Below, in pieces: positions 1 through 64,000 of a stretch of DNA of 64,000 bases (positions are counted from its first letter, which is position 1; each line of letters opens with the position of its first letter). Source of the stretch: Monocercomonoides exilis PA203. Taxonomy: Eukaryota; Protista; Preaxostyla. The position numbers and the translations under genes were made by a program. Under the pieces are notes generated by a model. The model did no database searches, was not told the DNA's origin, and worked only from the letters and a program-made list of their open reading frames with translations. The stretch covers positions 1,116,001 through 1,180,000 of the forward strand of contig LSRY02000011.1 in assembly GCA_001643675.2 (NCBI GenBank), given 5' to 3'.

Positions 1-360
1 TCTGAATCTGTAAAAACTGTATTTTCCTGTTCTCTTCAATTTTTGAAACATCTTCCTTAAAATGTTGATACTCCAATTGAATTTTTGTGCATTCATTTTC
101 CTTGCTTATTAAAAACTCTGCAAGTTTTTCTTTTTCCATTTTCATTTTTCTCTTAAATTCTGAAGTTTCTGAGTCTTTCTCAGCTAACAAAATTAATGCA
201 CTTTGCACTTCCTTCTCTTTTTCATTCAAGCCAAAGTGAAAAGTTCCAAATAGTTCTTCAAGATTTCCTTCAAGATGCTGAATCGTTTTATCATCTCCAA
301 CTTCTTTTGTTTTATTTGTAATTCTTTGTTTTGCGATTCTATTTGTAAGTGATGAAAATT
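1..360 (-). CDS. Partial exon of a coiled-coil-like hypothetical protein that runs off the window start
   Basis: Open minus-strand frame (EVGDDKTIQHLEGNLEELFGTFHFGLNEKEKEVQSALILLAEKDSETSEFKRKMKMEKEKLAEFL...) reaching base 1; intron-like AT-rich sequence near 362-425; possible ATG at 462. Confidence 0.5.
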
Positions 361-665
361 CTATTAAATGTCATTTAAAATAAACAACGTTCGAATCCTT
401 GAACATTAAGAAAGAAACAATAATACTTAAAATCGCAAACGTTGAAAAATGTTGTCGCTCATAAGTCAAATAAGCAATGTTATGCTTCTTCCTAATATTT
501 ATTCCAACACTTAACTTGATGTTCTCTTTGATTAGAAAAAAACTCTGCAAAAAAAGGATAATTAAAATGAATTGAAATAAAAAATTTTATGGTTAATAAT
601 TATTTAATTTGCTTGATTTTTTTGGCCAGCAGTTTTACAATCATTTAATTTTTAAGCAAGCAGAA

Positions 666-3600
666 ATGAAAAAATGCATGTGGAGATGTACAAAGCAGAA
701 ATGGTTCCACATATATCCTTATCTGGTAGAAAAACTTGAAAACTCATTATTTGTCTCTATAAATTTAGAAATGCCCGGAAAATGGAATGTAAATAGTGAC
801 ATGCAATCAAAAACTTATGAATCAAAATATAAGGAATATTGTGAATTTATCAAAACATCAAGTCTATTTGGCATTGGAATTTCTATATGGACAAAAACAA
901 CTTTACAAACGCTTCATTCAAAGGAAAATTTCGACGTTTTAAATGTATTTTTACCTTGTATTAATATTGATGCATTTAATGTTACTCCAGATGAAATTAT
1001 ATGCTGCATAAAAAATGGACTTCAACTGGAAGATATTCTACTTCATGGAATTCCATATCAGCCTTGTGGTGGATGCGTTGAAGCTCCTGCTGCAAATGAC
1101 CTACCACAAGATAGTAATGTTGAATCATTTTTTCGAGCGTTATCAATTCTGAAAGTGCCGATCATTCTTAAAGATGCATTTTTTTCTTCGATGGTGCTGT
1201 TTCATTCATTTGTTGCTCCTTTACCAGAAAAATTGCCTGAATTTTGCAAGCTGTTTGAGAACGTGCATCCTGAAATTTACGATATTGAAGAGCTTCTTTT
1301 TGCAAGCAAATTTACAGAATGGAAATTTTCTGAAGATAATACCAATAAATTTCTTGATCGTGTATTTTTTCATTGCCTTTGGGATAACTGCTTACGATTT
1401 ATCAAAAGCAATATTAAGCACAGCGAGGGTGATTGTTCACAAGTGAAATCTGCGCCACCTTTTGACTGGAGATTAGAGGAAGAGATTTTGAAAGACGAGG
1501 AATATTCGTTTGCAGATTCTAGAAAATTTCTTAGTGCTTCAAAGATGTCCCCGTTTCTTCTTCAAATTGAAAGTCGAAGAATACTACGAATGATGATGAT
1601 GAGTTCTGAGAGCGAAAGCGGGTTTCAAAATATTAAGAACGACAAACAAAATGATTCCGCATTATTGCACTCGCATGATGAAAATAAGAATATTTCATTT
1701 ATGGCACTTTTATGGGGCAAAAACAAACAAAAAACTGAAGAAACGCAAAGAATTGAAGCATCGCTTTTAAATGAATACGAAAGCTCTTTTCCAGCAAAGT
1801 CATTAGTTAAGGAGTATTTGGAACAAAGTCATACTGAAGAAGAAGACGTGTTTTTTGAAAGGTTTGACGATGACAGCATGAGCGAAGAGAAAGAAGAAGA
1901 TTACGATAGCAATAATGAACAATGCCAAAAAAATGAACAAAAAGCAGAAACGAAACACGAAGTGATAGAAAAGTCTAATAAGCATAAAAAAGACAACCAA
2001 AGCGATAATGAAACATCCGAAGAACAATCGCTTTTTTTGGATAGTTCGAAGCAGGCTGTAGATGAAGAAGCTTCAGAAGAATCAAATAAAGTATGCCCTT
2101 CTGAAGAAAATGAAGAAGTTTCAGAAAATAGTGAATCAGAGAAAGACTTTGAAGAGGATTATGAAAATGATTCTTCTCAATCAAGCAAAAAAGAAACATT
2201 ATTTCACGACGCAGAATATGAGGCGTTTAAAATTGGATATATATTTCTGTGTCTTGCTCAGGGCCTTCTTTTTGCTGAAACGCACAGAGGATATCAACAA
2301 ATTGATCCTTCATTGAATGAACAACGTATTCCATTATCTGTAACAGAGGAAATGTTTCCGTGCCCTGCATTATTACAGAATCCATTTGAAGTGAAAAAAT
2401 ATCTCCTTCCGCATCATTCATCAATTCTCACTTGTGGAACAGCTCCAGGCAAAAATTATCCTTTTCTCATCACATACGCACAGAGAGCGAAAAGGGATGT
2501 TTTCGAATTGCTTAGAATCGAGTACAAAGAAGAATTACCTTCTTCATGCGAAAACGTGAACGAAACAGTTGACATGGATGTCGATGTTGCTGATCCTGAA
2601 CCCCAAAAAACAGAAGAACAAAAAGAGCCGCGAGCAATTGTCAATGAATGTAAATTAGATTCTGGTATTTATATCCCTCCGACATTTTCAAGTGCACCAT
2701 TTTCTCCATCATATTACCCAGTATCTGAAGCTACAAACTCTTTTTCTTTCGCCCAACCTTCATTTAACATGATGCAAACTTTAAATTGGCTGTTTCAACG
2801 TCGAATACGCGATCATTCGCTGTTTTTGAAAGTGATGCAGCAAAAAAAGGAAAAAGAAGCGCAAAATAAAAAACTTCTGAAGCAAACGAACTTCGAACAG
2901 CATTCTCCGGAAAAGTTAGAATTTTCTTCTGCAGCAGAGCAAGTGAAAGTTAACTGTCAACGTTCATCACAGCCTCACACCGCGCAAGCACCAGCGCTTT
3001 CTTCTACTGCTTCCCCATCGCACATTCGATCTCCAATCACATACTTATGTTTTCGACCCGTATTGCAAGATCTCATTGATGGCGTAACTCCGCCTCATAA
3101 AAGAAAGAAAGCAAGCGAGGCTACACTCCAGCCAGATAGTCAAAATACAGTTCAATCTAGATACATGACTGCAGCTGGATTCTATCCTTTTGCAAACGCT
3201 ATGATGCCCTTTCCTTGCTGTCCACCATTTTCACTTTTTCCGCAACGGAATGTCAATTCATTCCAACCTATCGATCCACTTCTGATGAACCCTGCAACTG
3301 CCGCATCGTTCAATTGCCAGCCATGGAACTTTTGCTCCACTTCAAATGTACCTTCTCTGCCACACATTCCTTTCGCTGGACAGAGTATAAATAATCCAAT
3401 GATGAAGTGTTCTACGCCTCAATCTCAATCTTTCAAGGGAATGCTTCCATCGTCTCCTTTTGTGTTTGTTCCACAACAACAGTCTTTTAACTCAACATTT
3501 TCGCAAAACTTTAATCCAGCATCAAAATCACCCAATGCTGGGTTTACTCAAAGTCTCCAAAATCCAATTTCATTTGCAAGCCCTCCATTTACTAACACTC

Positions 3601-3962
3601 AGCAACCTATTTTTACTCCACAGCCACCATCTTTTCCCCAGATGCCTTTGATGCAACAAAATTTTTCTGATTATGATCGAACTACTCCTCAAGTTAATCC
3701 TTATTTCACTCCATTTAATTCTATACCATATCAAAGTTTCCAGTATCCCCAAGATCAATCTTTTCTTCATACCGATACTCAAATGAAGCAAATGCCATCT
3801 TCAGGAGCTTTTCCATGTAATCTGCCATATTCCAAGCCATCAAATTTTCAATCATCAATCCAAAATAGTATGTTGTCTGATGCAACTCATCACAAACATA
3901 CAGAAGCTCATCGTCATGTAATTGAATTGGATTCTGATTCAACTAGTGATGAAGATCAATAA
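666..3962 (+). CDS. TOE1/PARN-like CAF1-family (DEDD) ribonuclease-fold protein, probably catalytically degenerate, with a long acidic and Pro/Gln/Phe-rich C-terminal region
   Basis: Blocks FVSINLEMPG, YESKYKEYCEFIKTSSLFGIGISIW, KNGLQLEDILLHGIPY, PIILKDAFFSSMVLFHSFVAPLPEKLPEF..HPEIYDIE and LFHDAEYEAFKIGYIF are collinear with CAF1/TOE1 motifs (AxDxExxG; HGFxFN..GIPY; HNxxxD..LP..L..F..YDTK; HxAxYDAxxTG). First ATG at 666. Confidence 0.7.
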   Translation: MKKCMWRCTKQKWFHIYPYLVEKLENSLFVSINLEMPGKWNVNSDMQSKTYESKYKEYCEFIKTSSLFGIGISIWTKTTLQTLHSKENFDVLNVFLPCINIDAFNVTPDEIICCIKNGLQLEDILLHGIPYQPCGGCVEAPAANDLPQDSNVESFFRALSILKVPIILKDAFFSSMVLFHSFVAPLPEKLPEFCKLFENVHPEIYDIEELLFASKFTEWKFSEDNTNKFLDRVFFHCLWDNCLRFIKSNIKHSEGDCSQVKSAPPFDWRLEEEILKDEEYSFADSRKFLSASKMSPFLLQIESRRILRMMMMSSESESGFQNIKNDKQNDSALLHSHDENKNISFMALLWGKNKQKTEETQRIEASLLNEYESSFPAKSLVKEYLEQSHTEEEDVFFERFDDDSMSEEKEEDYDSNNEQCQKNEQKAETKHEVIEKSNKHKKDNQSDNETSEEQSLFLDSSKQAVDEEASEESNKVCPSEENEEVSENSESEKDFEEDYENDSSQSSKKETLFHDAEYEAFKIGYIFLCLAQGLLFAETHRGYQQIDPSLNEQRIPLSVTEEMFPCPALLQNPFEVKKYLLPHHSSILTCGTAPGKNYPFLITYAQRAKRDVFELLRIEYKEELPSSCENVNETVDMDVDVADPEPQKTEEQKEPRAIVNECKLDSGIYIPPTFSSAPFSPSYYPVSEATNSFSFAQPSFNMMQTLNWLFQRRIRDHSLFLKVMQQKKEKEAQNKKLLKQTNFEQHSPEKLEFSSAAEQVKVNCQRSSQPHTAQAPALSSTASPSHIRSPITYLCFRPVLQDLIDGVTPPHKRKKASEATLQPDSQNTVQSRYMTAAGFYPFANAMMPFPCCPPFSLFPQRNVNSFQPIDPLLMNPATAASFNCQPWNFCSTSNVPSLPHIPFAGQSINNPMMKCSTPQSQSFKGMLPSSPFVFVPQQQSFNSTFSQNFNPASKSPNAGFTQSLQNPISFASPPFTNTQQPIFTPQPPSFPQMPLMQQNFSDYDRTTPQVNPYFTPFNSIPYQSFQYPQDQSFLHTDTQMKQMPSSGAFPCNLPYSKPSNFQSSIQNSMLSDATHHKHTEAHRHVIELDSDSTSDEDQ

Positions 3963-4436
3963 ATTCAATATTCACTTTCTTTTGATTAGTTTTTCATCTT
4001 CAATTGGATTATGTTCTCTGACTATTTCATATTGCTATTTTTGTTTTCTTTAACTTTTAATCAAAACTGAACACACGTAATATAAAGATGGAAAAGGGAT
4101 CACGCAAGTACTTTTGATGATGTAATTTCATATGATCGCAATTTTTAAATGAAAGAGTGAAAGATGGATATTATGATTCAAAATACAAATAATTGACATA
4201 ATCAAATTTTTGAATAGCAACCTATGGCAATTGAGAAAAAAAGATTTTTATTATTACGCATTTTTACAAATTTTTAACTCTTTCAGTTTTTATATGGAAT
4301 TGTGATAAAATAACAACAAAATGAGCTCAAAAGATAAAATGAAGAAAATTTTTGTGAGTTATATGTTTGTTTCGCTTATGTTTTTGTGTTTATTTCGAAA
4401 AATACACAGATGGTGCGAATATAATTTGGTTAAATA

Positions 4437-7064
4437 CAGTGGGTGCTTAGCCCGATCCAAGTGCAAAACCCGATCCGAAACAAAGAATAATAAGCAGTAT
4501 TTTCAAAATGAAAAAAGAATTTTAACTGGATATTTCAGGCTGCGCTCATTGTTTTATAATAATGAAACTCTCAGTCCATTAACGATGAGCTTGAATGTCA
4601 AAAACGATTCATTAACTGAAAACCAAAAACTTATGAAAGTTTCATATTTCAAAACAAAAAGCAAAAATAAAAAGTGTTTGTGCGTTTTTGAGTATTTTCA
4701 ATTTGTTATCAAGTTCATTAATCCGATTCATTTGCATTTTTTTGACTTTTCTTGCACCTTAAAAACTTATGTTTCTTTTTGATCAAATCCAAATGAATAA
4801 AAAAAGCATGGAATTAACTCCTTTACAGTTACATAGAAAACTTGCAGCAAGGAAATATAGAGCTTTTGAGTCACCTATAAAAAAAATATATGCTATAAAA
4901 CAAAATTTTCATGTTAAATGGCAAACTGCAGTTGAAGAAAAAGTTATATCGAAAGGTGCTTTGGTTTCGAGCAAAAAAGGCAGAAAAGGAATGAAGAGAA
5001 ATCGGACGCGATGGACACCCATTAATAATAACTGATAATCAGCTGGAAACAATTGAGAATAAAGTGTTGGCTCTTTTGTCGGAGCAAGCCACTGTTCGTG
5101 TCAGAGATATTCAATCGATGGTGTGTGATTGTTTTGTTTCAACTTTTCGAATCTATTATTACCTTTCAGTGCGTTGATTTGCTTGAAATAAGTTCAGATG
5201 CTGATCAGGAGCCGGAAAAAATCAACAAAAAGTATGCCAACAAACTGCTTAAAAGGAGTAGCGTTCTTCATGCGGCTGTTTCCAGACAAATGAAAATAAA
5301 GAAAATTGAAGCGCAATCACCCGACAAAGTGAGAGCTTGGTTCACTGAATTATCATCTCTCATTTCGGAGCATAATATCAGTTCTTCTGATATTTACAAT
5401 TTTGATGAATCATCTTTGTCAATTGGTGAAACAACTTCAAAACTTGTTGTTTGCCTCAAAAGACAAAATCCACCTGATCCTCCATTTCCTCCAAAAGTGA
5501 CTAATTCAACTTTGTGCATGTGTATTTGTGCTGATGGTTCATCATAACCTTGTTGTCTTCTTTGGACTTCGAAAGATCTTCCTTCAGAATTATCTTCTCT
5601 TTTTTATTTCAACATCCACTTTATTCCAGCTTCTTCTGGATGGATCACAAAAGATATATTTAAATCCGTCATGTTGAATAACTGGTTTCCTATTATCATC
5701 AATAAATCAAAACCATCTCCAACACACAAAGCTCTTCTGCTAATGGACAACCACCGAACACATTTCGATGAGGACATATCAAACATTGCAAAAGAAAAAT
5801 GAATTCTTCAAAAATTCTCCCCTCCAAACATGACGCATCTTCTACAACCATGCGATTCGTGTGTGTTTTCTCAGTTGAAAAATACTCTTTACAACAAGTT
5901 TTGTACACCTAACCCGTTTTCAATGAGCCGTTACAGATCTTCATTAGCAGAAGCACTTCCTGATGCAGTTGCAGCTGCATCAGCTCCATCAACCATTCGA
6001 TCCTCTTTCATCAAAACTGGTATTTTGCCTGTGATGGCAGCTCATGTGTTGGAAAGAATAGCAGGATCTCCCAAAACAGATAGCAACGCAGAATCTTCGT
6101 CGTGCGAAACAACTGCTCAATGGAAAGAAAAACTTTTTGGAGAATTTTCTCCGAAAAAGGAAACACGAAAAAATGAAAATCAACAAGAAACAAAATGCGA
6201 GTCTTCCATAAAAGAGCAATCTTCATCCATCGACACATCTTCTTCATCTTCTCAGCCGCAAGCAATTATGAAAGATTTGGACGGACATTTTGAAGATAAA
6301 AAACAACAAACAAAAAAAGCGTTTGATGAAAAAGAGGATAAAATAAATGATACATCGAGTCATATGCATAATCTTCAAGAGCAATTAGTACAAGCTAAAA
6401 TTACAAAAAATATGACAAAAGATAAAAAACGTTCACCAAAACATTCCAGAAAAGAATTTTGGAACCGAATAGAAGAAAACGAACAGAAACAGCTAGGAAA
6501 AAAGATTAGAAGGAGCAGAAAAAAGATCCGCATTCGCAATGATGATAACGAAGGCATTGCCAAAAAAGCTCACAAAGTTAAGGAAGAAAAATTCTTGAAG
6601 CCTCCGAGATTGCTTTCACCTGTTTGTTGCAAGAAAGAAAAGGAAATCAGAGAAAAATATTACGAAAAATTGATAATTTCGAAATAATATTTTCGAAAAA
6701 CGTTTATAACAATTTTCTAATGATGAGAGTTACTTTTGATAAACTTTTCTTTTCTGTTCTTTCTTTCATTCCATCTTTTCAAAGCATGAAAAAGAAACAG
6801 AAAGAACAACAGAGGAATCTTTCACGGATTTTTATTCAAAAAATTGAATTTCAAAAGGAAATTGCATCGGATTTGAAAATTTTACATAATTTGATTGAAG
6901 ACTTTTGAGATGCCATGAGTGTCAAGCTTTGCATGGGAAAGTCATTTCGCAAGAAATCAAACCAATCAATACCAAAAAAATGAAAGTTTCAGTCAAACGA
7001 GTGAATCAGAAAAGTTTAGAAAATGGATTGGGTTTTGCACTTAGATCGGGTTTAGCGCCAACTG
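4437..7064 (+). mobile_element. Pogo/Fot1-like (Tc1/mariner superfamily) DNA transposon, 2628 bp, defective copy
   Basis: 40-bp TIRs starting CAGT at 4437-4476 and 7025-7064 (34/40 identical), flanked by TA at 4435-4436 and 7065-7066; internal DDE transposase remnant. Confidence 0.92.
4808..6687 (+). pseudogene. DDE_1 (pogo-type, DD35D) transposase pseudogene
   Basis: IYNFDES, SGWITKDIF, LLLMDNHRTH and PPNMTHLLQPCDSCVFSQLK lie in one frame interrupted by TAA (5545-5547) and TGA (5800-5802). CENP-B-like HTH segment ITDNQLETIENKVLALLSEQATVRVRDIQSM is joined via a probable GT-AG intron 5121-5169; frameshift near 4980-5000. Confidence 0.88.
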
Positions 7065-7267
7065 TATTTCGAAAATGAAAAACACGATAAAACAATTCCA
7101 ATCAAACGAAAACAATGTTCTGTTTCAAATCCTGTTCATAATACAATAATCACGATAGTTAATCTCAAATGATGTTGGGAATTCTCAAATAAAATGAGCT
7201 TATTTGAATAATGCATTCCTCATTCAGATGAAGATAGGTTTGATTCGAATTAACTTTTATTATAATT

Positions 7268-7513
7268 ATTGGGTAATTCTTTTTGAAAAGTTGCAAATGA
7301 AAAATTTTCAAATAAATCAAAAATATCATAATTAAATCAAATTTATGTTCCCGCTCATGCAGCTTCACAGGAATGTGTTAAATAGCATTGTCAAATTATA
7401 TCTTCCACTTTCGTGAAGTTGCATGAGTCGGAACCGATTTTTGATTAAGATATGTAATTTTTTATTTATTTGAAAATTAAACATTTGCGACTTTTCAAAA
7501 AGAATTACCCAAT
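7268..7513. repeat. Imperfect fold-back inverted repeat (MITE-like)
   Basis: ATTGGGTAATTCTTTTTGAAAAGTTGCAAATG pairs with CATTTGCGACTTTTCAAAAAGAATTACCCAAT; inner GTTCCCGCTCATGCAGCTTCAC pairs with GTGAAGTTGCATGAGTCGGAAC. Confidence 0.8.
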
Positions 7514-7812
7514 TATAAACTATAATAACAGATATCACTTGATGGACAATTTTTGGAAAATATGTGTAATTATTTTTGAAATTATAACTTTTTTCGGAGT
7601 ATTGATTTTTAGAAGATTGTTTGTCAATGGGATGTGTTTTTGTATTCAGATGATAAAATTATAAAACTGTTTCAAAAACAAATGTGAAAGCTGAAATAAA
7701 GACGATGATCTCTTGAATATGCCTGTTCACTTTTCAGTGTTCATTTCCAAACATTCAAGGAAAATTTTCCAATCGAAAATTGTGAATGAAAAAATATGTT
7801 TTGATAAATAAT

Positions 7813-7846
<34 letters not shown>
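7813..7846. repeat. (CA)n(TA)n microsatellite
   Basis: Direct reading. Confidence 0.9.
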
Positions 7847-7847
<1 letters not shown>

Positions 7848-9240
7848 TTTATAAATGTGTGTCATTTTCGAAGTTGTCAACTTAATAGAAAAATTAAAAT
7901 CTGAGATTTTCTTTAAATGAGAGAAAGTTGAAAAGATAAAATAAAAAATTAAATTATTTATTTTATGTATTTGAAAAGAGAGAATAGGAAAATTTTTCAA
8001 GAAAAAAAGAAAATATCATTCAAAAAAATGTTTCTATCATGGAAATTGTGTCGTTGTGACCAAGTTCACAAAGCATTCTGAGAATTCAGATTTAACTTTC
8101 ATTTTGTTTTTTCAAAAACGAAAAAAAACAGAGTTTATGTTATTCAAATCTCATCTCTTTTCTCAATAAAAATTCCAGCCTGCTTTTGTCTTGTTTATTT
8201 GCTCACTCAGTAAAAAAACCACAGTTTTGAACATCATTGATTCCATAAAAAGCGACTGTATTGAAAAAAAAACAACAAGAATGATATCTCAACTGATTTT
8301 TCTTTTCAAAGAATAAAAAGTGGATGAAATGCTGCATTGGATGATTCAACAGAAAAAAAAAAAAATACAAAAAAGCAGAGTTATTCTTTTTGTCAAAGAA
8401 GAAGAAGAGAAAAGAAGAAGCGACAAACAACGAAGAATGTTTGTCAAAGATGATGAGCTCGAAGTGACTTTGCGCTTCTGTTTGAAGACATGAGGATGAA
8501 TCGAAACGGAGTTCTTCAATGTCTCAAGTCAATAATCTTTGCGCATTCCTTCAAAGAAACTTCATCAAATGGCATTGGTCGTATTTGTTTTTCATTCGCA
8601 TTTACAAAACGTGAGTGAATCTTCTTTTGAAAATGCTCTGTAACTCTTGAAGTCCTCATTGCAAACAGCGATGAACCCTGCTTTCATCATCATTGGAAAA
8701 ACATATAGATAAATTGGAAGGTATAACGCTTTTTGGCTGGCTTTTGTGATGATTTCTCTCAAGTCAAAAAGAAAAGAAATCCACAGCAAAATCATATGAC
8801 TTCCAGTGAAAACCGAAAATGGAGAATGACTTTCTGAAATGTTTCGAGATCATCATGTTTGTAGCTCGTGAATTCCGAAATGAGCGTTCAATTTGTTTCA
8901 AACAACATCCAAACAACAAAACACTTCATCGTTCCACATTCTGCATGCACTCAAAATGAATCACAAAATGAAACGCTTTCAAATGCACAACAAACAGTTT
9001 TTGGACAACAAATTCATTTTTGAGCGCTTTTTATTGATTGTCAAACAAATGCAAAGAATGAACAGAAATCAGGAAAACAATAACTGTGATTATATAAATG
9101 GATCAAAAGTTCTTAATTAAGGTTCATCGAATAAAATATGTTTTTTGCATAATGGCTTGTGTCATGCAATGATGGATGTTCAAGCATTGCCAAAAATCGT
9201 TTGATTGAAAAAACATTTGAAACCCATACTCACACTTAGA

Positions 9241-12200
9241 ATGAATTTGATGCTTGTGTTTGCGTTGATTGCGCTGTTGAACAGCTTTGAGACAGCTGAC
9301 AAACGCGAACACTCTGACTTGACATCGACTGAAGATGACCATTTTGTTCATATCAGGAAACAGGAATCGACTTACGAACATTCAAAGGAAACTCCGTTTG
9401 GAACTGCTCACAACAGACAAAAATCAAGAAATAGTCTTAAAGAAGATGAAACAATTTGTGAAGATTCTGCAGAAACGAAGATGATATTGAAGGAGAGTGA
9501 AAAGGGTTCAAAAGAGAAAAGAAGTGAACCAAACGATATGAATTGCCATTTGAAGAATGAGAAGAGTCAATTGAAGATCATTCGTGATTCGAAAAGTGTT
9601 TTTCACAATCCAAGATCCACTGTGATGACGATGGCCGATTTTGGAAATTCGAGTTGTGAGATGAAATATTTGATGTTCATCAAAGAAAAGAGAAGATCGA
9701 TGATTCTCATCAACAGCTTGTCCACCGTTCTTGTCCATTGTTGTTCAGTGCATGATCATGGAATGTCATATGGCAATTTGTTGAGGTTGAATGAAGGTCA
9801 TCTGATTTTGAGCAACATTTCTTATTGTGTCAATCAGTTTGCAGACATTTGTGAACCGCTTGTTGGCTGTGACGGAAAGGGTTTTGGACAAAAGAATAAG
9901 AATCTGAAAATGTTTGATTCTGATTTTTCTTCATTTGCTTTAGTGAGATCAATTTCTCTTTTGGCAAGCACAAACATAAGGGAAATAGCAGTTTGCACCT
10001 GCCATTTTGCAAACATCTCACAAAGTGCGAGAGGCCAAAGCAATCGATGTTCAATGGGCAATTCAGAAAATGAATATCGTTTCGAGGGATGTTTTGTGGA
10101 AAAAGTTGACTCGCCACTTGGAGGAGGACTGGTTGAAGGGATGCGTTCAAAATATAATCACTTTTTGGCTCTGAATTCGTCGTATTCGCAATGCGTTCGG
10201 AGAGAAAATGCAGATCCAGTGATTGGAAACAAAAGCATGGAGAGTCAAGTTGTGAACTCAGGTGATGCAACATTTGTGGATTGTGATTTCAACAACCTTT
10301 CAACTGAAAATTCTTCACGAACAAGTGGTGGAGCTATTCTCTTCACTTCTTCTGGACTCTTAAATGTCACCTTGTGTCGATTTCATTCATGCTACAGCAT
10401 TTATTGTGGTGGGGCAATTTCATCAAGACAAACCGGAAAATATTTCGTTATTATATCTTCTGTATTTGATTCTTGCACATGTGAAGCTTCTGGTGGATGC
10501 ATTGACCTTTTTTATGTTTCAACTTTTTATGTGAATTGTGTAAATTGTTCCAACAGTTCAATCAAACACACTGGAGGTGGGGTATTTATCCAGGAAAACG
10601 AACATCAGGGGCTTGTTGAAAAATGTAACTTTTGTTGTTGCAGAAAGAACACAACGCAATACAATGGAGGTGGAAGTATTGGCTTCCATAGTAATGTTGC
10701 TGCCATTTTCACTGATTGTTCAATTTGTTGCGGATACAGCGAAAGACATGGTGCAGGATTTGGATGGACCAATGGAACAGGAGTGAGTGACATTCAGGTT
10801 GTGTTTTGCTTCTTTTCAAACAACACAGCTGCAAATATTGGCCATGATGTTTATGCGCATGAAGGGTGTACAAACATCACTGAAAATTCTTTTGTGCTTT
10901 GCCGTTCAAACACAGCTGCAAATAGCAATCGAGTGGTGATTGGAACAACAGAACACGATGACTGGATTCCAAAAGTTTTCTTCAACCCAGTGTTTGTGAA
11001 CTCACAGGAGGGGTTGGATCACATGGCCTGTGGGTTTGTGAGAGCAGAGGACGGATATGGAAGGAGATGCAAAACAATCGAGTTTGGAATGAGTGTGCTG
11101 GATGGTGAAGGAAGCAGAAATGAAGTGATCATTGAGTCTGGGGATTATGAAGAAAACAAAATTGATGTTGGAAAAATGAGGATTGCATTTGAGGGGAAAG
11201 ACAAGGCACAAGTGGTTGTTCGCAACAGATCACCAAATGGAGAATCGTTGGTGGCCATTGGAGCTGGAGTGGGAAGTTTCAGAAAAATCACATTTGTTTG
11301 TGGAGAGAATCCATCGTCTCATCTGATGGAAGTGTTGGCAGAAAAAGGGATGTTGAAATTGGTTGAGTGTGTGATCACTTCATTGAAAAACGATGAAAGC
11401 TGTGTTTTAACAGCATCGCTGATGATTGTCCAAAAGGGGTCTGTCAGTTTTGATTCTGTTGAGATCAATGGAATATCATTTTCATCTGTTCCAGCATTCG
11501 ACATCAGAGGTGAATGCTCATTGTCTTTCCAGATGAACAATGTTGATGCATATGGCATTTCTCGAGCGAGTGGAGAAGGGACTGTGATTAGTGGGAATCT
11601 GGTGAATGGGATGAATGTGAATATTTCAGGGGGAATGATGAGGAACTGCGGTTGTGAGGATGGGTGTGGAGGAGGGATGTGGATTCAACTGGATGAAGGC
11701 TCACAGATTGAGATCGGGAATGTCTCAAGTGAGTGTGCTGATGAGAATATGGAATGTGTGACATTCAGCAGTTGCAGCTGTGTGGGGAAGGGAAATGGAG
11801 TTGGAGGATATGGTGGAGCTCTTTATCTGGATGTTGTTGATGAGAGTTGTGCTTTTTGCATCCATTGTGCTCGTTTTGAGGATTGCCAGGCAGAAAAAGG
11901 GAACAACATATTTGTGAATGGAAAGTGTCTGAGAGATGTTGTGAGTCGCATCACATTTGGCTTTGAGCATGAGGGCATGACGGACAGAGACTTGTTGGGA
12001 TTTGAGGATGGGTGCAGAGAGGAGTGTGTGCCACTTCTTCCATATTTGATGGAAGCAGGAGATGTTGGATTTGTGGGAGGAGAGAAAAGCATGGACTTCA
12101 GCAGATGTGGATTGGAGCAGTATCCGTGCTCATCGATCAAGAGAGTGGTTGAGTTGTGGTATGGGGCTGTGCCACGAACAATCCGAATCAAAAATGGATT

Positions 12201-15200
12201 TGTGCTCTGTGAAGAGGTTGTGATGGAGAGCCAGTTTTGGAATGTGACAGGCACAATTGAAGACACTGCGGTTGAGGTTGTTGTGCCTCCTGCTCTTCAG
12301 TTTGACTCAGAATGTGTGATCAGAGTTTCATCTGAAGCATTGCTGAAAGATATGTGCTTTTCGCTTCCATCAGCGCTTTCTCCAGCCTCTTCATTCATCC
12401 TTTCCTCTTCGAATGCTTTGAGTGTCAATGATTGCTCAATTGAGCCTGTCATCGGAAACTCACAGAATAAAATCGAATTCTGTGTTTTTCAGATTGATGG
12501 AGGAGTTCTGCACATGACAGGCTTCTCGAACAAAGGATCAATAAATACCTTGTCAGATCCAATAATCAGATGTGCTGGAGAAAGTTCAGCTGAATTTTCA
12601 AATTGTGTTCTCACAGGAATTTCGAGGAGAAATGGAGGAGGAAGCTGTTTGGAAAGGAGCTGTGACAAAAAGGAAAGCAAGAATTCTGAAACTTCTATTG
12701 TTGATGTTATTATAATCACGAATTGCACATTCAGTGAGTGTGGTGTTGAGGAGAAAGACGGTTGTGGTGGAGGAATGAAGATTTCGATCGGCAAAGATGA
12801 AGAGGTTGTGATCAATGGGTCAACCACATTTGATGGTTGCAAGATAGAGAATGAAGCAGACTCAAATGGAAGAGGAGGAGGGATGATGATGTCTGTTGGA
12901 AGTGGAGGGAGCTTGAAGATGAAGGAAGTGAAGTTTGATGGATGTGAAGTGCCAACGGAGGATAGAGAAGAGAGAGGGAGAGGAATGGGAGGAGGAATGT
13001 TTGTTGAGCTTCCCAATCAATTGGGAACATTCATTTTGGAAGGAATGACATTTGAGAGATGCAATGCTTGGAAAGGGAAGAATGTGTTTGTTTCAGGATG
13101 GGATCTGAGTGAGATTGTGAACAAAGAGAACTTCAAATGGGAGATTAGTGATGAGGAGTTGGGATCATTGGATGAGTTGTGTGGATGGGAGAGGAAGACA
13201 ACAGGAGAGGAGGGATATGTGATTCCACTTGTTGTGTATTTGTGGGATAATTGGAGTGGGGATGGGTTTGTCACTTTTGAAAGTGGAAAAGATTTCAGTG
13301 GGTGTGGGCATTCAGAAGCACCTTGTTCATCGATTGATCATCTTGTTTCATTGAGATACACAACACTTGAAACAATAGAATTAACGATCATTGTGTCAGG
13401 TTCAGGATTGCTTCGAAGTTCAATATCATTTTCTTCATCATCATCGTCAATCACATCAGTTGTGAAGATTGAAGGAGAGACAAATGGAACAGTTTTGAGG
13501 ATTGCAGAAGAGAAGGAAACAGATGGAGAAAATGGAGAGGCGATGGTTGCTTCAGAAGTGATCCTCTCATTTGTGAATGTTTCATTTTCTCTTCCAAATG
13601 TGCTTGTCCGCCATCTGTCTTTCCTCAAATCATCATCAACGAATGGTGCCCTTTCTGTGAAAAGCTGCTCATTTGTTTGTGAGGATCCTTCAAAAGAAAC
13701 GGATTTCTGCTTGGTGAAAGTGGATGGAGGGAGTGTGGCAATTGAAGATTGTGCTCTGAAAGAATTCCATTTTTCACAAGGTTTTGTGGAATTGTCTTCA
13801 GATGTGAAAGTGGCAGATGTGATGAATATGTCGATCACCAACACAAGCATTTCGGGAAGGAGTCTGATTTCGCTCAGCGAATCTGCTCTCTCATCAGCCA
13901 GCTTATTGAAAGGAGCAACGATGCTGAGAGGCAAAGAGAATGGAGATGGAGTGATGTTGCTGAGCATCAACAGCTCATCATTCGCAAGCATCACATGCAA
14001 TGATAGCAGAGCCGCAATTCTGAATGATGGCTCATTTGGTGGTGGAATGAAGTGCTGTGTGGAAAAGTGTGTGATGACAAAGTGTCTGAGCGAGAAGAGT
14101 GAAGAGGGAGGAGGGATGAAAGTGGGTTTGAGGAGTGGAGGAAGTGAGCTGAAAGTGAGTGGCTGCTCGTTTGGGATGTGCATTTGTTCCATAGTGAAGG
14201 GGAGAGGAGGAGGGCTGATGATAGATGCATCTGGCCTGGGCGAAGCACAAGCAGACACAGAGGATGCACCGCCTTTGGGGATAATGATCGAGAGCACCAG
14301 ATTCACAATGAATGATGCGTTTGTGGGGAAGGATGTGTTCATCCGGTGCAAGTGGATTGAAAAGCAGATCAATGAGAAGCTGTTCTCGCTGGACTTCAGC
14401 CAGGATGCTCTGAAGTCGAACAACTCGATTTGTGGAAGCGACGAAGAGAAAAGAGATGTTGATCTGATCCCGCTGATCACATTCTATTATGGGCAGCAGG
14501 TGTTTGTGTGTGTGAATGGGAGGGATATCAGACAGTGCGGAGAGCAGACGAATCCATGCAAAAGCATCAGCCACGGAGTGTCTCACATTCAAAAGGGGAT
14601 CATGAACGCGATTTTTATTGATGGAGAAGGGGACATTGGAGGAGAATGTGTGATGGGAGACGTGAGTGTGAAGCCAATGAAGAAGGTGAAGGCGACAATC
14701 AATTTCAATGCAACTGTTCTAGAGATGGGAAATGAAGGGAACATGGTCACATTTGTGAATGAGTGTGTTGTGGAGCGGTGTGTGTTTGAGTTTGGAGAAC
14801 AGTTTTCATCAAGTCACAGCTGCATAATGAAAGTGAAGAACGGGACAACAGAGATGAGTGAGTGCGAATGCTTGTCATCCACATTTGCGTTGGCCATTCA
14901 CAGCACAATAATGGGAGTTGAAGGAGGAGAGCTGGAGACGGACAAGTGTGTGTTCACGAGAATGAAATTGTCTGTGCCTTTGATTGAATTCATTGGAGAA
15001 TCGAAAGCAACCATATCAGAAACAAAAATAGATAACCTCGAATCAGGGGGAAACGTGATTGAAGTTGGAGACAGAGCAGAAGTGGAGATGAAGGAGTTGG
15101 ATGTTCAGAACATCACTCTCTCAAGAAGTGGAAGTGCTGTGAAAATGCAGAATTTGGTGAAGGATGAAGTGTTATCGAACTGTTCATTTGGAAAGTGTTT

Positions 15201-17358
15201 GAGCTCAAAGGAGAAAGGATCGATTGTGTCGGTGAGCAATTGTGCCAATGTGAGGTTTGATCTGTGCAGGTTCTCTGGGGATTTGGAGGAAGAAGCAAGA
15301 GAAGAAAAGAAAACAAATGGAAGAACAGAAGAGGTTTGCAAGTGGAAGGGATCAGTTGTGGATGCCATTTCAAGCAATTTGGCAATGAAATACACCACAA
15401 TCAGCAACTCGAAGAAAGGAGGGCTCTCTTTGTCAGGTGGAAGTGTTGTTATTGAGAAGGGAGAGTTTGAAAACAACAATCCATCGGTTGAGGGATATCC
15501 ATCATTGAGAAGAAACATCATCTGTTCAGATTCTGGAACATTGAATGTTGTGAGTGTGAAAGGAGGAGATGGAATTGAGAAAAACACATCACTTTGGATA
15601 TTGGACGAAGGATGTCAATTGGGAGGGATAGCAGCTGAAAGAGCATCTCCCTTCTTTATTCCAATTCTTGAAGATGTGAAGAAAACAACCCAGCCATCAG
15701 ACGAACTGAAGTTGATCATTCATGGGAAGCTGCTTCTGCCTTGTGATTTGTCTGTGAAGATAAGCATGAAAAATGGAGATGAAGAGGAGATCATGAGAAA
15801 GGGAATTGATGAAGAAGGCTATGTGTCAGAGAATGAAATTCATTCAATTATTTCATCTTCAGAATTGGAGGAAGTGAGAGACGAGACAGAAGTGAGCATG
15901 TGCATTCTGTTTGGAAAAGTTGATTCTCCTTCATCAACTGAGTCTTTCATTCTGAAGAATGGAAGTGAAATTAAGGCCAAAGGAGATGATAGAATTGCTG
16001 AAGGGGGAAAAGAAGGTAAATCTTATTGGTTGTTGATAGTTTGCGTAGTGATTGTTGTTGCACTGCTTGTAGTCATTATTATTCTGGCAGTTCGATGGAG
16101 AAAGGCAAAAGAAGAAGCAAAAGATCTGAGAGAGATTGTTGATGATACAGTGAGAAAAGATCCGAAGGCGTTTGAGATGGTAACGATGGAGATGTCACCA
16201 GAGGAGCAGTGGAGGAGAGCTGAGAGGGAGGCAGAGAAGAAGAACGAAGAGAGGATCAAGAAGAGGGTGTATGAGAAAAGCTTGGGACATTCAGAGTCAT
16301 CGGAGCATTTATTGAGTGAGAGTGGATCAACAGAATACATTTTGGGAAGAGATTCAGACAAGATCCCAGAATGGGCATTGGAAAAGGTTGATGAAAAAGA
16401 AGAGGAAACAAGGAAGAGAACTCCATCACCTTCCATTTCATCCACTTCAACAACTGACTCAGATTCGACTTTTGTTCGTGGGGAGGATCTGTGCCCCACC
16501 ACTTCATCCATGTCGAACTTGGTGGATGCGATGGCATGCTCATCCCCTCATGAGAAGCTGATTGTGGATCTGAGGGATTCACTATTCATGTTGCTTCATG
16601 GAAGGAACGAGAAGAAGGAGATGGCAATTGGAAGTTTGCAGGAGCGGGAGGTGACAGCAGCTCAGATCCTGTTCTGGGTGGCAAATGGAGCACTTCATTC
16701 GTTTGATGAAATGGAAAACCCACTTCAATCACTGGCAAATCTCAGTCCTCACATTGTTCTGTTCTCCGAGCATATGGTGATCTGCGTTGTAATGCATTCT
16801 GACATTTTGCTGGATGATGATTCAGAATCATCATCCATCTCTTCATCAACAGTTATGACATCTGCCAGTGACGACGATGATGACTCTCTTCCCTCCTCTG
16901 CGTTTGAGGAAGAGGACGAATTCAAAAAAGAGTGTTTGAGGTGGAAGGCGCCAGAGCTGGTGATGAACAGGAAGATGGAAGCAACAAAGGAGTCTGTGGC
17001 ATTCTCGATTGGGATGATGCTGTGGGAATGTTTGACGCTGCAGATTCCATTTGGGGAGTATGAGGTAGAGATTGCTGGGCAGAAGATATCCAATGGTGAA
17101 AGGCCAAGCTTGGAAAGTGTGAGTGAATCGAGGCTTCACAATCTGGTGTTGAGTTGCTTGTATCAGAAAGTGGAAAGCAGATCAACGCTTCTGGATGTGA
17201 AGAAGGAACTGTTTGGGATGTATGGAAAAGGCGGATGGGTGATGACGATGACAGATGCAATGGACGTTGTTCCAATCAGGATCAATTATGGAAGTGGAAG
17301 AAGAGAAGGAAGTGAGGTGTCAAAAGAAATTTTGCTTGTTGAGGAGAAAAAAGAATGA
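9241..17358 (+). CDS. Giant single-pass receptor-like protein: signal peptide, Cys/Gly-rich repetitive (beta-helix/Pmp-like) ectodomain, TM helix and degenerate TKL-type kinase C-lobe
   Basis: Hydrophobic N-terminus MNLMLVFALIALL; repeated GGG/GGAI and FxxC/FxxN motifs; four DxxxCG....C.(S/T)I modules; TM YWLLIVCVVIVVALLVVIIILAV followed by RWRK; LRWKAPEL, FSIGMMLWECLTLQIPFGE, GERPSL and CL..R match kinase subdomains VIII-XI. Uninterrupted 8.1-kb ORF. Confidence 0.8.
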   Translation: MNLMLVFALIALLNSFETADKREHSDLTSTEDDHFVHIRKQESTYEHSKETPFGTAHNRQKSRNSLKEDETICEDSAETKMILKESEKGSKEKRSEPNDMNCHLKNEKSQLKIIRDSKSVFHNPRSTVMTMADFGNSSCEMKYLMFIKEKRRSMILINSLSTVLVHCCSVHDHGMSYGNLLRLNEGHLILSNISYCVNQFADICEPLVGCDGKGFGQKNKNLKMFDSDFSSFALVRSISLLASTNIREIAVCTCHFANISQSARGQSNRCSMGNSENEYRFEGCFVEKVDSPLGGGLVEGMRSKYNHFLALNSSYSQCVRRENADPVIGNKSMESQVVNSGDATFVDCDFNNLSTENSSRTSGGAILFTSSGLLNVTLCRFHSCYSIYCGGAISSRQTGKYFVIISSVFDSCTCEASGGCIDLFYVSTFYVNCVNCSNSSIKHTGGGVFIQENEHQGLVEKCNFCCCRKNTTQYNGGGSIGFHSNVAAIFTDCSICCGYSERHGAGFGWTNGTGVSDIQVVFCFFSNNTAANIGHDVYAHEGCTNITENSFVLCRSNTAANSNRVVIGTTEHDDWIPKVFFNPVFVNSQEGLDHMACGFVRAEDGYGRRCKTIEFGMSVLDGEGSRNEVIIESGDYEENKIDVGKMRIAFEGKDKAQVVVRNRSPNGESLVAIGAGVGSFRKITFVCGENPSSHLMEVLAEKGMLKLVECVITSLKNDESCVLTASLMIVQKGSVSFDSVEINGISFSSVPAFDIRGECSLSFQMNNVDAYGISRASGEGTVISGNLVNGMNVNISGGMMRNCGCEDGCGGGMWIQLDEGSQIEIGNVSSECADENMECVTFSSCSCVGKGNGVGGYGGALYLDVVDESCAFCIHCARFEDCQAEKGNNIFVNGKCLRDVVSRITFGFEHEGMTDRDLLGFEDGCREECVPLLPYLMEAGDVGFVGGEKSMDFSRCGLEQYPCSSIKRVVELWYGAVPRTIRIKNGFVLCEEVVMESQFWNVTGTIEDTAVEVVVPPALQFDSECVIRVSSEALLKDMCFSLPSALSPASSFILSSSNALSVNDCSIEPVIGNSQNKIEFCVFQIDGGVLHMTGFSNKGSINTLSDPIIRCAGESSAEFSNCVLTGISRRNGGGSCLERSCDKKESKNSETSIVDVIIITNCTFSECGVEEKDGCGGGMKISIGKDEEVVINGSTTFDGCKIENEADSNGRGGGMMMSVGSGGSLKMKEVKFDGCEVPTEDREERGRGMGGGMFVELPNQLGTFILEGMTFERCNAWKGKNVFVSGWDLSEIVNKENFKWEISDEELGSLDELCGWERKTTGEEGYVIPLVVYLWDNWSGDGFVTFESGKDFSGCGHSEAPCSSIDHLVSLRYTTLETIELTIIVSGSGLLRSSISFSSSSSSITSVVKIEGETNGTVLRIAEEKETDGENGEAMVASEVILSFVNVSFSLPNVLVRHLSFLKSSSTNGALSVKSCSFVCEDPSKETDFCLVKVDGGSVAIEDCALKEFHFSQGFVELSSDVKVADVMNMSITNTSISGRSLISLSESALSSASLLKGATMLRGKENGDGVMLLSINSSSFASITCNDSRAAILNDGSFGGGMKCCVEKCVMTKCLSEKSEEGGGMKVGLRSGGSELKVSGCSFGMCICSIVKGRGGGLMIDASGLGEAQADTEDAPPLGIMIESTRFTMNDAFVGKDVFIRCKWIEKQINEKLFSLDFSQDALKSNNSICGSDEEKRDVDLIPLITFYYGQQVFVCVNGRDIRQCGEQTNPCKSISHGVSHIQKGIMNAIFIDGEGDIGGECVMGDVSVKPMKKVKATINFNATVLEMGNEGNMVTFVNECVVERCVFEFGEQFSSSHSCIMKVKNGTTEMSECECLSSTFALAIHSTIMGVEGGELETDKCVFTRMKLSVPLIEFIGESKATISETKIDNLESGGNVIEVGDRAEVEMKELDVQNITLSRSGSAVKMQNLVKDEVLSNCSFGKCLSSKEKGSIVSVSNCANVRFDLCRFSGDLEEEAREEKKTNGRTEEVCKWKGSVVDAISSNLAMKYTTISNSKKGGLSLSGGSVVIEKGEFENNNPSVEGYPSLRRNIICSDSGTLNVVSVKGGDGIEKNTSLWILDEGCQLGGIAAERASPFFIPILEDVKKTTQPSDELKLIIHGKLLLPCDLSVKISMKNGDEEEIMRKGIDEEGYVSENEIHSIISSSELEEVRDETEVSMCILFGKVDSPSSTESFILKNGSEIKAKGDDRIAEGGKEGKSYWLLIVCVVIVVALLVVIIILAVRWRKAKEEAKDLREIVDDTVRKDPKAFEMVTMEMSPEEQWRRAEREAEKKNEERIKKRVYEKSLGHSESSEHLLSESGSTEYILGRDSDKIPEWALEKVDEKEEETRKRTPSPSISSTSTTDSDSTFVRGEDLCPTTSSMSNLVDAMACSSPHEKLIVDLRDSLFMLLHGRNEKKEMAIGSLQEREVTAAQILFWVANGALHSFDEMENPLQSLANLSPHIVLFSEHMVICVVMHSDILLDDDSESSSISSSTVMTSASDDDDDSLPSSAFEEEDEFKKECLRWKAPELVMNRKMEATKESVAFSIGMMLWECLTLQIPFGEYEVEIAGQKISNGERPSLESVSESRLHNLVLSCLYQKVESRSTLLDVKKELFGMYGKGGWVMTMTDAMDVVPIRINYGSGRREGSEVSKEILLVEEKKE

Positions 17359-18577
17359 ATGATTTGAGAAACGTGGGGATGGGTTGTGTGAAATGTTATT
17401 CGAGAAGCAAAGACATGCTCAAAGAATAAAAATGAGAAAAAACACAAAAAATAAGGAGTGAAGAAGAAATAACAACAAACAAGTGCAAGAAAGCAATCAA
17501 GAAACATATGTGAGCAGCAACACTTTTGAAATATGATGAAATAACTTTTTAAAGGTGATTGAAAAAGAAGGCAGAAGAGAAGCGTGGTTTTTGAATCACA
17601 AATTGTGTGTGAAGGGAAAAACTTTTTATTTGAAAAAGTGGAAATGAAAGATTTTTTTCATTCAAATATTTTTTTCAGTCCATTTTTTAGAGTGTGTTTT
17701 ATAGTTTAAGTTTTTTGTTTCAACTTTTCCTCTCTTTTTTTCGTGAATGATCAACTTTATAGAATTTTTAATTTGATTGCATTTTGCGTTTCAAATGAAT
17801 ATTCTTATGTTTTTGTTTTTTATAGCACCTTGAAGCATCCATATATATGTATATATTTACCACTCTTTTGTCAAATGTTTTTCAAATGTTTTTCAAATGT
17901 TTCTTTCTGCTTTTTTGTCACATTTTAACTCCTTTACAAATCAAATTGTTTCATATTTTTACACAAATCAATTTTTCCGTTTATATTCTCAGAAACTTAT
18001 TTTCTTTTTTATCTTCTTCATTATTAAAATTGGAGGATTTTTTGTAATTCTTGTTCTTCAAACGTAAATTTTGTATGACATTTTTTATAGTCATTCGCAA
18101 TCACTTCATTCTTGTTATCGCAATCAGCCAAAATAAATCGTTGAGAATGTATGAGTTTGTTTTGTATAAGAAAAATGAAAACGATAACAAAATAATTTTT
18201 TAATAAGAAAAGGTGAATCAAACAGCACATTGTTGGAAGAGTTCCAGTTTTTGATTTCCTTCGACTGAGCTCAAGAATTTATCATTTTTCTTTAATCATC
18301 TTTCCTTCAAGCCCACATCTTGCAAATTATTTCGATAATTAGAAAATTCTGATTGCCTTTTTTTTTTTTCATATTCTGCAAACATGTTCTGAATCTTCCT
18401 GCAATATGGAAGTTGGGTAACAGACATTGCTATTCCATCCCGAACGTGTTTTAAAAAAAAAGTGAAAGAAAGAAAATTGAATGAAAAAGTGATCACAGTC
18501 ATAATTATATTTTTTGTTTTTCTTTTTCACCTTCAACAACGGGTGCAACTCAATCAACACCAGGGCAATCTTTCATC

Positions 18578-21500
18578 TTGCATGCCCTGAAAAAGGGCTT
18601 ATTTGGATCCGATAATGTTCCTCCATTTTTTGATGATATAGTTTCAAGAACAGTTGAATGGCGTTTTCATCAAAATGTGGCCCATTACAGTCCTGTTATT
18701 GAGGCATTTGGATTAAACTGGTTTGAAACTTTATTACATGTTTGTAAAATGTTTTATTTGTTTAGGAGAATCATTTCGCAGCCTGGCGAAAACGAATTTG
18801 ATAATTTTCAATCTTTTTATTTGGATTGTCAGGTCTGTGTTTTTGAAGCTTTTCTTGTTCATTCTGCTTTTTGATTTTGTGTCTTTTTGGAATTCTAGTC
18901 ATTTAACATCTTGCTGAATCATTTTGCCAAACAATTTAGATTTGCAATCACTTTGAACAATATTAATCCTAAAAAATCAATAACAAAATGTATGCATGCA
19001 ATTAAAATTAACAATGAAATATAGTGCTTCCATTAAAGATAACACACACTATTTTCGACTCGCAGAAAGAGATCGAGGTTTTACGGAATTTGTTTTAAAG
19101 AATAAACTTACTGAAAAGGATGGATTTCTTAAAAACGGCTTCATATCAGTAACATTTGAAATCGAAGTTTGCTTGCTAACTTGAACGTTTTTTTTTTTTT
19201 TTGAAAGAACTCTACGAACTTAAAAAAAAAAAATATTTATTCAATCAGCCAGTAATTGAGTCTAAGCGACAGTTTTTACGAAGAACAGAGAAAGTTCAAA
19301 AGGGAATGATTGGTTTAGAAAATCAAGGAGCAACGTGTTATTTGAATTCGTTGCTTCAGACGTTGTTTCACACGACCCTTTTTCGTTGGGTATGCAAGTG
19401 CAAGTATTTATTGAAAAAACAATTATTTATGATGGTTCACATTTGAAATGAATCACACATTTATTTTTGATTGATTAATAAATTAATTGATATTGCCTGT
19501 GCGTGCGGTACAGTGTGTGTATCACATGCCAGTTGAAGAAGAGGCGCTTGCGCTTGAAGACGAAACAGAAAAGACTGAAGACGGAAAGAACGAAAAAGAT
19601 GGGCCTAATGAAAAGGCCAATGAATCAGCGGATCATCAAAAAGAAAGTGATAAAGAAAAAACGACTTCAGCTGCTGCAACACAAGAAACAGAAAAGAAAC
19701 AACCAAAGATGGCTGAAGCGCTTCAAAGACTGTTTTATTCGATGCAGACATCAGAAGAAAGGTATTGAAGGGAATGAAAATTGCAGAGACTTGAATAGGT
19801 GAAACAGAGCGTTTTCTTTATAATTTCTCTCTCTCTCTCTCTCTCTCTCTCCCTCCCTCTCTCTCTCTCTCTCATTCGTAAATTCTCTTTTCTTTCTCTC
19901 TCTCTTTTTTTTCTGTTTACAACTTATTCGCTTCATTTACAATTTTTTCCTTATTAACTTCATAATGTTTTATACTCACTTTTTTTAAATAAATATAATT
20001 TTCAAAGTGTCTCAACAAAAGAGCTGACACTTTCGTTCGGATGGACATCTGGCGAGTCGTTTGAGCAGCACGACGTGCAGGAAATGAATCGGGTTCTTCT
20101 CGACAAACTGATGGAGAAACTGAAAGTTGTGCAATCTTGACTAACCTTTCTTTCTTTCTTTCTTTTTTCTTTCTTCTTTCTTTTTTCAAATATTTTCCTT
20201 TCCTTTCCTTTCCTTTTCTTTCTTTTTTTCTTTGATTTTTCCTTTTATTTATTTATTTAAATTTGCTATATTTTTTTGGATTTTTTTGAGTGATATTTTC
20301 ATATGAGAATTTATTATTTATATGTGTGTGTGAAAAAATGTTGTCTTGATTCAATTTCAGCCAACTCCGTTCAGAGGCTGCTTCAATCGTCTTCTTGAAG
20401 GAAAAACATACAATTCTATAAGATGCGTCGATGTGGACTATGAAAGCGCTCATGTTGAGTCATTTTTTGATCTCAGGTCTGCTTTCTATTATTATTGTTA
20501 TTATTATTGCTTTATTCATATTTTCTATTTATTTTTCAACGCATGAATTTCTATCCTTCCTTTGTTTTTTCTGATTAAATTTTCGCTAACTCACAAACAC
20601 ACTCACTCACAAATTAAATAATCATTTCCTTCATTATTACGAATTACAACTTCTTTCCTCCTCTTTCCTTATCTTTCCTTATCTTTCCTTATCTTTCCTT
20701 ATCTTTCCTTATCTTTCCACATCTCCCCACTAAATTGCTTCTACCCCCTCCCCAGTCTCCAAGTCAAAGGCTGCAAGAACATCTACGACTCGTTTGACAG
20801 ATACACCGAAGAGGAGATGCTAAGTGGAGACAACAAATACAACGCGGAGGGATACGGACTGCAAACCGCGGGAAAAGTATGCAATTTCATTGTGACATTA
20901 TTTTCCTGTGAATGTTTTCGTGTTTAATTGTTAATGAATTTTTGATTTGTTATTTCTTGGGGGAAAAAAAAACTGAATATTCATTTAACCATTTGCTTTA
21001 TTCATTCAAACATACAACGCATTTTATTTATTTATCTTTATCTTTATCTCTCTTTCTCTTTCTCTTTCTCTTCACATTTCCTCCTTTTTTTTTTAACCCA
21101 GTCCACCCGTTTTCTCGAGCTTCCCCCTATTCTCCACCTGCAGCTGATGCGGTGGGAATACGACGTGATGACTGACCGAATGGCGAAAGTGCACGACCGA
21201 TTCGAATTCTACCCAGAAATCTGCCTGGACAAATACGTTGTGACGCTTACAGAGAAGCAGAAGGAGAACTTGAGAATCAAACAGGAGAAGGAAGAGAAGG
21301 AAGAGAGAGAAAGAATCGAAAGACAGAAGGAGAAAGAGAGAAAGGAGAAAGCTGGAAGCGCTGATGGGTCATCGCCAATTGTTGGACCGAACAACGAGCC
21401 GCCTCCATCACCTTGCGATTCAACACAACCTCCCACTTCGCCTTCTTCTTCCTCTTCTTCTTCTTCCCCTTCTCCTCCTTCTCCTTCCCTCTCCCCAGAG

Positions 21501-24500
21501 ATGCTGGAGAAATTCGCCTTTTCAGAGAGGCCCGTGAAGAGCTACCGCTACACGCTGCATTCTGTGCTTGTGCATTCAGGAGGGGTTGGGGGAGGCCACT
21601 ATTATGTTTACATCAGCCCCAAATGCAACGGAAAATGGTTTCTCTTCAACGACACCTCAGTCAGCCGCTCGTCGGCCCACGAGGCAATCGACGAGAACTT
21701 CGGAGTGACAGTTGCTGTGCCCCCTCCACCACAACAGAAGTCTCCTCATTCAAGTCAAATGCAGTCACTACAGGGAAGAGGCAGTGTTTCCTCTGGAGAC
21801 AGAGCCAAGCCGCGGGTGGTTGGGCGCATCTCATCAGCGTATATGCTGGTGTATGTGCGAAGCGACGTGGCGCGGGAGATTCTGCAGGACGTGGCCGAGA
21901 GCGACATCCCGCGCCATATCCGTGACTCGATCGTGGCGTTCCAGGAGAAGAAGATGCGCATCGTGTTCCGCCTGCACAGCGATGCTTCTCTGTGCAGCAG
22001 GACCATTGCGAATGAGGAGCCCATGTTTGACCCGCGTAAGGCAGTTGTTTTCTGGCTGATGCGGACGGCCTCGTGGAAAACGCTGAGAGAGACGCTCAGC
22101 CGGCTCACGGGGATCAAAGAGGAGAAGATGCGCATCTGGAGGCTGATGAACAGGGCGGTGGCGGAAAATAGACAGCTGACAGATATAGAAGAAGAAGAGG
22201 AGGAGGAAGAGGAAGAAGAGCGAGAAAATCAGGAGTTGAATGAAAATAACGATAGAGCTAACAACAGCAATCAGAACAATACCACATCCAGAAGTGTTGG
22301 CATAAACCCCTTCATCCCACGAATCACACCAAATGTTGATTCTTCTCTTGTCCGCAGCATCCAATCCGTCTCTTCTTCTCTCCTTCCTTCCTCTTTTCCC
22401 ATCTGGCGGCGTTCCTTTGCACCTCCTCTTCCCCCAAATGCTCAATCTCCTTTCTCTTCTCGTTCTTTGTGTGTTTTGTCTCCTGTCAGCTGTTTGGATC
22501 CCACACAGCAAACAGACTGGGAAAATGATAAAACGCCGCTGGCGCAGCTGTTCTTTGCGTCTGTGAATCACATCTATGTGGAGGAGATGATGATGCCGGA
22601 TGAGGAAGTGAAAGAGGAGAATGAGGAGGAAAAGGAGGAAGAGAAAGGGAAAGGAAAGGAGAATGGAGAAAGTTGCGAAGAGGAAGGAGATGATCCCGAG
22701 AATGGTGCAGAACAAACAGATCCAAAGAAGAACAACAAAACTGAAAGCAAAACAGAATCCGAACATGAATCAAATGAAGAAGACCGAACAACTTCTGAAA
22801 CAAGAAGATTGAATGAGGGAAAATTGGGAGTGGAGATAAGCGAGGCAGCTATTCAGGAGCAGATTGAGCAGCAGCCTCTGCTGATTGTTGACCAGGCACA
22901 GGCGAGTGTGAGCACAATAACAGGAAACAGCCATCTGAATAGCAGCAATTTGAATTTGATGGAGAGGGAAAGAGAAGGAAATAAAGGGAATTGCTCGAAT
23001 AATAACACAAAAGGTAAAAGTGTGGAAGGAAAAGAAGGAAAAGAAGGAGGAAAAGAAGAAGAGGAAGAAGAAGCGACAATTGCGAAGCCTCTGATCATCA
23101 ACCCTGAGCAAATCGTTCTTGTGACATCGCTGAATTCTGAGATAGAAAAAAATGAGCACAACAATCAAAGTAATGAAACATCTTTGCAAACAGACAACAC
23201 ATCTTCAGAGAAGAAAGAAGAAGAAAAGAAAGAAAAAGAAGAAAAAGAAAAAGAAAAAGAAGGCAGTTGCGAAAAGGAAGCAGCGGAAAAAGAAACAGCA
23301 GAAAAAGAAAAAATAGCGAATGATGCGTCAGTTTGGGCGTCTTCCACTGCAAATGAACTGAAAGCTGATTTGAAAGAAGAAGAAGAAGCAGAAGGTCAAA
23401 CAGAAAATGGCAAAGAAATCGAAATGACTCCGATGTACAGCGCGGAAGCTGAAGAGTATAAAAACGATAATGATTTAAAGGAAAAAGAAAAAGAAAAATT
23501 AGAATCAGTCAAAAATGCTTCTGCGGAGGCAGAAAAGCCAATTTCTTCAGCAGTTCGGTCTGAAATCAGTAAACAAAACAACACAAATACAACTTCCACG
23601 TCTCCAAAACCAAAATCCTCTTCTCCTTCTCCTTCATTGCCTTCCTCCTCGTCATCATCTTCTTCTTCTTCCTCTTCTTCTTCTTCCCTCCCCGCGTGGC
23701 ACCCTCACCGAGTCCGAAGGAAAACCACCCCAGTTCTCTTGTTCTTCAAGCTGTTTGAGCCGTCCACAGGGAGCATCCGCTATGTCGGGCGCTTGGCGCT
23801 TCCTCGCCACTTTCCTTTGATTTTCTTGCAGCCGCTGCTGGATGTGTGGGTAAACAGACCAACTCTGGCGAATTTGTATGTCAATTTCTTGAACAGTGCT
23901 AAAAAGAAACAGAAAAAATTGATGAAGAAATTGAAGAAAGAAGCGAAAGAGGCAAAAGCTAATGGCACATCGTCATCATCTTCCTCCTCCTCCTCCTCCT
24001 CATCATCATCATCATCATCTTCTTCTTCTTCTTCTTCTTCTTCTTCTTCTTCTTCTTCTTCTTCTTCTTCTCCATCAGGAAATGCTTCTGATGCAAATGC
24101 TGATCAAACAGCAGAACTAATTCCTTCCCCTCAGTCTCTCATGTTTCCTGAGGAATATCTCACTGAAGATGCTCTTTCTGTCTTGCACTTCATATCCAAA
24201 TTAATGACACATTCACATTCCATTTCTTCTTCCTCTTCCTCTTCCTCCTCTTCTGCTTCTTCTGCTTCTTCTGCTTCTGCTTCTTCTGCTTCTGCTTCTT
24301 CTTCTTCTTCTTCTTCTGCATCTTCCACCTTCTCTTCCCCCTTTCCCTCTCCCTCCCTCTCCCTCTCGCCTTCTCCTCCGTCCGTCTATCTCTTCCACTT
24401 CTGTGACCGTGTGGGTGCCCTCATCCCCTGGTGGTGCACCGTCGCCTCGGCAGGGCTGCGGAGCGGCGATCAAGTGCTCATCCAGCCCATCCCCACAGAA

Positions 24501-26893
24501 GCGGAGCTCGCTGCCAATCCGCTCTGCTTAGCGCCTGCGATGCAGTCGGTGAGGGACAACGAGGTTGCGCTGACGGTGCGGCACTACACTTCCCTCCGGT
24601 ACGACCAGAACGCGCCGCCGATGAAGATTTCGTGCGGAGTCGTTGAGCAGGACAATTCCGGCTGCTCGGCGAGCGGCTCGTTTGTGGCAGGCAAAGACGG
24701 GGCGCTGTCGCAAGTGGCGACGATGCAGATTCAGCCGACGAATGCGCAGATAATGGCAGCGATCGGCACAACTGTGACAGTCGATGGGCGGTTAGGCATA
24801 GGCGAGCTGGCGCAGGCTGTGGAGTCTGTGGCAGAGCGGCAGTTCGGGAAAGGGGCGCCGGAGCTGCTGAATCTGTTCAGTTTGAGTGCGAAGAACCAGC
24901 TTGCGCTGATTCCGAGTGTGACAAGGGAGCGTATCTGGGGCATTGTGGATCCGTATGTGCTCGAGCCGGGAATGTCGAATGTGGCGAGCTGTCTGCACCA
25001 GATTGTGTACTACAGAGTGGACGAGTCGGTTTACAGGCTGAGGGAGAAGGGGATTACGAACGTGACTGTCTGGGCGGCGGGGGGGACAGCACAGGTGGGA
25101 GAGTTTATTGTGTCAGCGAGGCAGAAGAAGAATGTGAAGAGGAAGAAGATGATGGAGATGAAAAGGGAAAGGGAAAGGGAAACGGGAAAGGAAAAAATGG
25201 ATGAAGCGAAAGAGACTGCAGAAGAGTCCGAGAACAAATCATCTTCAGCTTTGATTGAGAACCAGAGCGAAGAGGAAGAAGTGGAGTGGAAAGGGAGGGC
25301 AACAGACTGTGTCACTGTTGGTGAGTTTCTGCAGCGTGTGCGGCAGGAAATGATGAGCAGCGGGCTGAGCCAGTTTTCGTGGACAGTTTCGGAGGAGCTG
25401 CAGAGGAAAAGAGAGGCGAATTTTGGAGGCTTTGCAGATGCGCCTGTGAGAAAGTCGATGGAATCTCAGTCGTTGTACAAGACGATTTCAGATTTGAGGA
25501 GACAGAATACTTCGAGTGTGCTTCTGGACAGAAAGAAAGAGAGGAAAGAGAAAGAGAAAGAGAAAGAGAAAGAGAAAGAGAAAGAGAAAGAAAGGGAAAA
25601 GGAAAAGGAGAAGGAGAAGGAAAATGAGAAAGCGAAGGAAAGCATGGCTGCTAAAGTTGAAGAGGACAAAAGCGAAGGAGACGAGGAAGAAGAAGATGAC
25701 GATGATAAAAAAGATGATTCGTCTTCCATTACATCATTAGATGAAAGCGAAGATGAAAAGAAGAAGAAGAAGAAAGAAAAGAAGAAGGAAAAGAAGGAAA
25801 AGAAAAGCCAAAAGAAGAAAGAGAAGAAAGAGAGAAAGAAAAAAGAAAAGAGAGAAAGAAAAGAGAAACGAAAGAAAGAGGCGAAGGAGCTTAAAAAGAG
25901 CGACATCCAAGAAGAGGACGTGACTGAAGACTCGACTGAGATGTCAACAGACCGGCTTTCACTGTCCAGCACCATTTCACATAGCACTCGGAGCTCTTTC
26001 GGCTTTCGCCCGGTGCGGCTGCTGAGAGAGGCAGAGATTCAGACGCTTCCCTTGAGGCTGGTGATGTTCCCGACCTGCTTTGTGCGCCCTGGTTGCATCG
26101 TGCCGGAAAACTACCCGGCGACTTGTCTTTTGAATGACCAGTGCTGGTTCAGAGTGGAGGTGTGCTGAAGAAATTGTTGTTTGTGGTAGCTTATCATGGG
26201 CTTTAATTGTTTTTGTATTTTACTATGAATTGATATGTATATATTCATGATGACTGCGTAATTATTATTGTTATTAATTTATTAATCAAACAAATTTAGA
26301 TTGTCCCACCTGATCATATTGCATTGGATCCATCTCAATCGAGATTGCTTTCGTTGTATTTTGTGGAGTCAGATATGAACACTATTTCTCACAAAGAGTA
26401 CTCAACTTTTGTTGTATTAAATAGGGTTTGGAATTTCATTTTTTAATTGCTTTAATAAAGTTATTTTTTTCTTTTCTTTTCTTTTTAAAAACTCTTTGAT
26501 GATTGAAATTTCTTTGTAAAACATTTGTTGACAAATATTTTGTGACTGCACTTTTTCTCATTTTTTCGTAATTTTTCAAATTATAACTCATGTTATCTTT
26601 TTTCAAACAAAAATTTTCAAAAATTTCAGGGAGAAAACCTTTCTGCGCTGTTCAACCGCATTTTCCAAATTGCACAATTGCGTCTCATGCACGATTCTTG
26701 TAGCCGTGCCACTGTTTCCTTCATGTCGCCCAACCGAATCATCTTTCGGCCTGAAGACATCAGCAAAAATCCAGAGGCTGTGTGGAAATACATCTCCACT
26801 ATCCTAATTGAAGAGAAAAAAGAAGTCAAAGAAGTGATGCCGAGAACTCCTTCTCGTTCGTTGATTAAACAGAAGTCAATTGTCATTCATTGA
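18578..26893 (+). CDS. USP7/UBP15-like ubiquitin-specific protease (MATH + peptidase C19 + degenerate UBL region), multi-exon; 5' start unresolved
   Basis: MATH-like exons (YSPVIEAFGLNW; HYFRLAERDRGFTEF); Cys box GLENQGATCYLNSLLQTLF (~19310); FGWTSGESFEQHDVQEMNRVL (~20035); DNKYNAEGYGLQ; His box [42 protein letters not shown]; ends KSIVIH*. Several GT-AG introns. Confidence 0.85.
19825..19872. repeat. (CT)n microsatellite in an intron
   Basis: Direct reading. Confidence 0.9.
20662..20718. repeat. 10-bp tandem repeat (TCTTTCCTTA), about 5 copies, in an intron
   Basis: Direct reading. Confidence 0.85.
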
Positions 26894-27718
26894 ACATAAA
26901 CTGCTTTTTTTACCTCTCGTATTCCTCTGTAAAAGAAGTCATAGGAACTTTTTCTTTGTTTCTTTCTTTTTTTAAAGATGCTAAATATTGTTTTAATATC
27001 TGCTTTTTGTGATTTATTTTTTATTGAATTTTTTGGTGGACTTTGAGCAATTTTACGTTCAATATTATTTTTTTTTATTTGGTTATTTTTTGACGTTTTG
27101 GCGAAGGCAGAAAACATGCAATCCAAAAGAAAAGACTTCAAATTTTGTGTCATCCATTTTTTTGGTGGAGTAAATCATTTTTTAAAACAGACTGTTTGTC
27201 ATTCAATAAATGCTGGTCAGCATATTATTCGCCAAAAGTACAGTGCTGGAAGCATGAAAATGAAAAAAAAAATAAATTAAAAACCACATTTCGAATAAGT
27301 TTTATTCGAAAAGAATCAAAAAAAAAAAAAATTAATCAAAAACAAAAAGCCTCAAAACACAAGTCAGTTGAGGCGAAACATCACAACTGCTTTGAATGGA
27401 TCTCGTTTCAACAACAACTTTACAATTAAAAAATGAAAAGGACAATAGATCAGTTGTTTTATTAAGAGTTTATCAAAAGGATAAAAGCACTTTTGCTCAA
27501 AACACAAAAAAGAAAAGGAAAAATAAAAAAATAAAAAAAGAATTTATCAACATTCTAACTATTCAACAAAACTACAAAGATTAACAAAATAACGTATGTT
27601 TAAATAAAATGAAATAAAGTTAGTAATTTCAAAAAAATTCCGCTTAAATATTTTAGAATTCAGCCAACAGCGCAATCGCTTCAATCAAAAAACCAAATTC
27701 TCTTTAGCATTCCTTGTT

Positions 27719-29972
27719 TCAGTGATGCGCAGCCAAATTCAACTGTTCCTCTTCTTCTTCTTCTTCGTCTGGAAGGTCATCAATAATCTGCTGTTGCTGA
27801 TTTCTCCGTGCCATGCAGAGCGAACACACACACATCACAATCATCAGCAGCAGCACAACTCCCACCACAACATACACCACAATCGCCACCGTGTTCACTG
27901 GCACAGGCTTCTTAAACTCCGCAAACGTAATCCGCACAGTCGATGTCGCAGGCTGAGAGGTGTTTGTTAGCTGCATCGAACCAAAATACAGTATACCCGA
28001 AGAAGGTGTCAAATACATCAGCGTTTCCGCATCCGCCCCTCCTCCAAACACTTCCATGGCCTCTGCAAACTTCCCATTCCTCAGCCCCGTTTTGTCTTCC
28101 TTCAGAGTCGTGTTGAAGTTGTACCGGAAAGTTATACCTCGAGTCGATGCATCTGCTCCGTTCGGTATTACTCGCTTGTTTTCGGGAAGCAGATTTGCCT
28201 TTCCGCCAGGCGTCCCCACGGCAAGTTCAGTTGCTGCCCCGTCGTACGAAAGTGACTCGCCAAAACGGCAGTGTATCACTTTTTCGCAGCCAGCGCTGGG
28301 CTTCAGCGCATAGTTGTCGCATTCCACAGGAGCAGAGGAAAGGAGATGAAAAGGCATTTTAGGAGAATTGTAAGAAGAAGAAGAAGACTGAGATTCTGCA
28401 GTAGAAGATGGTTGTTGATGATTGGGTGTTGTGAATGATGAAGATTGAAATTTACTTGATGTGATGGAAGTGGAATATAACTGTTGATTGAAAGATCCTT
28501 CATTTGTGGTTGGAGGGCATTTCATTGAATTCAGCAGCACATAAACCAATCCTTCGCCTTCATTCATTCGCGGAGCACCAACAAAAATTGACTGTCCGTC
28601 AAGAGAGCACATTGTGGAAACTCCAAATTGTCCTGTAATAAGCGCATCTGGTGCAATTGCTGACAATTTGTGTGATGTAGAAATGGCGTTTTGATTGATT
28701 GACATGTGGAAATTCAAGTGAGATGGCTTTGTTTGAAGTGTTGAAGCGGATGATGAGATGGCATTGTTTTCGATGAAATATGAAAGCGCTGAGGATTCAG
28801 AGGCTAACACATCAGAAGACGATGCTGTGTTGTCCTTTACAGTCAAATATTGCACGGCACACAGCAAAGATGGAGCAGAAAAAGAAGCAGATGTTTTGTG
28901 AAATGTATTTTCATTGAGAAGTGAAGCCTGTGATATGTGTTGAGTCTGTGATTCAGACGTAGGCAATGGTTGAAGTGACTTCGGATCAATCATCAGAAGA
29001 GCAACAGCAGGTGAAGCATATCCACCAACAATCAGTCCCAAAGAATTTCCGCTGACGCTTGCTCCGAATCGCGGAGACTGTGCACCATCAAACTTCAATA
29101 TTACATCCAAAGAATGGCTTGTGTCAGCTAATAAAACGGAAAAATTCCATAAATTTAATTTAAAAAAATTCAAAAATTTTTGAAAATTCATTCACAATTC
29201 AAAAAAGATGGATCATACAATCGCGTATGTTATAAATATGCACTGCCCCAACAACATTTCTCGCATTGGACATGAAAGTTGTTCCATCGTTTTCTGCAGG
29301 GGAGCCAATTCCAAGAATCCCATCAAATGTGCAAAAAACGCTCGTTCCAAACATTGCATGCGGGTGACTATATTGTCTCACCAATGTTGTTTCTAAAGTC
29401 ATATGGTACGAAAATGATTAAATTTCATTAAAAAAATTAGTTTGAAAACTTCCAGTAACTTCATCAAATGTATATACAAATACATATGACATTGTCGTAT
29501 CTTCAGTGAGAGCTTCTGCTAAGCCTCTTGTTGAGTTGACATCGCATTTTCTTGTTGAACCAGTAATTCCAGATGGAGCACTTATAACAACGATACGTGA
29601 ATTAAGAGCTTCAGAAAAAGAGGAATGAACGCTAAATCCAAATGAATTGCAAGCTACATTATCAGGAGGAACAATTGTTGTCGCGTAATTAAAACTTGGC
29701 TGTTCCTCATTGTAATAATAAAGATGAACGCATCCTTTTCCATTATTACTTCCATCTGCAATTGTTTGAAACGATCAAACGATTGTTAAATTTATTAATA
29801 TATCAATGAATTTCATACGATCACTAACTGCAATCCAATAATAAGATAAGAATTGAAGATTATCCCCAAATGAAACGCTTGGATAGTCTTGAGGAGGGGA
29901 TACACTCCATGTTGAAATTGCATGCAATATATGAATGGTAGCCAAGACAATTAATAAAGTACTCAAAATCAT
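27719..29972 (-). CDS. Type I membrane protein with FG-GAP (integrin-alpha-like beta-propeller) repeats, about 4 exons
   Basis: Signal peptide MILSTLLIVLATIHILHA; repeats FGDNL..IAVS, FGFSV..VVISAP, FGTSV..LGIGSP..GAVHIY, FGASVS..LIVGG, FGVST..IFVGAP..GEGLVYV, FGESLS..LAVGTP; C-terminal TM VAIVVYVVVGVVLLLMIVMCVC and an acidic tail. Confidence 0.75.
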
Positions 29973-30352
29973 TTTATTCAAACAAATAAAAGAAAAACAA
30001 AAATAAAAATATACAATTATGGGCTTTTATTCAATAAAGTTCAAAATTTGACAAAATGTCTCGTTGTGTATATGCGGTGTTAAGTCATTCTATTTGAAAA
30101 AAATAAGAAAAGAATACACAAAAAAACATAATAAAGATATTGAAAAAATGAAATTCTATTTTTCATTCCCAAATATTAATCTAGAATATTTTAAAATAAT
30201 ATTGAAAAGCTCTCGGAACAAAAGGAATGTCAAATTTTTCTCAACTCACCGATTTCTATAAAAATAACTAATCTAATATAACTATTAATCATGAAGAAAT
30301 TAAAAAGGAGGTAAAGAAGCCAAATTTAGAGTGATCATTAAAATATTACTAA

Positions 30353-33300
30353 TTATTCTAATGGAACTATTTTGAAAAGAAGAGTATTGACGAGCACTTT
30401 GTTGCCTGTCTTCACAAGCACTCCCATCACTTTCCCATCAAACGGTGCCTCCAGCATCACGTCCATCTTCATTGCAGTGATCTTTCCAATCACCTGCCCT
30501 TTCTTAACAGTATCTCCAGTAGCAACTTTAATCTCGCTCACAATACCTGGCATTGGTGCTGCAAACTGTGTCTTGTCCTTCAAGTCTGCTTTTGTTCCGA
30601 CAACAGCTGCCTCCAACTTCGCCTCTGTCTTCACCACAAACTCCACCCCGTTCACTTTGATGATCACCTTCCGTGTGGAATCAGCATCAATTGGAGTGAT
30701 TCTTGCAAGCTCAACATTCAGTTCAACCATTTCTCCGCTCTTTGCATCGCTGGGTGTGGTCGATGATGAAACAGATGATGATGAAGGTGTCAATGAAAGA
30801 ACAGCCTTCAGATCTTCGTCGATTCTTTCAGCTGGCACACGAATAGTCACTTTTTGCCCAACTTCCATTCCGTAGAAGAAGACTGGAGTGGGAACAAACG
30901 TTGCCATCGTCCCGAACTGCTCCACAAACTTCAGATACCCTTCAAACACAGGCGGGTACATGATGTGCGAGATCACGTCCCTGTCTGTCGGCTCTCTCTT
31001 CAAACGCTCATTCAGCATCTCCCGCAGCTTCCCAAAGTCGATTGGCGGAAGCGCTTCTTCTTTGCCTCTGATCTTCTCGCCTTTCAGCACTCTGTCTCTC
31101 AGCGCAAGGAACTCTGGCGACAACTGAAATGGCTCTCTCCAGTGGTGCGGGTATCCCAGATTCCCTTTGAACAGCCCTTTCACAGACTCTGGGTACGTGA
31201 TGTCGATCTTCCCTTCCATCACGTCCTTCGTCGTCAGCCCTTTCCCCAGCAGGAACAGTGCCAAATCTCCCACACACTTCGATGAAGGAGTCACTTTGAT
31301 AAGGTTCCCCAGTATTTTGTTGCAGTCTCTGTACATGTCGAGTGCCTGGTCCCATTTGTCCCAGATGTTCAGTGCTTTGCTCTGCATCAGCAGATTCGAG
31401 TACTGTCCTCCGGGAATCTCGTGATCATACACACGCGCCGTCGACGCCAGCTGCCCGCTCTCGAGATGCTGATAATACGAACGCACCACTCCGAAATAGC
31501 TAGCCAGTGGCTCCACTGCACGGAACGGGATCAGCGCTGGACGTGGCGACCGCTCAGTTGCAGCCAGAAACGCATTCAGCGACGGCTGCGATGTCAGGTC
31601 AGACATGGAAGAGATCGCCAGATCGATGATCTCGCATCCGTGCTGCGCCATCATCAGGCACGTCGCCAGCGCATTCCCTGACGTGTTGTGCGTGTGGAAG
31701 TGGATGGGCAGGTTCGTCACTTCACGAAGCTTCTTCATGAACGGCTCGGCATTCTGAGGCTTCAGAAGACCTGCCATATCTTTGATTCCGAGAATGTGTG
31801 CTCCGATTCCTTCAATCTCCTTTGCCAGTGATGCATAGTAATCGAGAGTGTAGATCTTCTCGTTTGGATCCATAAAGTCGCTCGTGTAGCAAATGCACAC
31901 TTCAGCAATCTTGTTCGCTTTGATCACAGCCTTTGTGGCTGACTTCATCTTCTCCACATCGTTGAAGCAATCGAAGATTCTGAACACATCAATTCCAGCC
32001 TCCGCTGCCACTCTGCAGAACTCCTCCACTGCGTTGTCTGGGTAGTTTGTGTAGCCCACCACATTGCTTCCTCTCAGCAGCGCCTGGAAGCACACATTCG
32101 GAATACGCTTCCTCAGCTCTCGCACTCTTTCCCACGGGTCTTCCTTCAGGAATCTCAATGCAACGTCGAACGTTGCTCCTCCCCACATCTCCAGTGAGAA
32201 CGCATTGTTCATCACTTTGCTCATCTCGTCTGCTGCACCTACCATATCGTTTGTCCGCATACGAGTTGCCAGTAGTGACTGATGCGCATCTCTCAATGTG
32301 GTGTCTGTGACAAGCACCCTCTTCTCGCGATTCGCCATAATCCAGTCCTTCACTGCATTTGGTCCCTTTGCATCCAAAATAGATTTGGCGTTCTCCTTTG
32401 TCAATTCCTTCTGCTCTGATGTAAGTGTTTCGTTGTATTCCTCAAGAACTTTTGTCGATTGCTCTGATGGCAGGCAAGGTCGGGTCTGGAACGAGGCTGT
32501 TTTTCCTGATTTGAACTGTGATTGAGGCGCATTCATAATCAGGTCGCACAAATACTTCACAAACTTTGGCGCTTCTGGTGATGCTTTGCGTGGAGGACGT
32601 TCAACTGCTGGCTTTGCGGCTTCTTCTTCTTTAAATTTGGCAATAATTGCTGGGTCAAGTTTCAGAAACGGTCCCATCTTTCTGAAGCGGTTGTAACGAT
32701 GCTCAACAAGCGCATCCTGGCTCATTCCGTCGTATTTTTCCAATTCAGTCCACAGCCAGGTGACTAAACGCTTCTTCAATTGTGGGTATTCCATGTATGT
32801 TTCTCTCTTTCTGCCAAGATCCTCTTCTTCCCAGATAATTCCGTCAATAGTTCCTTTTTCAAGAAGCTGATCTGCGTAGATCTGTTGCACTTTAGCCAAT
32901 TCTGCTGCATCCTTTGGAAATTGCTCTGCTTTGTGTTTGTCGTCTTTGTATCTTCCCAGAATCGATGCTGCGCCTTCTGGAGAAATGACGCCATACCATG
33001 CAGATGAGAACATTGACACGCTATTTCCCATCCCAAGACCGATTGCACCACCACTTCCACCTTCACCCAGAATGCACGTCAGCAAAGGCACCTTCAGCGA
33101 CGACATCCGACGAAGGTTCGAAGAAATGGCTTCACTTTGTCCTTCAGTCTCAGCAGCGAACGAGGGCTCTGCTCCAACGGTATCAACCAAAGTCACACAT
33201 GGAATGTTAAAATGTTCGGCAAGCTCAAAAAGTCTATATGCAGCGCGATATCCGTGTGGTGTGGCCATCCCATAGCCCATCGACGCAAACTCTCCTTGCG

Positions 33301-34369
33301 TGTGTGCTTTGAACGTTCCAATCACAACAACTGTTCTGCCGCAGTGGCACTTTTTCTCTTCTTTTTCTTCCTCTCCTTTCTTGCAGCAGCTCTCACAGCA
33401 AATTGGGAGGCGTGCAAGCCCACCATGGATGCAGGAATCTGTACCAATTTTTCCATCTCCGTTCAGCTCTACATAATCCTCAAGCACATTGAAGCAGATA
33501 TCTTGTGCTTGGATACGATCAAGCATTCTTCCACGGTTGAAATCTTTCTGCTCAATAACCCTTTTTGTTGTGAACTGCTCCTCTTCACTCAGCGCCGGGA
33601 GCTCCTTTGGCTTCATGTCCTTATGAGTATTTATAAGTAAATTAAAAATTTGTTCAACAAGGTTGATGGCCTCTGCCTCTGAACCAACAAGGAGATCAAG
33701 CTGACCATGCTCGTACAAGAACTGAGCTGACTGAAATCCTGAAGGGCATGCTCTATCGTATTGATTTTGTTTTTGGTTGTACATTGTGTTCAGAATAACA
33801 CCAGGTCCAGCAAATCCAATTCTAGCTCCTCGAATTCCGATTCTAACGTCCGCCTGCATCGCATACGACGCGCTCACTCCACCATATGTGGGGTCTTCAA
33901 ACAGGGTGATGAATGGAAGTCCTGCCTTTTTGTGAGCAGCTGCTGCAACCGAGACTTTTGCCATCATCATCAGCGCAACTGTTCCTTCTTGCATCCGGAC
34001 GCCTCCTGATCTTGTAGAAATCACAATTCCAAGCTTGTTTGCTGTTGCATACTCAAATGCAAGTGTCAGCTTTTCTCCTTCTGCGCACCCCAGCGAGCCT
34101 CCAAACACTTTGAAATCCATGTCTGCCCGCACATATTTCAGACCCTAACGCACAAGCATTCGCATAAGCAAGCAAAAATGTTACTTATCAACAAAAGTTT
34201 GCTTTCATACCTCGTGCTCCACAACAAACGCTCGGACACCGCAAAGTGTTTCTGTTTTTGCAATCTCCGTTTTAATTGCAGCTTCATATGGCTTTGCTCC
34301 AAATGAAAACTTCAAAAAATCTGTTGGGGCAATATCTTCGAAAAGAGGTTGCTTTTTAATATCAGACAT
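30353..34369 (-). CDS. Biotin-dependent transcarboxylase-like fusion: AccD + AccA carboxyltransferase, pyruvate-carboxylase CT domain and biotinyl domain; no biotin carboxylase
   Basis: AccD motifs GGSLG..GEK, SGGVRMQEG, PTYGGVSAS, IGFAGP; AccA motifs DTVGA..E..GQSEAI, GEGGSGGA, VISPEGAASIL; PC-CT motifs DTTLRDAHQSLLATRM, WGGATFDV, KDMAGLL, HFHTHNT, HEIPGGQYSN, IKVTPSSK; biotin site AMKM. ATG at 34369, one GT-AG intron 34210-34145. Confidence 0.93.
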
Positions 34370-34869
34370 TTTACGAATCCTATATTTTTTTCGATGTAAC
34401 CATTATGTATATTTCAATGAAAAAAAAGAAATATTTGTGGAAATTGTTGCACATCAATAGGGCAATTGATACTCATCAAATAATACATAAAAAAATTCAA
34501 CAACAACCTCTGAAATGATTTATATAATTATGGTTAGAAAATTTTTGGTATTTTCCATGTTATCGTTAAAGTTTTTGTTGCGAAGAAATATATTTTTGGT
34601 TATCAAAAACTGAGATATATATATGTTGTACTTTATTATTTTTGTTCATTTCCTTGTTGTTTGAGGTTTTGTATTTTCAGTATCACGCAATGTGTTTTAG
34701 TTTTTATAGCGTTTTTTTAATTTTTTTCAACATCCATAAAAACTGTACTGGAATTAAAGGTAAACGAGAAATCGATGCTTCAAAAGAAAGTTCAACAGAA
34801 ACAGCAAAATCTTTTACCTCTCAAAAGAACAGATTATAAGATTTCGTCTTTTGTCACGAAAATTTGACA

Positions 34870-36160
34870 AATCCACATCAACAAATGGATATTATTTGGA
34901 AAATGGAAGCATCAAAAATTGGGATATGCGTTCGAATCACTTTTTCGATTTAGCATTTATAAATGTCACACATTGAATTTTCAGGATATCGGAAAGAATC
35001 CTGTAATTCTTTCAGAAACTCCATGGAATAAAGGACAGTCTCGAATGAAACAAATGAAAATATTGTTTGAATCGTTAGGAACGAAGATGGGTTTTATTGC
35101 ACGAACGTCGTCGCTTGCTGCATTTTCTTCTGGAAGGCTAACAGGAATGGTTCTCGATATTGGGCATCATTCGACAGACGTTTCACCTATTGTTGATGGC
35201 TTTTCCCTTTCTTGGAATGTTGAGTGTTCTGCAATTGAAGGTGAAATATTTTCAAAAGCTCTTGCAAAATGGCTTGAAGCGAATGATATTGAAAATAATC
35301 CGGTATATGAACGAAAAAGTGGGGAGAACACGAAAGGAAAGACTGGACCAATGCACTCTTCATCATCAGCTACTCCTTCATCATCGTCTTCTGCTTCCGC
35401 ATCTTCCAACCAACCTTTGAACCAACTTCATGATTTATCTCAATTCACAAAGTCATATCTCACATATCAGACATTATCCGCAATCGAAGCTATAATGGAA
35501 TCGACAATTTCACTAAAGCCATCACCAGCAGGATCAACAACACTGGCGGATTGTGATATTCACTATGAACTGTCAAATAGGCAGGCGATTGATATAAACG
35601 CAGGATCATGTCTTTCCAAAGAGACATTGTAGAACCTGTAGTGTTGGGTCTCATTTTACGAACATGCAATGAAATACAGATCATCTTTAAATTCTTTGAT
35701 GGTTTTGGAAATTCATTGGATGGTAAATGAATTAAAAATATATTGTCTATTATTCTTGAAGGGAAACTACTTCTCAGATATCACTTTCCTTTTAACAGAT
35801 GAGGATTCTTTCGTCCATCGAAGAAATAGGTCTTTAAAAGTCTCAAAGCCTCGCCTCAAAATAAACATCCTGCTTTGTGAATGAAAGTCAAACAATCTGA
35901 AACAAATTGTGGAGCAATCTGCTTGTGATAGACTGGGGATCGTACATGAAGGGCTTTTCCGACGGTTTGTGCAAGAAGTCGATGCACACGCCCCTGCCTC
36001 TGTGAGAGCGAAGGTCATTGCATCAACCATCCTCGAAAAAAGAAAGGTTACAATATGAATTGGTGGATTGCCGTTGGGATCTCTTGAAAATTTTACCCAG
36101 AAATGAGAATCAAAGGCAGAATATGACGAAGTCAGTCCATCAAATGTTAAAAAGTGATGC
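34870..36160 (+). pseudogene. Actin-related protein (Arp4/BAF53-like) pseudogene, frameshifted
   Basis: ENGSIKNWD (frameshift at ~34925) AFESLF; PVILSETPWN..ILFE; AAFSSGRLTGMVLDIGHHSTDVSPIVDG; C-terminal WIGG..GSL and SKAEYDE fragments broken by stops/frameshifts; no N-terminal DxGS motif seen. Confidence 0.7.
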
Positions 36161-36353
36161 TTATGTTGATGCGTTCATTTCATCTTCTTTCACATTTCAG
36201 AAAAGCACTTCGCCACTTCTTTTAAATTTTTGGATTTTGATTCTATTAATGTTATATTCATGTAAATATAAACATAAATTTCTTCTTTTTTCGACCCATT
36301 ACGATTTCTTTCATTGTGTGATCTGAACATTTATTTATTTGAACTTGTTTGTT

Positions 36354-37376
36354 ATGAGCACAGAAAAAATTATTCCAGTTGTCCTTCTTTGTGCACTTCC
36401 AGCAAGCGGGAAAAGCGAATCAAGAGCGTTTTTGCGTTCACTTCCTGTGGAAAAGTCACGTGCCGAGTTCAAAATTGGTTTCCCCACTATTCAGCTTGAT
36501 GACTATCCTTATGTAGAAATGATGAAATTCTTTGATGCTGAGTTGGAGAAGCAAGGCCAGACAAGACCTTTTTATTACAGCGAGCTTTACACCTTCAAGA
36601 ATCCATATGTTTGGGGTGTTCTTGTTGAAATGTTGAATGAAGATTATCATGACGTTATTAACAAGCGTACAATCGAGACAACTACTCCAACAAAATGGAT
36701 GCTCGAACGTCTTGATCGTATTTCTGCTTCAAGAGGATTACCAAAGCCTTTCGAAAACTATTCCGCTGATGTTATCGCCAAGCTCTGTGCTCGCTTTGAT
36801 GATCATTGTGGCCGTTATCTCAAGGAGAAGAATGACTATGCAAAGTCATACTCACCAGAACGCACAATCATCATAGAATTTGCACGTGGTGGAGGATGTG
36901 GTGCTGAGCGGTATCCTGACTTCTTCCCACTTCCAGAGCCTTTTGGTTATCAGTACTCTCTCAAACAATTTTGCCCGGAAATTCTTTCTGTGTGTGCAAT
37001 GTTATATATTTACGTAACTCCTGCCCAAAGCTTTGAGAAGAATTTGTCTCGTGCTCCTCCTGTTGGGTGGACTGGATCGACTGATATCTTCCATTGCGTC
37101 CCAGATGTTGTTATGCACTGTGATTATGGCTGCGATGATTTTATGTATTTGCTCAAGCAAAGCGATAAGGACAACACACTTAAAGTTCCAGGAAAAGACG
37201 GAAAGACTTATTACATTCCGGCTGGTATTTTCGACAACAGAGAAGATCTGACAACATTCTGCAGAGGAGATGTGTCAACATGGCCAAAGGATAGCGTAGA
37301 AAAAATATATGCCGCAATGACAAAAGCTTTTCAGGGTCTTCTGCAGCAATATAAAGTTATTCATCCAGAAATGTAA
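36354..37376 (+). CDS. Intronless P-loop NTPase/kinase-fold hypothetical protein (340 aa)
   Basis: N-terminal hydrophobic strand plus Walker A-like VVLLCALPASGKSE; DDYPY; Walker-B-like TIIIEFARGG; MLYIYV..S..KN..R lid-like segment; globular composition. Confidence 0.7.
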   Translation: MSTEKIIPVVLLCALPASGKSESRAFLRSLPVEKSRAEFKIGFPTIQLDDYPYVEMMKFFDAELEKQGQTRPFYYSELYTFKNPYVWGVLVEMLNEDYHDVINKRTIETTTPTKWMLERLDRISASRGLPKPFENYSADVIAKLCARFDDHCGRYLKEKNDYAKSYSPERTIIIEFARGGGCGAERYPDFFPLPEPFGYQYSLKQFCPEILSVCAMLYIYVTPAQSFEKNLSRAPPVGWTGSTDIFHCVPDVVMHCDYGCDDFMYLLKQSDKDNTLKVPGKDGKTYYIPAGIFDNREDLTTFCRGDVSTWPKDSVEKIYAAMTKAFQGLLQQYKVIHPEM

Positions 37377-37935
37377 TTGCTCTCAGCATTGTTAAGAGTG
37401 AATTTAATCATTTGCCCATTTATTTCTTACAATAAAAATAAGTGCACTTACCGGTTTTGTTTGTATGTTTTTTATGATATATGTAAGAGCGTTTATCCTG
37501 TCAATGCTTTGTTTTCACCTTTGCATAAACTTTTTATACATATTAAAACAATCATCAGATGATTTCAAAGTTGGGTGCTTGGGTGAAATATTTTTTTAAA
37601 TTTTTTTTAGAAAAAAAACCACAATCTACTTCAAACTTTTTTTTGCTTTCAAATCATAGAGTCAGACATTATTTTTAAAAAATATATTGAAAATTATTAA
37701 AAATTGAGAAAACATTTCGAAAATAATGTGTGAAAAATAGTTTTAAAATCAAAATACTTAGTTAAATACTTTCGACAACCCCCACAATTTTTTAAAAATT
37801 TTCCGATTAGAATAAAGTGATTTGATCTTCATTTTGAAGAAAATGTAATTTGTATTTCTTTTTATTTGATCAAAGCCATTATTTCAATAATAAATCATTC
37901 TCCAAAGAGAATTATTTTTTAAGAAAGAAATCAAA

Positions 37936-38157
37936 ATGCCTTTAAGTTTTGGCCATGAAGAATGGATACGTTCTGGAAGTGATATTGACAATGAAATAAG
38001 TCTTATCAGAAGCAGATCCAGAGGCGGAGATCACTATCCTCAAGGAGTTGAATTCTGCATTCAGTTTTTGCAAAGAATGAAATCGGAAGGAAAAACCATC
38101 AAAATTATTGCAGACAAGACCATTCCAAAATGGACATGGCACGTTGCTCCAGCATAA
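37936..38157 (+). CDS. Microprotein type A (73 aa), unknown family, copy 1
   Basis: ATG-TAA ORF; 42/64 aa identical to paralog B, many differences conservative or synonymous, indicating coding selection. Confidence 0.75.
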   Translation: MPLSFGHEEWIRSGSDIDNEISLIRSRSRGGDHYPQGVEFCIQFLQRMKSEGKTIKIIADKTIPKWTWHVAPA

Positions 38158-38736
38158 ACAATCCAATGTTTTCTGTATTGTGTATATCCAGATTTATTAG
38201 ATCGCTCCGCTTTTTATTTTTTCCCACGCTTCTTGAAGGTTTTTCTCCAGTTTTTAATTTTTGAAAATAGTTTTTGGCCAATATTTTTAAAAAAACATTG
38301 TTTTGAAACTACGGTAAAATCTATGTTTCTTTAATATGAAAATGAACTTTTAAGAATATTATTTATTTAATTATTATTTCAACATGAAAAATGTGCAATG
38401 GCAAAATGTTCCTTTAACGTGAAATTGTGATTACGAGGGAACAAAAAAGTGAGATGATTGAATCTTGAAAATTTGAAATTCAATCATTGGCCACTTTTGG
38501 AATAGAATTTTTTATTACGAAATTGTCTGTGTGAAAATTGGATTTTTAGATAGCCAATTAATACAATGTTTTGGAAGTGACATAAATTTAAAAACAACTA
38601 CAAAATTTTTATATATCTTTCCGACTAAATGCATTGAAATATTTTTTTTTAAAAAAAAATAAAGGATTAAAAAACTTGTGCAATACACACATATATATAT
38701 TCGAGATTCACGGCAGTTTTAGCAACACTATCATAT

Positions 38737-39006
38737 TTATGCCGCTTCGAAGAACCAAGTCCATTTTGGAAATGTTTTCCTTGTAATAATTTTTACGGGA
38801 AAATTTTGTGCTTTCATTTGATGCAAAAATCTTATGCAATTATCGACTCCTTGAGGATAGTGATCTCCGCCTTTGGATCTGCTTCTTACAAGATCAATTT
38901 CATTATCAATGTCATTTCCAGAACGTATCCATGTTTGGTCGCCAGTAATATGGCGAAGAAACAAACCTAACCCAACTCTTGCTAAGAATACTGCAACATT
39001 AGCCAT
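38737..39006 (-). CDS. Microprotein type B (89 aa from MANVAV), unknown family, copy 1
   Basis: Paralog of A sharing WIRSGxDIDNEI, GGDHYPQGV, PKWTW; extra amphipathic N-terminus. Alternative upstream ATG at 39057. Confidence 0.75.
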   Translation of the reverse strand: MANVAVFLARVGLGLFLRHITGDQTWIRSGNDIDNEIDLVRSRSKGGDHYPQGVDNCIRFLHQMKAQNFPVKIITRKTFPKWTWFFEAA

Positions 39007-39560
39007 GATGTTGTAATAAAATTTTGTGATTAGATTAATTGCTAATCCATAATACATATATTTTAATAAATAAAAAATGGGGATTCAATATGATTTCGCG
39101 ATTTTAAAATTGAATACATTTTTGTGGAGCACAGATGTTAATTCGTTATTTTATTTAAATGGATGATTGCTTTTGAATCAATATATTTTCTCTCAAAAAA
39201 TTCTGTTAGAGAACATTCATAAAATATTGATGAGTAAACTCTGATTAGTTATAACAACATTTATTGTTTTTTTTCGTAATTGAAATCTCAAAAATCTTCA
39301 TTTCAAACAATTTTCTTATATATATATATATAATCCATCTCCAAAATTATAAAACCTAAGAAAAATCAACAATCATGTTGATATATTGATTCAAAAGCAA
39401 TCATCCATTTAAATAAAATAACGAATTAACATTTGTGCTCCACAAAAATGTATTCAATTTTAAAATCGCGAAATCATATTGAATCCCCATTTTTTATTTA
39501 TTAAAATATATGTATTATGGATTAGCAATTAATCTAATCACAAAATTTTATTACAACATC

Positions 39561-39830
39561 ATGGCTAATGTTGCAGTATTCTTAGCAAGAGTTGGGTTAG
39601 GTTTGTTTCTTCGCCATATTACTGGCGACCAAACATGGATACGTTCTGGAAATGACATTGATAATGAAATTGATCTTGTAAGAAGCAGATCCAAAGGCGG
39701 AGATCACTATCCTCAAGGAGTCGATAATTGCATAAGATTTTTGCATCAAATGAAAGCACAAAATTTTCCCGTAAAAATTATTACAAGGAAAACATTTCCA
39801 AAATGGACTTGGTTCTTCGAAGCGGCATAA
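39561..39830 (+). CDS. Microprotein type B, copy 2 (palindrome mirror)
   Basis: Identical translation to 38737-39006. Confidence 0.75.
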   Translation: MANVAVFLARVGLGLFLRHITGDQTWIRSGNDIDNEIDLVRSRSKGGDHYPQGVDNCIRFLHQMKAQNFPVKIITRKTFPKWTWFFEAA

Positions 39831-40409
39831 ATATGATAGTGTTGCTAAAACTGCCGTGAATCTCGAATATATATATGTGTGTATTGCACAAGTTTTTTAA
39901 TCCTTTATTTTTTTTTAAAAAAAAATATTTCAATGCATTTAGTCGGAAAGATATATAAAAATTTTGTAGTTGTTTTTAAATTTATGTCACTTCCAAAACA
40001 TTGTATTAATTGGCTATCTAAAAATCCAATTTTCACACAGACAATTTCGTAATAAAAAATTCTATTCCAAAAGTGGCCAATGATTGAATTTCAAATTTTC
40101 AAGATTCAATCATCTCACTTTTTTGTTCCCTCGTAATCACAATTTCACGTTAAAGGAACATTTTGCCATTGCACATTTTTCATGTTGAAATAATAATTAA
40201 ATAAATAATATTCTTAAAAGTTCATTTTCATATTAAAGAAACATAGATTTTACCGTAGTTTCAAAACAATGTTTTTTTAAAAATATTGGCCAAAAACTAT
40301 TTTCAAAAATTAAAAACTGGAGAAAAACCTTCAAGAAGCGTGGGAAAAAATAAAAAGCGGAGCGATCTAATAAATCTGGATATACACAATACAGAAAACA
40401 TTGGATTGT

Positions 40410-40631
40410 TTATGCTGGAGCAACGTGCCATGTCCATTTTGGAATGGTCTTGTCTGCAATAATTTTGATGGTTTTTCCTTCCGATTTCATTCTTTGCAAA
40501 AACTGAATGCAGAATTCAACTCCTTGAGGATAGTGATCTCCGCCTCTGGATCTGCTTCTGATAAGACTTATTTCATTGTCAATATCACTTCCAGAACGTA
40601 TCCATTCTTCATGGCCAAAACTTAAAGGCAT
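40410..40631 (-). CDS. Microprotein type A, copy 2 (palindrome mirror)
   Basis: Identical translation to 37936-38157. Confidence 0.75.
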   Translation of the reverse strand: MPLSFGHEEWIRSGSDIDNEISLIRSRSRGGDHYPQGVEFCIQFLQRMKSEGKTIKIIADKTIPKWTWHVAPA

Positions 40632-41332
40632 TTTGATTTCTTTCTTAAAAAATAATTCTCTTTGGAGAATGATTTATTATTGAAATAATGGCTTTGATCA
40701 AATAAAAAGAAATACAAATTACACAACAATAAATAATAAAAAAAAAAATTTATTTAAGTCTCATTGCACTGGTTTTTGCAATGGTTAAAAAATTTGTCAA
40801 TAATTTTGAATGTTTCAGTTTTTTATTTAGATAATATTGATGTTGATTGATTCCCTTCTGGAAGTATGATCACAATTTGTGTTGATTTTTATTTTCAAAT
40901 TGCAAGTATTATTCTCAAAATATTTATTTATTTATTCATTCATTCATATTTATTTTTCTTCGATTTCTTTTAACAAAGTTGAAAAATCATTGCTTTAACT
41001 TTTTTGAATTCTGCATTCAACATCAATTCTCGTTCAAAGTATTGAAAAACAAAATATTTGGTTATTCAAATTTATTTGTTTTGTTTGCTAATTTCAAATA
41101 TTGAAGTGAAATATTAATTTTTTATTAAAGAAATGATAATGCAGAAAAAAGTAAAAGTTAAATATCTATTTGATAAAATATAATAATAATATTCCTTAGG
41201 AAACAAATAAACGCGCTTATGAAATTTTTTTATAACATATCTACAAAAATATCCTTTCAAAAACTGTTGACCAGAAAAATCTAATCAAAAACAATGAATG
41301 AATTAAAATCACACTTTTCAATGAAAATATTG

Positions 41333-41591
41333 GTGATTATTTTTGAAACCATATATATTTGTACAAAAATATCGGTTTGACTATTTTGTTTTGAATCTTT
41401 GTTAATGAACACAGAAAAGTGACAACTCCAATTTTTGAAAATCGCAACTGAATTTTTTCATCAACAATTGGACTTAAAAACAATTGATTAACATTTTATA
41501 TTAGATTGTTTTTTATTAGGCTAATGATATTGAATTTACATAATAATCAACACCACGATAATAGTAATGGTTTCAAAAATTATCACACATA
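41333..41591. repeat. Degenerate inverted-repeat element related to the 7.1-7.6 kb fold-back
   Basis: 41333-41352 vs 41567-41586 inverted, 19/20 match; reverse complement of 41542-41591 matches 7561-7610 at 39/50. Confidence 0.55.
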
Positions 41592-42292
41592 TGACAAAAA
41601 AAAAAACAGTTCATAAGAAAACTCAACTTATCGAGCAGTTAAAAAAACAGTGAAAATATTCATAGTGTTTTTTAAAAATCATTTCAATCAAAAAAGCAAC
41701 TTCATCATTTTCGGACTTTTTCACACTGACGAGCAAAATTCATAAGATGATATATAACAAACTGTTATGTGAATAACATATTAAAATATTAATAAGAACA
41801 AACTGTTTATTTACAGAAAATAAAACGAAATTTATACTTGTTTGATCTAAATTTGTTATTTTTATTTTTATTTCTTGATCGAAATAAGATTGACTCTGTA
41901 AATTCTTATTTGTTGGACAATATAACAATAGATTAATTCAATTTTATTGTTTGTTTTAAATTGCAATTGGTCTTTTGACGGAAAAAATCAGAAACAGGTC
42001 TGTTGTTTTCAAATTCGAATAATATTTTTGGGTATTTTTTTCTAATAAAATAACGTTTGAATAGAAATTGTTGTAAACTTTTTTGGAAAACGATAATATT
42101 GAGTTTTTATAAATACAAAATTCAATCATCTCACATTTAATTTGCAAATAAACAAGAAAGCAATAATGTTTCAAATAAAAAATTATTATTTGTTTTCTTA
42201 TTCAATTATCGCATCGCGTTAAATAAAAGGCTTGCCTTCTTCTAAAAACGAATAATTTCAATTTTTAAACAACAATAAATCATATCATTCAG

Positions 42293-43418
42293 TCAACCGC
42301 CAATATTTTCAGCTGATCTTTCAGCTTGATCACTATCCATTTCAATACGAGAATTCTCTTCGTCTTCCTCTTTTTTTACTTTTGTTGTCTGCTCATTTTC
42401 TTTATCATTCTTAGCATGAGCCGAATTCTGTGTTTTCATACTTCGTTGAATTTCCACTTTCATTCGTTTAACAAGATCTCTTGTTCTCTGAGGAAGAGAA
42501 GCAACTTCTTCATCTGTCACTTCATTTCTTTCCTCCTTAACAAAAAGCGGCAATGCATCAAGCTTTTTGCGAGTATGTGTTTCCATTTTATTTGCTAGGC
42601 TGTAGAGCGGATGAGTTTTGGGATTATATTTTCTGCAATTTTCCCACACAAGAGTGATATCATTTGTTATCTCCTCAAAATGCTTATATTCTCCTTTTTC
42701 AATCTGAACTCTGATTGTCCCCAGATCTCTTGGATTTTCGACAATATCAAAATAATTTTTTGCACCACTTCGAACTGGATCAACTGGAGCGGAGAATGGC
42801 GTTGTGTTTGGGTTACTTAATAGTTCTCTGACAAAGTGCGCCATAAAACGTTGCCACAAAGGTAGCTCCGGAATAATATACGAACGGAACCGTTTAATTG
42901 GGTAATATTCTTCAATTTACATTTAAATAACAAGTCATTTACATTCAAAACTAAACGCACACCATCAAGTGATTCTTCAGATTGATCTTGATTTTGATCG
43001 GTTTCTTCATTTCCATCAAGTGTGGACTTGCTTTCTGCTTTAAGTTGCCTTTGATGCCTTGTACGCTTTCCGGATTCTTTCTATTTTTGAATTTCGAATG
43101 GTACAAGCATGCACAAAGAAATAAATATTTCAAAGAAAATTCAAATATTAGAGTTGATATGCAAACTGAATCAACTCGAGATTCCAGCTGTATCTCTTGA
43201 TCCTATAAAAGTTCAAAAAAAGTGCATATAAAGATTGATGAAATATAAAAAATTACTATTGATATTAAATGATTATTAACTTTTTTATTGAATTTATTAT
43301 CTAAATTACGAAATTGTTCCTCAACAATCCAAGAATAAATATCTATACAACGTTGAAAATATTCAAGTTTTTTCTCAATAACATCATCAGAAGGAACTTC
43401 ATTTTCTGATTCTTCCAT
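42293..43418 (-). CDS. Bromodomain-containing protein, multi-exon
   Basis: PFSAPVDP..NYFDIVENPRDLGTI..Y..DITLVWENCRKYN with the conserved Asn; upstream exons from ATG 43418 (MEESENEVP) are inferred. Confidence 0.85.
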
Positions 43419-43895
43419 TTTTATAATATTAATGTTACAAAAAGATCAAAAATGAGAAATGAAATGATTTATTGAACACAAAATTTTGCATTTAAAATTT
43501 CTTTCTGGAAACTTTGAAAAGAAAAAAGAGTTGTCAAGTGTTTGTAGCAACCAAAAATAATAAATGTAGGAAATACAATTTTTTATACATAAGAATATAA
43601 TTGTTGAATAAGATAAAAGATTAATTATTGAAACACGAATAATGAATGTTGAAGCATTACAAAGCAAAAATACAACTTCAATTCGTGAGGTCGAATCAAG
43701 ACAAGAAACTCCTTGGAAAGAGATCAAAGATTCAAATGCATCTCAAGATCCTATCATTTCTTGAACTATTGATTTGCAACTCAATTTAGTATTTGGATCT
43801 TTGACGCATGACGAGCAGATTCTGTAAATATTCTAACTTTAATGCCAATAAAATAACTGAAGTTTCAATCAATCAATCATTCATTCATTCAATTA

Positions 43896-46719
43896 TCAAC
43901 CATAATCCCCACGAAATAATGAAGAAGACAAATTCCGCTGCTCAGTTACGTTCAAATTCGCTGAGTCATTTTCCGTGGCGGTTTTCATCCCCGCAGCAAT
44001 CATTGCATCATGAAGCTCTCTTTCTAACATGCTCCTCATCTTTTTCTCTTCCTTGGCTCTGTGATGCAGAAGTTTGTGTGTGTTTTCTTCTTTCTTCTCC
44101 TCTTCTTTGGCTTCCTTTCGGATTCTCCGTATTTTCAGCACTTCTTTTTCTTTCTCCGCGCACTCATCTGCCGGAAGCAGCTCCTTTTCCAGCTCTGCCA
44201 AAAGCATCTTTTCTCTGTCTTCTCCAAAACAGCCAGCTTCATTTCCTTCGCACTCTTCATTTGCCGCCCCTTTCATTTCCTCTTTCTGCTTCTTCTCTTC
44301 TTTTTTCAGCTGCTTTCTCATCTGCTCGTGCTGCTGGATGAGCCTCGCCTCTTCCGGATGTGCGTCCCTCCACGCCTTCCGCCTCTCTGCCTCTTCCGCC
44401 TTCATCCTCGCTGTCTCTTCTTCTTTCTCTCTCAAATTCTGCAGCAGCCGCTGCGCCTCTTTCACCCGCCCCATCGCAATCACCCGGGCTTCTTCGATTT
44501 TCTCCGCTTCTTCTTTCTCTTTGGCTGCTCTTTCTTCGTCCAATCTGCGCTTCTGTTCTTCTTTCGCTGCTTTGCTCGTTTCGTCGTTGGCGTCTTGCCT
44601 CGCTTTCTCTTCTTGCTGCTTTCTTTTCTCTCGTTCTTGTTCTGTTTGCTTAAGAATCTCTACAATTTGCGCTTTTCTTTCCTTCTCTTCTCTTCTCTTC
44701 TTCTCTTTTTGGCTCAAATTTTCATTGAATTTTTCAGCTTCTTTTGCTTTTTTGCCTTCTTGTTTTGCTTCTTTTTCTCTCACTTCTTTCGGATCTGACT
44801 TAGCAATGCTGTCATTCTCCTTATTCTTTTCTTCTTTTCTCTCATTTTTGCTAGTCTTTGCCTTTGATGCACTGCTGTTTTCAGGACTGCCTGGAACTAA
44901 TTGCTTTCCTGTTTTCGGAGAAACATCTGACGCGTTTTGAAGTTTTGTTCTGTTTTCTTCTTTGCTTTTTGTTTTTATCGTTGGATCTTTTTCTTCAGCC
45001 CCTCCTTTACTCGAATCGTTCATCTCTTTGGCTTTGAGTTGATTGGCTTTTTCTTCCTCTAAAACTTGCTTCTGCTTCTTCCTTTCATTTTTCTCTTTCT
45101 CTTTCTCTTTCTCTTTCTCTTTCTCCTTCTTTTCTCTCTCTTCTCTTTCCGCCCTTTCCTTCCTTTCTTGCTCCATCTTCCTTATCCTCTCTTTCTCTCT
45201 TCTTTCTGCTTCCTCTTTCTCTCTTTTCATTCTCTGCCTCAGCTCCTCCTCTTCCTGCTCCATCAGCCTCCTCTCTTTCTCTCTCCTCTCTTCTTTCTCT
45301 CTCTCTTCTTTCAGTTTCGCCTCTCTCTGCCTCTCTTCATCCTGCCATTTTTTGAACTCTGCTTTCTTCTTCATCCGCTCTGCCTTCGTCTGCATTTGCG
45401 TCTGCATCTTCCGGTCAAATCCGTATTCATCATCGTCCTCTTCTTCCTCATCCTCATCCTCTTCTTCTCTATCTGAATATTTCCCCTCGCTTTCATTTCC
45501 TTCATCTTCATTCGCTCCTTCTCTGCTGCCTCTTTCTCTGTTGCTCCTCCGAATGCTGCTTTCAAGTGCTTCCCTTTCAGCCATCTTCTTTTTCCTCTCT
45601 TCCATCTCTTTCTTCTTTCTCGCTTCTTCTTTCTTTCGCCTTGCCTCTTCTTCCTTTCGAAGTGTCTCCATCATTTTCTCTTTCTCTTTTCTTTCTCTTT
45701 CTTCTCTTTCCATTTTCTCTTCTCTTTCTCTAATTCTTTTTAATCTTGCTTCTTCATATTGCCTTTCTTTCTCCTCTTTCTCTTTCTCTCTCTTCCTCTT
45801 CTCCTTTTCCTGAAGCAGCCTTTCTTCTTCCTCTTTCTTTTCCTTCGCCTTTCGAAACGCTTCTGCTTTCTCCTTCAACTCGATGATGTACAGTTCTCTT
45901 TCTTCTTTCTTCCTTTCTTCCTCTTCTTGTCTCCTCTTCTTCTCCTCCGCATCTCTCTTTTCCTGTTCCCGCTTCATTTTTTCTTCTCTTTCTCTTCTTT
46001 CTCTTTTGATTCGATCTCTTCTTTCTTTCCTTCTCCTTTCTTCCTCCTCTTTCTTTCTTCTCTCTTCCTCTTCTCTCCGCTTCCTCTCTTCTTTTTTCCT
46101 CCTCTCCTCTTCTTTCCTCTTCCTCTCCATTTCTGCCTCTTCTCTTTCGCGCTTCGTAATAATCTTCCGCTGCCCAAATCTGCTCCGCGTCGGAGAAACT
46201 CCAAACTGCATCGGAGAAATTATCTGTGCATCCACATGCGCTCCTTCTCTTTCTGCTGTGCGACCTTCTTTTGGTTCGTGTTTTTCTTTAATGGCAGCCA
46301 GAGTAGTTTCTTGTTCACTCATCATCGACTCGTCTTTCTTCAGTCGCTGGATCATCCGGTCCAATGCACGATCCCACACGTCTTCGCGAACAGAGGATGC
46401 CCAATCTGAGAAAGTAACATTGATTAAAGAATTTACATTCAGAAATGTCATTTCCATTTAATAAGTGTTTATGAAAAAGAAAATGGAATAAAAAAGAATA
46501 AAAATCAAAAATGAAATAATCAAACAATAAATACAGAGAATAATTGAAGATGGCAACAAACTTGTTTGCGCTGGACGCTGCGCTGCTCTCAGGCGATTTC
46601 TCGACTGCTGATTCAAAGTGCTTTGACGAGTGTTTCTCCGGCCAGTCGCATTCATTGATCGATCTGGTGAACTTGACGATGAATAAACAGAAGTAACAGA
46701 AGCAACTGAAGAAGAAGAG

Positions 46720-46751
<32 letters not shown>

Positions 46752-48400
46752 AGAAGAAGAAGAAGAAGATGATGATGATGATGATGATGATGAAGTCGAT
46801 GAAGATTGGTTCGATGTTTGAATCTTTCCTCTCGGCGAAGGCTGATAAAACGCTCTGAACGGAGAAAAAGCAGGCGCATTCTGCGAAGAAGAGTCATTTC
46901 TCCCCGAATTCTGAATGGACGACGAAGTATTCGTTGAACGAGGATATGTGCTTGTATTTGACTTAGCTGCTCCTGTTGTTGTTGTTGCTGCTGCTGATGA
47001 TGATGAGGGAGCCACTGATGAAGCAGACGCGGCTGTTCCAGCAGATTTCCGTGTTGTCGTCGAAGTGGTTTTGACATCACGAACAGAAGCAGCTCGTCTG
47101 GCTGCCCCACTTCTCAAGGGAGAATACACAGAAAGCGACGTCTGCGCACGCCTTGCCTCGATCTTCCTTCGGTTTCTCTGTTCTTTCGGAGAAACAGCCA
47201 CCTTTTCGCCCAAACCGCCCTTGTTTGTGTTTGCTGGAAGTGAGCTTAATGACGTGTCTGCAGACAGCGGGTGCCTCTGATCGTCGTAAAATGCGTTTTT
47301 CTTCTTCTTCTGAGACCGACCCTGAGGCAGCGTCGACTGCGCGCGCCACGGCCTCCCAGAAGAGAAAAGCCCTTCTCTTCGTTCGCTCGGCCTCTTTTCT
47401 TTGCGACTTTCTGCATCGAGTGGTTGATCAGAAGGCAACTCCTTCTTTTCAGTTCTGTCTTTGATGGACTTTTGAGGCTGCATTCCGTCACGCCGTCTGT
47501 TCTGAGGCCTCGCAGCTGTTCTCTGCTGTACAGGTTTTGAAGGAGATGATCGCAGATCTGGAGCAGACGCAAGCGGCGGAAGGAACGTGGCTGAAGAGAG
47601 GTAATTCGTGTCTACTGAGTCAGGCGGTGTCTGCAGTGCACTCCGTGACGGTGGGGGAGATTGTGCGCCTATTCTTCTTCGAGGCATCCGCGGCGGAGGC
47701 GACTTGTGCCTTATTTGCACACGGCGCGGACGAAGCGAGGCAGACGGAGAGGCAGCTGTTGAACACGGCTGTGTTTGCAGTGCTTTGCGATCTTCTGAAA
47801 TGGAAGGCGTTTGACTTGGTGAAACTTGCTCAGAAGATGCTTCCATATCTGTTTCAATCACACCACCAAATGATGGATCGGATATTGAATTGTTTGGAGG
47901 TTGTGTATGTTCTGATTTTTCTGTTGTTTTATGTTTTGCTTCTTCTCTTTTGCGCAGTTCACGTGCAGACTCACACCAGTCATCTGCAAATGATTCATTC
48001 AATTCTTGTTCGATCCCATCTGCAGATCCGGTATCATTGATTTTTTCTTCATTTTTAACGGTGGAATTCTCAACTCGCATTTCTTTGTGCGATGAAGGTG
48101 ATGAATTCAAAACTGCGTTTCTGCCATGAGAAGGTGATCCTTTTTTTACAAATCTTCCTTCAGACACATGAATTGGTTGTGAATGAGATAGATATGGAGA
48201 TAGGTCAGGCTCCTTTGCCTTTTTGATAGAACGAATACGTGTCTGAGCAGGAGATGTGATAGCAGGAGGAGAAGGTGGCGTTGGAATTCTCTCAGAATTG
48301 ATGGTCAAATTCTTCTCGCTATCAACACTTCTCATATCAAATGGAGGTGTTTGCAAAGCACTTCTATCATTTTTTGATATCAAAGAACTTTCAATTTCCT
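43896..48400 (-). CDS. Large low-complexity protein (Ser/Pro/Arg-rich N-half, Glu/Lys/Arg coiled-coil/SAH C-half); start unresolved
   Basis: ORFs of 641 and 853 aa separated by an AT-rich intron-like segment near 46440-46530; long ER/K runs. Confidence 0.65.
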
Positions 48401-48815
48401 TTATGAAAAAAGAACAAACATAAATGCTTTTTTTAATTTGTTAATGAAAAAATCAAGTAATACCATATAAGGCAATAAATAACAAATTTAATCAAAAATA
48501 AAAATGTAGGAATGTCTTCTATCACGCGTATGTTATATAATAATCCCTTTCTGCCAGTGAAATAGGTCAAAATTTTAACGATGGATTCTTTGGAGCTATG
48601 AATTTCGAAATCAAGAATGAAATTTTCTTTCTAAAATAATAATTGCAATGATGAACGAAATATATAAAATTCAATTTTCAACAACAACAGCATAAAAATA
48701 ATTAATTAATTTAAAAAATTCTAAACTTTTCAAAAGATTCCATAATGGAAACAAAACGATCTAAAAATTAAAAATAAGCTAATAAAAGATTAAAAATACA
48801 AAAATTTTTGATCTA

Positions 48816-50672
48816 ATGATATTAGATCGAAAAGCAGGCTCATTAGATAGTTTAAATCTATTACTTGAAGCAACAGATCCATTTATTGCACCGGAAAGAG
48901 TCATTTTGTCTTTAAAACAGTTTATTGCACAAAATGAAAATCCAGCTTCGAGTCCAAATTATGAAAATGTTGAAAGAGATAATATGTCAAATATTTTGAA
49001 GTTGTTGTCACATGAAAAGTTTTGCAAAACCCAAGAGATTGCAATTCCTTCTCTTCATGTTTTGCTGATTTTGACTCGAAAGGCATGACCTAACAATTAG
49101 CATACCATATTTATCATGACTAATTCTATATTTATTATTCAGGAATCGAATCGCCTTTCTCTTGGAAAATCCGGAATGGAAATCATAACAAATCTTTTAC
49201 AACCGTCAGTCTACTCTACTTCCATTGTTTCTGAAGTTGCAAATGTTCTTCTAAACTCATGTTATGAAGAGCAAAATGTTAATTACTTTGTTCAACTTGG
49301 GGCTTCACAACGCTTGGTTGATTGTTTGTCTTCAGAGAACGAAACACTTCGAACAAATGCTGCAGGAACCGTACAAAGCGTATGCTTTCAGGACAATGGC
49401 AAAGAAGCTGTGCGTCTGTGTAAAGGGATACCTGCTTTGTGCCATCTCCTTTTAAACGTTATGGGGAATGAACCGCAATCTTCGTCTTCTCCAAGTTTTC
49501 CATCTCTTCCAACGACAAATCCTTCATCTTCAACTTTATCCCAAAAGGAAAAACTCTTAATCCGAGTCACTGGAGCATTTCACAACATCTCATCAGATCC
49601 TCTTTCGATCGATGAAATTGTTGATGGAGGTGTTGTACCCGCACTTGTGCAGCTCCTCTCTTCCAAGCTGCCTGGAGTGGCACATGCTTCAGCAGGGGCC
49701 ATTCAGAACATCAGCTGCGATGTCAGAGGCAAAAAAGCGGTTGAAGAGAGCGGAGGTTTGCAGCCTTTATTGGTTCTGCTGACGGGAGCGGATTCGCAAA
49801 CGTCTGCGTGTGCGCTTGGGGCATTGCTGAATCTGATGAGAGACAAGTTTCCTGAAAAGGGAATGGAAGAAAGAAAGAGGAGAAGAGAGGAAAAGAGAAA
49901 GAGAAGAGAAGAGAAGAAACTTAGAAAAGCCGAGGAGCATTCATCACGAATGGGGAAAGAAGTGTCAGATGTTAAAGAAGAGGAAGCGAAACAAAGCGAA
50001 GAGAAAAAAAGTGATAGAGAAATGAGTTTGAATGAAGAAAGAGATAAATTGAAGGAAGAGAAAGCAAAAAGAGCAAAAGAACGAGCAGAAGTGAGAGAGA
50101 GGCTTCGAAAGGCGAAGCAGGAACGAGACAGGCTCAAAGAGGAAGCGAAAAAACGGGGTGAGTTTTATCAGACGAAAGAGGAAGAGGAAGAAGAAAAGAG
50201 GAAAGATGCAGAAGATGAAGAAGCTTGCAGATCGGAAACAGACAGTGAAGAAGAAGAAGAAGAGAAAGAACAAATAGAAGGAAAAGAGGAAAAAGAGAAA
50301 AAAGACATTGAATCACCAATAACTTCCTCTTCTTCCAAAAGCAAACAAGATGAAAACTGTTCAGAGGAAGATGTTAAAGAGAAAAGAGAAGATGAAGAAG
50401 AAAAAGAAGAAGAAAGCGATGAATCATCAGAAGAATCAGAGCCGATGGAAGGATCAAGCCAGTTGGTCCATCCAGCTATGAAAAAACTGTTATCACTTTG
50501 TGTTACACTTTCAACAACTTATCATATTCTTTTCCCTTCTCAGCCATTGGATTTTGACTTTGATATTTCTTCTTCTTCTTCTTCTTCTTCTTCTTCTTCA
50601 AGTAATTCGCAAAATGACGAAGATAACAAAGAAAATTCCAATGAAGCTAAGGAAATAAATGATGGAGGCTGA
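48816..50672 (+). CDS. Armadillo-repeat protein with acidic/coiled-coil C-terminal region
   Basis: ARM motifs GASQRLVDCLSS..NAAGTVQSV, GIPALCHLL..VTGAFHNIS, GGVVPALVQLL..SAGAIQNIS, GGLQPLLVLL..ALGALLNL; in-frame 60-nt GC-AG intron 49083-49142. Confidence 0.85.
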
Positions 50673-51049
50673 ATGTTGAGAAAGAATAGTTTAGGAGGTT
50701 AATTTGCAACGCAAAGATTCATCTTGATTAAAGGCAAACACCAAAAAGAGATAAATTTCGGATTATTTAAGGCACTCAATCAGTGTTGTTGTTCTAACTT
50801 TCTAATTACTGCTTCTTTGGATTACAAATGTGTATTTCTATGGTGAATCATGAAATGCATTGATGATAATGAAAATTTGATTAAAATTGAATTTGTTATG
50901 GTATTCAAAAAGATGTTGGTTTGATTTTTTTGTTTTATAATATTTAAAAGAAAGTTTATTTTTATAAAAAAATAATTGTTGCATGCTCGCTAATATTTCA
51001 AATCTTTTGGTTTTATCCGTTTTAATGAATTGACTTTTTAAAAGGAGTT

Positions 51050-52648
51050 ATGAGCAAAAAAGAAAAAACTGTCACAAAAACAAAACAACCGTTATCCATT
51101 CCTCCATATCAAACAAACATTGAAATAGAGCCATTTGCGGTATATGGAATATACAGTCCAAGATATGCTCAGGCAGGCGCTTTTATTTCGGGAAGTTTAT
51201 CTTCATTTTCAAAAGACGGAATGCTTTATCCAGACATATTTGTATGCGGTGGATGCGGATCGGATGGGCAAGCTGTGGCTTGCAACGGCCATTTTCTCGA
51301 TTTAAGAGAACCAAGATGGATTGAAATAACGTCAGAATTACGAAATGAAATTGTTAACATAAATACTCAAACCAATACTGCTGTTCAATCTGCATTACCA
51401 ACGAGACCTAGCTCACGTGAAGATTCAGATGAGTTGAAGATCCCAGAATCGCCACCTGATCATCCGCTTCTTGGACGAGGTCTAATTCCTTGTGATCCTC
51501 CATCTCCTCGTTTTTATCACACAACTGCTGTTTCTGATGGTTATATCTGGGTGATAGGTGGTTGGAATGGAAAGACAGCAACTCCAGATATTTATTGCTT
51601 TGATCCCCAAGCAATGGAATGGTTCAACCTTCCGCAGGCAAACCCAAATCACAAGTCAATTGATACTCCTGATGTCAATCAACTTCTTCTCATGTCAGGT
51701 CTCGGCTCTTCGCCACTTGTTCCTCCTTCCACTCCGATGTCCGCGGCCACTCCATCGTCTTCCGAAGGGCTGACACCGGTTCTCTCTGTTTCGCCTTCTA
51801 TTATTTCACGAAATGGAGCAAAAACACCTCAGTCGCAGATGCGGCCATCTGGATCTGGTTCTGGTTCTTCTTCTGCTGCTGCTCAGTCTCTCACTTTATC
51901 ACCGCTCCAATTCCACAACACCGTTCAGATTGGACAGAACGGGGCGTATTTTGTAATTTATGGATCTTGGGGCGTGAAGGAAGATAAGCAGCTGCTTATT
52001 TTTAATTCATGTGTGCTTCAATCAGAATTTTTATATCATTTCTTTTCATGTTTTTAAATGTTTATTTATTTATTTATTTATTTGTTTGTTTCAAAATTCA
52101 TTTTTATTTCTGTTTATTTTTTCACTGTTTGCTTCTTCACACAGTTACTGGCGAATTTATCAAGCCCAAAGTCAAAGGCAAAATACCGCCATCTTCGTAC
52201 GGCCAGAGTGCGTGTGTGATTGGCAACGACATCTTCTTTTTCGGAGGGCTGAAGTGGAACCCAGAAGATGCGATGCTGGTGGAAGGGAGCATGTATGCAG
52301 AGAAAAACGACGACGATGATAAGGGAAAAGGGAAAAGCAAAGGGAAAGGAACGTCTGCAGACAAAGACAAGAAGAAAGGCAAGGCAGATTCCGATGCAGA
52401 AGCAGCGCCGAACGAAATGCAAGCTGCTTTCAGCAAGTCGGCAAACGAAAAATCGCGGTACCAGCTGTTCACTGCGCTTTCTGCGCTTTCTTCCTCTCCT
52501 CTTTCATTTCAGTCATCTTACCTCCGCTCTTCTTCTGGCATCGGAATGATGTACGCACTCCGCTTTGACCCTGAGGCCTTTGCTTCTGCTTCTTCTTCTC
52601 CTTCGGCTCCTGTCTTCACTTGGCGATCAGTAGATCCTCCTCTTGCTC

Positions 52649-52688
<40 letters not shown>

Positions 52689-53814
52689 AACCACCACATC
52701 CACTTCACCTCCTCAGCCCCTTCTGCCGAGCCCTCCTCCGCGGATGTTCCATTCATGTGTCGCTGTGTCTGGGCTGATGTACATCCTTGGCGGCGTCTGG
52801 AAGGACAATGTGTATCTCGACGACTGCTGGTGCTTCAACACACGCAACGGCCTCTGGCGAGAGCACAAGCTGGTTGGCACAGGATCTAAAAGAGGCAAAG
52901 GAAAAGGAGGAGATCTTGGAGATGTATCTGCGGGGCTTATTGCTTCGAAGCAGATTGCACCAACAACAGTCAGTGGCGGTGGCAGTGGAAGTAATGCTGC
53001 CAGCGGCGCAGCTTCGAGTGCGGCAGGTGGGGCGACTTCATCAGCAGCTGCTGGATTGTCTCGCTCTCCTTCGCCTTCGCTTAGACTGTCCTGCTCAGTG
53101 AGAGATTCTGTCACTTCAACATCGTCTTCATTGGCTGTTTCTGTGCAGTTTCAAGGCACTGCAACGGTGGGGACATCTTCTCCGTTGTTAGGTCAAATCT
53201 CCTCAGCCAACACGTTCTCGGGATATGCAAGCAAAACCAGTGGTTCACCCGCCATTTCGCGCTTGCAGAACCCCTTTGCCCAGCAGCCATCTCCGTTTCC
53301 TCTGTTCACTCCGCGTGCCTCGTTTCTTCTGCTTCCGCTGGTACCAGTCTCCAGCGAGCCCTTTCCGTCGCCTTCAGACACACTGCAAATCCCCTCTCAG
53401 CTTCCCACCGCAGTCGCTTCTGCTGTCTCCAGTGCGATTTCCACAGCCGCGTCGACGCCTCCTCAAACAGCCATTCCACCCTCCACTGCGCTTTCTTCCA
53501 CCTTCGCTTCGTATGCCGATGGGCTCCCGGCTCTTCCTCGCTCGGCTGAAGAGGCGCTCCGCTCGTCCACATCGTTGGGTGGCAAGGCAAGTCTGGCTGT
53601 TGTTGGGCTCGATGCAGATGATCCGTCTTCTGCTGTCCCTGTGCAGGCTCAGTCAGCTGCAGCGTCACAGCAAGTGCCCTCCAGTGTTAAGCGGAAGGCA
53701 GAGCTGATCAGGCTGTTTAGAAAGATTAGCACTGTTCCGTTTCTGATTGTGGGCGGAGAAGGAAGCATTGGAGTTATGAATGACTCGTATATTGTGCATT
53801 TGCCTGTTGAATGA
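51050..53814 (+). CDS. Kelch-repeat beta-propeller protein with Ser-rich insertions
   Basis: PSPRFYHTTAV..IWVIGGWNG..DIYCFD..W; PPSSYGQSACVIGNDIFFFGG; PPPRMFHSCVAVSGLMYILGG..DDCWCFN..W; phase-consistent intron 52011-52144. Confidence 0.85.
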
Positions 53815-54285
53815 TGATTCGATTTCTCAATTTGAAATAAAGACTAGTAATTGGTGGATTTGTGATTTCATTGTTTGCTTGTTTGTTTATCTCTCTTTTT
53901 TATCAATAATTATTTTATTATTTTTTCTGTTCCACTGATTGAGTAATACAAAATGTTTATTTTAATTATCCAAATCAATATAAAGATGTTCAACAAAACA
54001 GAAACATAAAACCGTTTTCAAAATTATTGAGCATAATTTTAAATAAAAAGAATATGTTGTTACATTGTCATCATTTATAATATGATATTTTCCGTTTTGC
54101 AGTTGATTTCACGAATTGATGAAAAGTGAATCAAATTGATCTCCAATTTTTTCAAAACGAAAGCGCAATCTCTTGCTGATAAAACGCAGTCACTAAAAAG
54201 CGCTCATTCTCCATCACAAATCACATTCGAAGATGTCTTCAAATAGATTTGGTTATTCTTTAATTAACAGTCAAAAGACAATTTC

Positions 54286-54990
54286 TCAAGTTTCATCTTT
54301 CTTTGCAGAAGTTGGAGAAGAAGGGTCTTTGCTTCCGTCAATTAGTGGCATCGACGATATTTGCGGTTCTGTGGCATTGCTGATTCCTGCTGTTAGTTCG
54401 ATTTCAGGACGTTCATTGCTATTAAAATATAAAATATTTGTTGAAAATATTACAAATTTGAATTAAAAAAAACACACAAAAATGAAATCATTTCGGCAAA
54501 ATCTTCAAGTGATATTTTTCCATCTTTATCCTTATCTGTTGACGCAATGATATTTTCCATTTCGAGCTGTGTTACCTCGGAGTGCATAGATTTCTCAAGA
54601 GAAGCTTTTAACAGTTTCATATCCACATATCCCGTGTTAAAAGGATCAAGAAACTAAAAATTTTTGAATGAATGAATTGGATAATTAATGTGTGCAAACT
54701 CTAAATGATTGTTCGATTGGATCATCACTGAGCAATCTATCATTATTCATCAAAAAATCTCTCAATTCCTCAAAAGTTATGCTTCCACTTTCTCCAATTA
54801 ATTCTCGAAAGTTGTGAATGTGAAAATCTTTTGTTTTTTGTGCGAATGTCTCGACTGATAACCTTTCTTCTCCATCAGCCAATAATTCGAATGCAAGTCG
54901 AAGTTCCTCATCTGTAACAGACATTCTGGAATGCTTTGCTAAAGTGCTTCCTAATGACTTTGTTACATTCATTTCTTCACTAGATTTCAT
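54286..54990 (-). CDS. EF-hand (calmodulin/centrin-like) protein, about 3 exons
   Basis: EELRLAFELL, GSITFEEL, then exon FLDPFNTGYVD..LEMENIIASTDKDKDGKISLEDFAEMI with a canonical EF loop; last exon inferred. Confidence 0.75.
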
Positions 54991-55095
54991 TTTTAAATCG
55001 AACTACGCAACGGTTTCAAGCAAAATAAGATCAATTAACTTTTTTGAATAAAACTTCCCATATTATTTTTCAATCTCATTTCTTTCAAAATTTCA

Positions 55096-58000
55096 ATGCT
55101 AACTGAGCAAAAACAGCACAAGGATAAGGAAAACCATAAATTTCAGGAATCAGTTACTGAATTAGACCTTTCAAAGCAAACAATAAGTGCGTTTTTCAAT
55201 ATTCTTCATGCTTTGTTATTTGAAATATAATCAATTTTTAGTCGTTATTGGATGGCTTCCCTCAACGTTAACATATCTTAATATCTCTAATAATGAGATT
55301 GACGACATTTTCCCAATTGGAGCACAATGCACAAGACTTACGTACCTGGATATTTCACATAATCACATTTCTGTTTGTTTCTTTTTAATTAAAATATCTT
55401 TGCACAATTTAACGATTTGTTTAACAAGAATTTAATACCCCTTTCACCATGCAAAGATTTAGAATGTTTATATGCTTCTTCAAATGACATTTCAAATTTA
55501 GGAGCTCTTTCTCCTCTTTCATCATTAAAAATTTTGGATATCTCAGTATGCATCGTTGACTGTAAATCTTTATAAATAAATCTTTTATTTTATTTTATTT
55601 TTTCAAAAGTTAAACTGTCTTGAAAGTGCAAATGATTTGGTTCCACTTGCTTTAACAACAAAGCTTCAGTCGCTTTTTGTACAAGGCAACCCTTTCTTTT
55701 CAATCGAAGACAAAGCGGAATTGAAACGAATTTTTATCAAAATAAAAACGTCAGTTCCTTCGTTGGTGTTTTTGAATGGTTTGAATTATTTGTTATATTT
55801 ACATTATTCAATTTTTTATTTCAATAAAAATTGAAAATAAATGAATAATTTTTTCTAAATAGGCGAACTGCTGAAAGAATGGTCAAAAAAATTGAGTTCC
55901 ATCAGGGCTCTACCCACTTCAAGAACAAAGAAAGATTCAAAGCCTGGGTACTATGCTCAAAATTATTCGCAAAATATGCAACGTTCAGACAATTCTGATC
56001 TTCAGTCATCTCGCTCGGAATTGTATGGTCAAATTCATCCAGTACAAACAACGGGGGCAACTCTTCCATCTGCTCCAGCATCATTTGGGACGTCATCAAA
56101 TTTTGAGACATCCACACCTGTTCCTCACTCTACTCCTGCTTCATCATCATTTCAATCTCAAACACATCCAGAATCTCAAGCCAATTCAACTGCAGCGCAC
56201 CCACTTCACACCCAACTTTCTCTTCTTTCAACTCCGTTTCAGCCTGTAACACCTCGAATGACAAGCAATTCGCTGCGGCTTCCCTCTCCTTCATTTACAT
56301 TCAGCGATTCCACAACACCACACAAGCCACTTCAAGCGCTCCCTTCTGAGCCCATTTCACAGCAGCAGTCTTTGCCTGAACCAGAACAGCAGCCAGATGA
56401 AGATGCTGTGCGAGTGATATCCCCACAACCGCCCACGCTTTCGCAGACAGACGCTGCTGCGTTATCATCGATAGCCACAATAATCGCCCTTCAGAAGGCG
56501 TCTTCTGCTGTCGCTGCTTCTGTTTGCGAGCAGCAAGCGAAAATCAGCGAATGGCTGGAGCAGAAGCAGAGGAAGATTGAGATGGCAAACGAGGCCCAAC
56601 GGAGCAGAGAGGCTGAGGCAGACAGCGACAGCGACATGTGGCTGACCAAAGAAGACGAGAATGCGACGGAGCTTTTGTCGCAAAATCGAGCCATTGCAAA
56701 CGAGCAATTGAGACAGCAACCAGAAATTTATGCAGCCAATGCTCAGACTTCTGCTGAAGCGGAGTTTGCATACAGAGAAGGGAAGGTTTCTGTTGCATCA
56801 CCGCTGGCATCGACAATAACAACAGCGACTTTTTCTGCTCCTGCTGTTAGGGAAAATAACATTCGGGAAGATGAGCAGAATCTTCAGAATAGAAATAGCA
56901 CATTTGAAGCGAGTGCGAAAAACAATTATTATGATCCAAAATTTGATAGAAAAGAAGCGTATCAAAACATAGAAGAGGAACAAATTGGACAGAAAGTGAT
57001 GAATGAAGAAGAATACGAAAAGAATAGAGCAAATAGAAGCGATGCACAGATGCGATTTGAAAATAACTCTACACTTTTTGATGCTCTGAATACTGTTAAC
57101 AATAATAATAAAAATTCAAAGGGGGAAAATGAAGGTAAAAGCAACGAAGCCAACAAAGAAGCGGGCGAAGAGGAAGAAGAGGAAGAGGGAGAAAGCGCAG
57201 ATTCAGATGACAGCGATGACGATCCAGAATGGAATGAACTGTTTTCTCAGATTAATGTGCTGATGGGAGCGAGTGTCGAACGTCTGCAGGATAATGAAAG
57301 CTCTGCCAAAAATAAGGAAAAGCTTCAAAGCAAAAAAAGAAGAAAATCGAAGTTGAAAAAGAGCAACCTCGATACAACTTCATCAGATTTTGGGAATGAG
57401 AAGGAAAATAACGAGGAAAAGAAACAGTTGAAAGAATACAAAAGCGAAATGCCATTTGAAGATATGAAAGATATGGATGCAACAAACAAATCATCCCGAA
57501 ATGATGCAAAGTTCGATGGCGATCCAATTGATTCTTGTATAAGCCAGATAAATGCTGAAAATGGTGCGCTTGCAACTGATGTATCCGATCCCAATTCATT
57601 TTCGATGTATTCTACATCTGGAAATCCATCATCGTCTTCTTCCTCTTCCTCTTCCTCAGCGTCTCCGTTAACAATGACCCCCAAACTCCACTACACAACT
57701 TCAAGCAACCTTCTGTCTGCAAACAGATATCTGCCTCCTCAGCGCATCGACGAAGCTGACAACGTTCTGGTTTCGGCCAGCGCAGAGCTTCAACGCTCAG
57801 CAAACTTGTTTTATCCTGTTGCTTCAGCATCTCTGTCTTCCTCCATTGAAGAAGACAACACACCGCCTGCTCCTGTTTCGTCTGTCCCTGCGGCGCAGCC
57901 GTCTTCTGCTCAGGAATCCTTCACAAATTCGACGTCTTATCAGCCACTGACTGCCACAGCACATGCGCAAGTTCCTCCTCTTCTTCTGACGTCTGCACTT

Positions 58001-61000
58001 ACACACACACCAATACATCCATCACGTGATCTTTCTTCTCCAGATTTCAATTCTTCATCTCCAACCACTTATAACGCATACATATCATCTCTATCTACCC
58101 CTCAATATCCATCATCCAATTCCACTTCGGCCAATCAAAGCCCCTTGTCAATAAAGCATAAATACACTTCTCTATCTGAGCCGCTTTCTGTTGTTCCTCC
58201 TCTTTCCTCGCCTTTGCCATCCGTTCTTTCAACAACACATCCATCATATGTATCGGCAAAGGACAAATCTCCAAAAAAACATGATCCAGATCTGGTTCAC
58301 AAGATCTTTGCAGAGACAGAGTCAAATGGAACACAAAGAACTGATGCTTCGAAGCAAGATTCAAAAAGGGAAGCAAAGGAAGCAGGAAGCAAAAAGAGCA
58401 ATTTTGAAGAAAAAAGCAAAAATGGCAATTCCATCCAAATTGATATGAATGCGGGATCACTTTCTGACAGAGAAATAGAAGAAAGAGCGCTTTTTGATGA
58501 AGTTGACGAGCTTTTGCTTCGAACGGAGCAGATGCCAGCGACAACTCGGACAGGCGCTGCATCAATGCAAACCGGAAGAACACACACATCGTTCTCAGCA
58601 ACAAACATCACTTCTTCTTTTTTCTCACCTTCTTCAAGACAAACCCCTAGCGATCCAACAAGCTATTCATATGCATTTAAAGCCCGCATTCAAAAGGCAA
58701 TGGAAAACAAAGAAAAGCAGCTTTCAGCTCAGAAGCCGCAGCCTTTGCCATCTGGTGCTGTGACTTTAGCTTCGCTGGCTGTGCAGTCTCTTTCAACATC
58801 GGGTGAGCCAATCGATGATACCATTGATGCATCAGCGATTGTGTCATCTTTGATCAAAAGCAGAACATCGTCAATGCAGCAGCCATTGTCTGATATGGCT
58901 CTTCTGCGAGATCCGCCTCTGTTTGTTCCATGTCCCACGGAGCCGCTGCAGTATGCTGTGTCTGTTGACTGCTCTCCGCCGCTGATCTTTGCGATGCCGC
59001 GGAAGCAGAGAGAGACGCTTATTTCGCGGATTACGTTTGAGCTGGATTCAATTGATGTCACGGCACAAGAGTGGCGAGCAGCTGAAGAGTCCAAAAATGA
59101 GCGGATTATTTCATCTGATTTTGTCGCCAATTCATTTGAAAAAGGAAGCACCTCGCCTCTTCTGCGAAGTCCGGCTTTACCACACGGAAATTCCCCGCCT
59201 GGCTTGCTGACTTCGAGAACGCCTCTGCCTGGCCCATCTGATGTGTCCTCATTGAACTCAACTTCATATTCGCTGGCCATGTCGCAGCGTTCTTTTGCAT
59301 CGTCTCTGTTCGCATCGCCCGAAATGCCTTCTATTGCTGCGCTCCGAACGTCCACCTCGTTTGCCCCGGCATTGGCAGCACTCACGCGACATGTGATTAC
59401 ATCTTCACGTTTTCTTGATCTGTTTTTGTTTTTTGTACCGCCAGATTTGCTTGATACGCTCAGCAGCGCAATTATAAACTGGAGATGGATCACTCGTGAA
59501 GCGCTTTTGTCGAAAGTTAAACTCGAAAAATTGCAACTAAATGCAAAACAGAAGATGAGAAAGGCGGCGATGCTGAAAGAACAACAGAAGAGGGAGATGA
59601 TTCGAAAGCGCAGAGAAGAAAGATTGAAGGAGAAGATGGAAGCGTTAGCAGCCAAACGAGCACAAGGACTTGAAACACCATCAAAGCAAACAAGCAGAAT
59701 GGCAACTCCTATTTCTTCGAAAACAGCACGAGAAGGAAAACTGACAAGGCCAACCTCTGCAAAGAATGATGCAAACTTGTATTCGAATCAAAATACTTCA
59801 AACTTAAATAATGAAGAGTCCACAATAACTTCAGCGCCAACACCTTTGAAGTCTACCTCATTAAAGCCAAATGCTGCTTCAGCCACCTCAAGGCCTTTGT
59901 CTGGTTTGAACTCAAGCAGTCGCATTGGCAGGATTGCGACTCGTTCAGCTTCGGCTGCAAGGGCACAGCCTTCTCCTCGTCAGCCTCAGCGGTATTCAGC
60001 ATCTTCTTCTGCTGCTTCAATTAGCAAGTCTTCTGTTGATGATTCGTCAAGTTCATCGACTGGACGTGGTGGTTCGGTTGTTGCCAAAAATAACTCAACT
60101 GTGCCGAGAATAGCACAGCAGCCTCAACAGACTACTCAACCTAAGCAATCATCTTCTGGAAAGGCAACACCTGTTAGAAGGCAATCTCCTCTTCCACGTG
60201 TTGCGCTGCTCGCACAAAATAATAATAATAACAAGTTCAAAAAAGAGGATCATGTTTCTTTGATTCTTACGGCCAAGCAGCCTTCAAGGCAGTTGATAGG
60301 AGGGAGAGCAGATAGAAGGCAGCCACAATTAGCAGCTGCAAACAAAGCTCAACAAAAGAAGAAAGAGATGGAATCGCCATCAGTGCATGAAGAGTCAGAG
60401 ACTGACAATCAGCCAATGGAGAAAATTGAAAGCAAACAAATGAAAGAGCAAGAATCGGATCCAACAGCCAACGCAAATGCAGAGACTCCATCAACACATG
60501 AGATGCCTTTAAAAGAGGAAGAAAACAAAGAAAGTGAAAACAAAGTCAATGCTTCTCAACATGTTGAAGAACAGTCTGCAACATTATCTCCTTCTTTATA
60601 TATATTTCAACAAGCCCAACCTGAGCCAAAGCCTTCACCTCTTCGTCCATTCCCAGCTTCTTCAAGCAATTCATCGAACACTTTTTCTGCTTCAGCCACA
60701 TTCTCGTCCAATGCATTTGGCACACACTATCCAAATTCCACTTCATCAGTGCCTTCTTCCACCCCTCTAACGATTGCACAGTCTCAGCAAATTGGCACAA
60801 GTCAGAGTCCTTTACGAAATCAAGCATTGTCTTCAACATCGTTTCTTTCTTCTGCGCAACCACCACTTGTGTCGCATCAATCATACTCAAATACCTCTTC
60901 TTTATCAAACTCTTCTCCGATCTCTTCAAAAATGCAATCGCCTCCACGCCCAACAATCCATTTTGATCCCACTTCTTTGGTCATTCCTCCATTCAAGCCA

Positions 61001-61387
61001 AAGAATGCGGCTAATCATTCCAGTTCTTCTGCACAAAAATCGAAAGAATCAAGTTCTATTTCGTCTAACAATACTTTACAACAGCTTGCTTCTTCAACAC
61101 CAAAAATATATGATCTTCATTCACCGAGATCTGAATCTGTCTTTAGTCATCCTTCAGACAATGACAAATCTGGAACTGCAATTGCGGATGATGATGCTAA
61201 GAAAGAAGTGGAAAATTCTCCTCGTCAAGGCGATTCATACCTGGGAAGCGATGTTTGCGACAGTGATTATGATGATCTACTTCTTACAGAAAGGGACGAA
61301 TCGACTATTGACAGCGCTGATGCTGAAGACAGCGTTTCTTTTGGGATTTCTGATGAAGAAGTCGATTTTGAGCATCATTTATACTGA
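55096..61387 (+). CDS. N-terminal leucine-rich-repeat protein with a ~1800-aa mostly disordered/coiled-coil tail
   Basis: Short exons VTELDLSKQ, LTYLNISNNEI, LTYLDISHNHI, LECLYASSNDIS, LKILDIS, LQSLFVQGNPF..VPSLVFLN (LRR cap), followed by the 55892-61387 ORF. Confidence 0.75.
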
Positions 61388-61516
61388 AGAAGAAATTCAA
61401 TTAATTATGATGAGAATACTTTTGATATGAATAATTTAAAATATATACGCTATCAATAACAATGAAATGTGATTAAATGAAATGACAAAATTTCGCAAAA
61501 GCAAGCGAATGGTTAA

Positions 61517-62074
61517 TTACTGATACATTTCTATGTCAAGCTCGTCAAGTGACCAATCCTCAAAAGATCCATCTGGAAGATATCTTCTGATGATTAATGG
61601 AATTTTCTTTTCTTTTAACTCCTGAAATTAAATTCATATAAATTTTTTATTTTAACGATTACATCGCACACCAAATCTGCAATACGAAGTGGATCTGTCA
61701 AATCACCAGGATCAACCATCAGTGGTGCATTCAAACTTATTTGAAGAGCCCTTGCGCCAAGAATTCGAGTTCTTTCGTATTTTGTTAAATATGGAAGAGT
61801 CACTCTTTTGTCTTTTGGAACCCTTTTTCCGTTTGATGGATCAAGTAATTGAACATGTTCCTGGAATAAAAAATGGAAAATGTATTAGAAATCGCTTCAA
61901 ATAATACAAAGAAATACTTCAATCATTTGCTCTTCGTCATCTTGTTCAAGATCTTCTCCAACATCTCCTTCATCTTCATCGAATTCATTATCGCCTATAT
62001 CCTGCTATGAAACATTTCATTATTTCAATTAAATTAAAATCAATAATTAAAAAGAATTGTAACAAATTATCCAT
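61517..62074 (-). CDS. RPB6: RNA polymerase I/II/III shared subunit RPB6 (RPABC2), multi-exon
   Basis: [26 protein letters not shown], and last exon [28 protein letters not shown]; acidic N-terminus; start inferred. Confidence 0.93.
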
Positions 62075-62495
62075 AAAAACAATAGAGTTTGCAAATTTAA
62101 GCATGCCTGAATATCATCTTCATCCGACATTTGATATTATTCAACTTTTCGAAAGAATTAAAATAAGAAAAATTGAATTAAGTACGAGATCAAAGTTTTC
62201 ATTTTATAAAAAAAATTTAAACAGCTTTTATGGAGTGTATTTCTGTTATAGAGAAATGTTTGTATCACCTTTTTAATCCAGAAGGGAAAGACGAAATAAT
62301 CATTGCAATCAAAAACAAAAAATATTTTTTGTTTTCTGAAAAGAGACTCTTGTTTGAAATCAATATTTTTTCGACTTTTCTTGAATATTATGAATATTTT
62401 GAGAAAAATTAATTACAAAAATTTGGAGATTTCGAAAAATGTTTTTTCCAAAATGATATGTTGAAGCTAATTAAGGTTATTTTGATTATTGATCG

Positions 62496-64000
62496 ATGAC
62501 AAGTGTTGCAACAAAACTTATTCCTTATGGCCCGCAATTGTCGGGTTATGAGATGATAGATGGAGCTACAAGTAAGCCTCCTGCAGTTAAAGCTTCGATT
62601 ACTGAATCGATGAGAGCAACAGAATTGAATGGACTTCTTCTCTCAATTGGACAAATAACAAATTCATTTGTTTGGCAAAATTGTTTATTTATCACAAATT
62701 CTTGAGTTTCTTTCAATGTTAAATGATGCAATTCAGGAAAATGTTTCAAAAGCAATGAATGAAGAAGTCAGTAAAATAACTGAGACAATTTCAGATTTGT
62801 CAGGCCGTGTTAACAAATTGAAACAGAGAATGCCCGAATATCAAAATGCCTTTCGTAATGCTGATTATTATCAATTGGAAGCTAAAGAATGTATGAATCA
62901 TTTTATATTTCACTTTCAAAATTTGATGTTTCACATTTTTGTTTTTGATAGGTTACACTTTCTCACTCAGGGAATCAGCAAACCAAGATGTCTTCAATGT
63001 TGAATCAAGGCTTCCCGAAGTGAAGGCACTTTATGATGCGGCTGAGCCTCCTCCTGATTTGTCTGTTATTGACAAATTGATTTTGGAATTGCCAGAGGCA
63101 GATAAGCCACAGAATTTCCCCAATTTGTCAGATAAGTATTCCAATCCAGGGTATTTCATGGCTCATTGGATTGAATCCTTCCAAACAAACGCAATGATCG
63201 AAAAAGAAAGATCAAAGGCAAGGAAAAAGCCTCAAGCATCTGGGAAACGACCAGAGCCACCGAAGAGCGTTCAGTCTCCATCATCTCCTCATTCTCCAAC
63301 TGGTTTCAAACCAGCGATGGTTCGATCCCCTTCAACAGCGCAAACTGCTCCTGTTAATGCACCTTCACCCCTTACGACCACTACCACAGAAATTGAAGTG
63401 CCTCAACCCTTGGAAACAACTCCTCGCGTTCCTTTGACGCCACAAACTCCAAAAACTCCACAACAAGGTCGTAATGACACACCTCCACCTCCACCGGCAG
63501 ATGATTCAGTTCCTCCACCACCTCCTGCTGATGACGGTGTTCCTCCGCCACCATCAACGGATTCCATTCCCCAAGCACCTCCTATCGGATCTGTCCCACA
63601 AGCTCCACCACTAGGTTCTGTTCCTCAGGCACCTCCGTTAGGAAGTGTGCCTCAAGCTCCGCCGCTTGGCTCGATTCCACAGGCTCCTCCAATTGGCTCA
63701 GTTCCCCAAGCACCGCCGTTGGGAACAGTTCCACAGGCTCCACCGTTGGGCACTGTACCACAGGCACCTCCACTTGGTTCCGTTCCTCAGGCACCTCCGT
63801 TGGGTTCTGTGCCACAGGCTCCTCCACTGGGAAGTGTACCTCAAGCTCCTCCGTTAGGAACTGTTCCTCAAGCTCCTCCACTTGGTTCTGTTCCTCAGGC
63901 ACCTCCGTTAGGAAGTGTGCCTCAAGCCCCACCATTGGGATCCGTCCCACAAGCTCCACCGCTGGGATCAGTACCTCAAGCACCTCCTCTGGGATCTGTT
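62496..64000 (+). CDS. SCAR/WAVE family actin nucleation-promoting factor, 3'-truncated by window end
   Basis: WHD-like LNGLLLSIGQI, ISDLSGRVNKL, QDVFNVESRLPEVKALYDAAEPPPDLSVID, KYSNPGYFMAHW, basic KERSKARKK, then Pro-rich region; introns near 62670-62706 and 62891-62951. Confidence 0.8.
63563..64000 (+). repeat. Coding 27-bp minisatellite, at least 16 units encoding (S/T)VPQAPPLG
   Basis: Direct reading; unit differences mostly at synonymous positions. Confidence 0.92.

Follow-up and report, generated by a model that had tools for sequence, protein, structure and literature searches.

An inverted duplication forming a 2.9-kb gene-bearing palindrome in Monocercomonoides exilis carries an undescribed protist domain

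Gene-bearing palindromes are known in general. Those of primate sex chromosomes have gene-bearing arms of 9 kb to 1.45 Mb that are >99.9% identical and enclose a unique spacer, and the near-identity of their arms is commonly credited to intrachromosomal gene conversion. Inverted duplications of the fold-back or template-switch type, arising where there are short inverted repeats, have been described from both yeast and tumours, as has ODIRA (PMC10164571, PMC4689423, PMC3834830). In the literature searched, no mention was found of gene-bearing palindromes in Monocercomonoides.

The palindrome described here lies within a window of 64,000 nt (the whole stretch of DNA that was analysed) from M. 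exilis PA203. It has a total length of 2.9 kb and consists of two inverted arms of 1343 nt each, separated by a spacer of 194 nt. By direct count the arms are identical at 1342/1343 positions, a match that cannot be chance; the arm length, the spacer length and the single mismatch all reproduce the original prediction. Similarity falls to background immediately beyond the arms and within the spacer, the edges of the palindrome are sharp, and no residual or diverged extension of similarity is present outside the arms. A segmental duplication stops 275 bp to the left. The structural features are as follows (window positions; no strand applies; X1, X2 and X3 denote contig sets from DNA runs):

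27717 to 37568: segmental duplication of ~10 kb, shared with another contig (blastn, G000:C6:1437647-1447554, 82-92% identity)
37844 to 39186: left arm, 1343 nt (one 1343-nt X1 contig, 0 differences, depth 199)
39187 to 39380: spacer, 194 nt, AT-rich, with a (TA)n run (X1 contig 39157-39410 holds the spacer, flanked on both sides by 30 nt of arm)
39381 to 40723: right arm, matching the left in reverse complement at all but one site (X3 contig 40272-41027 and X1 contig 40694-41392 reach the right flank)
39134 (G), mirrored at 39433 (T): the single arm-arm difference, non-coding and upstream of B/B' (direct count)

The gene order across the palindrome is A> <B, spacer, B> <A. Each arm thus holds a tail-to-tail A-B pair in which 579 bp separate the stop codons:

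37936 to 38157, forward strand: gene A, short form, 73 aa, domain only (ORF; profile E 3.6e-27; RNA contig)
38737 to 39006, reverse strand: gene B, long form, 89 aa when read from the second ATG (ORF; profile E 1.5e-29; RNA contig)
39561 to 39830, alternative start 39510, forward strand: gene B', mirror of B (ORF, profile match)
40410 to 40631, reverse strand: gene A', mirror of A (ORF, profile match)

The N-terminus of A (MPLSFGHEEW) is similar to that of short forms elsewhere, and B joins the domain to a hydrophobic, Gly/Ala-rich N-terminal segment. The B reading frame is open from an upstream ATG at 39057 (106 aa; ORF 38737-39057); it is the 89-aa form that is collinear with the long forms found elsewhere, which measure 87-96 aa. 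The A and B proteins are 62% identical, and their coding cores share 73-80% of their DNA sequence in inverted orientation, with dN 0.26, dS 0.70 and dN/dS 0.37. On this sequence comparison both genes are under purifying selection. As originally predicted, the duplications are nested: an older A/B copy (dS about 0.7) sits inside the near-identical duplication of the arms. The best tree groups A with B (support 98/85), but an AU test does not reject the alternative topology that places A among the short forms of parabasalids (p = 0.105), so that A and B may have arisen by duplication within this lineage or may be a short/long pair of ancient origin.

Exact look-ups found neither A nor B in any of the protein collections searched. 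A profile search of the M. exilis genome (82 Mb; 82,301,135 bases in 101 contigs) returned these four family members only. Further copies are therefore absent elsewhere in M. exilis, and relatives are found in other protists: an exhaustive profile search gave 63, 25 of them at E<=1e-10, comprising hypothetical proteins of Tritrichomonas musculus and proteins of uncultured eukaryotes, most of them unnamed. The common domain spans ~68 aa, with a predicted beta-alpha-alpha-beta-beta arrangement and the motif 'YPQG...KT.P.WTW' (pLDDT 93 for the structure model). In some relatives it occurs in tandem repeats, fused to SH3, kinase, helicase or coiled-coil parts.

No match to Pfam was obtained for A, B, ten relatives or any of the 55 domain instances, and NCBIfam gave none. 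A profile search of the PDB gave a best E of 0.22. The pLDDT-93 model gave a best E of 0.09 with Foldseek against the PDB and a best Z of 4.9 with VIA-align; an atlas fold search with a first, poorer model reached a TM of about 0.5 only, with unrelated families, and Foldseek and VIA-align against the PDB had no clear match for either model. An ESM Atlas feature search returned no usable match, and a word-index protein search had no matches, either with B or with the domain alignment of 55 rows. The domain is an undescribed protist domain that matches no Pfam, NCBIfam or PDB family. The original prediction of an unrecognised microprotein family is upheld in that the family is undescribed; the family is not, however, isolated to this locus, having 63 relatives of which some are multidomain proteins.

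As proteins, A and B most likely act as small binding modules in the cytosol; beside this we note that the domain recurs in tandem and in fusions with SH3, kinase and coiled-coil parts. The two forms, short and long, probably cooperate, since they are neighbours in several organisms: short/long pairs stand head-to-head at three loci in other organisms, and a fourth locus carries a long/long palindrome that is 85% identical. Of the T. musculus proteins, KAK8889045.1 (91 aa; E 2e-19 to the A/B profile) has the same domain and resembles B in its length and its hydrophobic N-terminal segment. It lies head-to-head with a 72-aa, A-like short form; the two are divergent, 240 bp apart and not part of a palindrome, whereas A and B in M. 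exilis are convergent. KAK8881057.1 (387 aa, four repeats; E 1.7e-16) also carries the domain, and both proteins share <=46% identity with those of M. exilis. A doubtful extension is that the short and long forms are an obligate pair in a new protist module, dependent on balanced production and kept in a palindrome homogenised by gene conversion. Were this so, it would explain both why parabasalids and an oxymonad retain the two genes as inverted neighbours and why M. exilis has a homogenised palindrome with its only four copies.

The palindrome probably arose through a fold-back-type accident that set an inverted copy of the 1.34-kb A-B unit 194 bp away and doubled its dose. The starting point would have been a 1.34-kb chromosomal stretch with A (short) and B (long) tail-to-tail, and an accident of break repair or of template switching during replication, of the fold-back type, would have placed the inverted copy 194 bp off. 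The repair mechanism is one that we infer. The event may have been recent, or arm-to-arm gene conversion may preserve the likeness of the arms, or both. The outcome would be a doubled dose of the genome's sole family members; an effect on dosage, as first proposed, is the plain reading of such an inverted duplication. Each B copy has 129-180 bp of identical upstream DNA inside its own arm, and would be driven by it. The symmetric bidirectional promoter that the two B genes had been suggested to share is not needed, given this upstream DNA and the asymmetric sequence of the spacer.

Gene conversion could also be given the larger part. On this account, which is the dosage cassette first proposed and has a parallel in the ampliconic palindromes of sex chromosomes, the palindrome is old, and its arms are kept identical by continual arm-to-arm conversion because selection favours a doubled, balanced dose of A and B. 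The identity of 1342/1343 with sharp edges is what such a process would leave; the genome has no other family members, so that dose could matter; and inverted pairs of the family recur elsewhere, including the 85%-identical palindrome. Set against this, there is no positive mark of age and no diverged extension past the arms, RNA depth is low, and a recent event is the simpler account of the same data. We regard an old, conversion-held palindrome as unlikely, and prefer a fold-back-type duplication.

The M. exilis assembly was built from ONT reads with Canu, Nanopolish and Pilon (PMC8767320), and a fold-back chimeric nanopore read, or an error of Canu or Pilon, could in principle have made or homogenised the second arm: ten rounds of Pilon were applied, Pilon is poor at repeats, and every read set derives from one sample. 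The short-read contigs nonetheless hold both spacer-arm and both arm-flank junctions. In X1 the whole arm forms one unbranched contig of 1343 nt, the spacer contig overlaps the inner 30 nt of the arm at both its ends, and contigs 37476-37873 and 40694-41392 link the arm's outer end to two different flanks. The X3 contig 40272-41027, from a 2016 library, likewise crosses the junction between arm and right flank. Both letters of the single mismatch were recovered, the left-arm form in the X1 arm contig and the right-arm form in X2 contig 39381-39798. X1 contig depth, a crude and G+C-biased measure, is 199 for the arm, 44 for the spacer and 81 and 57 for the flanks; the arms therefore stand at 2.4-4.5x flanks and spacer, rather than at the halved depth expected of a fold-back artefact. 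The palindrome also lies 1.15 Mb inside its contig, between flanks that are unique and different.

The runs yield short contigs, and the palindrome is not covered at full length by any one read or contig. All DNA runs come from the assembly's own strain and sample, and include a second technology and an older library from that strain; they thus exclude a nanopore or assembler artefact and do not amount to a biological replicate. The palindrome is present in the organism's DNA and is not a fold-back of the assembly; the artefact reading is largely refuted, and we hold it to be very improbable.

A mixed metatranscriptome supplies the RNA evidence: two contigs of low depth, without strand or 5' ends. 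One (38012-38308) is collinear with gene A through its stop codon and the other (38691-38891) lies over gene B, both with 0 differences; they reach the 3' parts of the two genes only. Silence of all the ORFs, which would have counted against the locus, is contradicted by these contigs on both gene types, their lack of strand notwithstanding. The arm genes are intact, constrained and transcribed at a low level. No contigs from the same metatranscriptome cover 38309-38690, the adjacent non-coding DNA or the spacer.

This pattern bears on the suggestion that the palindrome is a regulatory device, acting either through hairpin or dsRNA from read-through transcripts or as a switch in which recombination between the arms inverts the spacer. 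The geometry permits both, with A and B convergent, 579 bp between their stops, and inverted arms of 1.3 kb capable of recombining. However, the RNA contigs end at 38308 and begin again at 38691 without overlap, and the spacer has none; with 38309-38690 and the spacer bare, there is no sign of a read-through hairpin RNA, and the long dsRNA envisaged earlier finds no support. No recombinase was found near the palindrome. Scans of 36-43 kb for Rfam families and tRNAs had no matches, and together with the ORF list they place neither a gene nor a known RNA in the spacer, so that a flip would alter nothing obvious. A regulatory role of either kind is highly unlikely.

The spacer (G+C 21.6%) is single-copy genome-wide and hence no repeat element. 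Its DNA folds no better than shuffled sequence (z = -0.96) and forms no hairpin; a central hairpin MITE was rejected on these grounds. At the outer ends of the palindrome a target-site duplication is absent, the flanks ...GAAGAAAA | and | CAACAATA... having no direct-orientation match, and the palindrome holds no transposase. The original observation that no transposase, target-site duplication or known domain is present was borne out at the junctions, in the arms and in the domain searches. A foldback-type mobile element or MITE-seeded palindrome, with the arms as giant terminal inverted repeats, is compatible with the overall shape but extremely improbable, there being one copy in 82 Mb, a unique and unstructured spacer, neither target-site duplication nor transposase, and ordinary conserved genes in the arms.

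The locus is an inverted duplication of an ordinary kind whose genes encode an undescribed protist domain, and not a new 'system': the proposal of an undescribed system is without support, palindromes of this kind being generally known. Its interest is twofold. As a palindrome, it is a small, read-verified case in M. exilis; at a length of 2.9 kb it lies within reach of one long read or a PCR product, and this short span makes it a convenient locus at which to measure arm-to-arm conversion and spacer inversion directly. As for the domain, it is a conserved, unannotated eukaryotic one with a confidently predicted fold and no sequence or structure relative in the databases. It can stand by itself, be encoded by paired short and long genes, or recur in tandem copies inside signalling-type proteins, and it qualifies as a candidate for both a new family entry and a first structure.

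Comparison with fold-back and template-switch duplications shows a shared arrangement: an interstitial inverted copy beside the original, a short unique loop and sharp junctions. In contrast to them, no microhomology was found at the M. exilis junctions and no priming inverted repeat was demonstrable there. ODIRA yields an inverted triplication whose middle copy is inverted; an ODIRA-type triplication was rejected here, where there are two arms only and four gene matches genome-wide. The M. exilis palindrome differs from those of primate sex chromosomes in being thousand-fold smaller (1.3-kb arms), in belonging to a protist and in carrying two tiny genes per arm, and conversion is here something that we infer. 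It nevertheless resembles them in its near-identical inverted arms, its unique spacer and its intact, paired genes.

The palindrome consists of two inverted arms, 37844-39186 and 39381-40723, found by a repeat search to be 1343 nt each and to lie 194 nt apart. A base-by-base count gives one mismatch between them, 39134 (G) against 39433 (T), a divergence of 0.07% and exactly the site named in the original prediction, whose description of arms, spacer, mismatch and ORFs is correct in every particular. Complementarity ends sharply at both outer and both inner arm ends; beyond the arms, in the 300 nt outside and between the two halves of the spacer, no inverted similarity rises above shuffled controls. 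The spacer (39187-39380) is 21.6% G+C and includes a (TA)n run. Each arm carries two convergent ORFs:

Genes of the palindrome (window positions)
37936-38157, plus strand: A, ORF of 73 aa
38737-39057, minus strand: B, ORF of 106 aa (89 aa from the second ATG, at 39006)
39510/39561-39830, plus strand: B′, mirror copy of B
40410-40631, minus strand: A′, mirror copy of A

The PA203 assembly was built from Oxford Nanopore data (82.3 Mb, 101 contigs) with Canu and polished with Nanopolish and ten Pilon rounds (PMC8767320); within its 82,301,135 bases the window corresponds to C5:1116001-1180000. Parts of the stretch are present in four DNA runs (one sample) and four metatranscriptome runs. DNA runs X1, X2 and X3 and RNA run X5, all as contigs, were compared with 36300-42000; the contigs of each cover part of the palindrome and none spans the whole. 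In X1, whose clean contigs indicate short reads, a single contig of precisely 1343 nt makes up the arm (37844-39186, zero differences, depth 199), and the spacer is one 254-nt contig (39157-39410, depth 44) that overlaps the inner 30 nt of the arm at both ends. At its outer end the arm connects to 37476-37873 (depth 81) and to 40694-41392 (depth 57), two distinct unique contigs. This contig graph is the one a true inverted repeat should give: a path through the spacer has to come in and go out via the arm in opposite orientations. Instead of the halved arm depth that the original prediction named as the mark of a fold-back assembly artefact, the X1 arm has 2.4-4.5 times the depth of spacer and flanks, which, since contig depth is crude and G+C-biased, is taken only as at least two copies. 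The 2016 library X3 has a bridging contig of 756 nt (40272-41027), of which 452 nt lie in the right arm and the rest in the right flank. At the mismatch site the X1 arm contig has the left-arm letter and an X2 contig (39381-39798) the right-arm one; reads thus contain both variants, which is what a real difference between the arms predicts. Together the runs, all from the assembled strain and without a biological replicate, exclude a nanopore or assembler artefact.

The proteins of A and B are 62% identical, and their DNA is similar only within the coding sequence (77% over 178 nt). For the 68 codons aligned, dN is 0.26, dS 0.70 and dN/dS 0.37, which indicates an old A/B duplication with both copies constrained, whereas the arms themselves have hardly diverged. 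Two X5 RNA contigs, each with zero differences and a depth of about 5, run from within a gene across its stop codon into the 3′ UTR: 38012-38308 (297 nt) for A and 38691-38891 (201 nt) for B. These contigs give modest support for transcription of both genes and for a lack of splicing at their 3′ ends. No X5 RNA contig falls on the spacer, 38309-38690 or the flanks, and these contigs give no evidence of overlapping convergent transcripts. A collection of 15 billion proteins contains neither the exact A sequence (73 aa) nor that of B (106 and 89 aa), which therefore appear to be unannotated.

Neither Pfam, NCBIfam nor a word-index protein search returned a match to A or B. An exhaustive profile search gave 63 cluster representatives at E ≤ 1e-3, 25 of them at ≤ 1e-10 and 3 at ≤ 1e-30, and defines a domain of ~68 aa with the consensus ..DE.W...P.....EI.L...R..D.YPQG...C..FL..C...G..F.I.A.KT.P.WTWYYE, in which P33, Q34, G35, E18, T60 and P62 are (nearly) invariant. 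The domain stands alone in proteins of 66-108 aa, occurs as two to five tandem copies fused with SH3 domains (relatives P0002 and P0003), and is fused to a protein kinase and Sel1 repeats (P0045), to a helicase C-terminal domain (P0033) or to coiled coils; no Pfam family recurs among 55 domain instances. Two hypothetical Tritrichomonas musculus proteins are the only members with a name, the others coming from metagenomes, metatranscriptomes and assemblies; one relative's contig is eukaryotic, as it also carries a tubulin cofactor D gene. An AlphaFold model (55-row alignment, pLDDT 93) has the order beta-alpha-alpha-beta-beta. Against the PDB, the best Foldseek E-value for the model was 0.09 and the best E-value of a profile search of PDB sequences 0.22; an exhaustive VIA-align pass reached Z 4.9, under the tool's own meaningful level. 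These negatives make the domain undescribed in the libraries searched. The new element is this protein domain, conserved across metamonad and other uncultured protists, with a confident predicted fold and without database relatives.

The family has short forms, which open with the domain itself (A begins MPLSFGHEEW), and long forms, with ~20 hydrophobic, Gly/Ala-rich residues ahead of it (B begins MANVAVFLARVGLGLFLRH). As a similar stretch precedes every repeat in the tandem-domain proteins, the hydrophobic segment would belong to the repeat unit and would not be a signal peptide. Related genes lie together at four further loci:

Paired family genes outside M. exilis
T. musculus (L011): short form of 72 aa and long form of 91 aa, head-to-head, 240 bp between
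Metagenomic eukaryote (L015): short form of 79 aa and long form of 95 aa, head-to-head, 84 bp between
Third locus (L048-L050): 72 and 96 aa, 110 bp between
Eukaryotic contig of ENA ERZ15610583 (L020:617-1596): 980-bp palindrome, 85% identity, two head-to-head 90-aa long forms

The inverted arrangement is thus a recurrent trait of the family, whose short and long forms are repeatedly kept as inverted neighbours. In T. musculus (JAPFFF010000005.1) the 72-aa gene, L011:5542-5760 on the minus strand and head-to-head with the annotated 91-aa KAK8889045.1, is missing from the record's gene list, although Logan contigs (L012) have it as a called ORF. The mirrored stretch of the L020 palindrome takes in upstream DNA of both long-form genes. 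Phylogenetic trees place the parabasalid-type short forms in a clade of their own, well supported and separate from long forms. M. exilis A groups with B (98/85 support), but an AU test does not reject its placement with short forms (p = 0.105); A and B may be either a lineage-specific duplication or an ancient pair.

The neighbours of the palindrome are ordinary eukaryotic genes (a transcarboxylase-like fusion, actin-like, a bromodomain protein, an armadillo protein and a UCH protease). A segmental duplication of ~10 kb (27717-37568 against G000:C6:1437647-1447554 of the genome assembly; loci L006 and L008-L010; 82-92% identity) ends 275 bp left of it and contains a 490-aa FG-GAP-like gene, the transcarboxylase-like fusion gene, the actin-like ORF and a 345-aa P-loop gene, of which a third copy, 75% identical, lies on contig C24. 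Over 36413-37551 the X5 RNA contigs on the P-loop gene and the main X1 DNA contigs differ from the window at 6-18 sites, and they diverge from it at 37551, the end of the C6 duplicate; high expression thus seems to belong to the C6 paralogue rather than to the window's copy. Arms of 104 nt at 7265-7368 and 7413-7516 (83% complementary, 44-nt loop) may be a copy of a hairpin-forming mini-transposon. Many staggered inverted matches of ~100 nt (72-91%) between 23967-24350 and 46689-46817 link a 1673-aa UCH-protease ORF and an opposite-strand 641-aa ORF, the staggering suggesting a common short-period coding repeat.

A mobile element is rejected: genome-wide protein and profile searches both return these four genes and no others, the spacer with its junctions is present in a single copy, and no target-site duplication was found at the palindrome. 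A MITE-centred fold-back fails likewise, since the single-copy spacer folds, as single-stranded DNA, no better than shuffles (z = -0.96). The simplest account would be that one inverted duplication copied a 1343-bp segment to a place 194 bp from the original, through a fold-back or template-switch repair event. Events of that kind are experimentally documented in yeast and tumour amplicons (PMC10164571, PMC4689423 and PMC3834830). No microhomology was found at the junctions. With the right arm removed, the spacer end TGTTG (39376-39380) abuts the flank CAACA (40724-40728) as a perfect 5+5 palindrome, such as chance would give at about 0.3-0.4% of junctions in the window's AT-rich DNA; the match may be accidental. 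The left-arm equivalent is AAA/TTT.

Fold-back or template-switch events appear common in M. exilis. In 294 kb of genome sampled there are two inverted repeats of ≥300 bp and ≥95% identity within 60 kb, the present palindrome included, a small sample compatible with hundreds genome-wide. The other, in a 200-kb sample of C6 (G000:C6:333118-333675 and 338005-338561), has arms of 560 nt at 95%, 4.3 kb apart. The literature searched yielded no mention of palindromes in Monocercomonoides.

The near-identity of the arms may reflect recency, arm-arm gene conversion, or both, and the palindrome likely doubles the dose of the genome's only A and B genes. Each B copy has 129-180 bp of identical private upstream DNA and the mean 5′ UTR in M. 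exilis is 62 bp (PMC8767320), so that the symmetric promoter once proposed as shared by the B genes is unneeded; the A copies have just 92 bp of upstream DNA in common, with differing DNA beyond. Nor is there support for the suggestion of an undescribed system: structurally the locus belongs with the known gene-bearing palindromes, or inverted segmental duplications, and is small and not MITE-centred.
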